Source: a virus
DNA length: 64,000 nucleotides
IMG/VR virus record: IMGVR_UViG_3300025684_000014
Coordinates: 32,001 to 96,000 of that record
Reading direction: 5' to 3' (one strand)
This document shows, piece by piece, positions 1-64,000 of the stretch. Numbering within the stretch: position 1 is the first letter of the stretch; each line of letters opens with the position of its first letter. The notes under the pieces were generated by a model. It was given only the letters and a program-made list of their open reading frames with translations, did not search any database and was not told the origin of the DNA. Made by a program: the position numbers and the translations under genes.

Positions 1-298
1 ATTTTCCTGAAGTTTCAATATCAAGCACTACGGACTTTTTAAGTATTGCATCTGCAGTACCAAGTGCCTTAGGTTCTGTAAGCGAAATTACTGAGCCATC
101 TTTTCCACTTACAGATACATCCACAATAGCATTTTTAGAATTTACCATATTAATTCTAGCAGTGCTATCAGTCATTACTTCTTTGGGATTCAAAGCTACA
201 TAAGTTACATGTGTATCACCTTTTTTATCTAGATAAGTGATAATTACTTTTTGTACTTCTTTAGTATTATTTATATATGCAAAATGTTTATTCCTCAT
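1..298 (-). CDS. Partial CDS running off the window; DEDD 3'-5' exonuclease-like protein
   Basis: Manual translation from ATG at 298: MRNKHFAYINNTKEVQ...KKSVVLDIETSGK. VVLDIETSG matches the ExoI motif of DEDD exonucleases. Confidence 0.55.
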   Translation of the reverse strand, partial: MRNKHFAYINNTKEVQKVIITYLDKKGDTHVTYVALNPKEVMTDSTARINMVNSKNAIVDVSVSGKDGSVISLTEPKALGTADAILKKSVVLDIETSGK

Positions 299-1016
299 CA
301 ATTAAAATCTCATGTTTGGAACCTCCAGCATCTACAGAATATAATGCTTCTCTAAGCATAGAGATTTCTTCTAATACTCTAGACTGGGTTTTGTTATCTT
401 GCATCTTAGCCAACATTTTTGCTTTAGAGTCTCTTGTCTCTACTAAACGTTCAAGCCAACGCTCTCTACGCTTTTCAAGACGATCGATCATATCAATTAC
501 AGGGTGAAGCTTAGTGTTTTCAGCTCGATCGCCGTTTTCATTAAATGCTACTACATCTCGTATTAAAAAATCTCTACCTTCTCCATTTTTATCGCCTTGA
601 GAGAGTACTAATAAGCATCTGTTTTTATATAGATCGATAAGTGCTAACTCGTTCACAATAGACATTTCTACAGGGTTGGTTGGATCTACATCTAAGTATT
701 GAACATAGTCTATTGTTTTCTGTTCAACTAAAGAGCGTTCCATAAGACATTCAAACCCAATAGGATAATCAGAATCATCGCCTGCAATTAACTTACCTTG
801 ATCATCTCTTTCAACGAGTGGACATTTATCAAGAAAAGGGCATTTCTTTGGACCGAAACATAAAATAGGTGCCGAGGCATAGACTCCTGTTTTATAAGCT
901 GTTATACGGCCTTGTACACGTCTTAATTTTTCAGGACTAAGTTTAGCTAAATATTTGTCATAAGCAGTGTCATTTGAAAGCTCTTGAAATAAAGCTAATT
1001 GTTTCTCTTCAGACAT
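288..1016 (-). CDS. Hypothetical phage protein, possibly terminase small subunit
   Basis: 242 aa. KTGVYA followed by C-x5-CP-x4-CP and a C-terminal coiled coil resembles some TerS proteins. Lies next to the sharp composition boundary. Confidence 0.4.
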   Translation of the reverse strand: MSEEKQLALFQELSNDTAYDKYLAKLSPEKLRRVQGRITAYKTGVYASAPILCFGPKKCPFLDKCPLVERDDQGKLIAGDDSDYPIGFECLMERSLVEQKTIDYVQYLDVDPTNPVEMSIVNELALIDLYKNRCLLVLSQGDKNGEGRDFLIRDVVAFNENGDRAENTKLHPVIDMIDRLEKRRERWLERLVETRDSKAKMLAKMQDNKTQSRVLEEISMLREALYSVDAGGSKHEILIDEE

Positions 1017-1349
1017 ATTAAAAATCCTTTTATATATTTAAATATATTATATTAATAAATTTCTATTATATCAATTTAAAAAATTTCAGTAAAAAATTTA
1101 GATTTAAGGATTGGGTAAGAATCTAAAAAGTTTTTTAAACAAGGGGGTAGGGTAAAAAATCCAATAGTGGGAAATGAAAATATAGACTGTTTTTGGGGGT
1201 ATTATATTTTAATGTGGTTTTCAACCCTTAAAGTTGGGAGGCCACCCGGGGTAAAGACTTCCCGGTCCGCGTCGGAGAATTAGTCAATCGGGCGATATGC
1301 CCACATTCTTGTTGTCAGGTTCAAGACGTTAAAACCAAAGGAAGTCGTC

Positions 1350-1964
1350 ATGACTACTATCATCAACACCCTCAATATCCTCTTCGCCCTCATCATCAGC
1401 ACTTCTGTCTTGGCTTGCCCTCCATCACAACAACACCAAAACCTCCCCTCAAACGAGGTAGTAGAAAGTGCAATCATCGACTTCCAAGAAGAGGTCAAAG
1501 CCTTCGAAGTCCTTGGTGATGAATGGGGTCGTTACATGGGGATGATAGAGGAGTTGAACCAACTCCCCATAGTAGACAAAAGAAGAGATAAAGTAACAGA
1601 TCTTTTCATAAAGGTGAATAAGTACACTCTTTTTGGCTACCCAACCCATATCCGCTCCGATAGGAATAGTGCCTTTTATAACGATTTGGTAGCCAAAAAG
1701 TACGGCAGCCAAGTGTCTTTCGGCATTGGTCCGGATGGTTTCATGGGCAAGATTGTACTTGCTCACGAAATCGGTCATAGCTTTGGTTATGGCGAGGCGG
1801 ATGCAGATTATTTTGCCGCGTCTACCGATTACGATATGTGGGATCTAGCAGAGTATTACCTGACTAAAAAAGACCCAACTGATTGGGATTCCTTGGAGAA
1901 GGGCTCCAAGGACTATTTGCCCAATGGCATTAGACTCAGGTTGATGGCGATACCCTTCATGTAG
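1350..1964 (+). CDS. Secreted zinc metallopeptidase-like protein
   Basis: Signal peptide ending SVLA; LAHEIGHSFGYGEADADYFA (HExxH plus downstream E); RBS AAGGAAG. Confidence 0.7.
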   Translation: MTTIINTLNILFALIISTSVLACPPSQQHQNLPSNEVVESAIIDFQEEVKAFEVLGDEWGRYMGMIEELNQLPIVDKRRDKVTDLFIKVNKYTLFGYPTHIRSDRNSAFYNDLVAKKYGSQVSFGIGPDGFMGKIVLAHEIGHSFGYGEADADYFAASTDYDMWDLAEYYLTKKDPTDWDSLEKGSKDYLPNGIRLRLMAIPFM

Positions 1965-1968
1965 TAGT

Positions 1969-2099
1969 AACTCTGGCTCCGGCCCTCTTCGGAGGTGTCT
2001 GGAGCCGAAACTAGACTGACAAGCCCTTAGGGGCTGTCAGGTCAGGTCTTGACAAGCCTGTTTACTAGTCGCGCGGAACGCGCCTGATGAGTCAGAGTT
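1969..2099 (+). ncRNA. Hammerhead ribozyme HH1 (type II topology)
   Basis: C-GAAA (2007-2010), stem III CTAG/CTAG, GTC cleavage triplet (cut after 2070), stem I GCGCG/CGCGC, CTGATGA-G (2084-2091). Flanks AACTCTGG/TCAGAGTT pair. Confidence 0.85.
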
Positions 2100-2159
2100 G
2101 TTTCTACTATCAGCAACCTCGTGTCAGCACAGACATTAAAAGCAGAAAAGGAGCGGCGT

Positions 2160-2669
2160 ATGGCTGCTTTCATCATCAATCTTTTCCAGTTCGCACTGGT
2201 TGTTCTTTTTTCTCTGCCTGTCTTTGGGCAGATGACCGTCTCTGTTGAGACTTCTTACGATGGTATGGCCAATACCACTACAGTTTCTCTCAAGGATGTC
2301 GTCTTGCTCAACATCACAGAGAACCGTGATACTACAGGCATTTGCACTGTCATCTACGCAGAGGGGGATATCCCACCGCATAAGATGGAGGCAATCATGA
2401 GCTTGGAGAACCTGTGCGCAAAATATAACCGCGCGCAAAAGTTGGCTGACGAACTCGCCAAAGAGTTTGGTACGTCTCGTTATCAAGCCCTGAAGGTCGT
2501 CTTAGAGAGCGCCTTTGGGTGGAATGAGCGCTATCAGATCTATCCCACCAAGGGCATTATCTTCGAGGCTAAGAAAATCGCGCGTAAATATCTGCGCTTA
2601 AAGAAGAAGGTTGAGAAAAAGAAAATGAGCAAGCGTCTCATTAGAGATGCACTCGGATCTCGCCGATAA
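2160..2669 (+). CDS. Secreted hypothetical protein
   Basis: ATG 2160 after AAGGAG; signal peptide MAAFIINLFQFALVVLFSLPVFG; basic C-terminus. Confidence 0.7.
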   Translation: MAAFIINLFQFALVVLFSLPVFGQMTVSVETSYDGMANTTTVSLKDVVLLNITENRDTTGICTVIYAEGDIPPHKMEAIMSLENLCAKYNRAQKLADELAKEFGTSRYQALKVVLESAFGWNERYQIYPTKGIIFEAKKIARKYLRLKKKVEKKKMSKRLIRDALGSRR

Positions 2670-2707
2670 CCCTTTGCCTTGAAGAAGGCGTTATAAATAC
2701 TAGCCTC

Positions 2708-2805
2708 GGGGTCGCACTTACCCAAGCGAAACTGGAACTAGTTTAACTAGGTAGAGAATTAGCACACTCTTTTATCCAGTCTAAGGAAGCCTTACTGACG
2801 AGCTT
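2708..2805 (+). ncRNA. Hammerhead ribozyme HH2 (type II topology)
   Basis: AAGC-GAAA (2724-2731), stem III CTGGA/TCCAG, GTC (cut after 2781), stem I TAAGG/CCTTA, CTGACGA-GCTT (2795-2805). Confidence 0.9.
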
Positions 2806-2860
2806 TCATAACCCTTTACTCTTAGCCTCGAGAGTTAAAATATTGCAGGCGGAGATAGCT

Positions 2861-3658
2861 ATGTCTTTCATCATCAACCTCTTCCAGTTCGCCCTCATCA
2901 TCCTTTTCGCACTCTCCGCCTTCGGAGAGGTGGTATGTACCGCCGCTAAGGTGCAGGCCAATGAAGTCTCAATTACTCATGGGTACTACTTGTACCCTGA
3001 GTGCGTTAAGGCGCCAGAACCACCGAAACCTCAACCTAAGGAGGCGAAGCAGGTCATCGACCTCGAAGCCTCAATTAAAGCTTTCCTCAAAGAGGAGTGG
3101 AGGAAGGAGGTTAATTCCACTACCTGGTGGAAAGACCGCGTGGAGGAAAACCCCAAGCGCTTCAAGGAGGTTGAAAAAGCCTTCTTTGCTGTTTGGGGGA
3201 AGTCTCCCCTCGAGCAGCAGAAACTGGCACTCGCACTCTGTCTCGTTGAGACTGGGTGCGGGTTCGGAGAGATGCGCAATTGGCGAGTTCGCGGTAAAAA
3301 GTGGACCCGTCACAAGCGTTTCTTTGAGACGCACAAATTCCTTTCTCGGGCGGGGGCTTGCGGTATCACCCAGGTGGTACCGCAGGTCCTCGGCCTGCGA
3401 TGTGCCGACGCGAACGCCTCTTATCTCGCGGCTTTCAAGCTGCAGAAGAGGTGGCTGGAGGAAAAATGGAATGATGGTATTAAGGGCGGGGCTCGAATCC
3501 ACCTCAAAGACCACAAGGTCTGGCTCACCCCCATCCAGCGTGGCGGCAAGACCACCTACTACCCTTACCGTTACAACGGTGGGGGAAAAAGCGCCTGGAA
3601 TTACGGGCGCAAGTGGAAAGTCGCTTATGATGGGATTGTTCTTATTAAAAAAGAGTGA
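2861..3658 (+). CDS. Secreted lytic transglycosylase (SLT/lysozyme-like)
   Basis: Signal peptide MSFIINLFQFALIILFALSAFG; catalytic LCLVETG, SRAGACGITQV and YNGG motifs. Confidence 0.7.
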   Translation: MSFIINLFQFALIILFALSAFGEVVCTAAKVQANEVSITHGYYLYPECVKAPEPPKPQPKEAKQVIDLEASIKAFLKEEWRKEVNSTTWWKDRVEENPKRFKEVEKAFFAVWGKSPLEQQKLALALCLVETGCGFGEMRNWRVRGKKWTRHKRFFETHKFLSRAGACGITQVVPQVLGLRCADANASYLAAFKLQKRWLEEKWNDGIKGGARIHLKDHKVWLTPIQRGGKTTYYPYRYNGGGKSAWNYGRKWKVAYDGIVLIKKE

Positions 3659-3740
3659 CCCCCATTTTCCCTCGCATACTTTTACCTGAAAGGTAAGGGA
3701 GCGTGAGGGACGACCTAAATAAGTCGTTAAACTGTTTGAA

Positions 3741-3811
3741 AAATCCTAGGGTCTCTTTACCTAGGTCGAAACGCTTTTTTGCGTCGCGGGAAGCCCGCCT
3801 GATGAGTATTT
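3741..3811 (+). ncRNA. Hammerhead ribozyme HH3 (type II topology)
   Basis: C-GAAA (3768-3771), stem III CGC/GCG, GTC (cut after 3785), stem I GCGGG/CCCGC, CTGATGA-G (3799-3806). Confidence 0.88.
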
Positions 3812-4325
3812 ACTATCAGAACTCTTACCATGGTTTTTCTTTATAAGAACTTATCATGGCTAGTTACTAGTACAGAAGTTAATAACAGACGAGGTCTGGC
3901 TTCTTGTGACTGGTACAATTCACACATTCTCTTAGCTAAAACATGCTACAGCTTAGAGTCTTATTGATTGTATGTAAATATTCGTCAACACCCTCCCTCT
4001 GCCAAAAGATTAAATTAACACTGGTTCTGTAACAGAACGAAGCATAGGCAGCGTCACTCGCTAGCCATCCGGGTTTCACGATAAAACAACCCAGGCTCTA
4101 CATACGAGCAAAAAAAAATCGTGGGGTACGCTTCTCCCGTTACATGTAATGGTCCTTAGCCTCCTCTCTGCGCAAGGCAAGACGGCTCCCCAGAACCTAT
4201 TTAATCAGCTTGGACTGTAGTCAGCAGTAATTGACCCGATGGAATGCCTTCCAGGAGGCGCACACAATTTTTTAGAGGACCTGGAATTCCTCTTCTCACT
4301 CACTGGTAAAAGGAGAAATCTTACC

Positions 4326-7300
4326 ATGAGTAATCTTAACAAACCCCGCAAGACGGCGTTTGATCGACTGTCCGCTGAGCAGCAGCTCAACTGGCAGAAG
4401 ATCAGCGTCGCTTGCGAGAACGACGAGGGGTGCACTGCCCCTCTTGCTCGCAAGAGCAAAAAAGTCGTCAAAGTGCCCCGCCCTAAGCGTCGTCAGGCGC
4501 AAAGGGCGGCCAAGCGCGTTGAGCGCCAGAACCGCCTTGAGAGCACCATCAACAACCTCAGCACAACCTCTGAGGGCCCTAGCGCCCTCAAGGCTCTCTT
4601 TGAGGGCCTAATGGTTAGTGTGTTGGTGATCGGAATGGTGATGGGCTTCTTTGCCCTCACCAACGACACCAACACGCAGTCTATCGGCTTCGATAATGGT
4701 GGTGTGTACGCCGTGAACTCTGGGAGCTCCGTGAAGAACGCGGACATCACCAGCCGCCAAGGCGCTGTGAACGCGATTGACACCATCGATCTCGCCCTTG
4801 ACCTCGCTATCAAGCACGCCCCTTCACAGAGCGCTGACCTCGGCGCTTTGGGGCTTCCTCCTCGCAGGAGGAATGACTTTGAGGGTGACGCACCCTTAAA
4901 TCCCATGAAGGGTGATCACCTCCAGAAGTTCTGGAAAAATTATCTGCACGAGCGCGCCATTTTTGAGAGCAAGCAGACCTATGCACGTCGTAAGCGTGCT
5001 TTGATCGCTCGCCTCAAGAGGGCGCAAAAGCAGGCGGCGGCAGCCCACGCCAAGAAGATGAACGCTCACGCGAACATCCTCACCGGCCAGCTCTGCTACC
5101 TCTCGAAGCGCGCCCAAGAGCACAGCGACGAGGATTTGTTGATTCAGGTCAACAAGGCCTTTGAGCTTGCTCAGGCCGCGAAGAGCGAGGAAGAGATCAT
5201 CGACCTGGTCCGTGCTCTCGAGCGTGAGATCAATGGCGACCTCTGGCGCTTTGACAACACCATTTACTTCCAGTACGAGTGTGACGCCCGTCGCTCTGCT
5301 GGTACTTCTGATCAGACGGGCAAAAAGGAGAAAAAGACATTGCGTAAAGCATTTGTCTTTGCAATTAAGCTCATTGCCGCGATGATCATCTTTAAGCTTC
5401 TTCAAGGGTTCTTCCCTGAGGATAGCTTTGGGTTGATCTTCGTTGCTGTGGTCGGCGGGACTGATGTTCCTACCGATTTTGTGGGCGACGATCTTGAGAC
5501 GGTTGCTGAGAAGCTTCAGCCTCACAGCAACCTTGGGCAGGCCCTTGCGTCCATCGAGCGTCGTATGGGGCACTTGCCGATGAGCACCATGACCCTCCTC
5601 CCTGGAGGTGATGGCGCACCAAAGGTCATCTTTAAGACCAACGGGCGCGACAACATCGGCCTTGTGCCCTTCGCTCAGGCGTTTGGTCTCGAGGCTTTGG
5701 GCGAGGACGACGTGCTTCTTATCGAGGCTAATGGCGTTCAGCAGGACGCCATCAACGAGGCTTGCCAGGCGTTCGTCCAAAAGGGCTATCGTCCAGTCGG
5801 TACGCGAATGCTCATTAAGGCGTTCAACGACGATGGGACTAGGGCTCTTGGCGCTGATTATATCGAGGCTATCGACGTCTTCCTTGGCAAAATGGTTGAC
5901 GTCAGGTCTTACTTCAGCCTGGGCAGTGCTCCTGCGCTTAAGACCTTCACCCTCGATGACGACATCTACACCGAGCGCGAGGGCGAGGACGAGGGCCGTA
6001 AGGTCTTGTGGTTCACGGGTAAGGCCAAGCACATTTTTGCCGATCTCGACGGCGTTGAGGGTGGCCTTCCCATCTCCGAGAAGGCAATGGAGGCGATCTT
6101 CGGCTCCAAGAACCCCGGTCAGCCACGCTTGATCGTCAAGCTGTGTGACGGCGTGGCTGCGATGGTCAAGGGTAACTTTGCCCCTATGGCTGTCCGCGCC
6201 TTCTTGCAGGCTGACGGCTCCTGGAAGTTCCTCACCCGTGCTCATTTCGAGAACACCGATGAGGGTAAGGCTGAGTGGCGCAAGGGCTATGACTTCGTCT
6301 TCATCGAGGACGACACGCCCAAGGGCCGTGGGAAAGACCAGCTCAAGACCGAGGATATCAAGCTCTTCGACGCGAATGGTAAGATCTCGGGCTGGCTCAT
6401 CGCTCAGGCCAAGAATGAGCAAGGCAAAAGCTTGGTTTCGTACCAGGTGCTCGCTCTCGTAGCCAAGAGTGCCGGCCTTGATGCAATCGCTGCGCACATG
6501 GAGAGCTTGATCTCTAACAGTGTGCAGAAGAGCGTTGATCAGGTCGAGCGCGATCTTGACAAGCTCGACATCCCTGGTGCTACCGTGAGCGACTTGGAGA
6601 AATTCAAGGAGCTCTTGAGCGCCATCGCACCCGGGTCTGCCCGCCAGACTCGTAAGAACCACCTTGGCTTCGGTGCTGAGGTGTTCACTGGCTACATCCA
6701 CATGAACGTGCTCATTAAGAAGGGCACAATCGTCGTGGGTGATGGCTTCGGCCTCAACAACCGTGCGATGGTCAAGCGCCGCGGCAAGTTTGGTGCAGAG
6801 GATGCTTGCGGCGGTAAGAACCCCATTCTCGACCACCAGCAAACGTGGGTCGGCAAGCTGATCCGCATTGGTGACGTCCAAAAGCTCAGGGAGAGCTTGG
6901 ACAACGGCAAGCCTCTCAGCGACGAAGAGAAGGCTTTTGCTGCTGACTTGTTTGGTGCTGACAAGCTCGATAAGGTCATTTGGATGACCGAGCAGATCAA
7001 GTGGGTTTTGAGCTTCGCTCCTGCGCTCACCCGTGGCTCGATCCTCATGAACGCAGAGGACGTCGCTGACCTTGCGGGTGATGATGACGGGGACCAGCTC
7101 TGGTTCTCGTTCGGAGATGAGCGCATCCTCGAGGTGTTCCGCCTCATCAAAGACCAGGCACAGGGCAATACGCTCTATGCCATTGAGAACAATAAGGGTG
7201 CTCAGCTCCCCTCCGAGACGGGGGCTAGAGACTTTAAAGATCTCTTGACCGCAGAAGGTGACGAGCTTACCGCGCTCTGCCGGTTCATCATGGCTCCTAA

Positions 7301-10300
7301 CAAGGGTCAGGGTCCAGTCGGCTACATGGCCAACATCTGTACCATTCTGATGGCGACCTTCCAAAAGGTTGACAATGGGAATGGCGGGATGGCTTATGAA
7401 AACGATTGGGTTGAGCGCCTTCAAGCCACACTCAACCTCATGCAACAGACGTCAATCGATCTCCAAAAGAGGATCTACTTGACGATCTGCCTCATGAGGT
7501 GGACCAAGGGTGACCTCCGCAAGGAGAAGCTGGACGGTCGTGGTCTTGTGCCTGGGTACGACTTCCCTGGCCTCGCACACGACTTCAACCCGAACGGCTT
7601 CCACCCTGAGAGCTTCAGCTCAGACGAGTACAAGGCAGCCTTGACTCAGGTTGAGATGCCCCACGTCCCAAGCCACTGGGTCTCAGGTGAGAGTTTCCCT
7701 GTTTGCACTGACAACGACAGTCAGTATGCAATCAGGGCGATTGGCTCTTGGTTGATCTGGGAGGTTTTGAGCCTCATTGTCACAGGTAAGCCTGCTGACT
7801 GGGGCGATGTTGCTGATGACGCGAAGGGCGGCCTTGATCCCTGGAGCGTGAGCAGCGAGTTTATCGGTGAGGATGGTCCTGACTTTGAGGCTTTTGCCAA
7901 GAAGTACGCCCTTACCGACGAGCAACATGCTCAGGTTCTCAACGCCTGGCGCAAGAGCCCTTCCGAGCTGTACAGCTGGAAGACGCAAGGCAAGGACGAG
8001 CCATTCGTCCAGAGAGCGCCTGCGGCTCTTGAGCTCAACCATGAGATCGCTATGCGCCTCAAGGAGAGCTACAAGCCCTCTGGCGAGGTGAAGGTTCACT
8101 TCCGCGAGGTTGAGGCCGAGATCAAGCGTCTCTTCTCCACTGACTTTGCTGGACAGGAGTGGCGTGCGCGCAAGTTTGTAGATACCCTCATCGACGGTTT
8201 CTATCTCGAGGCTGCGCTCGCTAACAACAATAAGGCAACCTCAGAGCGATTCCAAAACTCTGAGGAGCGCTCAGGGGTCGAGGCTCTTGGCTATATCCTT
8301 GAGTCGCTTGAGAACAGCTTTACGGCTTCTACAGGGGCTACAAAGGCTGACATCAAGCTGGCTCGTGCTTTTGCGGCTGCTCTCAACCCCCGTGAGCGTC
8401 GCGACAACAAGGCTCGCGAGATCGGTGTCTTCGTGATGCTCATTTCTTGGTGGACGTTAGAGTACGCAAACCAGGAGTGGATCGACCTTATCCAGCGGAA
8501 CATCACTCCTGAGGAGGGGGACAAGACTCCTAAGTACAAGGTCGCGATGGCTAAGTACGGGGTCGACGAGGCAACCGCCAAGAAGATGGTGAATGCCAAG
8601 CACTCAAAGACGATTGCGCCTGAGCTCCTCAAGTTCATCAAGGGACTCGTCAATGAGCACTTCTCGGTTAACGCTGAGAAGATGGAGGCTAAGGCCACCT
8701 GGCTCGTCGATGATGCTCTGAGCGCAGCCGTCAAGGCGATCGAGAACACAGAGATCGTGATGGCTAAGCGTGACGTCCTCAAGGAGGTCAAAGAGGCGAC
8801 CATCCGCTGGACCGACATGCGTGACAGTTGGGACCAGCGTCGTGTTGCTGTTGAGATCCTCCTCGCGGCTACAGGCTGGTTTGAGGCTTCGTGGTTTGAG
8901 GCTATGAAGGACGAGCTCAAGATGATGGCTTCCCAGACTACCAAGACTGTGGGTCAAATCCGTAAAGAGCTCAAAAACGCTGCTCCCGACGCTGACGTCG
9001 CGGCTCTCAAGACTGAGCTCAAGGTTGCATCAAAGGCTTCTTCTGCAAAGAAGTTGCTTGCGATGCTGGCTGATGATAGCCTCGGCTATGTCACTATCCT
9101 CAACGCGCTCTGTAACCCAAAGCAGAATCCTCTTGCGCGTGAGTTTGTCACCACAATGCTCGACAACAGCGGTCCTATCGTGAACGTTGAGCGTGCGTGG
9201 CAACGTGCGGATGATCTCGGCTGTGACAAGTCTGACGTCCGCGACTGGACCTGGGAGCTCGGTGACTGGGTGACTCACAAGGGCAAAGGCACCGACCCCA
9301 ACACGGGGATGCCACGTCAGAACAAGACAGTACTCTACGCGCACTCACGCGTCGAGTGGTCTTTGACTGACACGGCCACTGCACGCTTTACGCGTATTCT
9401 TCTCGAGGGTGGTGTGAGCATTTACAAGCTCACCAAGGTGCCTGCTCAGAGCTTCAAGACCTGGCGTTACTTTGACGCTTTCGTCTATGAGGCAGAGCGT
9501 ACGCCCGATTACTCCCTGGTCCATGGTGTCGGTCACCTCGTCAGCCTTGCTATCCCTACCCAAAAGCAGGCCGACGAAGAGCGTTACCGCCGCATGGCTC
9601 ACCTCGGTCACCTCGAGTGGGCTTGCCAAGCGTGGACTGATGTCGACCCCACGCTTAGCCAGGCAGACGTGCGCTATCACGTTGAGGGTCTCCGTGAGGA
9701 GATTGATCGCGTCGAGGCTCTCAAGGACAACGCCCTCATGGTGAGCTGGGGTCACCTGCTTAGTCCTATTACTTGGGGCATGCAGATCCATAGCTGGGCT
9801 GGCAAGCTGACCAAGAAGGCCATTAACGGTCGTGCTTGGGCTGCACTTGCACAGCTTGGCAAACGCGACCCCGCCTACCACGACCAGCCCAAGGTCAACA
9901 ACCTCGGGGCTGAGATCGTGACCACCGAGCTCAAGGCCCTTAACTCCAATGGCAACCACATGCCATTCAAGCGCAACTTTGGTCCTCGTAACCAAAGCCA
10001 GGCTCTTCAAAGGGCTAAGCGCATGGCGGGCAAGAACGAGGGTGAGCTTGACGACACCACCGACCTTGTGCCCTTCACCTTCGGTGATGACGAGAACACC
10101 CAGCACACTTACGCTGAGTGGCTCGACTTTATCGAGGGTGTAGCCGCCAACGGCACTGGTCCTGCTAGCGCTATGGTCCTGGCAGGCCTCTGGTACGGTG
10201 CTCATGGTGGGCGTATTGCCGCTCTGGATCCCAACGGCTCAATCTTCTCCAAGGAGATTGCTGAGAAGATCCAAAAGCGTCTCTTGCGCTGCCCCGCCTA

Positions 10301-10427
10301 CGAGGTTCGCCTCCACATTGAGGACCTCCTCAAGGGCGAGTACGTCGCTCCTGTTAGCAAGCCAACTGACAAAGAGAGCGCGGAGGCCTTCTTCGCCGTG
10401 CTTCGCCGTAAGGCTGGCCTCGCTTAA
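4326..10427 (+). CDS. Single-subunit two-barrel RNA polymerase, YonO / cellular RdRP-like, with an N-terminal membrane-containing extension
   Basis: ATG 4326 after AAGGAGA. Motifs in the expected order: DGVEGGLPISE, QPRL..VKG, GKNPILDH (6816), DLAGDDDGD (DxDGD at 7080-7094), VGYMANICT, QTSIDLQK. Confidence 0.8.
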   Translation: MSNLNKPRKTAFDRLSAEQQLNWQKISVACENDEGCTAPLARKSKKVVKVPRPKRRQAQRAAKRVERQNRLESTINNLSTTSEGPSALKALFEGLMVSVLVIGMVMGFFALTNDTNTQSIGFDNGGVYAVNSGSSVKNADITSRQGAVNAIDTIDLALDLAIKHAPSQSADLGALGLPPRRRNDFEGDAPLNPMKGDHLQKFWKNYLHERAIFESKQTYARRKRALIARLKRAQKQAAAAHAKKMNAHANILTGQLCYLSKRAQEHSDEDLLIQVNKAFELAQAAKSEEEIIDLVRALEREINGDLWRFDNTIYFQYECDARRSAGTSDQTGKKEKKTLRKAFVFAIKLIAAMIIFKLLQGFFPEDSFGLIFVAVVGGTDVPTDFVGDDLETVAEKLQPHSNLGQALASIERRMGHLPMSTMTLLPGGDGAPKVIFKTNGRDNIGLVPFAQAFGLEALGEDDVLLIEANGVQQDAINEACQAFVQKGYRPVGTRMLIKAFNDDGTRALGADYIEAIDVFLGKMVDVRSYFSLGSAPALKTFTLDDDIYTEREGEDEGRKVLWFTGKAKHIFADLDGVEGGLPISEKAMEAIFGSKNPGQPRLIVKLCDGVAAMVKGNFAPMAVRAFLQADGSWKFLTRAHFENTDEGKAEWRKGYDFVFIEDDTPKGRGKDQLKTEDIKLFDANGKISGWLIAQAKNEQGKSLVSYQVLALVAKSAGLDAIAAHMESLISNSVQKSVDQVERDLDKLDIPGATVSDLEKFKELLSAIAPGSARQTRKNHLGFGAEVFTGYIHMNVLIKKGTIVVGDGFGLNNRAMVKRRGKFGAEDACGGKNPILDHQQTWVGKLIRIGDVQKLRESLDNGKPLSDEEKAFAADLFGADKLDKVIWMTEQIKWVLSFAPALTRGSILMNAEDVADLAGDDDGDQLWFSFGDERILEVFRLIKDQAQGNTLYAIENNKGAQLPSETGARDFKDLLTAEGDELTALCRFIMAPNKGQGPVGYMANICTILMATFQKVDNGNGGMAYENDWVERLQATLNLMQQTSIDLQKRIYLTICLMRWTKGDLRKEKLDGRGLVPGYDFPGLAHDFNPNGFHPESFSSDEYKAALTQVEMPHVPSHWVSGESFPVCTDNDSQYAIRAIGSWLIWEVLSLIVTGKPADWGDVADDAKGGLDPWSVSSEFIGEDGPDFEAFAKKYALTDEQHAQVLNAWRKSPSELYSWKTQGKDEPFVQRAPAALELNHEIAMRLKESYKPSGEVKVHFREVEAEIKRLFSTDFAGQEWRARKFVDTLIDGFYLEAALANNNKATSERFQNSEERSGVEALGYILESLENSFTASTGATKADIKLARAFAAALNPRERRDNKAREIGVFVMLISWWTLEYANQEWIDLIQRNITPEEGDKTPKYKVAMAKYGVDEATAKKMVNAKHSKTIAPELLKFIKGLVNEHFSVNAEKMEAKATWLVDDALSAAVKAIENTEIVMAKRDVLKEVKEATIRWTDMRDSWDQRRVAVEILLAATGWFEASWFEAMKDELKMMASQTTKTVGQIRKELKNAAPDADVAALKTELKVASKASSAKKLLAMLADDSLGYVTILNALCNPKQNPLAREFVTTMLDNSGPIVNVERAWQRADDLGCDKSDVRDWTWELGDWVTHKGKGTDPNTGMPRQNKTVLYAHSRVEWSLTDTATARFTRILLEGGVSIYKLTKVPAQSFKTWRYFDAFVYEAERTPDYSLVHGVGHLVSLAIPTQKQADEERYRRMAHLGHLEWACQAWTDVDPTLSQADVRYHVEGLREEIDRVEALKDNALMVSWGHLLSPITWGMQIHSWAGKLTKKAINGRAWAALAQLGKRDPAYHDQPKVNNLGAEIVTTELKALNSNGNHMPFKRNFGPRNQSQALQRAKRMAGKNEGELDDTTDLVPFTFGDDENTQHTYAEWLDFIEGVAANGTGPASAMVLAGLWYGAHGGRIAALDPNGSIFSKEIAEKIQKRLLRCPAYEVRLHIEDLLKGEYVAPVSKPTDKESAEAFFAVLRRKAGLA

Positions 10428-10502
10428 TTAATAATCCTGGCGTGATGCACTATCCAAATATCTAGCCGTCTTTTTCGGTGAGATAAGTGTGTTGCGTCAG
10501 GG

Positions 10503-10566
10503 CGTGTCAGGTCGGAGCAATTCTGCCGAGATCTCTGATGAGTATGTCTCAGGACAACGAAACACG
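10503..10566 (+). ncRNA. Hammerhead ribozyme HH4 (type III)
   Basis: CGTG-TC (cut after 10508), stem I AGGTC/GATCT, CTGATGA (10535-10541), stem II GT..TGTC/GACA..AC, GAAA-CACG. Confidence 0.88.
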
Positions 10567-10604
10567 AATCAGCAGCTCAAAATACATTCATAAGGAGAAT
10601 AAAA

Positions 10605-11096
10605 TTGAGCGATTTCGATAAGCTCCTTGCCGCCCTCATGGCGGGGGGTTCGACTGTCAACGTGACCGTAATCAACGCGGTACACCCTGGCGGTGTAGTC
10701 AACATCAAGAACGGGTGCGTTGATGTTGAAAAGTCTAATGCACCCACCCCTAAGAAGGCTCAGGGGGAGAAGAAGAGCCAGGAGGAGCCACTCCACGATG
10801 ACCACACCTCTGCAGCTGAGGATGCTGTTGGTGGGGGTGACGAGGCTCCAATCGACACCACCCCCGCTGAGCGGAATCGCGGTGGTGGTACTCCAGAGGG
10901 GTCACCGCTCCTCGCTCAGGTGAAGGGCAAGCTCCTCGCCTTGAGTGAGGAATTGACGAACAGGGTTGTCAGCCATATCGATCGCATCAGCTCGCTGAGC
11001 AAGGACGATCTCGAGAAGATCGCTGCGATTGAGGACAGTGACCTCGACAACCTCGACGAGATCCTCGACAACCTCTTTCCTGACCTTGCTTCTTAA
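10605..11096 (+). CDS. Acidic low-complexity hypothetical protein
   Basis: TTG start after AAGGAG; codon usage like the polymerase gene. Confidence 0.65.
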   Translation: MSDFDKLLAALMAGGSTVNVTVINAVHPGGVVNIKNGCVDVEKSNAPTPKKAQGEKKSQEEPLHDDHTSAAEDAVGGGDEAPIDTTPAERNRGGGTPEGSPLLAQVKGKLLALSEELTNRVVSHIDRISSLSKDDLEKIAAIEDSDLDNLDEILDNLFPDLAS

Positions 11097-11251
11097 ACAA
11101 GGTTAACTTTAAACTCATCATACACTATCACTCCTAAATCATTATAATATGGTGATAACGACTCCGCCAAACTCCGCCAAGCGGAGCTTGGCACCCCTGT
11201 CGGGGTGAGGAAATGGAGGGCTCTGCCCCCCAAACCCCCCGTGTTGTAGGG

Positions 11252-11714
11252 GTGAGGTGATGTATGGTGAAAGGAAATCAGTATGTCTGACACAACTTTC
11301 GACCCAAAGTTGCTCTGTTTTATTTCCCCCTCGGGGGAGTTTCAAGCACTAGCTCCTCTGATCGCACTTGTGCGTGATGAGCAGCTCGTTTTCCAGGCAA
11401 ACCGGCCTCTTTTGGAGGGGTTCGGGTGCCAAAGCGATGAGCAGACCAAGCAGGGATTCGACTTTCTCAAGTCAATCTCTCTCTCGTCCACTTTTAATTC
11501 ATGGGCGAATGAGGAAGAGGGGTCCTCCGGGATTTCGTCTAAGTCACTGGTCGCGTCGGCAACGACGCCCGGTGCAATCCTGACCCTCGTGGGCCTTCTA
11601 AGGAGTCATCCTGACGCTTCGGCGTCAGGAACCTTGACCGTCAACTACGCCAACCCCGCGCGCCGCGCAGGGGTGGGGCGTCCCCGCTAACTAAACCCCC
11701 ATACATCACCTCAC
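11252..11714. repeat. Perfect 16-bp inverted repeat bracketing ORF 11283-11690
   Basis: GTGAGGTGATGTATGG (11252-11267) and CCATACATCACCTCAC (11699-11714). Confidence 0.9.
11283..11690 (+). CDS. Hypothetical protein enclosed by a 16-bp inverted repeat
   Basis: RBS AAGGAAA, 135 aa. Confidence 0.6.
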   Translation: MSDTTFDPKLLCFISPSGEFQALAPLIALVRDEQLVFQANRPLLEGFGCQSDEQTKQGFDFLKSISLSSTFNSWANEEEGSSGISSKSLVASATTPGAILTLVGLLRSHPDASASGTLTVNYANPARRAGVGRPR

Positions 11715-11829
11715 ACCGCTTAGCGCGTTCTTTTCCGTAAGGAGACGAGACGCTGAGTGGCACCTCTTTGAGTAGAGGGGCGTAGGATAAGCGTTAAAAG
11801 CGTAATCCTTGGTCGCCTAGACCTAAACT

Positions 11830-11900
11830 CGTCCCCCTAAAGCAGAGTAAAATCTGTGGATGGGGCTGATGTGGCTCTTTCGGGAGCCGAAACGCATCAG
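11830..11900 (+). ncRNA. Variant hammerhead-like element HH5 (type III, CUGAUGU core)
   Basis: CG-TC, stem I CCCC/GGGG, CTGATGT (A9U), stem II GGCTCT-TTCG-GGAGCC, GAAA-CG. Stem III is very short. Confidence 0.5.
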
Positions 11901-13270
11901 TAGTCACCGTTGATGACTTTAAACTCAACCCCTGTGAGTTAGGGCAAAATACTTGCTACCTTTAGGGGTAGCGCCTCAGTGTGTGTGGGTGAACCACCAT
12001 CGCACATAGAAGGAAGCAGTGTAGGTACTGTGACCTGATGAGGTAAAAACGGTTGGCAACCATGTTGCTGGGCACCTATGCCTCACACTAGCTATCCTAC
12101 AATAGCTAAGAGAAAAATAGGGAGGTTAAATCACCTCGGTCTTTTTTAAAGGTTGAAGAATGGGGTTAGCGATTATAGACATGATCGTGAAGCTCAATGC
12201 GCTATGAAGGGAACATAGTAGCGCGACTCGTTGTGAGTATAAAAACCGAAAGCGGAAATCCTAGGTATCCGTAAGTAGAAGAAGAATGTCTCAGGTTGTT
12301 GAAACTGACCTGGATTACTTTGGATTGATCCCCAAAGAATTAAATAGTCAGCGGCTAGCATAGTATGCCGCGATCTTGGATTGGAACCCCAAGATCAAGG
12401 AGTTGCTTGTAACTTCATCACTACCTTATAAGGGGCAATTCTGGAAGCTTTTCCAGAGCTGATAGATTGTCTTTTATAGGGTAGGCATCACAAGATCGAC
12501 ATTGTTGGGCACGGCAATGTTTAAAGATTAGCAACTATTAGTTGTTATAGTGTCCTGCCGTAGACCGATTACTGTAGAGTAATCATCATAGGCGGGGTAG
12601 GGACGGTATCTGTGGATACTATAACCCTTCAATTTTATGCCCCTTCAGACTGGCTACTTCTTCGTAGTTAGGGGACAGGCAATGCACTTTAGTGTAGCAG
12701 AGGCCAGTCAGCCGGTGATAGGTATGCCGGTGGTGATTTTGAGGTTAATCGTACTCAAACTCAAGAACCAAGACACCTGCGGGGACATAACTCCCTTTGA
12801 TCGTTGACCAGGCGATCAGCTATCTACGGATAGGCACATTGGGCGACTGCAGGCATGTAGTCTAGAAGTGAATGCTAAGTACATCCCTCACACACGAAAG
12901 AAGGTCGTCATGACTGGTATCGTGGAGTGTACATCAGGCTTCCGCGTCTTTTGGCGCGGTTGCCTGATCGGTGCGTTTGCCTCTTTTGAGGTGGCGCACC
13001 GTGAGCTCCTCTCTATCTCAGAGTAAAATCTGAGTAGGGAGTGAGCTTCTCCTGAGCATGACGTTAAAAGGCTCAACATGCTTTGGCTGACAGTATCGAC
13101 TGTTGACTCGAGCAAAATAGTGTCTCTTTTAGAGAGGAGATGCTATTTAGTCTTACGGCTCTTTATTTAAGGAGACGTTAAGGCAAGCCCTTTTATCAGG
13201 GTATAGGTTATAGGTGAGACACCGAGCCTAGTAGAATATATATTCTATGAAGTTACGTTTAGTAACAAAA
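11900..13270 (+). ncRNA. Large, highly structured non-coding RNA region (unidentified)
   Basis: No credible ORF; near-continuous hairpins; long-range stem TATCCGTA (~12266) / TACGGATA (~12825). Confidence 0.6.
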
Positions 13271-13274
13271 AAGT

Positions 13275-13467
13275 TCACCATGGCAGGGTAAGTAAAAGCC
13301 CGGTGAGGAAGGTAAGCTTCTTAATATGTCATTTATGGCCACCAAGGTTGGTGCCAGAGGGTTCTAGAGTCCACTACGTGCGAAGTTACAGCTAGTACGC
13401 AGTGAACTCATTCAAAGAGACTGTAATCTCTTTGCTCTGGTAGCCGGTTCAATCCCGGCATGGTTAT
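13275..13467 (+). ncRNA. tRNA-like RNA with expanded interior
   Basis: Acceptor-like ACCAT/ATGGT, D-like GGGT/GCCC, canonical T arm GCCGG-TTCAATC-CCGGC. Internal stem TGCCAGAG/CTCTGGTA holds a hairpin with loop CTGTAA. Confidence 0.5.
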
Positions 13468-13474
13468 TTAACGC

Positions 13475-13590
13475 ACCCCGTAGCTGGGGTCGAAACACAG
13501 TCTTTCTCGGATGTAGGAGAGAGTTAATAGGAGTCGCGTACCTATTGTTAAAACTGTGTCGGGCTAGCTTAGGCCCCTGAAGAGAACCAG
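13475..13590 (+). ncRNA. Hammerhead ribozyme HH6 (type II topology)
   Basis: C-GAAA (13492-13495), stem III CACAG/CTGTG, GTC (cut after 13560), stem I GGGC/GCCC, CTGAAGA-G (13577-13584). Confidence 0.88.
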
Positions 13591-13636
13591 ACATCCCGCC
13601 TTACTTCAGCCTCGTTGCATATAAAGGAGAAATACT

Positions 13637-14005
13637 ATGCAATTCCTTAACATCTCTAACCACCCCGTAGAGGGTTGGTCAGCGTCACAGCGCGAGGCGG
13701 CCCTCGCGCTCGCTCCTGAGGCTGACTTGCTCGATGTTGATTTTCCAACCCTCGACCCTCAGTGGTCGAGGGTAAAGGTCAAGGTGAAAGCGATCGAGTT
13801 TATAGACGATCTCGACCCTCGGCCTGGCGCGAGGGCAATGGTAGCGGGTGAGGAGCCTATAATGTGTTTCTACCTCGTGCGTGAACTCCAGGCACTCGGG
13901 GTGGCCTGCTACAGCGCGACCACTGAGCGCGTGGTCGAGGAGCGCGACGGTGTAAAAACCTCGCGCTTCTCATTTGTGCGCTTTCGTGAGTGGCCTGCTC
14001 TCTAA
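13637..14005 (+). CDS. Csx20-like CRISPR-associated protein homolog; candidate ring nuclease
   Basis: SNHPxxxWxxxQ, FPxxDP, GE, ATTER and KTSRFSFVRFREW match small type III CRISPR ancillary proteins; RBS AAGGAG. Confidence 0.7.
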   Translation: MQFLNISNHPVEGWSASQREAALALAPEADLLDVDFPTLDPQWSRVKVKVKAIEFIDDLDPRPGARAMVAGEEPIMCFYLVRELQALGVACYSATTERVVEERDGVKTSRFSFVRFREWPAL

Positions 14006-14044
14006 GAGTTAGGTCGCTCCGGGCAGAGTAAACTGCCATAAAAA

Positions 14045-14268
14045 ATCCAGGTAATGTTATTCACCTGCTCTTACAATAAGAGAAAAGAAATAACAAACTT
14101 CTTTGAGGAGACGAGACTCGAAGAGACCGCTAAGGTAATGTAGCGGTATATAAATAACGAGGCGTCACCCCCAATAAGTCTAATAGGCAGGGGGAACTAC
14201 ATCCACGCCTACATCGGAACAACATAAGAAGCTTAGGAATTTCTTATGCCGTGAGCATTATCTGGGAT
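14045..14268 (+). ncRNA. Structured ncRNA candidate (~225 nt)
   Basis: Ends pair (ATCCAGGTAATGTT / AGCATTATCTGGGAT) and enclose several hairpins; ends 6 nt before a tRNA-like gene. Confidence 0.5.
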
Positions 14269-14274
14269 GATTAG

Positions 14275-14439
14275 GCAGGGTTAGCTCAGTGATAGAGCGC
14301 TAGCAGCCAACCGTCTGTTGTAAAGAAAGTCAAGCCTAGGAAACTTGATAAGTAATTACAATGGGTTAAGGTAAACATACGAGCTTCCTATCGTATGGGC
14401 AACATGCTAGAAGCGTTGGTTTGATTCCAGCACCCTGCA
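14275..14439 (+). tRNA. tRNA-like RNA with a ~99-nt structured insert replacing the anticodon loop
   Basis: Acceptor GCAGGGT/ACCCTGC-A, D arm TAGCTCAGTGATAGAGC, anticodon stem CTAGCA/TGCTAG, T arm GTTGG-TTTGATT-CCAGC; insert 14306-14404. Confidence 0.75.
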
Positions 14440-14549
14440 GCAGCCAAGAATGTATGAAGCCTCCACGTGGCTCTTGGCGGAAATGGCAATCATTGAAGTG
14501 ATTGCGTCAGCTAATATCATACACAAACCATTAAAAAGGAGAAAAAGAC

Positions 14550-14678
14550 ATGTGTATCTGTTGTCATCAGTACACTGTCAGATGGTGGAAAATCCGCCGT
14601 CTGACAGCAAGCACTGTGCTTTACGGAGCACAGTGCGATACTTGTGGCGCTGACTGGGAAGAAACAGTCAAAGAGTAA
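14550..14678 (+). CDS. 42-aa zinc-finger microprotein
   Basis: Strong RBS AAGGAGA; MCICCHQ...CDTCGADW. Confidence 0.6.
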   Translation: MCICCHQYTVRWWKIRRLTASTVLYGAQCDTCGADWEETVKE

Positions 14679-14867
14679 TAGCGCCGCAACCCCTAGAGAA
14701 TCCAAAAAGCTTGATTCCAGAGCGTATGAATTGGGTACTCTAGGGGGTAAACACTTTTCTTACACCAAACTCAAATTTGAGAAAACCTCGATTCCAAAGC
14801 GTAAAGAGACATTTTAGTCAAAAGTCGCGGCGGAAGAAAAATTCTCAGGATTAAAAGGATCAAAAAA

Positions 14868-15152
14868 ATGAGAAAGCCTAAGAAAATAATAAGCTTTTGT
14901 GAGTATCACGAAAAGTTCAATTGTGAGGAGTGTGAGGGGCTCCTCTTTGCTACCTTCGAGGAGGTGGCGAAAAGGTACGGTGACTTTGATGTCACCTACC
15001 GTAATGGAGTATTGGAGGGGGTGTGGATTAAGAGCTGGAGCGAGTTTACTTGCTCCAGCTTTAAGAACCACTACAAAGGAGGGTGGGTCATTATAGAGCC
15101 CGGGGCATGGGCTTGGGAGGTTAGGAAAGTGCGCGTGGAGGCGCACGACTGA
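14868..15152 (+). CDS. Hypothetical protein (Cys/His motif)
   Basis: RBS AAGGA; CEYH...CEEC. Confidence 0.6.
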   Translation: MRKPKKIISFCEYHEKFNCEECEGLLFATFEEVAKRYGDFDVTYRNGVLEGVWIKSWSEFTCSSFKNHYKGGWVIIEPGAWAWEVRKVRVEAHD

Positions 15153-15463
15153 TGGGTGGCGCCATGTGCTTAGCAATCTCAGTCATCTCCCTCGTGTGGG
15201 GAGGGATGCACTTGGGATGGGGTGATTGGTATGTGGCGCCGTTTCTTCTTGTCTTTTTAACTCCTTCTCTTTACGAAGAGACACTGTTGAAAGGATACGA
15301 GGAGACGGCAAGGATACACGTAGACAACGCATGGTACATCTTCACGTATCGTGCAGTACTGTTTTGTATTCTATGTGTATTCTACATCCCATGGATCTTA
15401 GTAAGTGACATTGCAAAAGACTCATGGGAATATCTCGAGGAGACTTTTTCTCCTAATCTTTAA
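15152..15463 (+). CDS. Hypothetical membrane protein
   Basis: Start overlaps the previous stop; hydrophobic segments. Confidence 0.5.
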   Translation: MGGAMCLAISVISLVWGGMHLGWGDWYVAPFLLVFLTPSLYEETLLKGYEETARIHVDNAWYIFTYRAVLFCILCVFYIPWILVSDIAKDSWEYLEETFSPNL

Positions 15464-15535
15464 ACTTTTTTTAACTTTTTTTGTTTCAGACTTGAAACAT
15501 CAGCAAGTAATCTGTAAATAATAAGGAAAAATATA

Positions 15536-15961
15536 ATGAGTAACGAGACTACATCTTCAACCCTTTCTCAAACCCTTTCTTCAAACCCTTCTCAGACCCT
15601 TTCACACAAGACAGTTCAGCAAGCACATCAAGCTCTGTTTGACAGCCTTCCTGAGAGTCTTCGCAAGTACTTGCAGATTCATGCGTTTACTTCAAAGGTC
15701 TCTTGCATTAAGCTTCAGAAGGGAGCGTTCCGCAGTTTCATGGCGGAAGGCGGCCGTATTCTCAAGACAGATAACTTCGAGATTATTTGTCAAGATGCAG
15801 TTAATACGATCTTGAATCACGTTGTTTCACAAGATGCAACAATGCGTGTTGATGCACGACACCTTTACAACGATTACCTGGGTATTCACGTATACCTTGG
15901 TACTAACAACGTAGATGATCTCATTAAGTGGATCGCCGCTCAGAATGGTGGTAATCAATGA
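15536..15961 (+). CDS. Hypothetical protein
   Basis: RBS AAGGA; operon-like packing. Confidence 0.65.
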   Translation: MSNETTSSTLSQTLSSNPSQTLSHKTVQQAHQALFDSLPESLRKYLQIHAFTSKVSCIKLQKGAFRSFMAEGGRILKTDNFEIICQDAVNTILNHVVSQDATMRVDARHLYNDYLGIHVYLGTNNVDDLIKWIAAQNGGNQ

Positions 15962-16287
15962 GTAGCGAATCTTTAAGAGAGAATGTTTACAAGACAGCAC
16001 TTAGAGACTTACAAGATCTACCTTCTTGGGGTAGAATCGTACTGGCTTTTCTAGTGTTGTTTGTTATTGTGAAATGGACGCCTATTTTTGATTTGTTATA
16101 CCTGGCGTTCATGATTGTTTTAGTACCAACAGCATTTCTTATTTGTTTAGCATTATTTTCTATGGATACTTTTAATATGTTTCTCAGTACAGTTAATATG
16201 ATTGCTGAGAGTATTAAGCAAGGTATCAGGGAGAATAATCAGGATGCGCCGGCTGATCAGCAAGTTGATCAAGAGGAGCAGGCTTAA
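15958..16287 (+). CDS. Hypothetical membrane protein
   Basis: Two TM segments; ATGA overlap. Confidence 0.65.
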   Translation: MSSESLRENVYKTALRDLQDLPSWGRIVLAFLVLFVIVKWTPIFDLLYLAFMIVLVPTAFLICLALFSMDTFNMFLSTVNMIAESIKQGIRENNQDAPADQQVDQEEQA

Positions 16288-16289
16288 TC

Positions 16290-16532
16290 TTGAATTATTT
16301 ATTATGCGGCTTCATCATTAGTATTATTATTGTCGCTTATATGGATTATCTGATTAGAGGTATTCTAGGAAAAGATAATAAATATGGCGCGGGGTATTAC
16401 GTACCTCACTTAACTGTAATCACATTAGTAACTTTTTGTTGGCCTCTTGTATTGTTCAAGATGGCCTTTCTTGACGGTTCAGTACAAAAGCTAGCCTCTC
16501 AAATGGCTAAAAACATAAAGGAATTCGCATAA
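16290..16532 (+). CDS. Hypothetical membrane protein
   Basis: Two TM segments; tight packing. Confidence 0.55.
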   Translation: MNYLLCGFIISIIIVAYMDYLIRGILGKDNKYGAGYYVPHLTVITLVTFCWPLVLFKMAFLDGSVQKLASQMAKNIKEFA

Positions 16533-17011
16533 TGGCTTCATTCAACGAGATCGTAAATTTTCTTAGCGACAAAAACAACATCCGCGTGGTCAAGACAATC
16601 GTCGGAGCTAACTACAAGCTATCAAATCTCATTGTAGACCGCGCACATACTGGTGCGAAGTTTCTAAAAGAGATGCAAAACGGTGACCGTCAAAATACTG
16701 TTGACATGCTAATCGAGCTTGCTCTTCCTGGTGCAAGGGAAATCATGAATAAGCTGCAAGAAGATGTCTCCAGGATCCATGAAGAGGCTGAGTCAAGAAA
16801 TGCAAAGCTGAACAAGCATGCAATCCGTATTGCAATGGAAGGACGTGTGCATCTTAGTGGACTGTTTACAGAGGTAGAGAGGCAAAATATTAGTAACGCA
16901 TCATATATCGAGCGCTACACAAACTTCTCAGCAAACTTGATTGATGGAAAGACTTATATTGTCTACTTCCATGAGGATAGTCCAAAGACTTACCTCTATC
17001 ACGGTGCATAA
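16532..17011 (+). CDS. Hypothetical protein
   Basis: RBS AAGGA; stop/start overlap. Confidence 0.65.
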   Translation: MASFNEIVNFLSDKNNIRVVKTIVGANYKLSNLIVDRAHTGAKFLKEMQNGDRQNTVDMLIELALPGAREIMNKLQEDVSRIHEEAESRNAKLNKHAIRIAMEGRVHLSGLFTEVERQNISNASYIERYTNFSANLIDGKTYIVYFHEDSPKTYLYHGA

Positions 17012-17014
17012 TAC

Positions 17015-17047
17015 TTGACATAAAAAAAATCGTCGTTATCTTATAAT
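17015..17047 (+). promoter_or_regulatory. Sigma70-like promoter for the tRNA cluster
   Basis: TTGACA at 17015 with TATCTT/TATAAT downstream, just before tRNA-Arg. Confidence 0.55.
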
Positions 17048-17072
17048 CAAAGAGGCTATATAGCCTCATAAC

Positions 17073-17146
<74 letters not shown>

Positions 17147-17231
17147 CTCCCCGCACCCTATTTTTCAAAGAAAGTTAAATAGGCAAAAGTCAAAAAAGCT
17201 CCTCAAAACTTTTTAACTCGTGCGGGATTTT

Positions 17232-17304
17232 GGGCAGTTAGCCAAGAGGTTAAGGCACCGGTCTCATAAACCGGCGATCCTGGGTTCAACCCCCAGACTG
17301 CCCA
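17232..17304 (+). tRNA. tRNA-Met/Ile2(CAT)
   Basis: Cloverleaf; CCGGT-CTCATAA-ACCGG. Confidence 0.92.
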
Positions 17305-17310
17305 CTTCAT

Positions 17311-17392
17311 GCCATCATGGTGGAATAGGTAGACACAGGGGACTTAAAATCCCCCGACTTATGTCGTGCGGGTTCGATCCCCGCTGATGGTA
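17311..17392 (+). tRNA. tRNA-Leu(TAA)
   Basis: Cloverleaf with long variable arm; GGGGA-CTTAAAA-TCCCC. Confidence 0.95.
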
Positions 17393-17419
17393 TTTCTTAA
17401 ACTGTAAAAAAGAGGTAAA

Positions 17420-17680
17420 ATGCTTAACAAATATAGCAACATGAATGTGTATATTGATGAGAAAACCTTCAATAAATACTTCGAAAACCCAGTAATAATG
17501 CAAGAAGTAACAACCTGGTCAAGTTTATCATGTTGTTACCTAATTGTGCAAAACGAAACAAGTGCGCAAAACCTCAAGTTCAACAAAAAAGTAATCAGTA
17601 CCGACTTAAGGGTTAGAGCTGTTATTGCTAAAAACCTTAAAAATATGACTTACTACACCCCTGTAATCTTAACAAAGTAA
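17420..17680 (+). CDS. Hypothetical protein
   Basis: Leader GTAAAAAAGAGGTAAAA-ATG, repeated almost exactly before 17694. Confidence 0.6.
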   Translation: MLNKYSNMNVYIDEKTFNKYFENPVIMQEVTTWSSLSCCYLIVQNETSAQNLKFNKKVISTDLRVRAVIAKNLKNMTYYTPVILTK

Positions 17681-17693
17681 AAAAGAGGTAAAA

Positions 17694-18020
17694 ATGGACT
17701 TCAAAGATTTCTTGCAACATTATATTGATAACAAATTCGAGAGTTCCTTTGAGGAGCAAGTCTTTTCAATAGAAGAGAAGTATGAGTGTGACCCATTCTC
17801 ATTCTTCCCAAACTGCCCAGAAGATGCAAAGACAAGCGTAGAAAGGTTGATCAAGTTAAGATCAACTGATACACAATTCTTTGGTATCGGTGGATGGGAA
17901 ACCATCAAGGGCATTGACAACTCAACGCCCAAGCACCATTACAAAGGTTTAGTAGAGTCACAAATCCGAAGAGAGGATCGTGCTTATATTTCCTATATGG
18001 TCCATGAGTTAAGACGATGA
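17694..18020 (+). CDS. Hypothetical protein
   Basis: RBS GAGG. Confidence 0.65.
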   Translation: MDFKDFLQHYIDNKFESSFEEQVFSIEEKYECDPFSFFPNCPEDAKTSVERLIKLRSTDTQFFGIGGWETIKGIDNSTPKHHYKGLVESQIRREDRAYISYMVHELRR

Positions 18021-18384
18021 CAACATTACAATTATGTTTTGCTGTAATCATGATAGGCGCACTATTTGGTCTAACAAACTACGACGAAAACATCAAAGAT
18101 AAAAATCCAATCAGAATGGCAAAAGCTATAGGCGTAGCTGTTTTATTTGGCTCAGTATTCTTATCTTGGTTTTTCATCATTCATGCAATGGAGTTGTAAT
18201 GTTCACAATCTTGCCAAAAAAGAAAAAGAATGGCGGCTCTAAAACTAGCTAGTATCTTCTTTTACTTTTCATTTGTGTGGGGCTTAGAAACAATTCTAAA
18301 CCTCATAGAAAAAACACCAGCAAATAAAGTAATCGCTCACTCAGCAATTATATACTTGTACGTAGAAAACATTAGGAGTTTGTT

Positions 18385-18672
18385 ATGGTAAGGCAAATTT
18401 GTATGGTATATTCTTCAAATGTCACTAGGTACGACTGGGTTACAAACGAGTACCTAATGAGTAGAATTATGACAAACGAAGAGATAGAAATTCATTCAGA
18501 GATCGAGATAGATGTAACAGACAAGTACCAAATGAAATACTTTGGTCCTGCAATCACTATCAACGATGATGGCGAGCAACCAGACGCCTACATCTTCTTC
18601 AGTGATGACCCTAACCTTGACAATTTCATCTCTCTGCTAGATCTAACAGACCATGATTATTATCTGTTCTAA
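18385..18672 (+). CDS. Hypothetical protein
   Basis: RBS AGGAG. Confidence 0.6.
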   Translation: MVRQICMVYSSNVTRYDWVTNEYLMSRIMTNEEIEIHSEIEIDVTDKYQMKYFGPAITINDDGEQPDAYIFFSDDPNLDNFISLLDLTDHDYYLF

Positions 18673-18936
18673 TATATGTTAATGATCTTTAGCTGCATAA
18701 CAATTATATTCTCAGCTATTGGTTACGCTATCGAATACAATTCATTCAGTATTATTCGGTGGTCAGCTATGGCAGTGGTGTTGTTACTTTGCAACACTTA
18801 TGAAAAATCAAATAGCGAATGCGTTGTTTATAAATAAAATCTTAAGCAATAGAGGTTTTCTTCTCCTTTGCTCTATTGCTTATGAGTGTCGTCAACTGCT
18901 CTTGTTCCGTAGCAGTATAATATACGGAACACCTAT

Positions 18937-19009
18937 GCACCTGTAGCTCAGTGGTAAGAGCAGGCGTCTTATAAGCGTCAGGTCACGAGTTCAATCCTCG
19001 TCAGGTGCA
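18937..19009 (+). tRNA. tRNA-Ile(TAT)
   Basis: Cloverleaf; GGCGT-CTTATAA-GCGTC. Confidence 0.9.
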
Positions 19010-19041
19010 CTCCCATTAACTAGTAAAAGAAAGAGTAGAAA

Positions 19042-19377
19042 ATGGATATCTTAACCGTTATCAACAAATACAGAATCGAAGAGTGGATAACACATGCTGG
19101 TATGCACCGATGCAAAATAAACGTAAATGATAAGTTTTACGTTTCTATTATTGCAGGAGAGGGTGCTTACTCAAATCCAAGAAAAAAACTACATGATTTC
19201 AGTCACTATTCTGAATATGAAGTGGCATTTTTTGACATGGAAAACAATTGGCTCAGAATTGTAGACGAAGAAGAATTCTTTTACGAGCGCTTCGAGTTTA
19301 CAGACGTAATGGGCAATCTCGCACCATTCGAAATCGATGAATTAATCACAAAACTTGATAAAAACTGGAAGGGTTAA
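19042..19377 (+). CDS. Hypothetical phage protein (distant paralog of 20153-20527)
   Basis: Shared pattern INKY...KFxVSI. Confidence 0.65.
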   Translation: MDILTVINKYRIEEWITHAGMHRCKINVNDKFYVSIIAGEGAYSNPRKKLHDFSHYSEYEVAFFDMENNWLRIVDEEEFFYERFEFTDVMGNLAPFEIDELITKLDKNWKG

Positions 19378-19378
19378 G

Positions 19379-19657
19379 ATGAAAAGTTACTACTTAAAAG
19401 CTACAAAGTTAATGGGCAAGCCTTCTTTTAGTGATGTTCTTGATGAAGTAAAAGAGCTAATTCAAGATCGATCATTAGAAGAAGTTTCTGATGTAATGCA
19501 TTCTCTTTGCAGGTACTTAAATGTGCCTGATTCAATTACATGGTATGTTGCTAATAAAACAGCAATGAAACATGCTATGAGAATGGAAGAAAGAGGATGC
19601 CCGCGTTCAGAGCGCAATTGCTTAGCATCAGCAGAAAACTGTTGTTGTCGTAAGTGA
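19379..19657 (+). CDS. Hypothetical protein with Cys-rich C-terminus
   Basis: EVKE..EEVSDV (MazG-like helices); GCPRSERNC. Confidence 0.6.
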   Translation: MKSYYLKATKLMGKPSFSDVLDEVKELIQDRSLEEVSDVMHSLCRYLNVPDSITWYVANKTAMKHAMRMEERGCPRSERNCLASAENCCCRK

Positions 19658-20152
19658 TTAGCCTGCCCCCGACAGGGGGCTAATGCCCCGACAGGGGCAT
19701 TACTACAATATTATCCAATATTTCACCAACCTTAACCCAAAAAAGGTGGGCTACGTAAGGAGACCTACCCTTGGCTCAAGGAGCGTTTATGTCTTTTAAC
19801 ACATGGTTATCAACTTTTAACGCAACAAAATCAATGCAAGCAAAGATTGTACTACTGTCATACCTAGACAAAGGTAAAGTTACGTCAGTACACTTTGTAA
19901 ATAAATCAAACCCATATCACGATAATATAAATAGTATTTTAAAGAGAGTATATGCTTTACGAGTACAACACTAAAGAGCAAATAGATATTCTACAAAGAA
20001 TGTCTAATTTGTCTACAATACTGTCTCAATTTGAATTAACAGGAAAACAAGATTCAAAAGATTATGAAGAATACTTAAAGATGCTTGATAATCTAGAAGA
20101 AATACTTGTCGAATTAAGAGAAAATCAAAACAAGAATACGTAAGGAGACGAA

Positions 20153-20527
20153 ATGGCTCAAACAAACGTAATTGATATGATTAATAAATACGCGCTTTCC
20201 AATATGCTCTGTAATAATCACGAAGGGCATATTATTCGCTTAGATATCGAAAATAAATTTGAAGTATCTATTGCTTTAGGTTGCAATAATCAATCACTGC
20301 CAACCACACCAATGTCTAGAATTGACCTTTATACTCATGCACAAATTGTATTTGCAGATTATAACAACAATCCACTAAATGTATCTTTTGAAGATATGTA
20401 CAAAGTGGATTCAATTGAAGTATCTGATTTTCTTAAAACTTACGATAAAGTTTGTTTTGATGAATTAGATTATATGATTATCGCAATTCTAAATTACATG
20501 GAAGAAAACGATGTCTGTATTCTTTGA
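20153..20527 (+). CDS. Hypothetical protein
   Basis: RBS AAGGAG. Confidence 0.65.
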   Translation: MAQTNVIDMINKYALSNMLCNNHEGHIIRLDIENKFEVSIALGCNNQSLPTTPMSRIDLYTHAQIVFADYNNNPLNVSFEDMYKVDSIEVSDFLKTYDKVCFDELDYMIIAILNYMEENDVCIL

Positions 20528-20766
20528 TTTAGATGCCTGTAATAACTTTCAACAAGTTTATGAGTACTTTTTAAAAAATAAACTTTTTGATGAGGCTTAC
20601 CTACCTATGCTTCGCTCTGTTTTTGATAAAGAAGGTGGTGTAAATATTTTAATAAATGAAAATGAACTCATTAGATTTACAGGTCTGATGCAAGAAAAAG
20701 ATATTGATTTTTGGGTTCAAACAGGTTGGACCGTTTACACATTTACTGAATAAGATTTTATATATA

Positions 20767-21042
20767 ATGAATAACAGTTTTACTAATATTGCCAATGAGA
20801 TTGGCAAGCTATTAGATGACAAAAACACTCAATATGGTTCTGCTTTCGAAACAGTTCCTCAAATACTTTCTATTTTGTATCCTAATGGTATCGCTCCAAA
20901 GGATTATCAAAACCTATTAACACTTACACGTATCTTAGATAAGGTACAAAGGATTGCTACAAATAATGGTAATGACCCAGAAGATCCGTGGCGCGATATC
21001 GCAGGTTACGCAATTTTGCAACTTTCAAAACAAGATAATTGA
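20767..21042 (+). CDS. Small nucleotide-modification-associated / dNTP diphosphohydrolase-like helical protein
   Basis: KNTQYGSAF...DKVQRI...DPWRDIAGYAIL. Confidence 0.6.
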   Translation: MNNSFTNIANEIGKLLDDKNTQYGSAFETVPQILSILYPNGIAPKDYQNLLTLTRILDKVQRIATNNGNDPEDPWRDIAGYAILQLSKQDN

Positions 21043-21404
21043 AATCTCTCAAAATAAACTAAATGCATTTAAAATTTTTATTTCTACTTATGAGCCAAGT
21101 TCTTATTTTGAGCAAAATAAAGCTAATTTTTTATTTGAACCAATGCAATTTATTGGAAATTATCAAGAAAAGCTTTTTGAAATAAAAGATACTTATTATC
21201 TTGCTCTTTTAGAAGAAATTTCTACTAAGCAATTTATGATTTATGGATTGCTTGATAACGATGCTTTTATTTTTGATCAACAAAACGCTTTAATTGAATT
21301 TGATACTTTATCTACTGAAGTTATCGATATATTTCAGTCTGAACTTTTTAAGATTTGTCAAAAGAATAGTTACTTACTTAAGAGTGATTTAGAAGGACAC
21401 TAGT

Positions 21405-21686
21405 ATGCCGTTTTTAGATTATATGATTTATGTTTTTGGTATTTATGGTTTATCTTGGTTGCTTACTCAATCAGCAATCTTTTTTGAGCCTCGAGACTGG
21501 CTTATGACTAAGTTTGATTTCATGGATGGTTTGCTCGGATGTATTGTTTGTACATCTGTGTGGCTCTCAAGTTTGTTTGTAATGTTTTATTTTCCAAATG
21601 AACTTTGGTTTACGAAAATAATTGTTGTTGGAAGTACAGTAACAACAACTTGGGCTTTAGCACAAATACTCGGAGACGCAGAGTGA
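21405..21686 (+). CDS. DUF1360-like membrane protein
   Basis: IFFEPRDWL...LLGCIVCTSVW. Confidence 0.6.
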   Translation: MPFLDYMIYVFGIYGLSWLLTQSAIFFEPRDWLMTKFDFMDGLLGCIVCTSVWLSSLFVMFYFPNELWFTKIIVVGSTVTTTWALAQILGDAE

Positions 21687-22768
21687 TAGTAACAAATAAA
21701 GTAGACGTTATTTTTGGATTACAATATGGAGACGAAGGTAAAGGTAAGATTGCCGCCGCTATTGCTCAGTTAAAAGCGCATAACCTCACCGCTCGTTACA
21801 ATGGTGGACCTAATGCAGGGCATACTATTGTTAGAGAAGATGGTAAGCGTTTTGAACTACACCAACTCCCAAGCTCTGTAGTTTATGGAGGCGATGCTTA
21901 TATTGGCCCAGGTACCGTTTTAGATATTGATAAGCTAGATCAAGAAATCGAAACCGTTTTATCTAAAGACCCAACTCTTAATTTTAATTTATATATTGAC
22001 CCAAGAGTACCAGTTATTGATACATCTCATATAATTGAAGATACTGACTATCAACATCGATTTCAGGGAAGTACAAATAGTGGTATCGCTCCTGCTTATG
22101 CTTCTTTTTATAATAGACGCGCGCGGACTGTAGTTGATGAAATTGAAGACAATCCTCCTAAACCAACAAGAAGCTATACAGTTAAGAAGATTGATTGCGT
22201 AAACTCTTTATTGCTTGAGGGAGCTCAAGGTTTTTATTTAGATATTAATCAAGGCGTATATCCTTATACAACTAGCTCACATTGTTTGCCTGCTGCAGCT
22301 GCAGCGACTTTTGGTTTTGATCCACGTACATTTAGAAACATTATAGGTGTTGCAAAGTGTTACGAAACTAGAAGTGGCACTGATCCGTATTTTTATGAGC
22401 ATGAATGTCGTGACCAAATGCCTCTTTTTGATCAAATTCGTAGGGCAGGTAGAGAGGTTGGCGTTACTACTGGTCGCGATCGCAAAGTAAATTACTTAGA
22501 TCTAGATAAACTTGTGAACGCTATAATTTCTTCAGGTACAAATATTGTAGTTATCAACAAGTGGGATATTCTCGAGGAGCTTCAAGTTTTTAAACTTTGG
22601 TATAATAAAAATCTTATAAACTTTAAAACTTTAGAACTTATGCAAACCTTTGTAGAAGAAACTATTAATTTTAAATGTTTAAATGCTTTCGAAAATGATT
22701 CTCAAACCCCTATTGTTATTCATTCTTCTTCTCCCCAAAACGATATAGATTGGTCTAAGTTTTTTTAA
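21683..22768 (+). CDS. purA: Adenylosuccinate synthetase
   Basis: GLQYGDEGKGK, GGPNAGHT, EGAQG, GVTTGRDR, NKWD. Confidence 0.95.
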   Translation: MIVTNKVDVIFGLQYGDEGKGKIAAAIAQLKAHNLTARYNGGPNAGHTIVREDGKRFELHQLPSSVVYGGDAYIGPGTVLDIDKLDQEIETVLSKDPTLNFNLYIDPRVPVIDTSHIIEDTDYQHRFQGSTNSGIAPAYASFYNRRARTVVDEIEDNPPKPTRSYTVKKIDCVNSLLLEGAQGFYLDINQGVYPYTTSSHCLPAAAAATFGFDPRTFRNIIGVAKCYETRSGTDPYFYEHECRDQMPLFDQIRRAGREVGVTTGRDRKVNYLDLDKLVNAIISSGTNIVVINKWDILEELQVFKLWYNKNLINFKTLELMQTFVEETINFKCLNAFENDSQTPIVIHSSSPQNDIDWSKFF

Positions 22769-23890
22769 ATGATTGAAAGATACTCTACACAAGAAATTTC
22801 TAGTATTTGGTCTCAAGATACTTATTTTAACAGCTTGTTTTATTTTATCACTGCTTATTTAAATTCTATTCTTGGTAGAGATATTAAATTGAAGTCTTAT
22901 CCTTCAATACCAAGAATTAAAGAAATTGAGAAGAAAACAAAGCATGAATTCGCTGCTGTGCTTTTGCATTATGAAAACCTACTAGATGATGAAGAAGCAA
23001 AAGCTTATCTAAATCATAAACTTACTTCTTCTGATGCCCTAGATACCGTTTTTACTTTTCAAATACAGTCAAGTGTTAACATTTTATTGCAACAGCTAAT
23101 ATCTTTGTATGATACTTTAGATGGTATAAATGCTGCTTATTTTACAAAACTTACAGTAGGTAGAACTCATGGTCGCCATGCTGAAGTAATTCCTTATACT
23201 CAACGTTTTGAGCATCTTATTTTTGAAATACAAGATTTTGAAGATAAACTTTTAGATATACAGAAATCTCTTTATCCAAAACTTTCTGGTCCTACTGGTA
23301 ATACTAATATTAGTTTAGAGATTTATGAAAAAATGACTTCAAAATATCCTTCTTTAAATTTCAATGAAGCCGCTTTTACTACTCAAGTAGTACCTAGACA
23401 TTTGCACGCTGATGTTATTTGGGCTTGTGCTTCTTTTGCAGCTTCTGTAGAAAGATTTTCTACTAATATGAGAATTCTTTCTATTGATGAAATTGCAGAG
23501 GTTTCTGAGTCGTTTACTCCAGGGCAAATTGGATCTTCTTCAATGCCTCACAAGAAGAATCCTGTTGGATTTGAAAATCTTTGCGGCATTTCAAGACTTA
23601 TTAGAAGTAATGTTACGCCTGCTTTGGAGAATATTGTTTTATGGTTTGAAAGAGATATGTCTCATAGCTCTGTTGAACGAGTTATTTTTCCTGATACATT
23701 TCAATTAACACATTATATGATTCGTAGATTAGATAATATTCTTAAAACTATGAATTTTAATACCAAGCAATCTAATAAAAATATCAAGCAATCAAATGTT
23801 TTAACTGCAACCAAAGAGTTTAATGATCTTCTTAAAACTATGCCTAGAAGTGAAGCTTACTCTATTATTCAAAAGAAGTATTTAGGATAA
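22769..23890 (+). CDS. purB: Adenylosuccinate lyase
   Basis: GRTHGRHAE, GSSSMPHKKNP, ERDMSHSSVER. Confidence 0.95.
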   Translation: MIERYSTQEISSIWSQDTYFNSLFYFITAYLNSILGRDIKLKSYPSIPRIKEIEKKTKHEFAAVLLHYENLLDDEEAKAYLNHKLTSSDALDTVFTFQIQSSVNILLQQLISLYDTLDGINAAYFTKLTVGRTHGRHAEVIPYTQRFEHLIFEIQDFEDKLLDIQKSLYPKLSGPTGNTNISLEIYEKMTSKYPSLNFNEAAFTTQVVPRHLHADVIWACASFAASVERFSTNMRILSIDEIAEVSESFTPGQIGSSSMPHKKNPVGFENLCGISRLIRSNVTPALENIVLWFERDMSHSSVERVIFPDTFQLTHYMIRRLDNILKTMNFNTKQSNKNIKQSNVLTATKEFNDLLKTMPRSEAYSIIQKKYLG

Positions 23891-24122
23891 TAACTATGTC
23901 TAAAGATATTGATCTGCAAGCTTTCGCCAACGACCTATATGATTTGTTAGATACTTATGATGTAGCGCTGACTAGCGCTCACTTTGCTAGACGATTACCT
24001 CAACGCAAAACAGGTGTAATGAGAATGCAACCTCTATTCTCTGCATTTTATGATGAGAATGGTCAAGTTTGGCTTATAGATGTTAATACTCGAGAAACTT
24101 ATTCTCCTAAAGATTTTGAACC

Positions 24123-24290
24123 ATGAGCATTTTAACTCCTAAACAAAATTATAAAGACAGACTCAAAACTTGTTTTGATTGCCCAAGTTACAATCCTACC
24201 CTTAAGCAATGTAAAGAATGCGGCTGTTTTCTTATTCTAAAAGCAGCTTTTGAATCAACTAAATGTCCCTTAGGTAGATGGAATGAATAA
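24123..24290 (+). CDS. Small Cys-rich protein (DUF6171-like)
   Basis: RLKTCFDC...CKECGC...KCPLGRW; manual translation, 55 aa. Confidence 0.65.
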   Translation: MSILTPKQNYKDRLKTCFDCPSYNPTLKQCKECGCFLILKAAFESTKCPLGRWNE

Positions 24291-24681
24291 TTTCTTTTTT
24301 TTTGTTTTAACTAATCCAGCAATTGTTTTACTCTTTCTTTCTCTTTTTACTATTATTTTTTTCCATATTTTTGTTTCAATTACAAAAGAAAAACAAGTTA
24401 ATTCATATATAAACTCTTCTAAATCTAAATATCTTGTAGTAGATGATGAAGGGTGGGAACTTTTTTGGGGATTTTCTTTAAGTTCAAGAAATTCTCATCA
24501 AGAAATTTTAGATACTTATTACTCTCGAGGTTATCAACTTCATAGTTTTACATTAAGAAACAATATGATTCCAAATGTTCCTTTAATAAAAAGCCTTTGT
24601 ATTTTTTTTATATATCTCTTAACTTTTGGTTATGTTAGTTATTATACAGGAAGTACTTTTATTTTTTACAAGGTTTAAGAA

Positions 24682-25140
24682 ATGAAGTTAAAACATATCC
24701 AGATGAGGATGCGTCAAGTTAAAGAGCTTACTAATATTTCTTCTTGTGAACGTCGTGGTGTAGCAGCTATTGCAGTCACAGAAAATAATATAGTGCTTTC
24801 TGAAGCTTATAATGGGTGGATTAGAGGAACAGAATCTTCTACCTGTAATCCTGAAGGACCTTGCCTTAGAGAAGGTTTAACTTCAGGGTCTAATATGGAA
24901 GTCGGCTGTATTCATGCAGAGCAAAATCTTATTATTAACGCCGCTAGAACGCAAACTAGCCTTGTTGAGTCTTGGGTTTTTCTTAGCACGTACCCTTGTA
25001 TGATGTGTGCTAAGCTTTTAGCGCAAGCAGGCATTTCTAGATTATTTGTATTAAAAAATTCTTACCCAATAGATGAAGGAATTACTTTCCTTCGAGACCA
25101 CGGAGTTATTTGTGTCGTCACAGATGTTACAAGTACTTGA
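24682..25140 (+). CDS. dCMP deaminase family protein
   Basis: HAEQN and PCMMCAK. Confidence 0.9.
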   Translation: MKLKHIQMRMRQVKELTNISSCERRGVAAIAVTENNIVLSEAYNGWIRGTESSTCNPEGPCLREGLTSGSNMEVGCIHAEQNLIINAARTQTSLVESWVFLSTYPCMMCAKLLAQAGISRLFVLKNSYPIDEGITFLRDHGVICVVTDVTST

Positions 25141-25355
25141 AGATTATTATTTTGATCCTAAACAAAACTATTATGTTCAAGCGTTTAAGCCAATTGGAGA
25201 TCAACCTGCCTATTATCATGCAGTAGGTTATCACTATGCAGTTAGACCTGAATCATATTTTATATTACCCCATAGGGATCTAACTAAGTTTGTTCTTTAT
25301 AAAGAGCGCACTGTACATCCAGATCAGCTTGAACTTTTTACTAAGGAACAACTCC

Positions 25356-25658
25356 ATGTCTGATATTTTTTACGACATGATTGGTAAGCCAATTCATGTT
25401 GGCGATTTATTTATTATCCCTGGAGGTAATCCTAGATTTGGCGGTCTCAAACTTCACCTTGGTCTTGTTGTCTCTAAGACTGACAAGACTATGACATGTG
25501 ATTATTTTGAGCTGCCTGAAGGAAAGCCTAAGGGTTCTGGAAGGAAAACACCTTCTAAAGTATTAAAAATTGACCCGCACTATTATTTAAACTATTGTAA
25601 GTTATTCGATGAGCTTCGCGAACGCGGTAATGCTCTTAAGATTAATACCAGGGATTAA
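25356..25658 (+). CDS. Hypothetical phage protein
   Basis: DMIGKPIHVGD N-terminus; RBS AAGGA. Confidence 0.6.
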   Translation: MSDIFYDMIGKPIHVGDLFIIPGGNPRFGGLKLHLGLVVSKTDKTMTCDYFELPEGKPKGSGRKTPSKVLKIDPHYYLNYCKLFDELRERGNALKINTRD

Positions 25659-25661
25659 CAA

Positions 25662-26174
25662 ATGAAATGGTTTACACCCTTCAATAAATATATTAACTGG
25701 CAGGAAATTGCCAATAACATCTCTTATATCGTTTCTCAAGGATACGAACATAAAGTAGTAATTGGCACTGACTCTCAACCTTTTAAAGAAGGTACAGTGT
25801 TTATTGTTGCGGTGTGTATCTTTTCTGAACATCCTGATTTTAAACAAACTTATTATTATGGTAAAGAACGCCAAGAAGCGTTCTTGCCTTTTTATCAACG
25901 ACTTCATCATGAAGTTCAATTGAGTTTAGATGTAGCAAATTCTCTTAGAGAATATACAGCTACTACCCAAAGAAAATTAAATATAGCTATTCATTTAGAT
26001 TTATCTGCTCAAGAAGCAAAGACAAAGTCTGGTAAGTATGCTTCTGGATTAATAAATCTTGTGAAAGCTTACGATTATCCTGACGTTGAAGTTAAGCCAA
26101 ACAGTTGGGCAGCTAGTTGTATAGCTGATAAGTACACTAAGAAACGTGAATTAGCACGTTTAGAAAGTAACTAG
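25662..26174 (+). CDS. RNase H-like YkuK/DUF458 family protein
   Basis: IGTDSQ, EVQLS, IHLD, KPNSWAASCIAD. Confidence 0.85.
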   Translation: MKWFTPFNKYINWQEIANNISYIVSQGYEHKVVIGTDSQPFKEGTVFIVAVCIFSEHPDFKQTYYYGKERQEAFLPFYQRLHHEVQLSLDVANSLREYTATTQRKLNIAIHLDLSAQEAKTKSGKYASGLINLVKAYDYPDVEVKPNSWAASCIADKYTKKRELARLESN

Positions 26175-26563
26175 TATGAATTTAGAACTGTTAAAAGAAA
26201 TATTAGCAGCCCTGTATTGGATTCTTATTTTTGTTGGTTTTGTTTATTTACTAATAACATATCCATTTCATGTTTTCTTTTTCCTTTTTATTCTTTGGAT
26301 TGTAAATTAATGATAGATATTCAATTACTTGTATTTAAGAACAGCATTGAGCATCTTAACCATACTTTTACTATGGGTAATAAAGCTTCTGCTTTAGCTT
26401 TTATTCAAAGAATGATTTCTGAATATATGCCAAAATCAAATTACACTCATAGGTATGACAACAGAAACGGTTCAGCCTTAGTTTCTGTAAAGTCATCTGA
26501 TTATTATGCTGAAATTTCAGTTCCCAGTGTTTATGTAAGTATAGAGGAGATAATTCAAACACA

Positions 26564-26935
26564 ATGGCAAAGCTACCCCAAGGGGCGATCGAACTCGCTA
26601 TAAGTCAGGCTAAGAAGAGTCCAATGTTACATCAACACGGAGCTGTTATTTGGAAAAATAACACTATCTTAGGCGCTGGATATAATTATCATAAAGCACC
26701 TCCAACTACAAGTTCTAGGAGGTACTCAATTCATAGTGAAAAAGATGCTCTTAATGGACTCCGACAAGACCAGATTTATGGCGCTTCAATGCTTGCCATA
26801 AGAGTAAGAAATGATGGAACTATAAGTTCTGGTGCACCATGTAAAGGGTGTACTAAATTGCTTACTAGAAAAGGTATTAAAAAAGTTTATTGGTACGATG
26901 ATAATGACAATCTTAATTGCACTTATTTAAACTAA
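26564..26935 (+). CDS. Cytidine/dCMP deaminase-like protein
   Basis: HSEKDAL and PCKGC. Confidence 0.85.
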   Translation: MAKLPQGAIELAISQAKKSPMLHQHGAVIWKNNTILGAGYNYHKAPPTTSSRRYSIHSEKDALNGLRQDQIYGASMLAIRVRNDGTISSGAPCKGCTKLLTRKGIKKVYWYDDNDNLNCTYLN

Positions 26936-27204
26936 TCATCTATCTCTGATTTTAAAAAAGTAAATTTAAATTTTAATTCATCTATTTTTGCAGATGATAA
27001 CTCTGATTTATTTTTTACTTCTTCAAAACTATTTTCTAAAGTTTCTAATCTTTCTAAGAAGTCTTCATTTACTTTATTTAATTCAAGTTTTTTTAAATAA
27101 ATCTTATAAACAAAATAAGCTATTACCATTAAAAATAAAATATAAATATTTTCTTCTGCTATTTTAATTAAAACCGGAGCTAATTCTTTGGTTTCTGTTT
27201 CCAT
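26932..27204 (-). CDS. Small membrane protein with coiled coil
   Basis: RBS AAGGAG; one TM segment. Confidence 0.6.
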   Translation of the reverse strand: METETKELAPVLIKIAEENIYILFLMVIAYFVYKIYLKKLELNKVNEDFLERLETLENSFEEVKNKSELSSAKIDELKFKFTFLKSEIDD

Positions 27205-27521
27205 AACAACTCCTTTTTTATTTATTATACTCTTTTCACATTAGGAAAAACAATGAACTTAGATTGGTTAATTTTAATTTTATTTATTATGACTGGCATA
27301 GTTTTTGGTATTTTTATAGAACATCACCATGAAAAAACTTATTACAATTGCACAGTTGTAGAAACAAATAAAAAATTACCTCTTCTTAGTAGGTACGATT
27401 TAATTCAATTAGAAAAACTTTATGCTCAAGAATTTAACCAATCTCTTGTTTGCGAAGATACTAAACTAACTGCACACCAAAAAAGAATTTATAACTCAAC
27501 CTTAACAATCGAGGCTAAATA

Positions 27522-28070
27522 ATGAACATTTTTACAAAAACACTTATTTCTTTTTCCTTTATGACATCTTTTGCTTTTGCAAACCCAACCGACACTTGTC
27601 AAAACAGTCCTCATCTTCAAGTAAGCCCCTTACATAAGAAGATTTCTTATGGAATGTCAAAGTCTCAAGTAAAGTCAAAGCTTGGTGTTTCTTTTGGCCC
27701 TATTTCTAATTTTGAAAGTGGCTTGGTTATTAGAAGTCCAAAAGCTCCTTACGATATGATTATTATGGCTTTTAGAGATGATCATCTTGTTGGCGTATTT
27801 TACAGCTATTCAAACGCTTTTCAAGATAGCGTAGGCGGACCTTTCAAAGCTGTTGTTCTTGTCCGCGATAAGTTCAAGGAAAAGTTTGGTCTTCCTGACG
27901 ATGCTACTAAGACAGACAAAGGTGTAAAGCTTACTTGGAAGCTAAACAAGGGCGCTGCTCTTGAGCTTACAGGTGAAGATCCTTATAAGGTTACTTACAC
28001 AGTTAAGTGCGAGCAACTTATTGATTCTCTTGACGCAAAAGCTCGAAGGGGAGCAAATCTTGGATTCTGA
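27522..28070 (+). CDS. Secreted hypothetical protein
   Basis: Signal peptide ending AFA; GMSKSQVKSKLG. Confidence 0.65.
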   Translation: MNIFTKTLISFSFMTSFAFANPTDTCQNSPHLQVSPLHKKISYGMSKSQVKSKLGVSFGPISNFESGLVIRSPKAPYDMIIMAFRDDHLVGVFYSYSNAFQDSVGGPFKAVVLVRDKFKEKFGLPDDATKTDKGVKLTWKLNKGAALELTGEDPYKVTYTVKCEQLIDSLDAKARRGANLGF

Positions 28071-28575
28071 TCCTCGCTTTTCTGTTTCTTTACTTAAAAA
28101 TATTTTTGTTACTGCTTTACAAGATGGTAGTAATTATTGGCTTATTATAAATAATTGGTGCTTAGAAGAACATATTGCTAATATTACTGATATAGAAGCA
28201 AATCCATTTACACAATATGAAGTAGATTTAAATGTTATTAAAAAAGGGTTTGAAATACTTTATGCACAAAAATCTGAATGGAGCAGTAAAAAGCTTTCTA
28301 ATATTTTAAATAAAAATTATGATGCAGAAGATGCAGATGTAATTTTACAGTACGGTTTATTCGGGGAGCTTCTTTATGGATAGTAAACATCCTCTTGTTG
28401 GTAAATCTGTAAAACTTTTTCCTAACGACACTTTTGCAAAGTATGGAGTAATAAATAAAATCGATGATCTTGGTTATTATATAGAGATTTATAGGTGCGA
28501 CAATAAGCAAGAATATAAGGTTGGTGATATAGCTTTTTTTAATCACGCTAACCAGTTGCATTTTATTATTTTAAA

Positions 28576-28905
28576 TTGAATACTAATTATATAATACCTT
28601 GCCTTGCTCTTTCTTTTGCTAATATTATTTTCTGGTATAAAGGTAATTCAAAAGCTATTTATGGTTTAGATTGGTCTCCATTCAAGTGGTGGCTTTATAC
28701 TAGTTTAATAACAAACTATATTACACTTCATGCTTGGTGGAAATTAATTGAATTAAGCAATGTTTGGAAAGCTGGTGTTACATGGGGGCTTTGCAGTCTT
28801 TTTGTTGACTTAATTTTAAATACCATTTATTTTGGTTTTAATTTAAACGGCATTATTGCTTTAGCATTCTGTGCTTGCTCTGCTTTTTTTGCACATAAAA
28901 CTTGA
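28576..28905 (+). CDS. Small multi-TM membrane protein
   Basis: Four hydrophobic segments. Confidence 0.6.
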   Translation: MNTNYIIPCLALSFANIIFWYKGNSKAIYGLDWSPFKWWLYTSLITNYITLHAWWKLIELSNVWKAGVTWGLCSLFVDLILNTIYFGFNLNGIIALAFCACSAFFAHKT

Positions 28906-28974
28906 CAAACATTTTTTAATGATTATAAATCATATCATAAGCAACAGCAGTTGCTTTCTTAGCTCTTTAACCTT

Positions 28975-29047
28975 GCTGGTGTAGCTCAGTTGGTAGAGCC
29001 CCTGTCTTGTAAACAGGTTGTCGGGAGTTCAAGTCTCTCCTCCAGCA
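28975..29047 (+). tRNA. tRNA-Thr(TGT)
   Basis: Cloverleaf; CCTGT-CTTGTAA-ACAGG; TTGACA at 28902 upstream. Confidence 0.93.
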
Positions 29048-29050
29048 CAT

Positions 29051-29123
29051 GCAAGAATAACTCAATTGGTAGAGTATCTGCCTTCCAAGCAGAATGTTGC
29101 GGGTTCGAGTCCCGTTTCTTGCT
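29051..29123 (+). tRNA. tRNA-Gly(TCC)
   Basis: Cloverleaf; TCTGC-CTTCCAA-GCAGA. Confidence 0.95.
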
Positions 29124-29327
29124 CTAATAGCTTAAACAACATTCATACTACTTTTAACCTTTTAGAAAGATTAATCAGTGGTTATGTGTGTCGTGGGTTC
29201 AAACGTTTAAGCTATTAATTGATGCAGCTTAGCGCCTCTTTTTTCCTACTTTCTTTTAACACTAATAATATAGATTAAGAGTTTGCAGGGTTGAGTGTGT
29301 AAAAGTGAACTGTTAAGTTGCATCTAT

Positions 29328-29400
29328 GCTCTCTTAGCTCAATGGTTAGAGCAATCGGCTGTTAACCGATAGGTTCTAGGTTCAAGTCCTAGAGAGAGCG
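29328..29400 (+). tRNA. tRNA-Asn(GTT)
   Basis: Cloverleaf; ATCGG-CTGTTAA-CCGAT. Confidence 0.95.
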
Positions 29401-30674
29401 TTCTTTTATTTTAATTGTAGAAAGGTCAAACATGTCTGATTACCCTTATCATTTTTCTGATTACGTAGATATTAAAGCAACTAATGGTTACACAATAAGA
29501 TTAAAAAGCAGATCAATGTCTAAAGACGCTTTAACATTGGTTGCTAAAAAATCTGGAGTTAATATGGTTATGTGGGAATGGATGTGGCGCACAGGTAATA
29601 TTTCCTCTATTACTAGACTTCTTAATACTGAAGTTAATGAAAATGGTTATTCAAGATAACTGAGGCTTTATTATGAATTTAGATTTTTATCCTTCTTCTA
29701 CTCTCGAGTGGAATCAGGTTACTAAAGATATTGCTAATAAATTAAAAACAATTATTCCTGATTTAAAAATTAACTTTACTTTTTTTGAGTATGAAGAAAC
29801 TTCTATAACTTTATCATTAGAATCTTTTGATAATCTTTGTAAACTTTCTAAAGATCTTTTTTATAATTCTGAAGATAAGTTAGTAATAAAAAATTTATTT
29901 TTGACTAATTATCAAAAGCATTTTTTAGTTTACTGTGATGTAGAATTTCATGATTATAATAATGGTATTCCGCAAAACGTAAAAATATTTTTCGATATAG
30001 AGGAAAGTATTGATTAATTATATAATTATTATATTAGTAACTATTTTTATTTTCTTTTCAAATTACAATAATAAAATTACTTCTAAATATAATTGTACCT
30101 CTAATATAAACAATAAAACTTTACAAGTTTCTTTTTCTCAATACCAAAAACTTATTAATTCTCATTTAAAAAATAAAATAAAATGTAGGCTTATTTTTAA
30201 TGAAAATACTTCTTCAAACAAAAGACAAACTTCTTTTTCCCAACTCAATTAATCAAATAACATTAGAAACTTTTGATAATCAAATTGTTGTTTACGGATC
30301 TGATATAAAAAGTTCTCTTTATATTAAAAAATATTCTTCTTCTTCTGAATTGATACATGATTTAAAAAAAATACAAACTAACAAAAATTTAACTAAAAAT
30401 TATTTTTGTTCTATCTTGAAATTTTATTCTTCTCTAAGTAAATAACGCTAATCTTCAAGGAGTACATATGAAGAATACAATACTTTTTACACTAATTTTA
30501 TTTTTAATACTTACTTCTTCTTGTCTAGAAAGCACTAAGATCGAAGAATTACCTGATCTTAATTTTAGAGACCAAGAATTAGATGATCAAATAAATTATA
30601 TTTTAGATGATCAAGGTAATCTTTTAGAATTTCACGACTTTGAATTTTCAGAAATCCCTGACCAAGGTTAAAAA

Positions 30675-30965
30675 ATGAAATGTTCTGTAACATATTTTGT
30701 AGATGAAAAAACAAACAAATTGATGTGGCAATGCCCTAACAGAATGGGTATTCCCACTAAACATGATGCTAAAACAACTACCCGTTGTTGGAGACATAAT
30801 TGTAAAGGAATTAAACCTCCGAATCCAATCATGTTTTGTAACGCTCAAAATTGTAATAAAATAAAAAAGAATCATCCTGATTCTTTGTATTGTAGTGACC
30901 GCTGCAGTAAACGCGAAAGAGATCGTAGGTATCGGTTAAAGAAGAAAACAAATGTCTCATTTTGA
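30675..30965 (+). CDS. Cys-rich zinc-finger protein
   Basis: CNAQNC...YCSDRC followed by a basic helix. Confidence 0.65.
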   Translation: MKCSVTYFVDEKTNKLMWQCPNRMGIPTKHDAKTTTRCWRHNCKGIKPPNPIMFCNAQNCNKIKKNHPDSLYCSDRCSKRERDRRYRLKKKTNVSF

Positions 30966-31566
30966 ATATGTTAAAGATTTTCTTTACAAGAAAGAAGCCG
31001 ATTATTTACAGTGTTTTCTTGAGGAAGAGATACCTTGGCGCCAAGTAAAATATTTTAAACCTGAAAGAGGTTATGTAATTACACCTCGTTTAACTTGGTG
31101 CGCAGGGTTTCACAACAATCTTTATTATAACATAAACAATATAACTCCTAATCCAATTCCAAAAACAATATTACCTCTTAAAGAAATAATTGAAGATTAT
31201 ACTGGTACTACTTATAACTTCGTTCTTTTTGCTAAATATAGAAATGGTCAAGATTCGATAACTTATCATTCTGACGATGAATTATTTTTAGGAAAAAACC
31301 CAACTATACCTTTATTAACTATTGGCTCTGCAAGACCTTTTAATTTGAAAAATAAGATTGATAGATCTGTACAAAGTTTTGATTTAAATCATGGTGATTT
31401 ATTAATCATGAAAAATGATTGTCAAAGAAACTTTCAACATGCAGTACCTAAAGTTGACAACTTTAACGAAGTTAGGTATTCAATTACTTTTAGAAAAGCT
31501 ATAAATGAATACGGTACTAAAAACTATTATACTTATAATGTAGGTAATCAACTTGATTTTAAATAA
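30952..31566 (+). CDS. AlkB-family 2OG-Fe(II) dioxygenase
   Basis: PRLTW, YRNGQDSITYHSDDE, HAVPK, RYSITFR. Confidence 0.92.
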   Translation: MSHFEYVKDFLYKKEADYLQCFLEEEIPWRQVKYFKPERGYVITPRLTWCAGFHNNLYYNINNITPNPIPKTILPLKEIIEDYTGTTYNFVLFAKYRNGQDSITYHSDDELFLGKNPTIPLLTIGSARPFNLKNKIDRSVQSFDLNHGDLLIMKNDCQRNFQHAVPKVDNFNEVRYSITFRKAINEYGTKNYYTYNVGNQLDFK

Positions 31567-31879
31567 CTTTTTTTGTATTACCCCCTTTTTATAAAAAGGG
31601 GAAAACATTATGTCTCAAGAATTTTTAGCTTTTTCTTATATACTTTTTTCATATTCAATTATAATCATTCAAGGAATTAATAAATTAAAATGAGCTGTTT
31701 TTATACAAGCGAAGAAAAAAAGCGTAATGTCATTGATTTTTTAAGTCAATTTAACAGTCTTATGAGAGACTGTAATGTAGATATAAACTTTTTAGATGGT
31801 ACTTTATATATTGAAGGTCAGTATGCTGGCAATTTAGAAGACACTTGTAATTCAGTGCGTCTAGAAGACGCTGAAGGTA

Positions 31880-32383
31880 TTGAACTTTATGAAACTGATT
31901 TTATTGATTAAAGTCATTCCTGCTTTTCTTTGTTTAACTTTTGCAAAACTTAAAGAAAAAAACGAAATAGATATAACAGCTCAAGGTGTTTTTAATAGTT
32001 GTAATTATTCTCAAGATTTAATCTATACCGCAGAAGAAAACAACTTATCTCCTTTTTTGTTAGCTGCTTTGATTTTTCAAGAATCAAGATGGCAGACAAA
32101 TTTACAAAGTAATGTCGGAGCTTGTGGTCTTACACAAGTTATTGGCAAGTATTTTGGAATTTCTTGTGATTTTCTTAAGAAAAATCCTGCTTTATCTATA
32201 GAAACAGGAGCTCACATAATAAACTTATATCTAGAACATACAAAAAATGATTTAGATAAAGCTTTAGCTTGTTATAGTACTGGCTATAAATGTTCTTACA
32301 TGTCTTACTCTAAAAGAGTAAAACAAAGATCTAAACAATTACAAACAACTTACAACAGTATTTTAATGGAGATACATAAATGA
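31880..32383 (+). CDS. Lytic transglycosylase (SLT)
   Basis: ALIFQESRW, GACGLTQV, ALACYSTG. Confidence 0.85.
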   Translation: MNFMKLILLIKVIPAFLCLTFAKLKEKNEIDITAQGVFNSCNYSQDLIYTAEENNLSPFLLAALIFQESRWQTNLQSNVGACGLTQVIGKYFGISCDFLKKNPALSIETGAHIINLYLEHTKNDLDKALACYSTGYKCSYMSYSKRVKQRSKQLQTTYNSILMEIHK

Positions 32384-33078
32384 GTAAAATTTATGGTTCG
32401 CTTATTGTCCCTGCAAAGGATTGGCGATATATTTACAATAGTGTAATTAACTATTTTAACGAAGAGATTTCAGTAGCCTATACCCAGGCTACTGAATTTT
32501 ATAAAGAAGCAAATACAACCAAGTATGATGCTTATATGGAGTACCTTACTAACAAGTTTTCTTCTATCGAAATTACAGATTTTAGAAAAGAGCTTATTAA
32601 AAGTTCTACTACTAAAAATTCCTCTTCTGTAAGAAAGCCTAAAAAGAATTTTTTTCAAAAGTTCACAAATAGAACTACAAGAATTGACACTATAGATCTT
32701 TCTATTTCTTTTGATAAAGAGAATCATCAAATTTATATTGAAACTTCTCAATTTGAAGATTTTGACAATTACATGGCTACAAATTCTTTTATTACCGAAT
32801 TTGTAAATATGATCAATTGCATCAACTGGCCTTCAAGACAAGGACCTTCTAAGACAATTAGAGGTGCTACACTAATTAAAGAGACTGTTCTAAAGAATAA
32901 AACTCTTTTCTATTCTGCTGGACCTAATCCTCCTGCTTATGAAGTTCATAATGTAGAAGTAGTAGATAAGCCTGCTTATCTTGATTCTTCAATTATTAAA
33001 ACAATTAAGCTTACTTCTACTTCTGAAGAGGAAACAGCACAACCTGTTCCCGAGCAAGAAGATTTAACTGATATTTAA
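32380..33078 (+). CDS. Hypothetical protein
   Basis: 232-aa ORF, ATGA overlap. Confidence 0.7.
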   Translation: MSKIYGSLIVPAKDWRYIYNSVINYFNEEISVAYTQATEFYKEANTTKYDAYMEYLTNKFSSIEITDFRKELIKSSTTKNSSSVRKPKKNFFQKFTNRTTRIDTIDLSISFDKENHQIYIETSQFEDFDNYMATNSFITEFVNMINCINWPSRQGPSKTIRGATLIKETVLKNKTLFYSAGPNPPAYEVHNVEVVDKPAYLDSSIIKTIKLTSTSEEETAQPVPEQEDLTDI

Positions 33079-33453
33079 TTTGGAATTATATAATGAGTAC
33101 TGAAAATAATTTTACTTGTATTGATCCTGAGTTTTTGAAATATACAAATTCTACTAATTTGAATCTTTTGGTCAAAGTCTTCAATGAATCTAATCATAAT
33201 CTTTTTGATTATGAATCAAAAAAGATTAATTCTTGGGATTCTATTTATACTTTTGATCCTGCATCTTTTTTTAATTCTATTGGTCCTTTTCTTACTCTTG
33301 TTGTTGAAAATCAAATTGATTTAACAAATCCTGATTTTTCTAACGTTCCTCATAATGAAACAAAAAAAGTTATTAATTTTTATAACGAAATTTCTAAGTT
33401 GCTTTATTTTTTTCAGAACTCTTATAGAACACAAGAACAAAAATTAAACAAAA

Positions 33454-34251
33454 ATGAATCTTAAAAAAGAATTATATACTAATTTTAGTCAAAATCCTGG
33501 TTATGTAGAACTTATTCAATTTATGGGTCAGGATGTTATAACTCCTGTTAATGCAGCAAGAGCTTCTTTTGGTGTGCAAATAGAAGAGTTGCAAGAAAAA
33601 GACAAAAAGCTTTTTTCTTATTGTGTTAGGGAAGGTCACACTTCTATTCTCGAGCACAATACTCTTACTTTTGCCATCAAAGTTCCTCTTTTTGTTGCTA
33701 GGCAACATATGAGACACAGAACCTGGTCTTATAATGAAATAAGTCGCAGATACACTAGTAAGGATTTAGATTTTTATCTTCCTACTAAATTTAGAGTCCA
33801 GGCTGAATCTAATCGCCAAGCTTCTGTTGTAGGGTCTGAACAAGATCCAACTTTATCAGAAGTTCAAGGCACTAACATGATTTGGCCTAAAAAAGCCTCT
33901 ACCTCTTTGGCTTTGCATACAGAATATTCAATTAAACTTTTTAATAGTATGATTGAAGGAGGCGTTTGCAGAGAACAAGCAAGGATGGTTTTACCTCAAA
34001 ATCTTTATACTTATTATTGGGCTACAGTAAATTTAAATAATTTCTTTAAATTTTGTGATCTTCGTATTCATGAAGGCGCTCAACCAGAAATTCAAGAAAT
34101 GGCTCAAGCCTGCAAAGATCTTGCTTCTCAAATTTGGCCTTTAACTTTTGAATTATACAACAAGTCAAAACAAGAGAAGCAAAGAACTAATGCTATTCAA
34201 TATTTACGTTCTTTAGATAACGTACCAACAGAACTTTTAAACTTACTTTAA
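33454..34251 (+). CDS. thyX: FAD-dependent thymidylate synthase
   Basis: GHTSILEH, RQHMRHRTWSYNEISRRY, REQARMVLP, AQPEI. Confidence 0.96.
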   Translation: MNLKKELYTNFSQNPGYVELIQFMGQDVITPVNAARASFGVQIEELQEKDKKLFSYCVREGHTSILEHNTLTFAIKVPLFVARQHMRHRTWSYNEISRRYTSKDLDFYLPTKFRVQAESNRQASVVGSEQDPTLSEVQGTNMIWPKKASTSLALHTEYSIKLFNSMIEGGVCREQARMVLPQNLYTYYWATVNLNNFFKFCDLRIHEGAQPEIQEMAQACKDLASQIWPLTFELYNKSKQEKQRTNAIQYLRSLDNVPTELLNLL

Positions 34252-34278
34252 TCACGTATATTATATAGGATATTTATT

Positions 34279-34659
34279 ATGGCTAAGAACATGAACCAAT
34301 GGATCGGTGAAGGAAACATTTCTTGTGACCCTGAGTTGCGTCACACTTTTGATAGTACTCGTCCAGTTACAAATTTTAATCTCTATGTTGACAATGTTTA
34401 CAGATCTAAGAAAGACAACGATTATGAAGATGAAGTAGCTTTTAAGAAGCGTACTTCAAAGATTCCTGTTGTTGCTTGGGCTGGTAAGGCTGAAATGATT
34501 TCTAAGAATTTCAGAAAGGGAGATAAGGTTAGACTTGTAGGTCATCTTCGTACAAGAAAGATTGAAAAGAATGGTGTTTTTTTTAATGCATTTGAAATCG
34601 TTGTAGAAGACATTTCTCTTATCAGAAGAGCTTCTAGCAAAACTCGTGAGCTTGACTAA
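34279..34659 (+). CDS. ssb: Single-stranded DNA-binding protein
   Basis: GNISCDPELR, VVAWAGKAE, KGDKVRLVGHLRTR; no acidic tail. Confidence 0.88.
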   Translation: MAKNMNQWIGEGNISCDPELRHTFDSTRPVTNFNLYVDNVYRSKKDNDYEDEVAFKKRTSKIPVVAWAGKAEMISKNFRKGDKVRLVGHLRTRKIEKNGVFFNAFEIVVEDISLIRRASSKTRELD

Positions 34660-35542
34660 ATTCTTTTGCTTCTCTAAGGATTTCTTCCATATCTAGAGAA
34701 GCACAATCAATTTTATTTGACGTTAAATTGTAATGATTAATAAAACCATTAAATCGCATCATTCTACAATCTTCGTCAACTCCTTTAGTTTTACAGACAT
34801 CTAAATTTATTCCAGTTGCATCGTGTATAGCAGCCCATAAAGCTGCTAACGCTTTTAATTGTACTGGATAAAAATCTAAATGCGGTCCTACTTTTTTACC
34901 ATTCACTTCTGAAGTTACAACTGGTCTTTCTCCAAAGCCTTTTTTAATGTACCACTCCTGGTATTTTGTATAAAAAGCATTAGAGATTTCCACTCCAACT
35001 CCATGAGTGTTCCACAATCGATTACCTGCTTGCCAAGCAGGATGTTGTATATCTAACATTTGATAGATAGTTCCATCATTATCTATCAAAAAATGCATAG
35101 AAAGCCCACGTTTATTTATTATTCTTGCACAAGCTTCAGATGAAAGAGTAGCGTCCCAATGATTTACAAATTGAACGATCCCTCTATTTGGTCTTCCAGA
35201 CCAATCATAGTAAGTACCGTCTTTAGCTTTTAACCCACCTCTTTCATCCCACAAAATTACTTTGTCCCAACAAATAGGAAACTTTTCTCCATTGTAAACA
35301 ATAGATTTTTCACCTTTTCTTTTGTTTCTTTTTGGAGGACTATAATCTTCCTCTTCTAAAACTTTTGTTTGGATTCTTCTAAAAGTTGTTTCTCCTACAA
35401 GACCATCAGTTTTTATTCCAAAAATTTCTTGATGTTCTTTAATCTTTTCAATAAGATTTTCATCAAAGCTTTCTGCTCCAAACCATTCTGGAGACCAGCC
35501 TAAAGTTTTTGAAGAATTAAGATTAAAATCAATTTTACTCAT
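34634..35542 (-). CDS. N-acetylmuramoyl-L-alanine amidase (endolysin) with peptidoglycan-binding domain
   Basis: DGLVGETT; VNHWD, SMHFLIDNDGTIYQ, GVEISN, HYNLTSNKIDC. Confidence 0.88.
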   Translation of the reverse strand: MSKIDFNLNSSKTLGWSPEWFGAESFDENLIEKIKEHQEIFGIKTDGLVGETTFRRIQTKVLEEEDYSPPKRNKRKGEKSIVYNGEKFPICWDKVILWDERGGLKAKDGTYYDWSGRPNRGIVQFVNHWDATLSSEACARIINKRGLSMHFLIDNDGTIYQMLDIQHPAWQAGNRLWNTHGVGVEISNAFYTKYQEWYIKKGFGERPVVTSEVNGKKVGPHLDFYPVQLKALAALWAAIHDATGINLDVCKTKGVDEDCRMMRFNGFINHYNLTSNKIDCASLDMEEILREAKEFSQAHEFC

Positions 35543-36322
35543 TAAAAAATTCCTTAAGGTTAAAAAATGTTAAAAAAATATATTCCTTTTTTTTCTAAAA
35601 TATATCAAACTTTTATTATCTTGGCCACAGCTTCAATTGGTTTGCTCGAAGTTTGGCTATGATTACTTGGAAGTTTTTTATGTTGCCTGAAATATTTGTT
35701 TCTTTTTTAGCTATTGTTGGCGCTTTTACTACTACTGCTTTTATTACTTGGTTTATTAAAAACTTTTTATCTAAGTATTATTACAAAGAGCCATACATGT
35801 CTCCTGATCAAAAAAAATATTTTATGCTTTTAGAAGAAAATAAAAAACTTAAAGAAAAAATTTCTTCTCTTGAAATTGAAGCACAGCAAATAACTGATTC
35901 GCTTCTAAAACACATACAAGGATAAATTATGTCTATTTTTCATTTTGATATTGATGCTACTCTTTCTGTTCAAGCTGATTCTCTTGATCAAGCAGAAACA
36001 ATTTTCAATGATTACATTACTTTTATTTCTTCAGGAATCCCTCATTCTGATTTCGATCTTTATGATTATGATGTAAGAGTAGAGCACGAAGATGTTTCTC
36101 CTACTGACAATGGCTCTTATACATCTTTTTCTAGTGTAGTATTGAATAATGCTGTTCAAGATGTAACTCAACAGATTCAACAAGTTGAATCTTACACTCC
36201 TATGACTGCAACTTCTCAGCAAACTCTTCCTGCTATTCCAGGTTATTCTCGTTTGCGCACTACCAGAAGTTGATTTTATCCCCTCTCAGATGTAACTTTT
36301 AAAATATCTGAGGGGGGTATAT

Positions 36323-37921
36323 ATGAATAGTCTTCCATATTTACAAATAGATGCAGAAAATTTAATTCCACATCCTTCTAATACTTACACTATTGTTTTA
36401 GATAAGTCTGAATTTTCTGAAAAGTTTCTATTGCAAACAGAGTCGTTTTCTTACAAAAATGATTCTTACAAGAATGCTTTTCTTATAGTTTCTAAATATA
36501 AAAATATTATATCTGAAACAGCAGCTTTTTGTAATTGGATAGACACTTCCTACTCTCAAGAAGAAATACTTTTAACCTTTACTTCTTTTTTCAAAGTAAA
36601 GGTTAAACAAATTCTTTCTGGCAATAAACTTGCCTTTACTTTCCTATCTTTATCTGCTCATAAAAAATATTATAATGATTTTTCTATTCTTTCTACTTAT
36701 TTAAATTCAAATCTTTTATTTAAAGATTTTTTTATTTCTAAAGATAGAGAGAACTACAAAGATCCCAATTACTTAAATAATATATATATACAACTATCTC
36801 CTCAGATAGACAAAGACTTTGAATTTTTCAATACTTCTAACCCTTCTAAACAATTAAATATTCTTTATTCTTTATTATTAGAGACACAATTACTTTTAGA
36901 ATTCCAAGAAGATCTATCGTTATCAAACGAATTATTTCCCAAAGAAGTTCTTATTAAATTAAAAAAAGAAAAAAAACGATTATCTAAAATGAATTCATCT
37001 AGTTCTGAATACTCAAATATTCAAGATTACATAGATCTTTTACTTGATATACCTTGGAATTCTTATTCTGAACAAACATTAAATCCAACTTTAATATCTA
37101 AAGAAATATCTAGTACTCACTATGGTTTAGAAAATGTTAAAGAAAATATTTTAGAGTACTTTTATCTTCACAAACTAACAGGCATAATGGATGGCGCCGT
37201 TCTTCTTTTCAACGGACCTCCAGGTACAGGAAAAACTACAATTGCCAAAGCTATTGCTAAAGCAACTAATAGAGAATTTATATCTATATCTTTAGCGGGT
37301 GTTGGCGATGAATCAGAAATTAGAGGCCACAGAAGAACTTACGTAGGTTCTAAACCTGGAAGAATAGTTTCTGCTATTGCTAATTCGAAAACTATGAATC
37401 CTATTATACTTATTGATGAATTAGACAAAATTAAACCTGACAAAGGAGATCCTTTTTCAGCTTTATTAGAACTTTTAGATCCTGAACAAAACTATGCTTT
37501 TATAGACAGGTATTTAGAAGTTCCAATCGATTTATCTAAAGTTACTTTTATATGCACTTCTAATTCTAAAAATAAAATTCCTGAACCTTTATTAAATAGA
37601 TGTGAAATAATTGAATTTCAGAATTATTCTTTCGAAGAAAAAAAACACATTCTAATTAACTATATAATTCCTAAAATCATCTCTAATTATAAACTTAAAT
37701 CTTATAATATTATTTTTGAAAGTACTTTATTAGATTACTTGTCTAAACAAAAAGATTTAAGAAACTTAAAAAAGATAATTTCTAGATTACTAAGAAACAA
37801 AACCAAAAAGTTATTATTAGATAACTCTGACACCTTAATAACTTTAGAGCAGTATAAAAAAATATTTAACGTAACTACGCAAAATTCTACACGGAGAATT
37901 GGTTTTGCTACAAATATCTAG
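36323..37921 (+). CDS. Lon-type AAA+ ATPase lacking the protease domain
   Basis: HYGLENVKE, GPPGTGKT, IRGHRRTYVGSKPG, IDELDK, LLELLDPEQN; stops after the AAA lid with RRIGF. Confidence 0.88.
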   Translation: MNSLPYLQIDAENLIPHPSNTYTIVLDKSEFSEKFLLQTESFSYKNDSYKNAFLIVSKYKNIISETAAFCNWIDTSYSQEEILLTFTSFFKVKVKQILSGNKLAFTFLSLSAHKKYYNDFSILSTYLNSNLLFKDFFISKDRENYKDPNYLNNIYIQLSPQIDKDFEFFNTSNPSKQLNILYSLLLETQLLLEFQEDLSLSNELFPKEVLIKLKKEKKRLSKMNSSSSEYSNIQDYIDLLLDIPWNSYSEQTLNPTLISKEISSTHYGLENVKENILEYFYLHKLTGIMDGAVLLFNGPPGTGKTTIAKAIAKATNREFISISLAGVGDESEIRGHRRTYVGSKPGRIVSAIANSKTMNPIILIDELDKIKPDKGDPFSALLELLDPEQNYAFIDRYLEVPIDLSKVTFICTSNSKNKIPEPLLNRCEIIEFQNYSFEEKKHILINYIIPKIISNYKLKSYNIIFESTLLDYLSKQKDLRNLKKIISRLLRNKTKKLLLDNSDTLITLEQYKKIFNVTTQNSTRRIGFATNI

Positions 37922-38717
37922 TCAAGATAACCTTATCATTCCTTACCACAATAAAATTATTTCAAAATGCGAAGCTTGTTTAAAAAACATACATCCTGAT
38001 TTTTTAAACTCAAATCCTATAGTCAGTGGTAGTTATGCTATTAATTTGGTTTATTCCCCCGAGTCTTTTCATAATGACATTGATATATACTTTGCTTCTC
38101 AAAACGATTTTGATTTAGCTAAATCTTATATTGAAACTCTTTATCCTAATTCCAAAAAATTTCAAACAGAAAATGCGATATCTTTTTCAATTGAAGAAAA
38201 TAAAGAAGTTCAACTTATCTGTAAGTTTTTTCTTCCCCCGGAAGAGCTTATTTACAAGCACGATTTTATTGTTAGTTCTGTCGCTATTTCTAATTCTAAA
38301 GTTTATACCACTTTAGAAACTTTTAAAGCTTGGTCTAAATCTGAACTTAGTTTTCGTGATTATCAATTTCCCGAATCTAACAAAGATTTAAATAAAGTTT
38401 TCATTCGTTTATTTAATATAATTAATAGAATTGATAAATATTCTAAAAGATATTCACTTGATATTACCCCTTCTACTTATCAAGATCTTAAATCTATTTA
38501 CAATTTGATATCATCTAATGATTATTTAAATGAAAGTAATTTTATCGATTCTCCAAACATTCAAACTCCCGTATTGGATTATTATGGAAGAACTGTAAAT
38601 TCAAAAATTACTTATAAAGAAATAATTTCTTCTTTGTACAAGTTTCTTAAAGAAGAAAATAGTGACTCAGATATACTCCCTCCGTCTTTTGAAAGAGACA
38701 ATTTCTTTACTTTATGA
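37899..38717 (+). CDS. Pol-beta superfamily nucleotidyltransferase
   Basis: IVSGSYA...DIDIYF; HDF. Confidence 0.7.
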   Translation: MVLLQISSQDNLIIPYHNKIISKCEACLKNIHPDFLNSNPIVSGSYAINLVYSPESFHNDIDIYFASQNDFDLAKSYIETLYPNSKKFQTENAISFSIEENKEVQLICKFFLPPEELIYKHDFIVSSVAISNSKVYTTLETFKAWSKSELSFRDYQFPESNKDLNKVFIRLFNIINRIDKYSKRYSLDITPSTYQDLKSIYNLISSNDYLNESNFIDSPNIQTPVLDYYGRTVNSKITYKEIISSLYKFLKEENSDSDILPPSFERDNFFTL

Positions 38718-38926
38718 AAATATATTGCTTAGATAGAGAAGATTGTTGCTTTTATCGTTATTTATCTGATGACGAATATAAAGTTTATGATTTTGATAAG
38801 CCATTTATTCACTGCGAAAATTGTGATTATGTAGCTTTAATTGTTCCTGACGATTTTGTTTTGGAAAACAACTCCAAAACAAAATCATTAATTCTTTCAG
38901 CCTTAAACAAATTGGATAAACTTTAA
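38714..38926 (+). CDS. Small zinc-ribbon protein
   Basis: C-x5-C ... CENC. Confidence 0.55.
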   Translation: MKIYCLDREDCCFYRYLSDDEYKVYDFDKPFIHCENCDYVALIVPDDFVLENNSKTKSLILSALNKLDKL

Positions 38927-41229
38927 TGTTTATAACAACTTATTTTGATAATTCACAACAAGATCTTATTTTTCCCTATACCTTAAATAAGCATGGCATA
39001 GAAAAATGCATACAAGATCCTGATTATCTATTAAATTTTTTTGACGGTCGCGCTCATTCTATACCCGACCTTCAATTATCTTTTTTAAATTCTCTTACTC
39101 AAAATTCTCAAATAACTACTTTTTCTACTTTATTAGATAAAATGAATCTTGAAAATCAAAATGAAAGATTTGTTTTATCTGATTCTAATTTTTTTTCTAC
39201 GGTTCTTTTTTCTGCTTTTAATAAGCAGAATAATTATAATATTACTACTAACTTAAGAAGATCTTTTAATTGGCGATATAATTTTAAAAATATCTCTAAA
39301 TTTTATACTGAATTCTTTCTTTTTGATCAAGATGTTCATAATCGAAACTTAGAAAACGGTTATATTTGTTTTGATATTACACCAGATTTTAATCACTATT
39401 TTAACGAAGAAAATTTTGAATTAAAGTGTATTTCTTATTTAAAGAGAAATCTAATAGCTACTTTCAATGATAAAAAAGTTTATTCTTTGATTTCAAAAAC
39501 TTCTTATGATAACTATATTAAAGATATGGTTTTTCCAGAGGTTTTTGATTATTCAGAAATAAACCCTACTAAAAATATAATTAATTTTGCTTCTTTAAGA
39601 TCTACTTATCAGGCCAATCTTTTAGCATATTCTAAAGGAATTTTAATTAACTTTGATTTTGTATTTGAAAATAACTTATTTCAAGAAAAGCTAGAATCTT
39701 TAGATCAAACAAAAATTGATGTTATAAAAGTTCCTTCTTTTTCTTCAATTTCTAAAGACAATTTAATTGAAAAAACTTCTTATACAAAAAATCAAGTCGT
39801 AAAAAGAAACACTTCTTTTACTCCTTCTTTTACTAAAATTAATGTTTTTGGTTTAAATTTTGAAATCGAAGAAATATATCTTTTAAATTTTTTCTCTCTT
39901 TATTCTCATTCTAATTTATCTTCAAGAAAACGTTCAGCTAGACGTTTTTTTGAATTTTATAATTTTCTTGTAGAAGAAGATTCTCTTCAAATTTTTAATA
40001 AAGATTTATATATCGATAGAATGAGACAAAAGTTTAAATCTTTGTTTATTTATTCTAGTGACTTCTTAAATAATCTTACTGATTCTCAAAAACAATATAT
40101 TGTTAGTTTAAATCTTAAAAATAATTATAACCATTTTGATGAAAATTTAAATTCTTTAATTTTATCTTCTCCAAAAATTGATAAAAAGTTAGATTCAAAA
40201 TACAAAAAGCTAAAAGAAAAAACCAACAAAAGCATTCTTTTTATGAATGATCGTTCTTCTTTGATAAATAATTTACTTTACACTTCTGCTGAAATTAAAA
40301 AATTAAAAAAAGAGTTAGTTAAACTAACTCAAGATCTTGAAGAAAAATTGGCACAACAGAAAACTTATTTTCAAAGATTTTCTACCGAAGCATCTTCTTT
40401 GTTTACTAATTATAATCTTTTTTTAACTATTAAAGATAAATATTTTAATGAATATGCTTCTGCTACTCAATATACTGTTGATCAATTTTTAAATAATTAT
40501 AGTAATCAAGGAATAAATATAATTGATTTAAATTATACTTATCAAGATAATACTTATTCTATAAATTTTAAATCTTCTCAACAAGATGTAGCTAAATTTC
40601 TTCTTGCTAAAAAAGAAGGCGCTCTTCAGATTGAATCAATTACTTTTTCTACTTCTACCCCTACTAAAATAAACATTGTTGGTAATCAAGATTCCAGTGT
40701 TTATGGTGGGCCTTATGTTGTAAAAGTTACCAAGAATAGTATTAATATTTCTTTGAAAGATACTACTTCTATTTTTGGCTCAAACCTTTCTACTGGTGCT
40801 TGTTTTGTGCACCCTCACTCTGGCGCTACCAGCAGCATTGATAATCTTTATTATCCTAATTATTCTAGAGCTTGTTTAGGTGAAGCTTCCCCTTTGCTTT
40901 ATAAAGCTTTTGAAGATAATGATATAAAACTTATTCTTATTTCTGCTATGACTTGGGTTTCTTCAGCTAACTCTGCTGATACCTGGGGGAAGAATTATAT
41001 TTATTTTCCTAAAAAACTAGACATGATTCAACAAGAATCTAATTCAGTTTCTCTTTCTGATATTTCTGAAGAAGAAGTAATAGATTTTCTTTCTGTCTTT
41101 TCAGATGAGGATGAGGATGAAGACGATTCTCAACTTAATCAAAACGAACCCACCGATACAGTTGAGCAACAACCTGTTCAAGAAACACAAGAAACTGTTT
41201 ACACAAGGTATACTGCTAATACGTTATGA
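38926..41229 (+). CDS. Large protein with coiled coil and C-terminal prokaryotic E2-like domain
   Basis: VHPHS...RACLG...NSADTWG fits prokaryotic E2/UBC-like folds; directly upstream of JAB and E1. Confidence 0.65.
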   Translation: MFITTYFDNSQQDLIFPYTLNKHGIEKCIQDPDYLLNFFDGRAHSIPDLQLSFLNSLTQNSQITTFSTLLDKMNLENQNERFVLSDSNFFSTVLFSAFNKQNNYNITTNLRRSFNWRYNFKNISKFYTEFFLFDQDVHNRNLENGYICFDITPDFNHYFNEENFELKCISYLKRNLIATFNDKKVYSLISKTSYDNYIKDMVFPEVFDYSEINPTKNIINFASLRSTYQANLLAYSKGILINFDFVFENNLFQEKLESLDQTKIDVIKVPSFSSISKDNLIEKTSYTKNQVVKRNTSFTPSFTKINVFGLNFEIEEIYLLNFFSLYSHSNLSSRKRSARRFFEFYNFLVEEDSLQIFNKDLYIDRMRQKFKSLFIYSSDFLNNLTDSQKQYIVSLNLKNNYNHFDENLNSLILSSPKIDKKLDSKYKKLKEKTNKSILFMNDRSSLINNLLYTSAEIKKLKKELVKLTQDLEEKLAQQKTYFQRFSTEASSLFTNYNLFLTIKDKYFNEYASATQYTVDQFLNNYSNQGINIIDLNYTYQDNTYSINFKSSQQDVAKFLLAKKEGALQIESITFSTSTPTKINIVGNQDSSVYGGPYVVKVTKNSINISLKDTTSIFGSNLSTGACFVHPHSGATSSIDNLYYPNYSRACLGEASPLLYKAFEDNDIKLILISAMTWVSSANSADTWGKNYIYFPKKLDMIQQESNSVSLSDISEEEVIDFLSVFSDEDEDEDDSQLNQNEPTDTVEQQPVQETQETVYTRYTANTL

Positions 41230-42308
41230 ATTCAATTAAGCCTTTTTCTATTCTCAATAGAAACTTTTATATTTCTATTTCTAATAAATGTCATGAATCT
41301 TTTAAAAAGATTGTAGACATTGCTCCTCAAGAATCTCAATGGTTCAATACTGTTAATGAACTTTATGATGAAGACGGAGAACTTATTTGTTTAGAGCTTG
41401 GTGATCAACTTTATATTCCTGAACAAATTTGTTCTGCTACTGAAGTAGATACTTCTCCTACCATGATGATGGATTTTTACAAAGAACTTTTAAAGAGCCA
41501 TACTCCTGAAGAAACTAATGAAATAATTTCTTCTATGAATTGTTGGAGTCACTCACATGTAAATATGTCTGTGAACCCTAGTGGCCAGGATGTTTCTCAA
41601 TTTACTCAATTTGTAAAGCAATCCCAGGATCAGCAATGTAATAAATTTCAAATCATGCTTATTCATAATAAGAAGGGAGATTATTATTCTAGAGTTTTCG
41701 ATCCCTATACAAAACTTATTTACGAAGGTATTCCAGTTTATATAGATTCTGAATTTGATCTTTCTTATATTGAAGAAGCTGCTAAAGTTAAATTTAAAAA
41801 GAAAGCTTTACCTTCTTCTCTTAAGAATCCTTATGTAAATTCTTCTAAATTTACAGATCTTTTTTCTCTTTCGTCTTCTAAAGCTTACTCTCCTCTAGAA
41901 GATGAAGAAGATTTATCAAAAGTTAATGAAGCTTTGAGTAAAGATCTATTAAATCAAATTTACCACACTACTAATTTAAATACTAAAGTTAAACTCAGTA
42001 AGAAAGACTCTGTTTTAGCTTACAGTTTACTCACTAATGAGTTTGATCAACAAGAGTTGCTTTGGTTTTACTTTTTAATTTCTGGAAATAAAGATAAAAT
42101 TCCAAAGTTTTCTTCTTTAGAAAAAGTTGATCATTTCTTTTTAAACAATCAAAACGTTACAGGCGTTAAAAACTTTATAATAGATTATTTTAACAAAACC
42201 GCTGACACTTTAGCACATCTTCATGAAATTTTTTACACTGTACATTCTCTTACTGACGCCCCTACTATTAATAAGTTAAAAGAAATTGTTGAGGATTTGA
42301 CAATATGA
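41226..42308 (+). CDS. JAB/MPN+ metallo-isopeptidase (deubiquitinase-like)
   Basis: E at QESQW; WSHSHVNMSVNPSGQD is HxH-x7-S-x2-D. Confidence 0.88.
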   Translation: MNSIKPFSILNRNFYISISNKCHESFKKIVDIAPQESQWFNTVNELYDEDGELICLELGDQLYIPEQICSATEVDTSPTMMMDFYKELLKSHTPEETNEIISSMNCWSHSHVNMSVNPSGQDVSQFTQFVKQSQDQQCNKFQIMLIHNKKGDYYSRVFDPYTKLIYEGIPVYIDSEFDLSYIEEAAKVKFKKKALPSSLKNPYVNSSKFTDLFSLSSSKAYSPLEDEEDLSKVNEALSKDLLNQIYHTTNLNTKVKLSKKDSVLAYSLLTNEFDQQELLWFYFLISGNKDKIPKFSSLEKVDHFFLNNQNVTGVKNFIIDYFNKTADTLAHLHEIFYTVHSLTDAPTINKLKEIVEDLTI

Positions 42309-43003
42309 CTCAAGTAAATTTTATGAGGCACGCATCATATTTTGGCCCTGAAGATGCTGCTGACAAAACGCTTACTATTATTGGTGCAGGTGCTACTGGC
42401 TCTTGGGTTGCTTTAATTGCAGCAAAAATGGGTTGGCACAATTTTTCTATTTGGGATTCTGATATTGTTGAATCACACAATTTGCCAAACCAGGTTTATG
42501 GTGTTGAGCATATTGGTATGCAAAAAGTAGATGCTTTAGAGCAAGTACTAAAAGCTTTTAATCCTCAATGTTCTGTTGAAAAGCACAATGAATTTTTTAT
42601 TGGTTCTAATGAAGATCACAAAAGCTCATTAGAAGATTATGTTTATGTTGCTGTAGATTCTCTTTCGGCTAGAAAAGATATCATTTCTAATTGCTTTCAT
42701 TTACCCTTTACAGATCTTATTTTCGAAACTAAAATGGGCTTTGAGCATGCAGAAATCAATATATTCTCTCCTTCAAACGAACAAGCTATGAACTCTTATC
42801 TTGGAATGCTTAAAAGCGATGACGAGGTGGAGGAAAGCGCTTGCGATGCTAAAATCATAACTACACTTACCACTATCGTGGCTTCCACTTTAGTACATGC
42901 TTTATGTGGCCATGCCTCTCTTTCTCGAAGAGGCAAAAATACTTTTTACGATTCTAAACAAATTATTTCTCTTCAAGATAAATTAACCACTATCTCTTTT
43001 TAA
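42305..43003 (+). CDS. ThiF/E1-like ubiquitin-activating enzyme
   Basis: IIGAGATGS, DSDIVESHNLPNQ, KVDAL, AVDSLSARK, ESAC. Confidence 0.92.
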   Translation: MTQVNFMRHASYFGPEDAADKTLTIIGAGATGSWVALIAAKMGWHNFSIWDSDIVESHNLPNQVYGVEHIGMQKVDALEQVLKAFNPQCSVEKHNEFFIGSNEDHKSSLEDYVYVAVDSLSARKDIISNCFHLPFTDLIFETKMGFEHAEINIFSPSNEQAMNSYLGMLKSDDEVEESACDAKIITTLTTIVASTLVHALCGHASLSRRGKNTFYDSKQIISLQDKLTTISF

Positions 43004-43012
43004 GGATAAAAA

Positions 43013-43213
43013 ATGGATACACCTACAATGAATCAACGAATTCAAGCTTTAATCGACCAGCTTCAAGCATCTCTTTCCGATGCTGATCGTTTTGATCGAG
43101 GTCAGAATGCTGCAGGTATTAGAATTAGAAAGCTCGCTCAAGATGTAAAAGTTGAATGTCAATCTATTCGTAAAGATATTCAAACAATTCGCGATTCACG
43201 CAAAAACTCTTAA
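43013..43213 (+). CDS. Histone H1-like Hc1-family small protein
   Basis: DADRFDRGQNAAGIRIRK...IRKDIQ. Confidence 0.75.
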   Translation: MDTPTMNQRIQALIDQLQASLSDADRFDRGQNAAGIRIRKLAQDVKVECQSIRKDIQTIRDSRKNS

Positions 43214-43227
43214 TTTAAGGAAATATT

Positions 43228-43443
43228 ATGTCTACTATTACTCTTGTTGTTATTCCTGGCCCTGGTGCCCGCACCGTAACTGTTCCTGATGGAATGACTG
43301 TTGAGCAACTTGTTGTTCAAGAGAATCTTCATGGAAGAGATATTATCGTTAATGGAGAAGGTGTTTCTCCTGGAACTTATTCAAGTACTCTTGTTACTCC
43401 AAGCTCTGAAATCTTTGCTACAGGTTCAGTAAAAGGTAACTAA
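43228..43443 (+). CDS. Ubiquitin-like (beta-grasp) protein
   Basis: 71 aa; GMTVEQL, IIVNG; ends VKGN. Confidence 0.88.
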   Translation: MSTITLVVIPGPGARTVTVPDGMTVEQLVVQENLHGRDIIVNGEGVSPGTYSSTLVTPSSEIFATGSVKGN

Positions 43444-43448
43444 TTTTT

Positions 43449-43748
43449 ATGGGTGCTGAAACTTTCTACGAGTTTTCTTCTGGAAAAACAGCCAAAGAAG
43501 CTTTTAGCAAAGCAGTTAAAGACGCTGCTTATCAATATGGTCACTCAGGATATACTGGATCTATTGCTGAAAAAAGTGATTTTTCTATGGTTACTGAAAA
43601 GACTTTTTCTTCTTCTGAAGCATGGAACCTTGCAAGGTCTTTAATTAGCACTGATTATTCAGATAAATGGGGGCCTGCTGGATGCATACAGGTTCAGTCT
43701 GATTCTCAACAAAATATTTATCTTTTCTTTGGCTGGGCTTCTAGCTGA
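43449..43748 (+). CDS. Hypothetical phage protein (paralog of 44658-44933)
   Basis: GKTAKEAF...YLFFG vs GDSAKKAY...YLFFT. Confidence 0.7.
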   Translation: MGAETFYEFSSGKTAKEAFSKAVKDAAYQYGHSGYTGSIAEKSDFSMVTEKTFSSSEAWNLARSLISTDYSDKWGPAGCIQVQSDSQQNIYLFFGWASS

Positions 43749-43767
43749 TAAAATTTATAATTAAAAT

Positions 43768-43974
43768 ATGTCTAAAATTAATTTAATAAATGTAAATAAA
43801 AATTATCGATTAACTATAGCTTACCCAAAAGTACTTTCTTTACATCAATTCCTTTTTGATAATAATTCTTTGGGCTATAGAGCTATAGTTAATGGTAGAG
43901 ATATATGTCGGAATGATTGGAAATATACTGTTTTACAACCAAATTCCGATGTACACTTACTTCAACACTTTTAA
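43768..43974 (+). CDS. Divergent ubiquitin-like protein without C-terminal Gly
   Basis: AIVNGRDI...W...LQPNSDV aligns with the neighbouring Ubls. Confidence 0.55.
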   Translation: MSKINLINVNKNYRLTIAYPKVLSLHQFLFDNNSLGYRAIVNGRDICRNDWKYTVLQPNSDVHLLQHF

Positions 43975-44000
43975 TTTATTTGTTATAGAAAGATTTTATT

Positions 44001-44642
44001 ATGTCTACAATTACACTTGTTGTTATTCCTGGCCCTGGCGCTCGCACTGTAACCATTTCTGACTCTGCTACTGTTGCAGATCTTGCTTGCCAAGAAAACC
44101 TTCATGGTCGTGACATTATCATTAACGGTCAAGGCATCTCTCCTTCTCAATGGAGTTCTACTATCGTTCCTTCTGATGCAGAAGTCTTTGCTACTGGCTC
44201 AGTAAAGGGCAATACTAGTTCTGCAACACTAGTTGTGATTCCTGGTCCTGGCGCTCGAACTGTTTCTCTAGATGACTCTATGACGGTTAGTGATCTTGTT
44301 TGTCGTGAGAATTTGCATGGTCGTGACATTATCATTAATGGCGAGGGAATTTCTCCAAACCATTGGGAGACTCATCAAATTCCAGAAAACGCAGAGATCT
44401 TTGCTACTGGTTCTGTGAAGGGCAATACTGATATCGCGACCCTCGTCGTCATTCCTGGCCCTGGTGCAAGATCAATAACTCTTTCTCAAGATATGACTGT
44501 TGCAGATTTGGTTTGCCGTGAAAACCTTCATGGTCGCGACATCATTATTAACGGACAAGGTGTACCTCCAACTTCTTGGGAAACTACTACTGTCCCCCCT
44601 TCTTCAGAAATTTTTGCAACCGGCTCTGTAAAGGGCAATTAA
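44001..44642 (+). CDS. Tri-ubiquitin-like polyprotein (3 x 71 aa)
   Basis: Three exact 71-aa units (44001, 44214, 44427), each ending ATGSVKGN. Confidence 0.92.
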   Translation: MSTITLVVIPGPGARTVTISDSATVADLACQENLHGRDIIINGQGISPSQWSSTIVPSDAEVFATGSVKGNTSSATLVVIPGPGARTVSLDDSMTVSDLVCRENLHGRDIIINGEGISPNHWETHQIPENAEIFATGSVKGNTDIATLVVIPGPGARSITLSQDMTVADLVCRENLHGRDIIINGQGVPPTSWETTTVPPSSEIFATGSVKGN

Positions 44643-44657
44643 TAATATAGAGTCAAT

Positions 44658-44933
44658 ATGATTTTTGTAACAGCTATTGGTGATTCAGCAAAGAAAGCAT
44701 ATTTAAACGCAAAAGAAGAAGATTTGATGTGGGCTAATTATAATGAAGATCATATCCAATCTGTTGACTTAACTAAGCGTTATTTTATTCTTTCTGTAGA
44801 TGTTTTTGAATCAAAGGAAGAAGCCATTCAATTTGCTTCTTCCTTTGATTATTCTACAATTAAATATCGTAAAAATACTTCTGGCGCATTAATTCTTACT
44901 AACGATACTTACTTGTTTTTTACTCTTCCATAA
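44658..44933 (+). CDS. Hypothetical protein (paralog of 43449-43748)
   Basis: See paralog. Confidence 0.6.
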   Translation: MIFVTAIGDSAKKAYLNAKEEDLMWANYNEDHIQSVDLTKRYFILSVDVFESKEEAIQFASSFDYSTIKYRKNTSGALILTNDTYLFFTLP

Positions 44934-44949
44934 TTTTAAAGGTTTTTAT

Positions 44950-45360
44950 ATGTCTACAAATAAGCTTACTGCAATTCTTATTACTGGCGATGTTGATTCT
45001 GTTATCAAAGCTGTTAATTCCTTTGATTTTTCTTCTGCTGAAAACCAAACAACAAAGTTGGCTTTCCAAGACATTTCAAATGATCTTTGTCAAGAAGATA
45101 ATTCTGTAGAGTATTCTGCTTACACTTGGAACTTTACAGATCAGGACATTAATCAAAAGCAAAACACTGCTGCAAAGATGTATCTTGCTAAGAACCCTAT
45201 TGTTCGTTTTGATAATCTTATGAATTATATTGGCAATACTACTAACCTTAAACCTTCTAATGCAGCGCTTTCAAACTTTCTTCGAAAGAATAACTATCAA
45301 AGAAAGCTTGTTAAAAATCTTGCACTCGGCACTACAAGAGTTATCTGGAAGAAAGCTTAA
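44950..45360 (+). CDS. Hypothetical protein
   Basis: RBS AAGG. Confidence 0.65.
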   Translation: MSTNKLTAILITGDVDSVIKAVNSFDFSSAENQTTKLAFQDISNDLCQEDNSVEYSAYTWNFTDQDINQKQNTAAKMYLAKNPIVRFDNLMNYIGNTTNLKPSNAALSNFLRKNNYQRKLVKNLALGTTRVIWKKA

Positions 45361-45640
45361 TTATGTTTCCTGATTGTTTTACAAAAAAACAACTTTCAGA
45401 ATATAGTTTTCTTTTTTGCTTTGACCTAAATAAAGTTCCGACTACTTCTCAGCAAATTTTAAAACTTGCTGAATTGATTACTTCTTTAGAAAAACAAAAT
45501 TATATTTGTTCTGTAAAGCCAGATAAACGTCTTAGAGCAAATGGTCTTTTTGTTGTTTTTGCTAATACTTCTCAATATTATTCTGATCTCAAATCTAAGC
45601 GACAAAAAGTTTTAAAAGCTTGGGATATTAAATAATAATA

Positions 45641-46078
45641 ATGATAATTCAAATCGTAGGTTTACCTGGTACAGGTAAATCTTTTTTAATAAAAAAATTT
45701 CTTCAAAAAAACAAATATAAAAACATTTTTTACTTAGATATTATAAATTTTAAACACATTAAATCTCTAATATTTAAAGCTAAATCACTTTCTCAAAAAA
45801 ATAATATAGTTATTTTAGAGTCAGCTTGCGGTATCTCTAATCTCTCGAGTATAGTTTTATTACATAGAACTTCTAAACGTAACTATGTCAACAATTGTTT
45901 AAAAAGAGGTATTGATATAAATTCTTCTGAGCTATTACTCATAAAAGAAAATATAATACCTGCACATTATACAACTTATACACCTAAATCATTTGAAGTT
46001 CTTTTAAATTCCCTAATAAGGAAAGAAAAAAATGAAAGAACTTTACTTAACAAAAGATCAACTAGACAAATTTTTTAA
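45641..46078 (+). CDS. P-loop kinase-like protein
   Basis: IVGLPGTGKS. Confidence 0.7.
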   Translation: MIIQIVGLPGTGKSFLIKKFLQKNKYKNIFYLDIINFKHIKSLIFKAKSLSQKNNIVILESACGISNLSSIVLLHRTSKRNYVNNCLKRGIDINSSELLLIKENIIPAHYTTYTPKSFEVLLNSLIRKEKNERTLLNKRSTRQIF

Positions 46079-46886
46079 AGATTCTAAACTTAAAATTCCT
46101 GAAGATTTTTTTTCTGAGCCTGATGAGAATGAATATTCTATTATTAAAGCTGATTCTTCTTCAGCTTTAGTTAAATATAAATCTCCTTATTTCTTTCCTT
46201 TGAATTTAAATCAGAATTTACAAGGAATAAAACCAAAAGACGCTAGACAAAAAGCTTTTATAGACTCTCTTTTAGATCCAAAAATTTTAATGTCAGTAGC
46301 ATTAGGCAAAGCTGGTACTGGTAAAACTCTTTTATCTATCGCTTATGCTTTGAATCAATATTTTAGAAACGATAAAAATATTATTCTTATCAAACCTTCT
46401 ATTTATGTTGGCGGCAAATCATCTGTTATGGGGATTTTGCCTGGTGACGTAAATGATAAAATGAGTGGCATAATGTCTTCTTACATGGTGCATATTAGAG
46501 CTCTTTTGGGTTCTGATGCTGAGCATTTTATTTTTCAAATGCTCGAAGATGATAGATTAAAATATCTTCCAGTAGAGCTTGCTCGTGGTATGTCTTTGGA
46601 AAACTCAGTTGTCATATTTGATGAGTGTCAAAATGCTGATATTCACACAATGAAAACTATTGTTTCTAGAGTTGCTGCTACTAGTAAGCTTATTTGTCTT
46701 GGAGATCTTGGTCAAATAGATGCTCCTTTTAAAAAAGATGAATCAGGTTTAAATATATTTTTAGAATCAACTCACTTTAAAAATTCACCTGTCACTTCTC
46801 AAATAACTTTAACTTCTCAATACAGATCTGCTCTTGCAGATTTATGCGAATCAATTACTGAAGAGTATTACTCTCAACAAGGATAA
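46032..46886 (+). CDS. phoH: PhoH-family ATPase
   Basis: GKAGTGKT, GILPGDVNDK, RGMSL, DECQN, GDLGQID. Confidence 0.92.
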   Translation: MKELYLTKDQLDKFFKDSKLKIPEDFFSEPDENEYSIIKADSSSALVKYKSPYFFPLNLNQNLQGIKPKDARQKAFIDSLLDPKILMSVALGKAGTGKTLLSIAYALNQYFRNDKNIILIKPSIYVGGKSSVMGILPGDVNDKMSGIMSSYMVHIRALLGSDAEHFIFQMLEDDRLKYLPVELARGMSLENSVVIFDECQNADIHTMKTIVSRVAATSKLICLGDLGQIDAPFKKDESGLNIFLESTHFKNSPVTSQITLTSQYRSALADLCESITEEYYSQQG

Positions 46887-46887
46887 C

Positions 46888-47316
46888 ATGTACCCTACAT
46901 CATTTAATATTTACAAAAAGTCTGCTGCTGCTCAATTTACTTTACTTCCTCCTCGCACAGACGATAATAACAGAATTCAAAAGACTGGAGCTATTCTTCT
47001 TGAAATGGCACCTTCTGCTGGCGAAAAGTCTTATAACTGGAAGAGCCAAAAGCTTACTTTTGCTTTTGGAATCAATGATCTTACACAGTTCTTCGATGAT
47101 CCTTCTTCTCCTAAGTGGGGAAGCTTTTATCATGATAATGACGGTACTGGAAAGAAGCTTACCCTTAGCCCTGGTGAAGGTAAGTATGCTGGAACTTTTA
47201 TGATGTCTCTTTCTAGTGGAGATCAACGTGTTAGCGTATCTCTTTCTGCTGGAGAATTCCAAGTTCTTGGAAGACTTTTTACTGCTGCTTTACCTAAAAT
47301 GCTTGGTTGGGATTAA
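46888..47316 (+). CDS. Whirly-like ssDNA-binding protein
   Basis: IYKKSAA...GAILLEMAPSAGEKSYNW...FYHD...GEFQVL...LPKMLGW parallels the plant Whirly domain. Confidence 0.75.
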   Translation: MYPTSFNIYKKSAAAQFTLLPPRTDDNNRIQKTGAILLEMAPSAGEKSYNWKSQKLTFAFGINDLTQFFDDPSSPKWGSFYHDNDGTGKKLTLSPGEGKYAGTFMMSLSSGDQRVSVSLSAGEFQVLGRLFTAALPKMLGWD

Positions 47317-47612
47317 TGATTAAATACAAGATTAATCCTAAAAATTCTGACTCTTACAATATCAGTCAAGATCAGCTAGCAGATTTTCTGCTTGCTTATA
47401 TGAATGATAATTTTGATAATCCAAATTTAGAGTCATTAGATGATCTTGTTAAAATCGTATCAAAAAAACTTATCTCTTTGGATAAATCTTATTTTGATAC
47501 TACTCAAAATCAATTATTTTCTATTTATTTTCTTGTTGGCTATTACTATAAATTGTTTTTAACTAAAAATAACGTTCAAGTTATTAATACCGAAATCGAA
47601 AAGGATTCATAA

Positions 47613-48044
47613 ATGTTCTCATATGAAGTAAATGTACGTAAGATTAATTCTGCCAAGCTAAAAGGTGTAGCTTCTGTTATTATTGAAGGTATCATGGAAA
47701 TTGATGGCTTTAAGATCATCGAAGGCTCTAACGGTCTTTTTGTAAGTGTTCCCTCCCATAAGGGTTCTGTTATGGAAGACGGGCAAAGAGTTGAAAAGTA
47801 TTTTGATGATGTAAAATTCAAAGGTGAAGATGGTCTTTTGTTTTCTAAGGAGCTTAAAGATTCTATTCTTTCTTCTTTTATGAACGCCTCTGACCCTCTT
47901 GGTTCTTCTTCTGCCCGTCAACAATCCCAATCAACTACTTCAGCTAAATCTACTACTGTAAAAGCTAGAGATGAAGCTGCCACAGCAGTAAAGCCACAAG
48001 CTTCTGGGCCAGATCGTAATCGCAAACCTCTTTGGGAGTTTTAA
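47613..48044 (+). CDS. SpoVG-family nucleic-acid-binding protein
   Basis: KLKGVASV, KIIEGSNGLFVSVPS. Confidence 0.85.
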   Translation: MFSYEVNVRKINSAKLKGVASVIIEGIMEIDGFKIIEGSNGLFVSVPSHKGSVMEDGQRVEKYFDDVKFKGEDGLLFSKELKDSILSSFMNASDPLGSSSARQQSQSTTSAKSTTVKARDEAATAVKPQASGPDRNRKPLWEF

Positions 48045-48607
48045 TGTCTGAAGATAGTGAAAAAGAAGAAGTTGTTGAATTAATAAATATAGAAGCCCAA
48101 GATCTTGTTGATGAGTTAAAGCTTGGTGCTGAAACTTATTCTACAATTACTGAATCCTTTATTAAAGAATTTGTTTTTTACGATAAAACTCTTTATCAAT
48201 GGGCTACTGATCTTGTAATTCAAATCCCTTCAACTAAAGATTTAGATTTACCAAAATTTAGAGAATTACTTACTAAGTTAGGTAATAATATACAGATAGC
48301 TTCTAACTATTACTCTTTAGCTTCTAGTATGGTAGATGCTATTAGTGGTGGAAACAATATTAAAAAGTCTGATCTTGTTAATATTATTGTTTCAAACTAT
48401 GCTGCTAAAGGCGCAAAACGTCCTGCTGGTACAGTTATTGAAAGAATGGCTGACTCATATCTTTCAAATACTGTCTCTGCAGAAAAAGCCGCTAAAATAG
48501 TTAAAAATTTTTGGAAACAAAGATTTGATACTTTACTAGAACTTAGAAAAGTTTTTGAGCAAATAGGCTTATCTTTATCTGTTGAAATGAAATTTACATC
48601 TAATTGA
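48044..48607 (+). CDS. Hypothetical helical protein
   Basis: RBS GGAG; coupled to spoVG. Confidence 0.65.
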   Translation: MSEDSEKEEVVELINIEAQDLVDELKLGAETYSTITESFIKEFVFYDKTLYQWATDLVIQIPSTKDLDLPKFRELLTKLGNNIQIASNYYSLASSMVDAISGGNNIKKSDLVNIIVSNYAAKGAKRPAGTVIERMADSYLSNTVSAEKAAKIVKNFWKQRFDTLLELRKVFEQIGLSLSVEMKFTSN

Positions 48608-49277
48608 GGTTATTATGGGTTTAGATAATTTTTGGCACATGCCAGAATCCAAAGATCATCCAGAGTTTGATCCCCCTTTAAATCTTTGTGGAGGTATGTT
48701 TTCAGAACATGGTTCTAGATCTTTTAGAGGTAAAGTTTACGCTGATTTCTGCAAAGATATAATGTCTCTTAATCTTTATCAAGACATTATATCTCCAGAA
48801 GAAATTGAAGAAGCTTTATACTATTTAGATTCTTGGATAGCAGCAGATCTTTGCGACACTTCTACATTGTCTAATTACGGAATTACTCATGAAGAACTCT
48901 TAGATTTGCAAAGAATGTTTTCTAAATATTCAGCGCTAGGAGCTCATTTAGAATCATGGTATTAAAATGTATGATGGATTATTTTTAGGATTTTTAACTT
49001 GGTTGAGTTTTTTATTATCTTTTAAACATTTTCCTAATTTTATAAAAAGATTTTTACTTAAACATTTTGTTCTAACAGATTTTCTATCTGTCTTGACTTC
49101 TTTTCTTTTGTTAACTAGTATATCCAAATCTTTAGTCGCCGTAATCGCTTCAATGTTTTGTGGTTTATTAGTTAATATTACTTTGATAATATACAAAAAC
49201 CAATATATTAAAAGCATTTTCGGCAATTAATTCATTAGCTCTCTTTATGGGAGCTTTATTTTTTTTATGGAGATTAT

Positions 49278-51026
49278 ATGTCTTATACATATTCAAAACA
49301 TGCCGAATTATTATTAAAAAATTACTATATGACTGACTCCGAAAAAGATCCAAAAGATGCTTTTTATAGAGCAGCTTATGCTTATGGAAGTTCTGAAGCT
49401 CTTTCTAAAAAGATTTATCAGTATGCTTGTGATGGTTGGTTTATGTTTAGTAGTCCAATACTATCGAATGCAGCCAGGTCAGGATTACCTATATCTTGTT
49501 TCTTAACTTATGTTCCTGATACCGTAGAAGGCTTAATTGAGCATAGTGAAGAACTTCGTTGGATGAGCGTTATGGGCGGTGGCGTTGGTGGACACTGGAA
49601 TGATATTAGAGCTGTTTCTAAAAAAGCTCCTGGTCCCATTCCGTTTCTAAAAACCGTAGATTCAGATATGCTAGCTTATAGTCAAGGCTCTACAAGGCGC
49701 GGATCTTATGCTGCATATTTAGATATTTCTCATCCTGATATTATTGAATTTATGAATATTAGATTGCCTACTGGTGGCGATACCAATAGAAAATGTTTTA
49801 ATATCCATAATGCAATTAATATTACAGATGATTTTATGGTTGCTGTTATTTCTGGCGACGAATGGCATTTAAAAGATCCAAATACTAAAGAGATTAAATC
49901 TACTTTAAATGCTAGAGAACTTTGGACAAGAATCCTAGAAGTACGATTCAGAACTGGCGAACCATATCTCAATTTTATTGATGTGGCAAATCATTCTTTG
50001 CCTAAACATTTAAAAGATAAAGGCTTAAAGATAAATGGTTCTAACCTTTGTAATGAAATCCATTTACCTACTTCTGAAAATCGATCTGCTGTTTGTTGCC
50101 TTTCCAGTCTTAATTTAGAGTATTATGATGATTGGAAAGAAACAACTATAGTTGAAGATCTCATTGAATACCTTGATGACGTTCTTCAGTTTTTTATTGA
50201 TAACGCTCCTTCTCATTTAGAAAAAGCTATTTACTCTGCAGAAAGAGAACGTTCTCTTGGTTTAGGTGCAATGGGTTTCCATTCATATCTTCAGAAAAAA
50301 GGTTTGCCTTTTGAATCTGCTTTGGCTATTTCATGTAACAGAAATATTTTCTCTACTATAAAAGAGAAAGCAGTTAAAGCTACTCGAGCTTTAGCTATTT
50401 CTAGAGGCGCATGTTTAGACGATGATACGAATACAGTTAGAAATAGCCATTTATTGGCTATCGCTCCTAATGCTAACTCTTCTATTATCTTGGACACTTC
50501 TCCTAGTATTGAGCCCTGGAAGTCTAATGCATTTACTCACAGAACTAGAGCAGGTTCTTTTCTCCAAATAAATAAGTACCTTTTAGACTGTCTTAAAAAA
50601 CATTCTAAAACTATTCCTACTAAAAAATTTGGTGAGTATGAGATTAGCTTAGATAGAAAGAATTGGCTTGATGAACAAATTCAATCTATTATTCTTGCTC
50701 AAGGTTCTGTTCAACATCTTGATTATTTAACTGATCAAGAAAAACAAGTTTTTAAAACTGCATTTGAAATTGATCAAATGTGGATTATCGAACATGCTGC
50801 AACTAGACAAGAATGGATTTGCCAAGGTCAGTCTTTGAATCTTTTCTTTCCTAGTGGAACAGATATAAATGATGTGAATCTTGTTCATATTTCTGCTTGG
50901 AAAAGAAAACTTAAAGGACTTTATTATTTGAGGACTAACGCCGGTGTAACGGCAGAAAAAGTTTCTACTAAAGTAGAAAGAAGAACTCTTAAAGACGTTG
51001 AGGAGTGCTTATCATGTCAAGGCTAA
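49278..51026 (+). CDS. nrdA: Ribonucleotide reductase class Ia alpha subunit
   Basis: PISCFL, SNLCNEI, IAPNANSS, C-terminal CLSCQG. Confidence 0.96.
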   Translation: MSYTYSKHAELLLKNYYMTDSEKDPKDAFYRAAYAYGSSEALSKKIYQYACDGWFMFSSPILSNAARSGLPISCFLTYVPDTVEGLIEHSEELRWMSVMGGGVGGHWNDIRAVSKKAPGPIPFLKTVDSDMLAYSQGSTRRGSYAAYLDISHPDIIEFMNIRLPTGGDTNRKCFNIHNAINITDDFMVAVISGDEWHLKDPNTKEIKSTLNARELWTRILEVRFRTGEPYLNFIDVANHSLPKHLKDKGLKINGSNLCNEIHLPTSENRSAVCCLSSLNLEYYDDWKETTIVEDLIEYLDDVLQFFIDNAPSHLEKAIYSAERERSLGLGAMGFHSYLQKKGLPFESALAISCNRNIFSTIKEKAVKATRALAISRGACLDDDTNTVRNSHLLAIAPNANSSIILDTSPSIEPWKSNAFTHRTRAGSFLQINKYLLDCLKKHSKTIPTKKFGEYEISLDRKNWLDEQIQSIILAQGSVQHLDYLTDQEKQVFKTAFEIDQMWIIEHAATRQEWICQGQSLNLFFPSGTDINDVNLVHISAWKRKLKGLYYLRTNAGVTAEKVSTKVERRTLKDVEECLSCQG

Positions 51027-51991
51027 CTGAATATTCAAAAACTTATAAACCTTTTCTTTATCCTTGGGCTATGGAATACGCTGAAGCTCATGAGAAAATT
51101 CATTGGGGTTCTTGGGAAGCTAAGCTTCAAGAAGATGTTAATCAATGGAACGGTTCAAAACTTTCTGATTCTGAAAAAAACCACATTACAAATATTTTAA
51201 GAATCTTTACTCAATCTGATGTTGCTGTTGGAGGAAATTACTGTGATATTTTTATTCACGCTTTTAGAAATAACGAAATACGCAATATGCTTCTTTCCTT
51301 TGCTAATCGGGAAGGTACTCATCAACGAAGCTATGCGCTCTTAAATGATACTTTAGGTATTCCTGAAGGTGAGTACTCAGTTTTTCTTAAGTTTAAAGAA
51401 ATGGCTGATAAAATAGAGTTTATGATGGCTCCTGAAAAACATATGAAAAAGCAGGATCAAAACTTAGCTTTTGAACTTGCTCGTTCAGTATGTAATGAAG
51501 GTATGTCTTTATTTTCTGCTTTTGTTATGCTTCTCAATTATCAAAGATTTGGAAAAATGAAAGGCATGTGCGAAATAGTAGAGTGGTCTATACGTGATGA
51601 AACTATGCATGTAGAGGCAATGACTAAACTTTTTCACACTTATCTTGAAGAAAATCCTCATTTAGTTACAGATACTTTAAAAAGTTATATTTATACTAAC
51701 TTTACTAAAGCTGTAGAACTTGAAGAAAATCTTATTAATTTTATTTACGCAGATCAAGAAATCATAAATGATCTTCCTAAAAAAGATGTTATTCTTTACA
51801 TCAAATATCTTGCCGACAGAAGATTGCTTCAACTCGGCATGAAACCTATATTTAAACAAAAAACAAATCCTTTGCCTTGGCTTGATTGGATTATTTCTGG
51901 TGATTCTTTAAAGAATTTCTTTGAAGGTACTGTAACAGATTATAATGCTTCTGGTCTTTCTGGACAAATGGATTGGTCTTTAATTAATTAA
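51014..51991 (+). CDS. nrdB: Ribonucleotide reductase class Ia beta subunit
   Basis: FTQSD, EGTHQRSY, EGMSLFSAF, RDETMH, NFFEG. Confidence 0.96.
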   Translation: MSRLTEYSKTYKPFLYPWAMEYAEAHEKIHWGSWEAKLQEDVNQWNGSKLSDSEKNHITNILRIFTQSDVAVGGNYCDIFIHAFRNNEIRNMLLSFANREGTHQRSYALLNDTLGIPEGEYSVFLKFKEMADKIEFMMAPEKHMKKQDQNLAFELARSVCNEGMSLFSAFVMLLNYQRFGKMKGMCEIVEWSIRDETMHVEAMTKLFHTYLEENPHLVTDTLKSYIYTNFTKAVELEENLINFIYADQEIINDLPKKDVILYIKYLADRRLLQLGMKPIFKQKTNPLPWLDWIISGDSLKNFFEGTVTDYNASGLSGQMDWSLIN

Positions 51992-52002
51992 GAAAGAATA
52001 TT

Positions 52003-52353
52003 ATGTCTGACAAACGACTATATTTAAATGATTATGTAACTATTTCTTATGACAATGCTGTTTCAAAAGGATGGCATGAACAAGAACGTACTATTGGCGA
52101 TCTTATTGCACTTATGCATTCTGAGCTTAGTGAAGCTTTAGAAGAATATAGAAATGGACATTCTCCTACAGAAGTTTATTTTAATGATTCTAATCCTGAT
52201 AAGCCAGAAGGTATTCCTGTTGAGTTAGCAGATTGCATTATTCGTATATTTGACTTTTGTGGAAAATATGGCATTAATTTAGAGCATGTCATAAACCAAA
52301 AAATTGAATATAATAAATCTAGGCCACATAGACATGGTGGCAAGAAAGTCTAA
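52003..52353 (+). CDS. MazG-like nucleotide pyrophosphohydrolase
   Basis: LMHSELSEALE...ELADCIIRIFD...NKSRPHRHG. Confidence 0.85.
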   Translation: MSDKRLYLNDYVTISYDNAVSKGWHEQERTIGDLIALMHSELSEALEEYRNGHSPTEVYFNDSNPDKPEGIPVELADCIIRIFDFCGKYGINLEHVINQKIEYNKSRPHRHGGKKV

Positions 52354-52355
52354 CC

Positions 52356-52952
52356 ATGTTTCACGATATTGCTTCAAATAAAGATTATTTAAAAATAATT
52401 AAGGCTGTTTTAGATTCTGCTGCTGTTGATTATGTAAAACTTCAACATCCAGCTAATCGTAAAAAAAAGTCATTGAAGCAATCTTATATTGATAGCGTTG
52501 AAATTTACTTTAATAAAGATTTTCGTTTCGAACATTTTACTGATCCAACAAACGAAGATTATCATTTTTCAACAAAAGAATTACTTTCTTTTTTACTTGA
52601 AACAAATAAAATAAATCTTCAAGGCATTCAAGAACATTTAATATCTGAAGCAATATCGTATTGGTGGGAAAAGAATTTTCACGATATGTCTATACCAACC
52701 ACAATTGTTTTAGCTGGCAAAGTATTTAAAATTTGCCATTCTCCTAAAAAACATTTTGTTGATTATGAAAACAATATAATTTATTGCTCTACTTCTAAGC
52801 GAGGTGGAGATCGTTTATTTTTCAAACTTTGTTTCGAAATAATTCTTAAGCATTCTGATATAGATTTGCCTAAAGATAAATTTGATGAATTTACTAAATT
52901 CTTTTATTTGTTTTTAAAAGTCAACGCTGCTTTTGAAGAAAAGAAAAAATGA
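52356..52952 (+). CDS. Hypothetical protein
   Basis: 198-aa ORF in operon. Confidence 0.65.
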   Translation: MFHDIASNKDYLKIIKAVLDSAAVDYVKLQHPANRKKKSLKQSYIDSVEIYFNKDFRFEHFTDPTNEDYHFSTKELLSFLLETNKINLQGIQEHLISEAISYWWEKNFHDMSIPTTIVLAGKVFKICHSPKKHFVDYENNIIYCSTSKRGGDRLFFKLCFEIILKHSDIDLPKDKFDEFTKFFYLFLKVNAAFEEKKK

Positions 52953-54113
52953 TTTCTACTATTTTAACAGCTATTGGCTATATAGTTTGTATTGCTCTTA
53001 TTTACCTTCTTCAAAAAGAATTAAATTTAAAAGATAGAATGTTGGCAGAGCTGGCTTCTTCTATAATAAATTTAGAATTAGCTAATTCTAATTATAAATC
53101 TTTAATTGCAAATCTTGAACTTCAAAATAAACAATTTGAAGACTCTTTAAATCTTTTAGAAGAAGAATTAAATCAAAGTGATTCTGAATACACTTATGAA
53201 TACAACCTTTTAAAAGACCAAGTTTTAAAATCTATTCAACAACTTCAAGTATCTCAAGAAATTCTTATTCAAAAATTAAATGACAAAGATATTATTTAAA
53301 GATAAAGAATCTAATTTTTATTTACATTTATCTGAAGATGAACTTAAACTCCCTTTTATAAGTTTATCTTATTCAGAAAACAAATACTGTACTTTTAACC
53401 CTAAAAATTTTCCAAGATCTCCTTCTATAGAAATTACTATATGGAAAAAGAAAGAGCTTTGGAGAAGTAAAGGTCCTTTTACTATTTATTATGAACGAGT
53501 CTAATCAAGAAATTTTAAATTCACTTGAAAAAGCTTTAATTAATCACGATTGGTTTTACTTTACTTCTGATTCCAACAGGATTTATCAAGAAGGGAAAGC
53601 AAGTCAATCTAACATCAATTACTTAATGTCTTCTGCAAGATGTTCTGGCTTGGCTGATCAAGCTCAAGCTTTATATCTAAAATACTACAAGCTCAATCAA
53701 TTTCAAAGGTACTCATGATTATCACTCAAAAATGTCCTGTTTATGGCACTTTTAATAGTTACGATATAAATATAACTCCTTTGCAATATGAAAGAATTAA
53801 AGCTAGATTTTCTACTGGCGAATTAATTCAAGATATTGTTCCTCATTTAGAACTTTGGGAAAGAGAATTCTTTATGACTGGCATGTCTAAAGAAGCTCAA
53901 GACTCTTTTTTTGCAGAACAAACTTCTGCTTTTGAGCCTCTAAATGAAAACGATAATTAATCGTTTTCCTGAGCGCTTCAAATGGACTATACACAATCTT
54001 ATTGCGCATCCTTTATCTGAGATCTTCTATCAATTCGGATTTGAAGATTTAAGCAATAAGATACACGATTCAACTATACCTGATCATAATCCTGATCAAG
54101 GTAGAGGATAACT

Positions 54114-55420
54114 ATGGCAATAAAAAAAGTCACAGGTATTCCTGAAATAGACATGATAGCTTCTTCTCTTGCTAAGAAATTTGGCAAAGAAGATATCATG
54201 TCTATGGGACCTAAATATGAAAAAGTTAAAGCTATTAGCACTGGCTCTATTACTCTTGATTCCGTACTTGGTGTTGGCGGTTTACCTTCTGATCGTGTGG
54301 TCGAAATCTTTGGACCACCGTCAGCTGGCAAGACAAGTCTTTGTCTCCAAATCGTTAAATCATATGTAGATACTTATGGGTATGATCGTATTCCTGTGTT
54401 TGTAGACTTAGAGCGTACTACTGGTTTAGATCTTATTAAGAGTATGGGAATTGATCCTGAACGCATGTTGTTTGTTTATCCTGATACTGCCGAAGAAGCT
54501 TTGCAATTATGCCAAGACCTTGGTAATTCAGGAAAAGTCGGCGTAGTAATCTTTGATTCTATTGACGCTGCACAATCAGAGCGTGATACTAAGCGATTAA
54601 TGAACGAAACAGGTGTTGGCGATCTACCTAGGCTTTTGTCTAAGGCGCTTCGCGCTATTAGCAAAATTAGCGTAGATCAAGACTGTCTTTATTTGTTCAT
54701 CAATCAAGTTCGCATGAATATTGGTGTCATGTATGGAAATTAACTTCGGTTTCCCCTAGAGGTGACTCTAGGAAAAAAACCTTGTGAACCACTACCAGTG
54801 GGTGTCCATTATGGGCTAACGGTGAACCCCTCCATTCATTGGGCAATACCGTGCCAAGCCTCTTTATTAGAGGAAGGTGTAGAGACTATCGAAAACACAT
54901 CAAAAGATGGAAGTGAGTAGAGTAGGAAATGAGATTGGTACATTTCCCAAGCGCAAGGCTCTCTTTGATAAGAGATGAAGATATAGTCCACGCCACGAGT
55001 ATGGTAAACTTGTGGAGTTTCGTGCCAGAGACAACAAGCGGGGGGAATGCTATTCCATTTTACGCTTCTGTTAGGCTTAGGGTTAGTTCTAAACCTAGCT
55101 CTGACGCTCCAGATACTCTTGCTATGAAAGTAAAAGTAGTAAAGAACAAAGTAGCTCCTGCTCTTAATAAAACCGCAGAATTTGAATTTCAATGTGCCCG
55201 AGGCACAGATAAGCTTATGGATTTGATTGGTTGCGCTAAAGACCAAGGTCTTATGCGTTTTGCCGGTTCTGCTGTTAAGTGGTTTAATCCCGAAACAGGC
55301 GAGGAAGAAACTCTTTGTACTGGTGGTAAAGCTGGTGCAAAGGCTTACTTTGAAGAGAATCCTGAAGCTGCTGCAAATATGAAAAGAATGTGTCTCGAAG
55401 GACCAAAGCAATCTAGTTAA
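54114..55420 (+). CDS. recA: RecA recombinase, spliced (exons 54114-54740 and 55025-55420; 340 aa)
   Basis: GPPSAGKT, FDSIDA; splicing restores INQVRMNIGVMYGN|PETTSGGNA. Confidence 0.93.
54741..55024 (+). mobile_element. Group I intron in recA (284 nt, no ORF)
   Basis: P1 GGAAAT/GTTTCC with U-G at the splice site; R GTAGAGACTA, S GAAGATATAGTCC; ends in G. Confidence 0.92.
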
Positions 55421-55432
55421 CAAGGAATTATA

Positions 55433-56752
55433 ATGTGCAGTAACGATCATCACAATCATGATGACTCTCAAGCGCATCAAGAAACTGATGGTAAGTTTGT
55501 ACATTTTCATGTGCATACTGAGTATTCTCTTCTTGATGGTATTAACAAAGTTTCTCGATTACCAAAAAGAGCAAAAGAGCTCGGTATGCCTGCTGTGACT
55601 ATATCTGATCATGGCAACATATCAGGCAGTTACAAATTTTATAAAGAGTGTAAAAAGCATGACATCCAACCTATTATTGGTATGGAAGCTTATTACACAG
55701 TAAATGATCGCCATGCAAAAGAGCCTGATGAACTAGGTAAATCTTACTATCATTTGATCTTACTTGCTCAAAACAATACTGGTCTTCACAACCTTATGAA
55801 GCTTAGCTCTTATGCTTATACAGAAGGTATGTATCGTAAGCCACGTATTGATGACGCTCTTATTGCTGAATACTCAGAAGGCTTAATAGCTACTACCACA
55901 TGTCTTGGCAGTAGAGCTAGTCAGCTTATTCTTAACGGCGAAAAAAAAGCTGCTCAAAATCTCATACTCCATCATAAAGCAATGTTTAAAGATCGTTTTA
56001 TGGTTGAGCTTCAGCTTCACAAAGATGAAGAACAACAAACAGTTAATAAAGTACTCCAAGAAATTGCTTTAGACCATAATCTTCCAATGATTATCACAAA
56101 TGACTGCCATTATACCTATGAGCATGATAAAATGCATCACGAAGCTGCTCTTTGTATGCAAACAAAGACTACTTTAGCTGATGAAAATCGTTTTAGTTTT
56201 GGCGAAATTGACGTTCACTTTGCTTCTCATGATTGGATGTGGAAACAAGCTGAAGCTCAAAATATGCCTTATGATGTAATTTCAAATACTGCTCATTTGA
56301 CCAGTATGATCGATAGCGATTCTTATTTTATGGATAAGATGAATCGTTATCCAAAATTTCAAGAAATCCCTGAAGGTCTTACAAGCCCAGAACATTTAGC
56401 TATTGAAGCTCAACATGGACTTTATGCACGTTTTGGAGAAATGCCTCCACTTGAGTACAGAGAACGTTTATCAGAAGAATTAAATGTTATAAAGAGAATG
56501 GGTTTTTCTGATTACATGTTAATCGTTGCCCAATTTATGAATGGCGCTCGAGACTATGGTGTTATGCATGGTCCAGGTCGTGGTTCTGCTGCAGGAAGTC
56601 TTGTAGCTTGGGCATTACGAATTACTGAAGTCGATCCAATAAAATACGATTTGATGTTTTCTCGTTTTCTTAACGAGGGTCGTGCTGCGACTCCTCTTAT
56701 TTTTAACAAAGAAATGGCAGCAAAAGCTGACCAATACACTATGCCTTTTTAA
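55433..56752 (+). CDS. dnaE: DNA polymerase III alpha, N-terminal piece (PHP domain plus start of palm)
   Basis: HFHVHTEYSLLDG, SDHG, TNDCHY, GPGRGSAAGSLVAW, FSRFLNEGR. Confidence 0.93.
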   Translation: MCSNDHHNHDDSQAHQETDGKFVHFHVHTEYSLLDGINKVSRLPKRAKELGMPAVTISDHGNISGSYKFYKECKKHDIQPIIGMEAYYTVNDRHAKEPDELGKSYYHLILLAQNNTGLHNLMKLSSYAYTEGMYRKPRIDDALIAEYSEGLIATTTCLGSRASQLILNGEKKAAQNLILHHKAMFKDRFMVELQLHKDEEQQTVNKVLQEIALDHNLPMIITNDCHYTYEHDKMHHEAALCMQTKTTLADENRFSFGEIDVHFASHDWMWKQAEAQNMPYDVISNTAHLTSMIDSDSYFMDKMNRYPKFQEIPEGLTSPEHLAIEAQHGLYARFGEMPPLEYRERLSEELNVIKRMGFSDYMLIVAQFMNGARDYGVMHGPGRGSAAGSLVAWALRITEVDPIKYDLMFSRFLNEGRAATPLIFNKEMAAKADQYTMPF

Positions 56753-56761
56753 GGAAATAAC

Positions 56762-57001
56762 ATGACTAATCAACAACAAATTCAAGAGTATGCAACTAAA
56801 ATCCAAGCAACAGGCGATACTTATGCAACCTATCTCTACGCTATTCAAGACAAAAATGGACTTATTGTACGTCATAGAAACAATACTCATTACGCAACTA
56901 GGGCTGAAGCTCGTGCTGTTAGGCGCACTCTTCAGCGAAACGATATCAAAGTTGTTCGCGCTGAGTTTATTAATGTTTCTCGTTGGGAGACTGCTAAGTG
57001 A
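56762..57001 (+). CDS. Small basic hypothetical protein
   Basis: RBS AAGGA. Confidence 0.6.
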   Translation: MTNQQQIQEYATKIQATGDTYATYLYAIQDKNGLIVRHRNNTHYATRAEARAVRRTLQRNDIKVVRAEFINVSRWETAK

Positions 57002-57252
57002 AAGAGCATCTTATTCCAAAATTTTGGCAAGCTAATTTATCAGCAAAATCAAATACAGCTTCTTATTATACTGACGGTATTCACCTTTACTCAGGAAAAA
57101 AAGTCATTGGAACTACAAACGGCTATGGTCAGAAGTTTTTATACAATTATACAAAGTCTGACCAAGGGACATTTTTGTCTCCGCTAATTAGCAGACATGT
57201 AAATATGGCTAAATTTTATGCAGATGAATTTGTATCAACTAAAAAGGATTAA
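56998..57252 (+). CDS. Hypothetical protein
   Basis: GTGA overlap. Confidence 0.6.
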   Translation: MKEHLIPKFWQANLSAKSNTASYYTDGIHLYSGKKVIGTTNGYGQKFLYNYTKSDQGTFLSPLISRHVNMAKFYADEFVSTKKD

Positions 57253-57254
57253 TT

Positions 57255-57692
57255 ATGCTTAACGATCAATCTCCAGAAGCACATAATTTTTTAGAAAAAC
57301 ATGTCTACGTAAATGCTAATCCTTTAATCCAATATCTTCTTGAATCAACTAAAGAGCCTTTTGGTGAAGAATGGTATGAAGAGCTTTTTTGTCATTATGA
57401 CACTTCTTCAAATTCTGAACCAGAGCTTTATCATGAAACTCAACTTTATGAAGATTACAACCCATCTCTAGAAGGTGATTATTGTCCTGAAGATTTTGAA
57501 CCAGAACTTAGAGAACCTTATGAGTTTTATATTGTAAGTAATTATTTTGCTGAACAATTAAAAGCTCATAATGCTTTACTTACAAATCAATTTGGTTTTT
57601 GGATTTGGGGCAGAGAAACTACTGGACAAAGTATTATTTTAGATTATATCTTTCAAAAAATTTGGCAACAATTTAAAGAAAGAAATGCATAA
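57255..57692 (+). CDS. Hypothetical phage protein
   Basis: EPYEFYIVS...WIWGRETTGQSIILD. Confidence 0.7.
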   Translation: MLNDQSPEAHNFLEKHVYVNANPLIQYLLESTKEPFGEEWYEELFCHYDTSSNSEPELYHETQLYEDYNPSLEGDYCPEDFEPELREPYEFYIVSNYFAEQLKAHNALLTNQFGFWIWGRETTGQSIILDYIFQKIWQQFKERNA

Positions 57693-57701
57693 TAGGTTTA
57701 T

Positions 57702-58028
57702 ATGAGCACATATATTATTAAACTTGATCCTTATTCTCAATTATATAAAAAATTAAAATCTATTTTTAATAATAAAAATCATATTATTATTGCTGTAAAA
57801 AATACAGAGCCTCATGCAAGGTCTGCGGTTGAAGGCCTTCTGTATAATTTAAATAACGCATACGAACTTTCGTATAAAGAAAAAACTCTTACCGAAAAAG
57901 TATTTCAAATAATGGTCTCTTTAAACAAAGATTCTTTTACTGATTCGGAAATACAAGTTATAGAATCTTCTTTTAATTTTAAAATTAAAGATCAAAGTTT
58001 TTATACCAATCTTTTGTGGGGTGGTTAA
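57702..58028 (+). CDS. Hypothetical protein
   Basis: ORF in operon. Confidence 0.55.
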   Translation: MSTYIIKLDPYSQLYKKLKSIFNNKNHIIIAVKNTEPHARSAVEGLLYNLNNAYELSYKEKTLTEKVFQIMVSLNKDSFTDSEIQVIESSFNFKIKDQSFYTNLLWGG

Positions 58029-58093
58029 CACCCACCCTTACATCTTCTAACTGGTTGTAACTTCCATTTTTTTATTGTTTCAAAGGTATTCAT

Positions 58094-60984
58094 ATGTCTT
58101 CCTTTTTGAGAGAAGATGTTCTAAAAAAGATTGACCCTTATATAGATTTAGAAAGATATTCTCAAATAGATCCTGATTATTTCAAGCAAGAAGTAATTAT
58201 GGCTTCTTATGAAGATTTACACAGAATACAAGCTTCCTTATCTAACAATCTTTTTTATAAATCAAATCCTCACAACTCTATTTTACTTTATTTAACTAAA
58301 CTCACTGATGATTTTGATTTTAACAAAGCAAGATCAAATACTACTGGTGGCGCACCCCCCGATGTAGACCTGGATCATGATGCATTAGATCGTGAAAAGG
58401 CTATTCAATGGTGTATTGATTATTGGGGCAGAGAGCGTGTTGCAAATATTATTACTCACGGTACATTTAAACCAAAGAGTTTAGCTCGTTCTTATTATCG
58501 AATTACCGAAAAAGATCAATCTGATCTTAATGATTTATTAGCAATGATCCCTCCCCCTAAATACGGAAAAGAAGCTACTCTTGAAGAAATATTGGAACAA
58601 AACCCCAACATTTCAGAAGAGCAAAGGTATGCAGCATTTCTTGAATTTGCTGACCGTATAGAAGATATGGTTGCTAACTTTGGTATCCATGCTGCAGGTG
58701 TTATTATTTCTGATACTGAAATAAGTGATAACATTCCTATTTGGTCAAATAGTAAAGCAGATAGAATAACTCAATACGATAAAGATGAATGCGAAGATCT
58801 TGGTCTTCTTAAATTCGACTTTCTTGGTATTGATACTCTTTCTGTTATTAAAGAATGTACAGCACTTATTGAAGAACAAACAGGTGAAAAAATTGAACCT
58901 TACGCTATTCAAGATGGTGATGAACTAGCTTATAAATATCTCAATGAAGGATGTCTTACTGGAATTTTCCAAATGGAAACTTCTGGTACTGCCAAGAAAT
59001 TAATACTTGATATTAAACCTCAAAGTATTGAAGATTTAAGTGCTATTAGCGCCATCAATTGGTGGCCTTAAAAGCGGGTCAATTGCGGGAAACTCCTTAG
59101 AGCTTTAACTACTAAATCTTATTAGAGATAATAAGGTGGCCAAGCTAATCACTTGGGTATAGTAAAAATGTTGAAGATTGGACAATCCGCAGCCACGAAT
59201 CCTAATCCGATTCAGGTTCAGAGACTAGGTGAGCACACCAGCTTACATTGAGTAATTGATGTAATGCGACCCCGCTACTCTTTTATTAAGAGGAATGATA
59301 TAGTCCGTTTACTAGTGAAAGCTAGTAGTTAGGTCGAAAGGCCTAACTGTTTGACTTTATGAAGAACATCTTCTTCAGAATCGTCATATTTTATTATTAA
59401 TAAATTGATATTATTTTGTTCACAAAAATCTTTTTTAATTTGATCACGTTTTTTACAGAGCTCAAAATCTTCTTCTTTTTTATAAAAGAAATTTACATAT
59501 TCGTAATGCTGTCTACCGTTATACTCGACAACAAGATTCAACTCTTTAAAATACGCATCGCACCTAAGTTTGTATTTATATTTTAAGCCAAAAAACTTTT
59601 TTTGTTTTTCTGCTTTTAACCCAAAGAGCTCTTCAAGACGCTCTATCCATATATTTTCAGAACTATAAAAAGTTCTTGGGCTGTATTCTAACCCAAAAAA
59701 CTCACAACAGTTTTCGATATTTCCGTATCTTTTTAAAATTGTTACGCGGCTTATATTTGTAAATTTATCTATGTTTTCTGAACAAATATTATCTTTTATT
59801 TTTAATAATTCTTTTTTAATATCTTCGTCTGAAAAATTTAACTGCTTGTTATCATATTTATTTATCTCAGGATGACCTTCAAAAAACCCACCGAAACTAC
59901 CATAAAGTCTTCTATATACTTTGTGGTTTATTTTTCCATGTTTTTCTAGAAGTCCTTTAGAAAAAAATCCAAATTCTTTTTCTAATCGCTTAGCTTCTAA
60001 AAGACAATCTTCTTTTGAATGAACTTTTCTTTTACTCCCTTTAGTACTTGTTGTTATTTTTGTGGTATCTATCAGGTTGTGCATTTCTTTGAATGCGCCT
60101 AAAGATCCAAAATGAGTTCTAATACTTCTTCTAGTAAAGTCACAATTTTCTTCAACAAGAGGTACTGTTAAGCGCCCATGTACTTTATGAATAGCAAGCA
60201 ATTCTTTTTCACAATCAGATTTAGATATTCTATGATGATTCATACGAAACCTTTCTTTGAGTATACACCTATTATATACTCTTTGCTTAGGCTTGTCAAA
60301 CAATTCCTTCGCAATCGCCCCGGGCCGCTACAAGCTGGTCTTGATAAAACTTATATTACAAATAAATTAAACAACTCTCCGCCAGAAGATCTTCCAGAAA
60401 ATGTAGCTGAAATACTTAAAGCTTCTTATTGGACTCTTATATACCAAGAACAAATTATGAGGCTATTTACTGATCTTGCTGGTTTTACACAACAGGAAGC
60501 TGATGATGTTAGACGAGCAATGGGTAAGAAAAAGCTTTCTGTTCTTGAGAAATATAAAGAGCAATTCCTTAATGGCGCAACTTCTATTGGTGGTCTTATG
60601 GCTGATTACGCTGATAGTTTATGGAATGATATTTTGGGTTTTGCTGATTATTGCCTTGCAGGTGATACCGAAATATTACTTCCAATAGGTACTAAAAGAT
60701 CAACAAAAATTAAAGATATTATTAAAGATCAATATAATGGTTTTGCTTTATCTTATGATACTCAAGTAAATAGTTGGTCTGCAGAGTCCCCTTATTGTGC
60801 TCAACATATATCTCAATGGCATGATAAAGGAATAAAAGATGTATACAGATATGTTTTAGAAGATGGTTCTTATGTTGATTGTACTGAAAATCATAGTTTT
60901 TTGTTAAGTAATAAAAAATCTTATGCTGAAATAGATAAAATTTATACTAAAAAATTAGAAATATATTCTACAAAAGATGATTGA
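58094..60984 (+). CDS. dnaE: DNA polymerase III alpha, middle piece, spliced (exons 58094-59055 and 60312-60984; 544 aa), ending in a split N-intein
   Basis: PDVDLD, GIHAAGV, LLKFDFLG, GIFQME, SAI|NRPGP, YQEQIM, RRAMGKKK, GFADY then CLAGDTEI. Confidence 0.9.
59329..60243 (-). CDS. Intron-encoded endonuclease (homing-endonuclease-associated repeats plus DUF559/Vsr-like domain), antisense to the intron
   Basis: Repeated ...FGS/YGS/YGN units; LRCDAYF...VEYNGRQHY...RDQIK; ATG 60243 after GAAAGG. Confidence 0.8.
   Translation of the reverse strand: MNHHRISKSDCEKELLAIHKVHGRLTVPLVEENCDFTRRSIRTHFGSLGAFKEMHNLIDTTKITTSTKGSKRKVHSKEDCLLEAKRLEKEFGFFSKGLLEKHGKINHKVYRRLYGSFGGFFEGHPEINKYDNKQLNFSDEDIKKELLKIKDNICSENIDKFTNISRVTILKRYGNIENCCEFFGLEYSPRTFYSSENIWIERLEELFGLKAEKQKKFFGLKYKYKLRCDAYFKELNLVVEYNGRQHYEYVNFFYKKEEDFELCKKRDQIKKDFCEQNNINLLIIKYDDSEEDVLHKVKQLGLST
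60271..60299 (-). promoter_or_regulatory. Consensus sigma70 promoter driving the antisense endonuclease
   Basis: TTGACA-17 nt-TATAAT on the minus strand. Confidence 0.85.
60652..60984 (+). other. Split intein, N-terminal half
   Basis: CLAGDTEIL...QWHDKGIKDVYRYVLEDGSYVDCTENHSFL...IDKIYTKKLEI then stop; no C-terminal HN motif. Confidence 0.9.
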
Positions 60985-61037
60985 AAATTTATACATACAG
61001 ATATTAATATAAAATATTAAAAAGAAAGAGGGGGAAT

Positions 61038-61409
61038 ATGGCTACTCATGCAGAGAATTCATTAAAAGGAACCTTGATTAGAGACGCTAATATTAACGTT
61101 AATATGGAGCAAAACTCTTATCTTGGTTCTGTAGGTTCTTCTATTACTAATATAATTCCTTCAGACCATGACCTGTCTAGTCAGATTGATGGTGTGACTT
61201 CAGAATTTATATTAGACCCACCAGTAGCTTATGGAACTGAATATTTATTTGAGCTTTATTTAGATGGTCAAAAACTTTATAGATCTATGGTTCCTCAAGC
61301 TCCAGACTTTTATTTAAATCCAAATAGAGTACGTGTAGTGCTAGCACCTGATTTCGAGCTTTCTCCGGAATCAGTTTTAATAGCTAAATACGTGGATCAA
61401 CTTCAATAA
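61038..61409 (+). CDS. Probable virion structural protein
   Basis: DLSSQIDGVTSEFIL...LYLDGQK beta-rich module; precedes the tail fibre. Confidence 0.55.
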   Translation: MATHAENSLKGTLIRDANINVNMEQNSYLGSVGSSITNIIPSDHDLSSQIDGVTSEFILDPPVAYGTEYLFELYLDGQKLYRSMVPQAPDFYLNPNRVRVVLAPDFELSPESVLIAKYVDQLQ

Positions 61410-61420
61410 GGGTTTTATGA

Positions 61421-64000
61421 ATGTCTAATACTATAAATAGAAGAACTAAATTTAGGCCAGGATCTCTTTCAACTGAACTTTTAGCTGATAATGGTGCTTT
61501 AGTTTGGGAACAAGGCAGAGTGAGTGCTCAACCTTTACTTGATGCTGATTCCCAAACTAATACTCGTATTGATAATATTTATTGGAAAGATCCAGTAAAT
61601 TCTGTCGCTCAGTTAGAAGATCTAGATCCAGATACTTTAAGACCAGGCGACACTTATTATTCTATAGCCGAACAACAAGTTTATGTTTTTTCTGGCCCCA
61701 TTCCTTCTCTTCCTCAAAATGTTGATACTTACCAACCACCTACTTGGACTGCAGCAAATAGAACAGAATATTTTTTTCCTGTTGCTGTTGGTTTAGATAA
61801 AAACTCATTAGCAACAAAAAGCTATGTCGATTCTGAAATATTAAATCTTATTGATAATGCACCTGGAGTACTCGATACTATTAGAGAACTCGCAGAAGCA
61901 ATTAATAATGATGAAAATTTTGCAGACAATGTATTTGCTCAAATTACAGGTTTGCAAAATACAAAAGCAGATAAAACTTCTGTTTATACTACTACAGAAA
62001 TTGATCAAATTGAATCAAACCTTTTAGATATCATAAATGCAATTGATGCTAAAAATCGTAGGGTTGTTGACTATGTTATTGGCTCGCAACCTTATGCTGA
62101 CAATGTAAATCTTCAAGATCAACTAATTCTCAACAAGCTTCCCACTTCTGAAGAACCACTTACTTTTCTTTTGAGGTATGGGGCTCAAGCAACAGATCCT
62201 ACCATAAATATAAATAATCCAGGCTATATATTTATAGCACCTACTGAAGAAACAGTAGTTTTCCCAGCAGATATAAATATTGAACTTACTGGTACTACCC
62301 AAGATGACTTTATAGTTTTTAAAGACATAACTTTAAGTTCAATTACAGTACCTATTACTTCTTCTCCATTTACTTTACTTCTTGATAATGTAACTTTTAA
62401 TAATGAATTACTTATTTATTCTAATATAAATGTCATTATTCAAGATTCTCAATTTATAGATGTTACTACTTTAGATTTTTCTAATAGTTCTGTAATAAAA
62501 ATAACTAATTCTAATTTAAAAAATGATAATAGAATTTTAGAGCTTTCAAACAATGCTTTAGTTACTATAAGTAACTCTCATATCACTGGCGAAATAGTTT
62601 TAAGATCTTCTTCAAAACTATACTCTAATGATGTATCTTATGAAATTTTAACAGATACTCCAGTAATTGTCGCAAACGAAACAAATACATTTGTTTCACT
62701 AAAAGATATAGAGTTCCTTACTCCATTAAACTATTCTTCTAATTATATAGATGGTTTAGGCGAACTTTATTGTAATTTAAATGTATATGATTCTTCTTTA
62801 AATCCTATTTTAAATCAAGATCAATCATATACTAAACAAATAAAAGTTGGCTCTACATTAAATAATAATGAAGGTATGCAAGTAAAGCATTATTACCTTC
62901 CAAACGGTTATGAGCATTTCTTTTATAATGATGAACAAGCAAGAGATACAATTGCTAATTTTATTTCAGCTCATACTTTAAATCATTCAGCTGTATCTTG
63001 GGTACATGACGATCAAAACGATACTTTTGCTTTAGAATTAAATTTATCTTCTTCTGATTTATCTGATGAAGCAGATATTGCTTTTAAAAGTAAAACAAAT
63101 ATTTTTACTCAACGAAATGTATTTAATGATGTACACATAACATCTGCTACTATCAATAATGCTGATATAGATATTGCTTCTATTGATTTATTAACTGTAC
63201 CTACTCAATTACAAACAGATAGCTCTAACAAAGCAGCTTCTACTCAATATGTTAGAGAAGCTTTTTCTAAACTCGAAGCTGATATAGAAGATTTAGAGTT
63301 AACAGAATTAAAAGATGTATCTATAACTTCTCCAGCTGAATCTCACGTGGTAGTTTATAATCCATTAGCTGCTACTATTTCACAAAACTGGACCAATAGA
63401 CAATTAAATTCATCAGACCTTTCTAATGATTCTCAACTCATTAAAGCTGGGGATTCTGTATTTAGACTTTCTGATATAGCTAGACCTACTTTGTTGTGGC
63501 AAAGTGGAGCAGCTGGCCCCAACAGCGGCTATTCTTCTACTAATCAAACTTTACGATGGAATGGTGACCAGTATGATATTCAAGGCACCATTACAAAGGG
63601 TAATGGTCAATGGATAGTTGATTTAGCCAACAACTCTTTATTAAGAGCCTCTTTTGAACCAACTACAGTTTCCGATTACGATGGTTGGGGTAAAATTGCT
63701 TTAGCTGATAATGAAGAGGTTAGAGACGGTTCAAATTCGACAAAAGCAGTTACTCCTTCTTTGTTGCATGCAAATTATGCTAGCAATACTTTTAGTAATT
63801 TAGGCAATTATGAAGTAGCTAGAGCTAATTTAGGTTTTTCTAATTTACCTCATTATTATAAATATGATTTAGACACTGCAACAATTGAAAATGTTGCTTA
63901 TACATATCCTGGCTACGATTCTGTTTTTTATGAACAAGTTTCTGCAGGATTTAATACTTTTGATTTATCAGAAGGAAAATTTTATTTCTTATCTTTAGAT
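61421..64000 (+). CDS. Tail fibre protein (partial, runs off the window)
   Basis: Spot translation from ATG 61421: LATKSYVD, LIDNAPGVLDTIRELAEAINNDENFA, PTQLQTDSSNKAASTQYV, LTELKDVSITSP. Confidence 0.8.
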   Translation, partial: MSNTINRRTKFRPGSLSTELLADNGALVWEQGRVSAQPLLDADSQTNTRIDNIYWKDPVNSVAQLEDLDPDTLRPGDTYYSIAEQQVYVFSGPIPSLPQNVDTYQPPTWTAANRTEYFFPVAVGLDKNSLATKSYVDSEILNLIDNAPGVLDTIRELAEAINNDENFADNVFAQITGLQNTKADKTSVYTTTEIDQIESNLLDIINAIDAKNRRVVDYVIGSQPYADNVNLQDQLILNKLPTSEEPLTFLLRYGAQATDPTININNPGYIFIAPTEETVVFPADINIELTGTTQDDFIVFKDITLSSITVPITSSPFTLLLDNVTFNNELLIYSNINVIIQDSQFIDVTTLDFSNSSVIKITNSNLKNDNRILELSNNALVTISNSHITGEIVLRSSSKLYSNDVSYEILTDTPVIVANETNTFVSLKDIEFLTPLNYSSNYIDGLGELYCNLNVYDSSLNPILNQDQSYTKQIKVGSTLNNNEGMQVKHYYLPNGYEHFFYNDEQARDTIANFISAHTLNHSAVSWVHDDQNDTFALELNLSSSDLSDEADIAFKSKTNIFTQRNVFNDVHITSATINNADIDIASIDLLTVPTQLQTDSSNKAASTQYVREAFSKLEADIEDLELTELKDVSITSPAESHVVVYNPLAATISQNWTNRQLNSSDLSNDSQLIKAGDSVFRLSDIARPTLLWQSGAAGPNSGYSSTNQTLRWNGDQYDIQGTITKGNGQWIVDLANNSLLRASFEPTTVSDYDGWGKIALADNEEVRDGSNSTKAVTPSLLHANYASNTFSNLGNYEVARANLGFSNLPHYYKYDLDTATIENVAYTYPGYDSVFYEQVSAGFNTFDLSEGKFYFLSLD

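Follow-up and report, generated by a model that had tools for sequence, protein, structure and literature searches.

What kind of protein does a giant open reading frame of a sheath-bearing marine phage encode, and when in infection would it act? The frame lies on the plus strand of a 64,000-nt window, the whole stretch of DNA analysed here (positions 32,001 to 96,000 of the 124-kb record IMGVR_UViG_3300025684_000014). It is open from an ATG at 4239 to 10427 and encodes 2062 aa (P0001), while the database start M30, also chosen in the initial annotation, gives the product P0002 (Table 1). The giant ORF is a genuine gene and not a chance frame, because a scored set of 8000 candidates yielded 32 homologues (42–100% identity, 1640–2033 aa) and relatives are also encoded at 11 metagenome loci. 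In a library of 1.84 billion representatives, 21 full-length matches measure 1676–2329 aa each and the 22nd is a 76-aa fragment, with no short stand-alone form of the polymerase among the 22. At the level of sequence the family is undescribed and missed by Pfam, PHROG and PDB searches: neither Pfam nor PHROGs contains a family matching the giant ORF at E ≤ 1, five distant relatives have no match in PHROGs, a profile finds nothing meaningful among PDB sequences, and tblastn against 50,697 phage records returns no match and hence no cultured relative there. Near-identical stretches of the region occur in DNA runs listed under 18 studies, mostly labelled marine, estuary or seawater, and at least half of its sampled words are present in 6 of 24 DNA runs, one possibly the source; none of the runs on record as RNA contains the stretch.

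The nature of the protein emerges from its predicted structure. An AlphaFold model of P0002 residues 400–1330 (window 5523–8315; pLDDT 84.2, pTM 0.80) matches 26 chains by Foldseek at E ≤ 0.001, with E values of 1e-9 to 1e-6, the best being QDE-1 (E 1.2e-9), the comparison proposed in the initial annotation, together with RDR2, P74 gp62/P32 gp64 and crAss gp66 (E 1.1e-6). VIA Z scores are 13.2 against ZmRDR2 (496 residues aligned), 11.3 against QDE-1 (522), 11.3 against gp64 (438), 10.1 against gp96 (378) and 6.5 against crAss gp66 (548), and similarity to the clade spans the whole core (Z 13.2–9.7 across 370–540 residues). The double-psi beta-barrel (DPBB) expected around DDDGD is found: the stand-alone DPBB of the p97 N domain matches model residues 388–534, the DDDGD stretch, with Z 6.3, and both this domain and the Rpb1/beta-prime barrel region align to model residues 384–555. 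The peptide LAGDDDGDQLWF sets DDDGD at P0001 residues 948–952, computed as nt 7080–7094, exactly where it was first read, and GDDDGD is invariant in 28/28 aligned relatives, with D[SNA]DGD in all 16 distant giant relatives. As such, the DxDxD metal-binding triad of single-chain two-barrel RNA polymerases is present as DDDGD inside the matched second barrel.

Two-barrel polymerases draw two conserved basic residues from the barrel opposite the catalytic aspartates, and the first barrel region, presumed as such from order and whole-chain structural alignments, contains invariant R202, K216, R225, R239 and K267. A bridge helix and trigger loop downstream of the catalytic barrel are a further hallmark; model helices 596–612 and 628–644 come after an invariant APNKGQGPVG. 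Because the AlphaFold core matches RDR2, QDE-1, P23-45 gp64/gp96 and crAss gp66, the giant ORF product is, by its predicted fold, a single-chain two-barrel RNA polymerase of the QDE-1/RDR/phage clade. The giant polymerase ORF of the initial annotation is thereby confirmed, and the RdRP/YonO-type motif series on which it was based is borne out by the fold (Foldseek, VIA), with no counterpart among Pfam, PHROG and PDB sequences. No other polymerase can be recognised in the 124-kb record, where searches for Rpb1_2, sigma70_r2 and a second copy of the core found none.

Table 1. Features of the polymerase locus in window coordinates (KD, mean Kyte–Doolittle hydropathy).
Feature	Position	Strand	Details
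204-aa protein	1350..1964	+	Signal or lipoprotein-like N-terminus, HExxH motif
GC-rich, host-codon-type block	1350..16000	+	GC 0.45–0.58, GC3 0.65
182-aa protein	2121..2669	+	Hydrophobic N-terminal leader paralogous to that of the 271-aa protein (repeat D2)
271-aa protein	2843..3658	+	Conserved upstream neighbour; hydrophobic N-terminal leader and SLT-like (lytic transglycosylase) domain
Giant ORF, database start M30	4326..10427	+	2033 aa (P0002)
Hydrophobic segment 1	4605..4661	+	P0001 123–141, KD 2.27
Hydrophobic segments 2 and 3	5349..5483	+	P0002 342–360 (KD 2.09) and 368–386 (KD 1.49)
Two-barrel RNA polymerase core (predicted)	5559..8096	+	Model residues 13–858
First beta-rich barrel region	6060..6431	+	Presumed beta-like DPBB, model ~180–303
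Second barrel, beta-prime-like DPBB	6675..7124	+	Model 385–534; catalytic DDDGD at 7080–7094
Conserved C-terminal region	8226..10424	+	Mostly helical; no recognisable fold or family
Type III hammerhead ribozyme	10502..10567	+	75 nt past the giant ORF stop codon
135-aa protein	11283..11690	+	Conserved downstream neighbour; no assigned function
Second, weaker hammerhead candidate	11827..11897	+	After the 135-aa gene; 19.5 bits, E 0.0065; core CUGAUGU
Phage tRNA genes Arg-TCT, Met-CAT, Leu-TAA, Ile-TAT	17073..19010	+	At the block's downstream edge
Phage tRNA genes Thr-TGT, Gly-TCC, Asn-GTT	28975–29401		

The polymerase fold extends to about residue 1260–1310 of P0002. The ~730–770 aa that remain are conserved and helical and match no known fold or family, in keeping with their first description as unrecognised, for which the length of ~900 aa was slightly high. 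Ahead of the core, both hydrophobic segments quoted in the initial annotation are present, the second at P0001 371–389 and preceded by 15 residues that contain six K/R. Segment 3 is weaker than segments 1 and 2, and segments 2 and 3 possibly form a helical hairpin. In close relatives segment 1 is found at residues 7–25 because ~70 N-terminal codons are missing there. Hydropathy was scored with Kyte–Doolittle windows of 19 residues, taken as strong at KD ≥ 1.6. By this measure 28/48 relatives have a strong 19-mer inside the first 40 aa, at least one precedes the core in 33/48 and two or more do so in 14/48, counts that become 41/48 and 26/48 at a threshold of 1.2; the 15/48 without a strong segment may include wrong start calls. 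The density of strong 19-mers falls from 4.3 per 1000 aa ahead of the core to 0.16 behind it, a ~27-fold difference. The segments lie outside the folded core and are poorly conserved in sequence, whereas their position is conserved. Four to eight K/R often stand just before the second segment and two to five follow the third where it is present, a pattern that fits a hairpin with both flanks cytoplasmic. Hydropathy and conserved position thus support membrane-type segments ahead of the core as a family trait. Of the membrane-tethered polymerase first proposed, the kind of enzyme stands by its fold and the tether as far as these two properties reach. The N-terminal segments of several relatives resemble cleavable signal peptides and, taken literally, would have the protein exported.

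The neighbouring genes share this N-terminal character: hydrophobic leaders are common to four consecutive proteins, including a pair with DNA-level paralogy, and the synteny of the polymerase module is kept in metagenome loci L007, L008 and L010. No Pfam family at E ≤ 0.01 and no PDB profile match was found for the 271-aa protein, and its likeness to transglycosylases comes from an Atlas structure search, in which each of the ten rows listed is a cluster of SLT-domain or lytic/murein-transglycosylase proteins, although all are 'under the bar', with TM scores of 0.37–0.43 by query and at most 0.67 by row. Its invariant ETG...CGxTQV...YRYNGG is a pattern that we take to resemble SLT motifs. The 204-aa protein, which matches Reprolysin_3 at E 0.0015, below the cut-off, is missing from some strain variants.

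These genes form the head of a GC-rich, 15-kb block that begins at a divergent switch and fades by ~20000, with a GC3 of 0.65–0.69 vs 0.19 elsewhere in the genome. In the giant ORF, AGA, UUA, AUA, GGA and ACA make up 3, 2, 0, 4 and 10% of their codon families, compared to 58, 42, 32, 33 and 34% in 99 other genes. The phage tRNAs decode AGA, UUA, AUA, ACA and GGA, exactly the codons that the block avoids. The GC3 step is kept in relatives at 35% identity (0.45–0.48 vs 0.18–0.26).

Our preferred reading, to which we assign a probability of about 0.5, is that the giant ORF encodes a DNA-dependent phage transcriptase that is tethered to the membrane and probably made first. Because its codons avoid those read by the phage tRNAs, the block, comprising the polymerase, the SLT-like transglycosylase and small anchored proteins, would probably be the first to be translated, using only host tRNAs. 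Anchored at the host inner membrane with its catalytic part in the cytoplasm, the polymerase would go on to transcribe the rest of the genome, which is AT-rich. A DNA template would agree with the assayed phage members of the two-barrel clade, YonO (PMC5467207) and P23-45 (PMC10770324), which the available portions of these reports describe as DNA-dependent.

A close rival, with a real if lesser chance of being right, is a virion-packaged polymerase that is ejected with the DNA and lodges its N-terminal helices in the inner membrane as in an ejectosome; the first genes would be transcribed during DNA entry, and the SLT-like and small anchored neighbours would be co-ejected envelope-breaching proteins. 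Such a model applies to N4 gp50, DEV gp71, crAss gp66 and P23-45 gp96. Against the preferred reading, the giant size, tripartite plan and N-terminally hydrophobic neighbours are as described for the ejected virion polymerases of N4 and DEV (PMC13434306, PMC11445570), whose genes are not early; in DEV gp71 transmembrane helices precede the core and the C-part is helical (PMC11445570). The giant length of all 21 full-length matches, set against ~600 aa for the non-virion gp64, points the same way, as do the N-terminal hydrophobic helices of the neighbours, one with an SLT-like domain, and the position of the module beside the terminase/portal/capsid arm. Sigma-70-like promoters are not enriched at the block head (19 vs 21.6 expected, the best sites facing leftward), again in line with a virion polymerase. 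Codon usage, however, argues against packaging: late virion genes should rely on the late codon set and the phage tRNAs, whereas the module (GC3 0.65–0.69) differs from all the structural genes recognised (0.18–0.36 for capsid, portal, sheath and terminase). The giant ORF also heads a rightward array on the strand opposite to the structural arm, and the signal- or lipoprotein-like leaders of its neighbours would be easier to explain if the proteins are exported from the cytoplasm than if a capsid delivers them. Nor is cysteine depleted (0.8% vs 0.9% in other genes), unlike in DEV gp71 and N4 gp50, which the consulted parts of the sources give as free of cysteine.

A bolder version of early expression, which we consider improbable, has the block both enter and be expressed first, at a time when the tRNA genes and the AT-rich bulk have yet to enter the cell. 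Together with the membrane-anchored transglycosylase, the polymerase would insert in the inner membrane next to where the DNA enters, and its transcription would reel in the remaining ~100 kb. If true, this would amount to the two-step entry of T7 and T5 in a self-encoded, membrane-fixed form and would account for two codon dialects within one phage genome. Coupling of genome entry to transcription has precedent, on the available text, in P23-45 gp96 (PMC10770324) and N4 gp50/DEV gp71 (PMC13434306, PMC11445570), and by this analogy appears a reasonable model and not a new one.

There is a slim chance that the polymerase is soluble and that its hydrophobic segments are protease-removed packaging or targeting leaders, or buried helices of an N-terminal domain. 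Leaders on four consecutive proteins, including the paralogous pair, could mark a common targeting signal, and the strong segment is missing in the 15 relatives noted above. Anchors are favoured by the conservation of segment position and not of sequence, by a hydrophobicity of 2.0–2.7 over 19 residues, by the restriction of the 27-fold enrichment to the pre-core region and by flanking K/R clusters as in membrane proteins.

We regard as very unlikely that the enzyme is RNA-dependent like RDR2 and QDE-1 and copies phage or host RNA, for example in dsRNA synthesis or transcript amplification. RDR2 and QDE-1 do give the highest Z scores, and QDE-1 is credited with both DNA- and RNA-dependent activity in the part of the source available (PMC9508822), but the DNA-dependent gp64 (Z 11.3) and gp96 (10.1) lie within 2–3 units of RDR2, the gene belongs to a dsDNA tailed phage in which no other polymerase was found, and the phage members assayed to date are, in the portions cited, all DNA-dependent (PMC5467207, PMC10770324). 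That the block, giant ORF included, is an assembly chimera or recent foreign insertion is scarcely credible: the GC step is ~25 points and contigs from three other runs begin at the block edge (1308–1329), but in the independent contigs L007, L008 and L010 (35% identity) the module adjoins the same set of leftward genes and the GC step recurs in reduced form, GC declines gradually on the right side, and contigs from four other runs (four studies) span all 30 bins of window 1–20000.

Phage two-barrel polymerases are few, with YonO, crAss gp66 and P23-45 gp64/gp96 solved, and each solved one has revised ideas on the origin of cellular polymerases and RNA-silencing enzymes. The best whole-core matches to the giant ORF, QDE-1 and RDR2 (Z 13.2–10.5, 480–540 aligned, barrels in the same order), are eukaryotic RNA-silencing enzymes of 10–12% identity without membrane segments. 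P23-45 gp64 (non-virion), gp96 (tape-measure-fused, virion) and P74-26 gp62 are likewise single-chain two-barrel phage polymerases, gp64 and gp62 with VIA Z scores of 11.3 and 11.2 (438–439 aligned), but have no sequence similarity to the giant ORF. In gp96, for which a role at the pore of DNA entry is proposed (PMC10770324), the polymerase also sits within a giant protein but is N-terminal in a 5002-aa tape measure, whereas that of the giant ORF is central, between hydrophobic N-helices and a 750-aa C-region. The virion polymerase gp66 of crAss-like phi14:2 (PDB 6vr4) is likewise giant (~2,200 aa), single-chain and two-barrel, yet is a far weaker structural match than gp64, QDE-1 or RDR2; the main text of its preprint mentions neither 'hydrophobic' nor 'transmembrane', and its catalytic motif is given there as DFDxD in place of DDDGD. 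YonO of the Bacillus prophage SPbeta, a single-chain, DNA-dependent phage relative of multisubunit polymerases, is described in the accessible text as soluble and ~100 kDa, unlike the giant ORF (PMC5467207), and no YonO structure is among the matches listed. By overall plan the counterparts are N4 gp50 and DEV gp71 of the Schitoviridae, which, in the sources as available, share a membrane-type N-region (in the giant ORF, by hydropathy), a core and a large helical C-region, with proposed inner-membrane anchoring and operon neighbours bearing N-terminal transmembrane helices (PMC13434306, PMC11445570). Because the core of these enzymes is T7-like and not two-barrel, they resemble the giant ORF product in design but not through common descent. 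The giant ORF therefore joins a two-barrel core to an 'anchor, polymerase, large tail' plan until now described for the unrelated T7-like N4 enzyme, which points to a convergent solution for transcription at the membrane.

Behind the giant gene, a hammerhead ribozyme is found in 9/10 loci and would cut the block transcripts just behind the polymerase gene. It has the CUGAUGA and GAAA core elements, a GUH cleavage triplet and three stems with stem III open, its core columns being invariant in 4/4 sequences. Over 19 pairs, 75/75 cells are paired and 9 pairs have changed on both sides, while slid controls are 28–56% paired with 0–2 such changes. Rfam Hammerhead_3 scores 24.8 bits against a gathering threshold of 48.5, which no locus reaches; a family-specific model (R1) scores 36–91 bits at 9 places. 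Together with the codon split that matches the phage tRNA set, the conserved ribozyme offers a handle on expression timing and RNA processing in uncultured phages. In the most distant copies (L007, L008 and L010) U replaces the last A of CUGAUGA, and the second hammerhead candidate has matching copies in L002, L003 and L005.

The giant open reading frame is real: it occupies window 4239–10427 (+) and encodes 2062 aa, or 2033 aa from the database start at M30 (nt 4326), and the catalytic DDDGD that the initial annotation had recognised lies, as claimed, at nt 7080–7094. A model of residues 400–1330 (window 5523–8315; the core), built with the relatives as alignment, has a mean pLDDT of 84.2 and a pTM of 0.80. 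The AlphaFold and Foldseek comparison proposed in the annotation returns 26 PDB chains at E ≤ 0.001, all of them single-chain two-barrel polymerases, including QDE-1 (E 1.2e-9), RDR2, P74 gp62 / P32 gp64 and crAss phi14:2 gp66 (1.1e-6). VIA-align gives Z 13.2 for maize RDR2 (496 aligned, rmsd 5.4), 11.3 for both gp64 (438 aligned) and QDE-1 (522 aligned), 10.1 for P23-45 gp96 (378 aligned) and 6.5 for gp66 (548 aligned). DDDGD corresponds to model residues 520–524. It sits inside a region, 384–555, to which the p97 N domain, a stand-alone double-psi barrel, can be aligned (Z 6.3 over 81 residues) and which also matches Rpb1 and beta-prime in their catalytic barrel region (Z ~5). The annotation had held that its assignment would fall if no double-psi barrels surrounded this motif; the barrel matches span it, and the assignment therefore survives its own test. 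The invariant basic residues K216, R225, R239 and K267 (model numbering) lie within the first barrel. Predicted viral structures give as the top match a 1290-aa protein, uncharacterised, from an uncultured tailed phage (E 2.8e-17); crAss-like fragments and P23-45 gp64 rank next.

Phage single-chain two-barrel polymerases, sometimes giant and acting at the entry site, are already known; what is new is a family without a detectable sequence tie to the described ones. The giant protein matches no family in Pfam or PHROGs at E ≤ 1 and, as a single sequence, no PDB chain at E ≤ 10, and a PDB search with a profile of 28 relatives yields low-complexity or chance rows only (best E 0.078). No relatives are found in deposited phages by tblastn against phage records, nor in scans of IMG/VR and of 185,579 species genomes. 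With residues 500–1300 as the query against 5.8 billion clustered proteins, we recover 32 relatives among 8000 scored candidates (42–100% identity, 1640–2033 aa), none with a Pfam domain or with a source name other than 'hypothetical protein'; relatives are encoded on eleven metagenome contigs. A core-profile search of 1.84 billion representatives returns 22 proteins, comprising five family clusters, 16 distant relatives and one 76-aa fragment, with all 21 full-length matches measuring 1676–2329 aa and no short stand-alone form among the 22. In an alignment of 28 relatives, the first ~400 columns are nearly unconserved, conservation extends from 'PHSNLG' to the C-terminal end, and GDDDGD is invariant; D[SNA]DGD is present in 16/16 distant relatives. 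None of the five distant relatives scanned has a PHROG match, and the distant giants P0034 and P0044 give no informative match in the PDB. A literature search found no description of such a protein, and the family may already sit among the 23 polymerase family alignments of PMC10770324. An 849-aa open frame runs antisense to the giant gene, at window 4896–7445 on the minus strand; its 'homologues' elsewhere are likewise antisense frames of the giant gene, and it is most likely a by-product of GC-rich codon usage rather than a gene.

Both hydrophobic stretches quoted in the annotation are present ahead of the core, with mean Kyte–Doolittle (KD) values of 2.27 and 2.09 over 19 residues. Among 48 full-length relatives scored with a 19-residue window at KD ≥ 1.6, at least one pre-core segment occurs in 33, a segment within the first 40 residues in 28, and two or more segments in 14, and segment density per 1000 residues is 4.3 pre-core versus 0.16 post-core; a threshold of 1.2 gives counts of 41/48 and 26/48, with densities of 7.0 versus 1.6. 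Ten of the 16 distant relatives have a signal-like 'MRN + hydrophobic' start. In the window protein, segment 1 is found at residue 94 because an extra basic N-terminal stretch precedes it; this stretch is missing in the close relatives P0003–P0005, where segment 1 is at the very N-terminus, and a strain variant in contigs of two runs skips 4333–4550 (~70 codons), likewise bringing segment 1 to the protein start. Segment 2 is commonly preceded by 4–8 K/R and a third segment, where present, is followed by 2–5 K/R, a charge pattern compatible with a membrane hairpin that would leave the polymerase, along with both flanks, in the cytoplasm. The position of the segments is conserved and their sequence is not, which has the look of anchors, but the 15 of 48 relatives with zero segments at the strict threshold count against it. 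A family in which a two-barrel core characteristically carries such putative membrane-type anchors on its N-terminal side would be new.

The C-terminal ~750 residues are conserved, with 58 invariant columns among 10 sequences, and are predicted to be mostly helical in a mediocre model (pLDDT 63.8). This model has 0 Foldseek matches in the PDB at E ≤ 0.001 and no usable matches in an Atlas structure search, and the best hit of a wide VIA search (Z 6.3 over 47 residues) consists of helical hairpins. A stretch of ~80 residues is weakly common with one distant relative (hhalign probability 67%), and a second relative compared has nothing in common with the region. We count a conserved C-region lacking a recognisable match as new, and do not claim a new fold for it.

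The conserved neighbours of the polymerase gene are placed in the table below. The 271-aa protein begins with a strongly hydrophobic leader and contains the invariant stretches ETGCGF, ACGxTQV and YRYNGG. It matches nothing in Pfam or, searched as a profile, in the PDB, and all 10 rows listed by an Atlas structure search, each below the naming bar, are SLT-domain or lytic/murein-transglycosylase clusters; the protein is probably a membrane-anchored peptidoglycan-cutting enzyme, and a conserved SLT-like partner of this kind is also new. The two genes ahead of it, for 182-aa and 204-aa proteins, likewise start with hydrophobic leaders: the 182-aa leader is paralogous to the 271-aa leader at the DNA level (repeat D2), and the 204-aa protein combines HExxH with a lipoprotein-like signal, its gene being missing in some strains (a variant in other runs lacks 1337–1971). 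A 1276-aa protein that is endonuclease-like over part of its length (phrog_452), encoded at 28471–32301 (−) of the whole record (G000:C1; window −3529 to 301), is kept with an adjoining 242-aa protein beside the polymerase module in the metagenome loci L007, L008 and L010.

The source record is a tailed phage, a linear virus of 123,667 bases with an estimated completeness of 79%, of which the window is bases 32001–96000. Large terminase, portal, major head and tail-sheath matches lie on the leftward arm, and the rightward part encodes ribonucleotide reductase, DnaE-type polymerase pieces, primase-helicase, an AAA ATPase, a PurA/PurZ-like synthetase and tail-fibre-like proteins; the window holds 7 tRNA genes and a group I intron. 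The terminase is 23–29% identical to that of any deposited phage (top match Moorella phage MTATph1), and megablast of 20 kb of the window gives no matches. Near-identical words of window 1–10000 occur in 24 DNA runs of a run index, from 18 studies and mostly labelled marine, estuary or seawater, with no RNA run among them; at least half of the sampled words are present in 6 of the 24, one of these possibly the source of this DNA, and small shares in 12. Contigs of four runs cover all of window 1–20000. The DnaE-type polymerase gene (window 55433–60303 and 73164–74426) is in at least three separated pieces, covering profile positions 32–443, 441–675 and 790–1055, and the intron lies at 59005–59327 with an opposite-strand ORF alongside. 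Next to each other at 21605–23890 lie genes for an adenylosuccinate-synthetase-like protein, whose PHROG takes its name from the PurZ-type enzyme, and for a PurB-like protein of the fumarate-lyase family.

The giant gene is part of a block that starts at a divergent switch (window ~1020–1350) and fades by ~20000, with a GC content of 0.45–0.58 versus ~0.31 elsewhere. In GC3 the giant ORF stands at 0.69 and nine block genes at 0.65, against 0.19 for 99 other genes, and the contrast in GC2 is small (0.40 vs 0.34). Within their codon families, AGA, UUA, AUA, GGA and ACA account for 3, 2, 0, 4 and 10% in the giant ORF, against 58, 42, 32, 33 and 34% elsewhere. These avoided codons are the ones for which the phage carries decoding tRNAs of its own (Arg-TCT, Leu-TAA, Ile-TAT, Gly-TCC and Thr-TGT, accompanied by Met and Asn). 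The block therefore appears to be written for reading without the phage tRNAs; the simplest reading is that it would be translated before they are available, so that its genes would be the earliest. A codon island matched in this way to the phage tRNA set is a further new feature. A chimeric origin of the block is rejected, since in L007, L008 and L010 the module is again linked to homologues of the 1276-aa and 242-aa leftward genes; their polymerases are ~35% identical, and a smaller GC3 step (0.45–0.48 vs 0.18–0.26) falls at the same place. A sigma-70 promoter scan is not above shuffles, and exact repeated 10–12-mers are AT-rich noise only, with no phage promoter motif found. Two overlapping near-consensus sigma-70-type promoters at window 1046–1093 (−), TTGATA-17-TATAAT and TTTACT-17-TATAAT with TG, face the leftward terminase/structural arm, and no comparable site faces the GC-rich block. 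About 2 kb at window 11700–13630 holds tiny ORFs only; contigs of three runs replace 11895–12639 with 51 other letters, so part of this stretch is a strain-variable insert.

Because no second polymerase or sigma factor is found in the 124 kb (a search covering about four fifths of the genome, with a silent control for the T7-type family), we infer that the giant protein is a DNA-dependent transcriptase belonging to the phage itself and tethered at the inner membrane. We give a probability of roughly 0.5 to its being an early gene, with the module made in the cell at the start, and the enzyme would then transcribe the AT-rich rest of the genome. The codon island, the head position in a rightward array and the Sec- or lipoprotein-like leaders on neighbours argue for this. 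That the protein is instead an ejected virion enzyme is a less probable but close alternative. Against it, the recognised structural genes without exception have the other codon usage, and the giant ORF shows no depletion of cysteine; in its favour, all giant phage polymerases known so far are, to our knowledge, virion proteins. An ejected enzyme would also be consistent with a three-part plan resembling that of N4 gp50 and DEV gp71, for which PMC13434306 and PMC11445570 describe a 'likely membrane-spanning' N-domain, a polymerase and a large C-domain, anchored after ejection; the same papers describe N-terminal transmembrane helices in the small ejection proteins of N4/DEV. The coupling of genome entry to transcription that the annotation had suggested, for which PMC10770324 offers a precedent in P23-45, belongs either to this ejected enzyme or to a bolder version of the early-gene reading with two-step entry. 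An RNA-dependent role is very improbable in this context.

A type III hammerhead follows the polymerase gene and, conserved at this place, adds to what is new. The window element scores 24.8 bits in Rfam against a gathering threshold of 48.5. Four diverged copies have an invariant core and 19 pairs, with 75/75 cells paired, 9 pairs changed on both sides and compensatory changes in all three stems, versus 28–56% paired and 0–2 pairs changed on both sides in slid-partner controls. A model from the four copies locates the element 60–100 nt past the polymerase stop in the window, L002, L003, L004, L005, L007, L008 and L010, and 1.4 kb past it in L006; L012 is without a copy, so that 9 of the 10 sources reaching past the polymerase gene have one. 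In the three most distant copies (L007, L008, L010), U replaces the last A of CUGAUGA, and their activity is therefore uncertain. Four sources also have a second, weaker copy, placed after the 135-aa gene. Hammerheads flanking phage genes are known and, in PMC3088659, are read as processing long transcripts.

Coordinates of hammerheads, conserved neighbouring genes and phage tRNAs (L-numbers, metagenome loci encoding relatives of the giant protein)
Feature	Source	Coordinates	Position
Type III hammerhead	window	10502–10567	75 bases past polymerase stop codon
Hammerhead copy	L002	5695–5760	
Hammerhead copy	L003	9367–9431	
Hammerhead copy	L004	9544–9609	
Hammerhead copy	L005	6670–6735	
Hammerhead copy	L006	7376–7442	
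Hammerhead copy	L007	12188–12250	
Hammerhead copy	L008	10717–10780	
Hammerhead copy	L010	9839–9902	
271-aa protein	window	2843–3658	upstream of polymerase in L005, L007, L008, L009, L010
135-aa protein	window	11283–11690	downstream of polymerase in L002, L003, L005, L006, L012
Phage tRNAs (four)	window	17073–19010	downstream block edge
Phage tRNAs	window	28975–29401	

Other ribozyme-like elements occur in the block. A repeated element is present in two copies, at window 1995–2095 and 3760–3830 (repeat at 2068–2092 and 3783–3807), with the order GAAAC, stem, GUC, a 5-bp hairpin showing a compensatory change between copies, and then CUGAUGAGU; the core elements are arranged as in a type II hammerhead, but a convincing stem II is not found, and Rfam gives the second copy only 18.1 bits for Hammerhead_3. 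The F. prausnitzii HDV-like ribozyme model, with a gathering score of 44, has weak matches at 12639–12708 (29.4 bits) and 14443–14521 (24.1), both in ORF-poor stretches of the block.

Follow-up and report, generated by a model that had tools for sequence, protein, structure and literature searches.

Two candidate large structured RNAs bounded by predicted self-cleaving ribozymes in a gene-free gap of a marine phage genome

A gene-free gap behind a giant polymerase gene

The window analysed here is a 64,000-nt stretch of DNA from an uncultured marine phage, in which a giant polymerase gene and two small ORFs are followed by an ORF-free stretch of ~1.9 kb (11691-13636). All six frames were checked across this stretch and contain 34-54 stops each; the longest open run is 84 codons (162 codons with one stop reassigned), and the ORF list holds no + strand ORF of at least 60 aa in the gap. 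Alternative genetic codes were rejected, since every single stop reassignment leaves the frames closed. These counts bear out the original prediction of a region without a plausible coding frame, although the ORF-free stretch is wider than the extent proposed for it (11900-13270). GC content falls from ~0.57 to 0.42-0.50 within the gap. No tRNA or tmRNA was found in it with ARAGORN, and the phage tRNA genes sit 3.4-5.4 kb on its 3′ side. A promoter scan was uninformative (3 promoter-like sites vs. 4.6 expected), and the terminator-like sites (11 vs. 4.0 expected) are for the most part the hairpins themselves.

No Rfam model matches at its gathering score across 10400-15200, and the window holds only sub-threshold ribozyme matches. 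The GOLLD, ROOL, OLE, group II intron, and RNase P models, against which the original prediction had proposed a check, are unmatched at E ≤ 10 together with those of other large-RNA families. The HEARO, group I and II intron, tmRNA, and 6S models are likewise without a match in 10400-15200 at E ≤ 10, and the sole intron match of the whole window lies at 59005-59327. The gap sequence is single-copy in its virus record, has no blastn match among 50,697 phage records, and has no homologue in the genome contigs. A 25-nt exact pattern was absent from viral contigs, and a related-locus search of viral contigs returned one weak, unrelated locus, in which blastn finds no sequence in common with the window. 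Within the literature searched, no previously described RNA of this kind was found.

Relatives were recovered through the neighbouring giant polymerase gene, which led to nine metagenome loci; three of these (L008, L010, and L011) were left out, as their contigs stop inside the polymerase gene. An ORF-poor gap follows the polymerase and two small ORFs in five of the six relatives with sequence downstream, the exception being L005, which has 60% GC and many spurious ORFs. The loci of these six contain no tRNA or tmRNA by ARAGORN, and Rfam searches of the relatives returned nothing. The polymerase alignment contains an invariant DDDGD motif, and the closest polymerase relatives (P0002-P0006) are 60-91% identical; the protein has no Pfam match, and a PDB profile search with the alignment gave 0 matches. 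Seven neighbouring proteins were assigned to no Pfam or PHROG family except for one weak DUF6525 match, the Atlas search gave nothing usable, and by tblastn only ORF2 among the neighbouring proteins is common to L003, L004, and L005. Because no sequence similarity links the gap of the window to those of the relatives by blastn or nhmmer, except in a leader (E 0.67), homology of the gap-RNA bodies is not established.

This conserved leader (11704-11752, + strand) is situated past the end of ORF2 (11283-11690) and ahead of the first of the hammerhead-type motifs described below. It comprises box 1, CATCACCTCACA (11704-11715), and box 2, GTAAGGAGACGAGAC (11738-11752), both on the + strand and candidates for a promoter or processing signal. 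The box 1 12-mer recurs identically in L005 at 7279-7290, and variants of both boxes are found 3′ of ORF2 in L003, L004, L007, and L009. Within the window, box 1 has one exact copy, and box 2 appears again at 14104-14118.

Candidate ribozymes at the borders and inside the gap

The first motif, HH5 (11826-11897, + strand), has the layout of a type III hammerhead, with a GUC triplet and a predicted cut at 11833/11834. Stem I (CCCC/GGGG) encloses the hairpin CAGA-GUAAAA-UCUG, stem II pairs GGCUC with GAGCC, and GAAA lies at 11889. The A15.1-U16.1 pair accompanies GAAA, the cleavage triplet conforms to NUH, and all three stems are present, with 4/6/3 consecutive pairs in stems I/II/III compared with 5/7/5 in L003 and 5/6/4 in L005. 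The core at 11866 reads CUGAUGU, with U in place of A9 of the core consensus given as C3 U4 G5 A6 N7 G8 A9 (PMC3088659), and because of this U we call HH5 hammerhead-like rather than a proven member of the class. A relaxed descriptor matches the 64-kb window at HH5 alone and matches none of the reversed-sequence controls (7 sources). In an alternative fold of the region, the core is buried in a simple hairpin. At the position of HH5, L003 and L005 carry canonical CUGAUGA type III hammerheads (cuts after 10759 and 7382, respectively), whose stems differ in sequence yet still pair, and L006 has another U9 variant, CUGAAGU, at a second conserved position. The Rfam hammerhead models give no match at E ≤ 10 at 11826-11897 and also overlook the canonical hammerheads in L003 and L005, probably owing to the long stem I; a long-stem-I hammerhead subtype of these phages escapes these models.

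At the other end of the gap, HH6 (13481-13590, + strand) was located by our own descriptor scan and from the sequence. It has a type II hammerhead layout, with GAAA at 13492, a GUC triplet with a predicted cut at 13560/13561, a stem I hairpin, and a CUGAAGA core at 13577. Stem III comprises 7 pairs enclosing an insert of 61 nt, and in the open stem II no more than 2 pairs are consecutive; natural hammerheads with variant cores or a very short stem II have been reported (PMC3088659). Rfam has no match at HH6. The predicted cut leaves a 76-nt leader ahead of the ORF at 13637-14005. The gap does lie between hammerhead-type motifs, as had been proposed, and HH5 is backed by the canonical hammerheads of L003 and L005.

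Between the two, and missed in the original prediction, an HDV-like ribozyme candidate occupies 12639-12708 (+ strand), with a predicted cut at 12638/12639, 805 nt 3′ of the HH5 cut. P1 pairs GCCCCU with AGGGG(A)C and contains one bulged A by the cleavage-site pair and one non-standard pair; P4 pairs UGCAC with GUGUA, and P3 and L3 are present. P1, P3, and P4 are aligned by the Rfam model, whose score does not take in the P2 pseudoknot (ACUGGC/GCCAGU; 6 Watson-Crick pairs), identified by inspecting the sequence. The elements follow the nested double-pseudoknot order P1, P2, P3, P1.1, P4, in which a weak P1.1 is possible (GG with UC of L3), and J4/2 reads GCAGA, in which a candidate catalytic cytosine lines up with the C of GCUAAG, the family consensus. 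Rfam model RF02682 scores 29.4 bits on 12639-12708, below its gathering score of 44 (E 0.014 in 4.8 kb, 0.058 in 20 kb). In a related strain, insertions after 12686 and 12692 pair together and lengthen P4. A second HDV-like match, also sub-threshold in Rfam, is found at 14443, 3 nt past a tRNA-like 3′ end; a tRNA 3′ end followed by a ribozyme is the context published for theta ribozymes (PMC10879173).

On this model, the HDV-like motif probably divides the region into two RNAs of 805 and 922 nt. Unit A (11834-12638, + strand; 805 nt predicted) would extend from the hammerhead cut to the HDV-like cut, and no + strand ORF of at least 30 aa lies wholly within it. Unit B (12639-13560, + strand; 922 nt predicted) would carry the HDV-like motif at its 5′ end, followed by a body (12709-13560) in which the second copy of the CAGAGUAAAAUCUG hairpin lies at 13019-13032 and a T-loop-like hairpin at 13443-13459.

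Folding, natural variants, and RNA-library contigs

The minimum free energy (MFE) of 11900-13270 is -517.5 kcal/mol on the + strand vs. -404.9 kcal/mol on the - strand. In 200-nt windows over this region the mean z is -3.4 (13 windows), against a background of -0.84 at 20-58 kb of the window (38 windows). The neighbouring polymerase gene also folds unusually well (mean z -3.04), so low z values are not confined to the gap. Taken separately, unit A has an MFE of -281 kcal/mol, with z -6.95 on the + strand vs. -3.36 on the - strand, and unit B one of -331.8 kcal/mol with z -7.98; in neither case were any of 20 shuffles as stable.

Some of the individual structures named in the original prediction stand and others do not. 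The hairpin arms are present at 12372/12389, 12933/12962, 12970/12995, and 13115/13137; in the last of these, two positions pair solely as G.U, for which the opposite strand would give A.C mismatches. The recurring hairpin is also confirmed, with CAGAGTAAAATCTG exact at 11843 and 13019 and the variant CAGAGTAAACTG at 14024, but when 3 mismatches are allowed its match count is equalled in 30 of 100 shuffles. A long-range stem said to close ~560 nt is absent from the MFE structure of 11834-13560, whose long-range helices span 271-390 and 849-1407 nt and are not above chance. Nor is the structure "wall-to-wall": the windows from 12600 and 12700 score only z -0.6 and -0.25. This patch has the HDV-like candidate at its 5′ end, and MFE folding cannot score pseudoknots, those of the 12639-12708 motif included.

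Natural variants bear on both units. In unit A, T12026C converts a predicted G.U pair to G-C; in unit B, G12783A and C12794T are compensatory, and T12796C turns a G.U into a G-C pair. Changes that are compensatory or pair-improving at 12783/12794, 12796, 12686+/12692+, and 12026 may thus reflect selection on structure, although the unit A fold is essentially without covariation support of its own because its body scarcely varies. Among the relatives, L006, L007, and L009 share a gap block of ~1.2 kb that is 78-88% identical, while the polymerase genes of L006 and L007 barely align; mosaic recombination could be partly behind this high identity. The consensus fold of the block has 322 pairs, 97.6% of them paired. 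In a test restricted to these three sequences, from which the structure itself was derived, pairs changed on both sides number 17, compared with 6.8 +/- 1.9 after shuffling (0/500 as high) and 0-3 in slid controls. The block ends ~15 nt before the ribosome-binding site of the next gene, and no ribozyme was found at its 3′ end.

Twenty runs contain part of the stretch, 6 of which are RNA libraries, and DNA runs contain it too. Contigs of four runs were aligned over 7.5 kb, among them X12 and X13, metatranscriptomes of one study. Each of these two has a single contig over unit A (11848-12604 and 11847-12601; 759 and 779 nt), which differs from the window by 1 substitution and 2 one-base insertions. 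It is the deepest and longest contig of both libraries across the 7.5 kb, with word depths of 88.9 (X12) and 150.7 (X13) vs. 7-19 for all other aligned pieces there; contig depth tells little about expression levels. The contigs give neither strand nor true RNA ends, and with that limit, those of X12 and X13 start 12-15 nt past the predicted cuts (at 11847/8 for 11834 and at 12651/4 for 12639). At its 3′ end (12601/4), the unit A contig stops 34-37 nt before the predicted cut, and in X13 it bears an adapter-like tail there. Small RNA-run contigs lie in the unit B region at 12651-12838 and 13209-13380, and X18, an RNA run of a different study, has contigs at 11559-11747 and 12008-12211.

The unit A contigs fit the stretch between the two predicted cuts. 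X12 and X13 have no contig on 9000-11760 or 12605-12650; missing cover by itself proves nothing, and here it makes it only slightly less likely that the unit A contigs derive from carried-over DNA. Unit A pieces in X12, X13, and X14 are 99.6-100% identical and many neighbouring pieces 86-95%, a difference that was not counted as conservation, since a mixture of strains or genome mosaicism would account for it just as well.

A candidate maturation pathway and known large RNAs

Considering the predicted ribozymes, the folds, and the contigs together, we lean towards a model in which the gap encodes two large folded + strand ncRNAs excised by built-in ribozymes. The first hammerhead would cut a longer transcript after 11833, the HDV-like ribozyme would cut after 12638, and the second hammerhead would cut after 13560, releasing units A and B. 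Both would bear 5′-OH and 2′,3′-cyclic phosphate ends, as is established chemistry for the two ribozyme classes. Unit A would then accumulate as a discrete, stable RNA and presumably act in trans. Because its place right after the giant polymerase and two small conserved ORFs is conserved, the arrangement suggests that unit A belongs to the same module as the polymerase, with a part in phage transcription or host takeover.

That the gap yields instead one continuous RNA of ~1.73 kb, from the 11833 cut to the 13560 cut, with the HDV-like motif inactive or serving as a structural domain, seems unlikely. The sub-gathering-score match, the bulged A beside the cleavage-site pair in P1, and the MFE structure of the whole 1727 nt, which places 80 pairs across 12638/12639, would suit such an RNA. 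However, the P2 pseudoknot and the paired P4 insertions indicate that an HDV fold is maintained, and the long-range helices are not above chance for 1.7 kb. In addition, contig depth is ~tenfold apart across 12605-12650, an interval flanked by contigs and unbridged in X12 and X13, although such holes prove little. The original prediction had offered a ribozyme-released large RNA or an array of small RNAs. The region is indeed non-coding, strongly folded on the + strand, and placed between hammerhead-type motifs, but it appears to be neither one 1.4-kb RNA nor a small-RNA array, because the HDV-like motif probably splits it and contigs cover unit A as one piece.

Similarly improbable, in our view, is a structured spacer or UTR of a polycistronic mRNA, in which ribozymes and hairpins would do no more than set mRNA ends, stability, and the translation of the genes on either side, the excised pieces being functionless by-products. 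Three ribozymes could be spaced without 1.7 kb of dense structure, the gap of the relatives is better conserved than the polymerase gene and has compensatory changes along ~1.2 kb, and no contig in X12 or X13 is deeper or longer than that of unit A. Such a role would nonetheless agree with the reach of the L006/L007/L009 block to ~15 nt from the next ribosome-binding site without a 3′ ribozyme having been found, and with the defined 76-nt leader that HH6 gives the ORF at 13637-14005. Tandem hammerheads are described as flanking genes of a prophage-like operon and as cleaving ~2-kb transcripts in vitro (PMC3088659).

We give still less credence to the idea that the CAGA-GUAAAA-UCUG hairpin is a processing or protein-binding site at which a nuclease, not a hammerhead, makes the 5′ end of the abundant RNA. 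Both unit A contigs do begin in the loop of this hairpin (11847 and 11848), which has its exact second copy at 13019 and its variant at 14024. Yet contigs of X12 and X13 cross the 14024 copy (13933-14081 and 13898-14045), an equal 12-15-nt offset follows the HDV-like site where no such hairpin exists, and a count of two exact copies and one variant is low, given the shuffling result. Least probable of all, decayed genes or the functionless relic of an intron or mobile element, their fold score and RNA signal incidental, would account for the GC drop and for gap-RNA bodies that are unrelated in sequence between relative subgroups, but not for the compensatory variants, for z near -7 to -8, or for a conserved position, leader, and hammerhead, and no intron, transposon, or other family matches.

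We read the two excised RNAs of the favoured model as a putative new type of large ncRNA in phages, processed by ribozymes acting in cis and lying outside the known Rfam families. Their maturation pathway, which would use two ribozyme classes, is testable, and the gap RNA combines a conserved genomic position beside an uncharacterised giant polymerase with presence in environmental RNA libraries. To our knowledge, large structured RNAs that still lack an assigned role are few, and every newly described class has brought new biology or architecture, as with the nanocages of GOLLD and ROOL, which are phage-linked and lie near tRNA genes.

GOLLD, ROOL, and OLE are large, ornate bacterial or phage-associated ncRNAs (PMC12286853). 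The candidate RNAs resemble them in being non-coding, densely structured, several hundred nucleotides or more in length, and of a function that is not known, but they match none of these models at E ≤ 10 and are bounded by candidate self-cleaving ribozymes. Viroid-like circular RNAs and Obelisks, as they have been described, share a highly folded form of ~1 kb, an association with ribozymes, and an occurrence in aquatic RNA data; here the RNA is encoded in phage DNA and has no Oblin-like ORF. It is highly doubtful that unit A is a DNA-encoded viroid-like RNA, circularised by a host RtcB-type ligase or used by the polymerase as a template or regulator. The contigs, which fall short of 805 nt, stop at both ends, and lose rare forms, showed no 3′-to-5′ junction, and no RtcB gene was found in the 79%-complete virus record. 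Were that reading true, the ribozyme-bounded RNA slot by the polymerase would be a new RNA-based module of a marine phage family.

Closer parallels concern the mode of processing. As reported for tandem hammerheads (PMC3088659), several motifs on one strand would cut a polycistronic RNA between units; there the units are protein genes, whereas here they would be large ncRNAs and the second cutter belongs to another class. With theta and minimal HDV-like ribozymes, the candidate shares a placement in which cleavage would set where the upstream RNA ends on its 3′ side (PMC10879173). It differs in that this RNA is an ncRNA of ~800 nt rather than a tRNA, in that the motif includes a P4 and scores under the cut-off of the F. 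prausnitzii-type model it matches, and in its marine or estuarine habitat, more than 80% of theta ribozymes being attributed to gut phages (PMC10879173). The same survey lists 526 occurrences that are not beside a tRNA, of which 493 fall in non-coding sequence, without settling what they do (PMC10879173). The pathway proposed here would assign a function, 3′-end formation of large ncRNAs, to many such phage HDV-like ribozymes.

A non-coding gap downstream of a giant polymerase gene

The source IMG/VR virus record is linear and an estimated 79% complete (123,667 bases, of which 32001-96000 form the window), and almost all genes in the window are carried on the + strand. Among these is a giant ORF of 2062 aa (4239-10427, + strand), followed by two small ORFs (ORF1, 10605-11096, and ORF2, 11283-11690), an ORF-free gap (11691-13636), and the next gene downstream (13637-14005). 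Sequence searches of Pfam and PDB did not confirm the polymerase assignment of the giant ORF, referred to here as the giant polymerase gene. The gene is part of a GC-rich island (0.55-0.60), whereas GC elsewhere in the genome is 0.33-0.45; inside the gap, GC drops from ~0.57 to 0.42-0.50, with positive GC skew throughout. The original prediction of no coding frame was borne out, as each of the six frames of the gap holds 34-54 stop codons, and the longest open run with any single stop reassigned is 162 codons. Across the three + strand frames (1946 nt), TAG codons are in excess (57 TAG vs. 38 TAA and 40 TGA).

The region 11900-13270, first described as wall-to-wall RNA structure, has a minimum free energy (MFE) of -517.5 kcal/mol on the + strand vs. 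-404.9 on the - strand, and a mean z of -3.4 over 13 windows of 200 nt. The lowest values, -5 to -7, fall in 12300-12600 and 12900-13300, and z is near zero at 12600-12900. Background at 20-58 kb of the window averages -0.84 (38 windows); the giant polymerase gene (4300-10300) also folds unusually well (mean 200-nt z of -3.04, 12 windows), so low z belongs to the whole GC-rich island and not to the gap alone. The adjacent hairpins named initially are present in the sequence, and the 14-nt hairpin CAGAGTAAAATCTG has two exact copies (11843 and 13019) and a variant at 14024. A long-range stem said to close ~560 nt is absent from the MFE structure, whose long-range helices do not exceed chance expectation. 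The gap is predicted to encode two RNAs, unit A (11834-12638, 805 nt; z of -6.95 on the + strand vs. -3.36 on the - strand) and unit B (12639-13560, 922 nt; z of -7.98). Unit B includes a hairpin with a canonical T-loop sequence (GCCGG-UUCAAUC-CCGGC, 13443-13459), around which no tRNA or tmRNA model matches.

At gathering score, Rfam has no match in the gap. A relaxed scan (E <= 10 over 10400-15200, repeated over 20 kb) likewise placed no large-RNA family, intron, RNase P, tmRNA, or 6S match in 10400-15200, consistent with the candidate new RNA of the original prediction. Sub-threshold matches comprise a type III hammerhead (10501-10568, 24.8 bits) and two HDV-like ribozymes (12639-12708, RF02682, 29.4 bits, E 0.014; 14443-14521, 24.1 bits). 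Searches of the gap against 50,697 phage records with blastn found nothing.

Putative ribozymes at the unit boundaries

In HH5, a hammerhead-like motif at 11826-11897 predicted to cut after 11833, the core reads CUGAUGU and U replaces the consensus A9. Its stem III comprises only three pairs, refolding into a plain hairpin is possible, and taken alone the motif is doubtful. A descriptor that combines the core, GAAA, NUH, and three uninterrupted stems, and that allows any base at position 9, matches exactly once in the 64-kb window, at HH5, and never in reversed-sequence controls of seven sources. Two metagenome loci related through the giant polymerase gene also gave descriptor matches, in each case a canonical type III hammerhead with the core CUGAUGA: L003 (predicted cut after 10759, stems 5/7/5) and L005 (predicted cut after 7382, stems 5/6/4). 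Each occupies the position of HH5, after the ORF2 homologue and before the ORF-poor gap. A long stem I enclosing a hairpin is common to all three motifs, none of which Rfam detects, and their stems differ in sequence with pairing kept throughout. In a further locus, L006, the interval from the polymerase gene to ORF1 holds a type III hammerhead with the core CUGAAGU (12114-12260), also bearing U9, at the position of the 10501-10568 hammerhead in the window. These two independent U9 variants suggest that the lineage tolerates U at position 9.

HH6 (13481-13590, predicted cut after 13560) has a perfect hammerhead core (CUGAAGA, GAAA, GUC); its stem III spans 7 bp and its stem I forms a hairpin, but its open stem II has only two consecutive pairs. 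The hammerheads predicted to cut after 3785 (3740-3830) and 13560 (13470-13590) share this odd layout of an open stem II of ~2 pairs, with a closed hairpin directly 5′ of the C preceding GAAA. At a hammerhead proposed to cut at 2070, no GAAA was found and the descriptor had no match.

Between the hammerheads, the covariance model aligned P1, P3, P4, and the J4/2 cytosine of the HDV-like motif at 12639-12708. A P2 pseudoknot of six Watson-Crick pairs (ACUGGC/GCCAGU) lies at the expected places in the sequence, and provides independent support because the model cannot score it; the weak points are a bulged A beside the cleavage-site pair and the score below cut-off. Downstream, a tRNA-like scaffold (14276-14439) that has acceptor, D, and T arms but a ~100-nt insert in place of the anticodon loop, called by neither ARAGORN nor Rfam, ends 3 nt before the start of the second HDV-like match at 14443, counted from its discriminator base. 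According to PMC10879173, the cleavage site of tRNA-associated theta ribozymes is no more than 5 nt to either side of the tRNA 3′ end, a layout shared by 14276-14521. By this analogy, it becomes more likely that HDV-like ribozymes form RNA 3′ ends in this phage, as predicted here.

Conservation and variation of the locus

An alignment of the giant ORF with its 33 protein-database relatives led to nine metagenome loci, six with sequence downstream of the gene. The polymerase, two small ORFs, and an ORF-poor gap follow in this order in five of the six; in the sixth, L005 (60% GC), spurious ORFs abound. A two-box leader (CATCACCTCACA ... GTAAGGAGACGAGAC) downstream of ORF2 is kept across subgroups (window 11704-11752; L003 10660-10712; L004 about 8080-8120; L005 7279-7330; also L007 and L009), despite polymerases only 34-49% identical to that of the window. 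The 12-mer CATCACCTCACA is identical between the window and L005, the boxes are spaced about 4 to 30 nt apart, and two hairpins follow GTAAGGAGACGAGAC, which recurs once more in the window (14104-14118). The leader may be a promoter or processing signal.

Gap bodies cannot be aligned between subgroups. The gaps of L006, L007, and L009 share 78-88% identity over 1.1-1.6 kb; the polymerase genes of L006 and L007 barely align at the DNA level, and mosaic exchange could contribute to the gap identity. A block upstream of the polymerase gene (L006 3227-4642, L007 1-1409) is 93.9% identical, which could be due either to mosaic exchange or to a further element under strong conservation. For the conserved core of the three gaps, the consensus fold consists of 53 helices totalling 322 pairs (97.6% paired), with 17 both-side pair changes vs. 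6.8 +/- 1.9 in column shuffles (0/500 as high) and 0-3 in slid-partner controls; because the structure comes from the same three sequences, this covariation is supportive, not conclusive. Mean z of the gap is -1.6 in L003, -2.3 in L004, -5.1 in L005, -2.7 in L006, and -2.6 in L009.

Contigs from two RNA runs of one study (X12 and X13) and a DNA run (X14) represent related strains, and their differences from the window can serve as natural variants that point to selection on structure, although such changes are few. G12783A co-occurs with C12794T (G-C to A-U), T12796C and T12026C each turn a predicted G.U pair into G-C, and insertions after 12686 and 12692 pair together, lengthening the HDV-like P4 and making its loop GUAA. 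Unit A is almost invariant in all three, and its fold therefore rests on thermodynamics.

RNA libraries and the proposed structured RNAs

Part of the gap occurs in 20 of 22 listed public runs; nine contain at least half its words, and six of the 20 are RNA libraries. The runs, from 17 studies, sample marine, estuarine, and sediment metagenomes. Contigs of X12, X13, X14, and X18 (an RNA run of another study) were placed on 9000-16500, with no joints reported. Nearly all of unit A was covered by one 759-nt contig in X12 (11848-12604, word depth 88.9) and one 779-nt contig in X13 (11847-12601, depth 150.7), each with one substitution and two one-base insertions; strand, ends, and level cannot be read from such contigs, and their depth reflects expression poorly. 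Every other X12 or X13 piece within this 7.5-kb region measures 68-285 nt at depth 7-19, and X18 contributed 11559-11747 and 12008-12211 at depth 3-4. The stretch between two predicted cuts is thus assembled from RNA as one piece, with little else nearby assembled. X12 and X13 contigs start 12-15 nt past each predicted cut (11847/8 for 11834; 12651/4 for 12639), and those of unit A end 34-37 nt short of 12638, in X13 with an adapter-like tail that would fit a tagmented library losing molecule ends.

The most likely reading is that one family of uncultured phages from marine and estuarine waters conserves a slot for large structured non-coding RNA, positioned directly after the giant polymerase gene and two small ORFs. 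We put the chances of this reading, including the release of two RNAs by three cis ribozymes and a discrete unit A, slightly above even. In this phage, a hammerhead, an HDV-like ribozyme, and a hammerhead would, in order, free the two RNAs, of which unit A would be the discrete species in the RNA libraries. Such cleavage would leave 5′-OH and 2′,3′-cyclic phosphate ends, which may slow decay, judging from bacterial RNA turnover in general. On position alone, a trans-acting role seems preferable, linked either to the polymerase module or to host takeover.

Among the rival readings, a single continuous 1.7-kb RNA is unlikely, and a purely cis-acting spacer equally so. Nuclease processing directed by the hairpin CAGAGTAAAATCTG is more improbable still, and the least probable reading is that the stretch is junk.

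Literature searches, limited in coverage, found no description of such an RNA. Like GOLLD, ROOL, and OLE, the proposed ribozyme-released RNAs are large and ornate and have no known role, but they fail the Rfam models of these families. The HDV-like ribozyme would be used as theta ribozymes are thought to be, although its cargo here is a large non-coding RNA and not a tRNA. Relative to the tandem-hammerhead operons described in PMC3088659, the arrangement would extend to non-coding cargo and mixed ribozyme classes.

What the first reader, a model, noticed from the sequence alone, without database searches (positions are those of the whole stretch)
55433..60984. DnaE assembled by three mechanisms: gene fission, RNA splicing and protein trans-splicing
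Seen: piece 1 ends just after RFLNEGR, four unrelated ORFs intervene, and piece 2 resumes before PDVDLD with no intein at that break. Piece 2 contains a group I intron and ends in an N-intein after GFADY. The C-intein and the FNKSH-containing C-terminus are not in the window. Established: cyanobacterial DnaE is split by an intein at the equivalent FAEY|CFNKSH site, and this N-intein closely parallels that family (QWHDxG, LEDG, TxxHxF). Inference: at least three genes make one replicase. This is a new natural split intein of possible biotechnological use and a clue to how the cyanobacterial allele spread.
Basis: partly seen in the sequence, partly recalled or inferred. Interest (0 to 1): 0.72.

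Follow-up and report, generated by a model that had tools for sequence, protein, structure and literature searches.

The report
Phage replicase gene in three pieces
An uncultured marine phage encodes its replicative DNA polymerase (DnaE) as three separate genes that must be put together by RNA splicing, protein trans-splicing and plain subunit association, and much of this layout is shared by many related uncultured phages.

Summary
The window lies in a 123,667-bp virus record. DnaE is encoded as P1 (55433-56752: PHP plus first part of the palm), P2 (58094-60984: rest of palm and fingers, ending in an N-intein) and P3 (C-intein of 38 aa, then CFNKAH, HhH and OB), which lies 12.2 kb downstream, outside the window.

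- **Intron:** P2 is interrupted by a 1,256-nt group I intron (59056-60311). It carries a homing-endonuclease gene on the opposite strand.
- **Intein:** both halves match solved cyanobacterial DnaE split inteins. The insertion site (Y|CFNK) and the split point are the same.
- **P1|P2 break:** it has no intein. P1 keeps the GRGS motif and P2 the catalytic aspartates. Each piece keeps a decayed copy of the other's edge, and these edges are predicted to dock.
- **Spread:** the fission is present in 20 of 21 close IMG/VR relatives and the split intein in 14 of those 20. None of the 20 has the intron at this site. 117 of the best 120 P3-like protein clusters start with a C-intein.

No splicing or binding was measured. 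My literature searches found no report of this arrangement. I rate it a new variant of known kinds, of moderate to high interest.

The parts
55433..56752 (+). dnaE piece 1 (P1, 439 aa): PHP domain plus the first part of the palm with the GRGS motif. It ends in a conserved 22-aa tail, AATPLIFNKEMAAKADQYTMPF.
   Evidence: Pfam PHP 4.4e-50 and DNA_pol3_alpha positions 2-102 of 260. 118 of the best 120 near-length homologues hold RF[LIVM][NSDT] followed by a 16-59 aa tail and stop. Invariant G382 R383 G384 S385 in alignment A1.
56762..58028 (+). Four small ORFs (79, 84, 145 and 108 aa) between P1 and P2, function unknown. They are variable cargo of the gap.
   Evidence: No Pfam hit and one weak PHROG hit. 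Homologues of orfA-D are present in some relatives only. Gaps range from 251 nt to 4.5 kb.
58094..59055 (+). dnaE piece 2, exon 1: helical N-extension of about 85 aa, then the catalytic strand PPDVDLD, the rest of the palm including KFDFLG, and the first half of the fingers.
   Evidence: Pfam DNA_pol3_alpha 96-260 and finger 1-73. Invariant D90, D92, D94 and D242 in A3. AlphaFold2 block pLDDT 81-97 for residues 1-80.
59056..60311 (+). Group I intron, 1,256 nt. The catalytic core is about 59056-59327; the remainder carries the antisense endonuclease gene. 5' splice site after U59055, omega-G at 60311.
   Evidence: Rfam RF00028 66.8 bits, whole model. P1 pairs GCCAU (59051-55) with GUGGC (59062-66), with U.G at the splice site. 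P10 pairs AUUG (59058-61) with CAAU (60312-15), read. All 20 relatives with P2 are uninterrupted here.
59329..60243 (-). Homing-endonuclease-like gene inside the intron on the opposite strand (304 aa from the first ATG; the ORF is open to 60303).
   Evidence: PHROG 9084 'homing endonuclease' 1.7e-14. 29% identity end to end (E 1e-30) to the antisense ORF in the same-site intron of L078, which has 3 PF18780 repeats at 2e-23.
60271..60299 (-). Perfect sigma-70-type consensus TTGACA-17-TATAAT just upstream of the endonuclease ATG.
   Evidence: 12 of 12 matches. This is a consensus match only; function is not shown.
60312..60651 (+). dnaE piece 2, exon 2: second half of the fingers, ending ...GFADY.
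   Evidence: Pfam finger 74-164. The join restores ...SAISAINRPGPLQ, which matches ...ISALNRPGP in the ORFs of L015 and L023 read in full; P2a and P2b lie 3 nt apart in all 20 relatives.
60652..60984 (+). N-intein (110 aa, CLAGDTEIL...TENH...) and stop codon.
   Evidence: phmmer hits to Ssp and Npu DnaE inteins, 4.2e-10 and below. Cys1 and TxxH are present here and in the 15 relatives printed.

Best explanation
The phage replicase alpha subunit (C-family DnaE) is made from three genes.

1. P1 and P2 are translated separately and associate without a covalent bond. The active site is composite: P1 brings the PHP domain and the GRGS motif, and P2 brings the three catalytic carboxylates. The join is stabilised by a clasp formed by P1's conserved tail (..GRAATPLIF..) and P2's helical N-extension of about 85 aa. 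Both look like decayed copies of the neighbouring piece's edge, which points to fission by partial duplication.
2. The P2 transcript must lose a 1,256-nt group I intron to restore the finger domain. The intron is a recent mobile insertion. It carries its own antisense homing-endonuclease gene.
3. P2 ends in an N-intein. P3, 12.2 kb downstream behind a cassette of tail-fibre-like genes, starts with the matching 38-aa C-intein. The halves dock and trans-splice GFADY to CFNKAH, giving an 816-aa chain.

The working enzyme is then P1 (439 aa) plus spliced P2-P3.

Shown here: the anatomy, the conservation and the motifs. Inferred: RNA splicing, trans-splicing and P1-P2 binding.
For: **Domains.** The pieces add up to exactly one DnaE: PHP and palm 2-102; palm 96-260 and finger 1-73; finger 74-164; HHH_6 at 7.7e-32. 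No other DNA_pol3_alpha match exists in the record.

**Intein.**
- The site is Y|CFNK.
- Cys1, TENH, terminal HN and Cys+1 are present.
- PDB hits to Ssp/Npu DnaE inteins for both halves.
- 117 of the best 120 P3-like clusters begin with a 35-38 aa C-intein ending N|CFNK.
- 14 of 20 close relatives with P2 end it in an N-intein.

**Intron.**
- Rfam 66.8 bits against a gathering score of 50, whole model.
- P1 with U.G, P10 and omega-G place the splice sites so that the join is in frame. It is uninterrupted in all 20 relatives with P2, and has the same length as the two read in full.
- The same core plus antisense endonuclease architecture sits at the same site in the distant, unsplit DnaE of L078.

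**Fission.**
- 20 of 21 close loci have P2 after a gap of 251 nt to 4.5 kb.
- Among the best 120 longer hits, none with more than 46% identity is a P1-P2 fusion.
- The P1 tail aligns to the canonical junction profile through 'slPDi'.
- The P2 extension NSilLYvtGiTD aligns to canonical GSLv.Y.lgIT at P 1.7e-4.

**Complex prediction of P1 with P2 exon 1.**
- ipSAE 0.92, against 0.00 for the best of 3 controls. That mark was reached by 58 of 80 solved complexes and 2 of 110 mismatched pairs.
- The runs share at least 94% of contacts, and the partner's pLDDT is at least 85.
- Contacts include P1 417-436 with P2 28-65 and 79-96.
- Much of this pass may come from likeness to solved one-chain DnaE structures.

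**Assembly.** Independent contigs confirm the stops and junctions.
Against: - No RNA or protein data exist. No RNA run holds the stretch, so splicing of either kind is untested.
- About 985 nt with an antisense gene lie between the intron core and the 3' splice site, which is an unusual geometry.
- P3 lies behind 12 kb of tail-fibre-like genes, so co-expression with P1 and P2 is not assured.
- The record is estimated at 79% complete, so a second, whole dnaE elsewhere cannot be excluded.
- Statistical support for the duplication is modest: hhalign probability 49% for 16 columns, and the whole-extension alignment to P1 is weak (P 0.021).
- The complex score can pass from memory of solved DnaE structures.
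Confidence: 0.8

Rival explanations
1. The intron no longer splices. P2 exon 1 (terminated at the in-intron TAA at 59069-59071) and exon 2 (started at ATG 60178) are separate polypeptides, so DnaE is made of four pieces.
For: An ATG-started ORF at 60178-60984 overlaps exon 2. The long distance from the intron core to the 3' splice site and the antisense gene are unusual. No RNA evidence exists.
Against: The Rfam match covers the whole model, well above the gathering score. P1, P10 and omega-G are intact. The intron is kept in a roughly 5% diverged strain. The 45 aa upstream of NRPGP in the ATG-started ORF are antisense to the endonuclease gene's start and have no DnaE counterpart. The break would cut the finger domain, which is continuous in all 20 relatives.
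Confidence: 0.08
2. The P1|P2 break is joined covalently by something not recognised here: an atypical split intein with a short N part, or an undetected intron or RNA trans-splicing.
For: The window's P2 reads ...ARSN|TTGG, which superficially resembles an intein end with Thr+1. Atypical split inteins with N parts of about 15-37 aa exist (recalled).
Against: - Tail plus extension come to about 108 aa, which is too small for a HINT domain.
- There is no intein Pfam hit on P1 or on P2 exon 1.
- The putative terminal Asn is D or E in most relatives, and position 1 is A or G with no nucleophile.
- No RNA family at E<=1 apart from a chance-level microRNA-model match lies in 56750-58100.
- The gap holds conserved, separately started ORFs of variable number.
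Confidence: 0.04
3. The pieces are decaying remnants of a dnaE that the phage no longer needs, because replication uses the host's enzyme or another polymerase.
For: The gene is crowded with mobile elements. The record is incomplete.
Against: All pieces are open. Catalytic and metal-binding residues are invariant across 22-27 diverse sequences. The three-piece layout is kept over P1 identities from 80% down to about 60%, and intein catalytic residues are kept in 117 of 120 clusters.
Confidence: 0.03

Closest known systems
Cyanobacterial split DnaE inteins (Ssp, Npu; DnaE-n and DnaE-c on separate loci)
   Same: Same host protein, same insertion site (...[AE]Y|CFNK[AS]H), same split point (N part about 100-115 aa, C part 35-38 aa) and same catalytic residues. 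The C-intein has a median 52.6% identity to 70 cyanobacterial ones, and both halves hit solved structures.
   Different: The carrier is a phage, not a cyanobacterium. The N-intein is only 25-33% identical to 5 cyanobacterial ones, and the C-extein only about 27%. The halves lie 2.2 to over 12 kb apart on one strand of one genome. The same gene has a second, intein-free break.
'Fractured genes' of Dassa et al. 2009 (PMC2677866; passages read): split-intein halves flanking a free-standing homing-endonuclease gene in GOS metagenomes, including three DnaE loci
   Same: Environmental, probably phage, DnaE genes with split inteins. Vsr-like endonucleases are associated with them.
   Different: The paper states that its three DnaE sites differ from the cyanobacterial site; here the site is the cyanobacterial one. 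Here no endonuclease hit lies between the halves, only tail-fibre-like genes. The endonuclease here sits in an intron. The paper's supplementary table of sites could not be seen.
Genes in pieces without inteins in phages (Aeromonas phage Aeh1 nrdA split by mobE; T4 genes 39/60). Recalled, not read here.
   Same: An essential enzyme is encoded as two polypeptides that reassemble non-covalently, with foreign ORFs in the gap.
   Different: Here the cut passes through the polymerase active-site region with an overlap of about 45 residues. No endonuclease was recognised in the gap. The cut recurs in at least 5 places on the dnaE tree.
Contiguous DnaE inteins of cultured phages (Rhodococcus phage Weasels2, NC_041887.1) and of L026, L038 and L048
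   Same: Phage dnaE, with related intein sequence (CL..DT..., ...HN).
   Different: They are one-piece inteins inserted 4 residues further on (FNK|SH, +1 Ser), not at Y|CFNK.
Split inteins in phage B-family DNA polymerases (Aes123 PolB1, CP21 PolB1; passages of PMC12707363 read)
   Same: A phage replicative polymerase assembled by natural protein trans-splicing.
   Different: A different polymerase family and a different intein family, and cysteine-less.

Membership tests
DnaE split intein allele (cyanobacterial type) | Inserted in DnaE between ...[AE]Y and CFNK[AS]H | tested here: met
   GFADY|CLAG... and ...AHN|CFNKAH. The junction is identical in 80 cyanobacterial loci.
DnaE split intein allele (cyanobacterial type) | Two genes: N part of about 100-123 aa and C part of about 35-38 aa | tested here: met
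   110 aa and 38 aa, 12.2 kb apart.
DnaE split intein allele (cyanobacterial type) | Catalytic residues Cys1, block B TxxH, terminal Asn and Cys+1 | tested here: met
   C1, TENH and HN|C read. N|C is present in 117 of 120 clusters.
DnaE split intein allele (cyanobacterial type) | Significant sequence similarity to solved Ssp/Npu DnaE inteins | tested here: met
   N half 4.2e-10 (1zde); C half 3.4e-10 (5ol7).
DnaE split intein allele (cyanobacterial type) | Protein trans-splicing activity | not testable with these tools
   Needs co-expression of P2 and P3.
Group I intron (Rfam RF00028) | Covariance-model score at or above the gathering threshold | tested here: met
   66.8 bits against 50, model positions 1-253.
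Group I intron (Rfam RF00028) | U.G pair at the 5' splice site in P1, G before the 3' splice site, and a guide sequence that also pairs with the 3' exon (P10) | tested here: met
   Read. The P1 hairpin appears in the MFE fold.
Group I intron (Rfam RF00028) | Splicing in RNA | not testable with these tools
   No RNA run was available to lay on it.
Intein at the P1|P2 break | HINT-size insert with a conserved nucleophile at position 1 and a conserved terminal Asn before C/S/T | tested here: not met
   About 108 aa in all. Position 1 is A or G. The 'Asn' is D, E or N among relatives. No intein Pfam hit.
Fractured gene sensu Dassa 2009 | Free-standing homing-endonuclease gene between the two intein halves | tested here: not met
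   The 10 ORFs between the halves give tail-fibre or unknown PHROG hits and no endonuclease. Only structural-looking ORFs are seen in L015 and L023.
Homing endonuclease with HNH_repeat (PF18780) DNA-binding repeats and a Vsr-like nuclease | Family profile match above cut-off; nuclease motif | tested here: inconclusive
   PHROG 9084 at 1.7e-14. PF18780 scores only 16.6 bits in the window's copy (cut-off 26) but 82.9 bits in its L078 homologue. No PDB sequence hit. The catalytic motif was not examined.
C-family DNA polymerase alpha subunit (DnaE) | PHP, palm with GS motif and three carboxylates, fingers, HhH, OB | tested here: met
   Pfam hits across P1, P2 and P3. The P2 model aligns to Taq, E. 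coli and Mtb Pol III alpha at Z 7.4-14.0 (rmsd 2.4-5.5 A, 226-277 residues aligned).

The most novel reading that the evidence does not exclude
The P1|P2 break may be a recurrent, heritable way of cutting a C-family polymerase through its active-site region without an intein. A partial duplication of about 45 residues leaves each half with a decayed copy of the other's edge, and these copies have become a docking clasp. This 'split module' has arisen or spread at least five times among phage dnaE genes. Together with the split intein it turns dnaE into a landing pad where small accessory genes and tail-fibre cassettes accumulate. The phage split intein and the cyanobacterial one would then descend from one mobile ancestor that crossed between phages and cyanobacteria.
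Probability: 0.35. Interest if true: 0.8.

Novelty: new variant of a known kind. Interest (0 to 1): 0.66.

Why it matters
- **A pool of new split inteins.** The family offers over a hundred 90%-identity clusters of natural split inteins orthologous to Npu/Ssp DnaE, the most widely used trans-splicing tools, but with much more diverged N halves. They are candidates for orthogonal or faster pairs.
- **Distribution of the cyanobacterial allele.** The Dassa 2009 passages I read place split DnaE at this site only in cyanobacteria. Here the site and split point also occur widely in phages, which bears on how that allele arose and moved.
- **A polymerase cut through its active site.** The intein-free cut separates the GS motif from the catalytic aspartates. 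The enzyme therefore tolerates being divided within its active-site region, and this gives a natural system for studying how a split enzyme evolves a docking interface.
- **Many mobile-element solutions in one gene family.** Across this family I saw a fission, group I introns at two or more sites, a split intein and, in sister strains, a LAGLIDADG intein in the PHP motif.

Tried and rejected
- **RNA evidence:** no RNA holder was listed for 58094-60984, so splicing could not be examined.
- **Intron-less allele:** laying 4 DNA runs showed no joint.
- **GenBank phages:** there is no close relative. The DNA search gave only 41-44-nt matches to Cellulophaga phages. Protein searches gave under 60% identity for all 1,034, 646 and 1,430 records.
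- **Atypical split intein at P1|P2:** rejected (see rivals).
- **Hidden RNA element in the P1-P2 gap:** only a chance-level microRNA-model match at E<=1.
- **Whole N-extension as a copy of P1 319-407:** weak (hhalign P 0.021, probability 2%). Only the 16-column helix is supported. Structure alignment reaches model residues 22-26 in 4 of 16 DnaE/PolC rows, but ranges give end points only.
- **Direction of intein transfer:** a tree of N and C halves joined (13 rows) has no supported deep branch.
- **Endonuclease against PDB by sequence:** nothing relevant.
- **Literature:** searches listed no paper whose title or abstract start reports a phage split DnaE intein at the cyanobacterial site or an intein-free DnaE fission. 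Passages were read in four papers. The listing, which was aimed at antisense endonuclease genes in phage introns, was not read through. The library is partial, and the supplements of Dassa 2009 were closed.

Full report
**What and where.** The window is bases 32001-96000 of a 123,667-bp linear IMG/VR virus record, estimated 79% complete. GC is about 25-43% in the 50-64 kb part profiled. No GenBank phage among 50,697 records is close. The DNA search gave only 41-44-nt matches to Cellulophaga phages. Protein searches gave under 60% identity throughout. Near-identical DNA occurs in marine, estuary and other aquatic metagenomes from 17 studies.

**Checking the observation.**
- P1 (55433-56752, 439 aa) carries PHP (4.4e-50) and DNA_pol3_alpha positions 2-102 of 260. 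It stops 22 aa after RFLNEGR.
- Four tightly packed + strand ORFs follow (56762-58028) with no family assignment.
- P2 starts at 58094. DNA_pol3_alpha 96-260 and finger 1-73 are in exon 1, and finger 74-164 plus an intein hit are in the frame that ends at 60984.
- Rfam finds a full-length group I intron at 59005-59327 (66.8 bits, gathering score 50).

**Are the stops real?** Contigs of four other runs were laid on 55433-61100. One X2 contig covers 55533-59105 with 2 differences. It bridges P1's stop, the four ORFs, P2's start and the 5' splice site. Another X2 contig covers 60311-61100 with 2 differences, neither at the stop. A roughly 5% diverged strain in X3 covers the intron, the antisense gene, the 3' splice site and the place of the stop, but most of its differences were not displayed. 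No contig skips the intron.

**The missing partner.** A search of the record with HHH_6 found one match at C1:105455-105718 (7.7e-32). The ORF there (C1:105164-106426, 420 aa, + strand) begins with a 38-aa C-intein ending ...LVAHN, followed by CFNKAHSVSYS. It lies 12.2 kb beyond the N-intein stop. The only other DNA_pol3_alpha matches in the record are P1 and P2.

**The split intein.**
- The N half (110 aa from CLAGDTEIL, with TENH) hits Ssp and Npu DnaE intein structures at E 4.2e-10 and below. The C half hits them at 3.4e-10 and below.
- The insertion site (GFADY|C...N|CFNK) is the cyanobacterial one. All 80 listed loci hold a cyanobacterial-type C-intein; most titles name cyanobacteria (a few say 'uncultured bacterium', and one an Acetobacteraceae MAG).
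- The window's C-intein has a median 52.6% identity (39-61%) to 70 of them, while the C-extein has only about 27%.
- The N-intein is 25-33% identical to five cyanobacterial N-inteins. It is 31-55% identical to phage relatives' N-inteins. The adjacent 112 aa of N-extein are 37-43% identical to cyanobacteria.
- A tree of both halves (13 rows) has no supported deep branch, so no direction of transfer can be read.
- One-piece inteins in cultured Rhodococcus phages and in L026, L038 and L048 lie four residues further on (FNK|SH), which is a different site.

**How common.**
- 308 near-length proteins match P3 at E<=1e-5. Of the best 120 clusters, 117 begin with a 35-38 aa C-intein ending N|CFNK. The 3 misses are shorter proteins (335-350 aa) that start inside the extein.
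- Of the best 120 near-length matches to P1, 118 hold RF[LIVM][NSDT] followed by a tail of 16-59 aa and a stop. The tail is conserved as GR[AG]A.P.IF.. and ends in ..PF or in Cys/His-rich stretches.
- 80 IMG/VR loci were fetched with a P1 alignment. Of the 21 with at least 50% P1 identity, 20 have P2 after a gap of 251 nt to 4.5 kb. L022's locus ends 3.9 kb after P1 without P2.
- 14 of those 20 end P2 in an N-intein. In 6 of those 14, P3 lies 2.2-5.2 kb downstream. In the other 8 it is not within the 1.7-8.2 kb that the locus still holds. In 6 of the 20, P2 runs on into the P3 part without an intein.
- None of the 20 has an intron at the window's site.
- Among the best 120 longer proteins matching P1, 115 are one-piece or partial DnaEs of at most 46% identity. 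The other 5 are P1 homologues that carry an intein inside P1. No close fused P1-P2 form was seen.

**The intron.**
- The exon 1 end GCCAU (59051-59055) pairs with GUGGC (59062-59066), placing U.G at the splice site. AUUG (59058-59061) pairs with the first four bases of exon 2, CAAU (60312-60315). G60311 precedes the 3' splice site. The P1 hairpin appears in the minimum-energy fold (z -3.5).
- The join gives ...SAISAINRPGPLQ. This has the same length as the uninterrupted ORFs of L015 and L023 read in full, and P2a and P2b lie 3 nt apart in all 20 relatives.
- After the core (to about 59327), the intron holds an ORF on the minus strand (59329-60303; first ATG at 60243). It matches PHROG 9084 'homing endonuclease' (1.7e-14).
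- A 12-of-12 TTGACA-17-TATAAT consensus sits just upstream of that ATG.
- L078, an unsplit DnaE only 33% identical in P1, has the same arrangement at the same site. It holds a group I core (28.1 bits, E 8.9e-5) followed by an antisense ORF. That ORF is 29% identical end to end (E 1e-30) and carries three PF18780 repeats.
- This points to a mobile intron acquired recently by the window's lineage. Other relatives (L024, L029) have group I introns at a second dnaE site.

**The intein-free break.**
- GRGS (G382-S385) is invariant in P1, while D90, D92, D94 and D242 are invariant in P2. Structure alignment maps P2 86-320 onto E. coli Pol III alpha 398-636. This fits the recalled catalytic residues D401, D403 and D555. 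Neither piece should therefore be active alone.
- A profile of the junction from 47 one-piece phage DnaEs aligns P1's tail through the start of the catalytic strand ('slPDi' against 'AATPLI').
- P2's extension NSilLYvtGiTDefdf aligns to the canonical helix GSLv.Y.lgIT.vDPi (P 1.7e-4, probability 49%).
- Each piece thus seems to keep a decayed copy of about 45 residues that are intact in the other, as expected after fission by partial duplication.
- The extension is not junk. It is predicted as helices with block pLDDT 81-97 for residues 1-80.
- In the complex prediction, ipSAE was 0.92 against 0.00 for the best of 3 controls. That mark was reached by 58 of 80 solved complexes and 2 of 110 mismatched pairs. 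The runs agree in at least 94% of contacts and the partner's pLDDT is at least 85. P1 residues 417-436 touch P2 28-65 and 79-96. Much of the pass may reflect likeness to solved single-chain DnaE structures. The tail-extension contacts have no such precedent, and they are a model's opinion only.
- An intein here is rejected. The insert is too small (about 108 aa), there is no nucleophile at position 1, the would-be terminal Asn is not conserved, and there is no Pfam hit.

**Evolution.**
- On both a P1 tree and a P2 tree, the main clade (SH-aLRT 100 on each; 20 rows on the P1 tree, 18 on the P2 tree) is split throughout. The same cut also appears in L042 (sister of unsplit L038), L047 (sister of unsplit L027), L057 with L067, and L056.
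- The extensions of these scattered forms share letters (NS....Y..GITDEKP) that are absent from their own P1 helices. Independent duplication and spread of one module therefore both remain open.
- The split intein is patchy within the clade. L019 and L020, which lack it, are nested among carriers.
- Between the intein halves, the window's record holds 10 ORFs. Among them are a 1,244-aa and a 484-aa protein with tail-fibre PHROG hits, and none has an endonuclease hit. Relatives hold other structural-looking ORFs there.

**Literature.** Dassa et al. 2009 (passages read) report three metagenomic DnaE loci with split inteins at sites stated to differ from the cyanobacterial one, each with a free-standing endonuclease. 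Their supplementary site table was not available. Searches listed no paper whose title or abstract start describes phage split DnaE inteins at the cyanobacterial site or an intein-free DnaE fission. I did not read through the listing from then on antisense endonuclease genes in phage introns. The library is partial.

**Verdict.** Each mechanism is known on its own. Three things are new:
- their combination in one gene;
- a large phage family of split inteins at the 'cyanobacterial' site;
- a recurrent intein-free cut through the palm with an evolved docking overlap.

Nothing was measured in RNA or protein.

Noticed in passing
window 54114-55420 (intron about 54731-55015): recA is also interrupted. 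Pfam RecA positions 3-198 and 197-260 lie in two ORFs about 185 nt apart, and Rfam's group I intron model matches the gap over its whole length at 30.7 bits (E 6e-5, below the gathering score). This is a probable ORF-less group I intron.
   Followed up: partly
P0242-P0246 (relatives of window 55433-56752): Five P1-like clusters of 800-817 aa carry a one-piece intein with a LAGLIDADG domain. In P0242 it sits in the PHP motif IITND|CHY. P0242 is 100% identical to the window's P1 before the site and 94% after it. The window's own site is empty.
   Followed up: partly
L024 16166-16494; L029 14978-15214: Relatives without the split intein have group I introns (62.2 and 62.9 bits) at a second dnaE site, within the finger region about 35-40 residues before the intein site.
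   Followed up: no
L025 15748-16288: In this relative the P2 ORF stops just after ..GGSPPDCDM, and similarity resumes about 280 nt later. A further insertion may sit inside the catalytic DxDxD strand.
   Followed up: no
window 61038-64000 and G000:C1:93000-105100 (L212): The 12 kb between the two intein halves is a cassette of tail-fibre-like genes (1,244 aa and 484 aa with tail-fibre PHROG hits). It sits inside what is otherwise a replication module. P3 is followed by an ORF that, by eye, looks like a metallophosphoesterase.
   Followed up: partly
window 56750-56830: orfA is in the same frame as P1. The DNA_pol3_alpha profile alignment from the genome search ran through P1's TAA to model position 149. 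orfA alone has no Pfam hit. This is either over-extension or a relic of the old continuation.
   Followed up: no
window 55433-55500 and tails of P1 relatives: P1 starts with a His-rich stretch (CSNDHHNHDD). Many relatives end P1 in Cys/His-rich tails (..CSHxH..CTHKHKCSCPHKH) instead of ..PF, which may be metal sites.
   Followed up: no
window 17073-29400: Seven tRNA genes lie in two groups.
   Followed up: no
window 52003-52353: A 116-aa ORF that, by eye, resembles MazG-type nucleotide pyrophosphohydrolases lies upstream of the recA-dnaE block. No family search was run on it.
   Followed up: no
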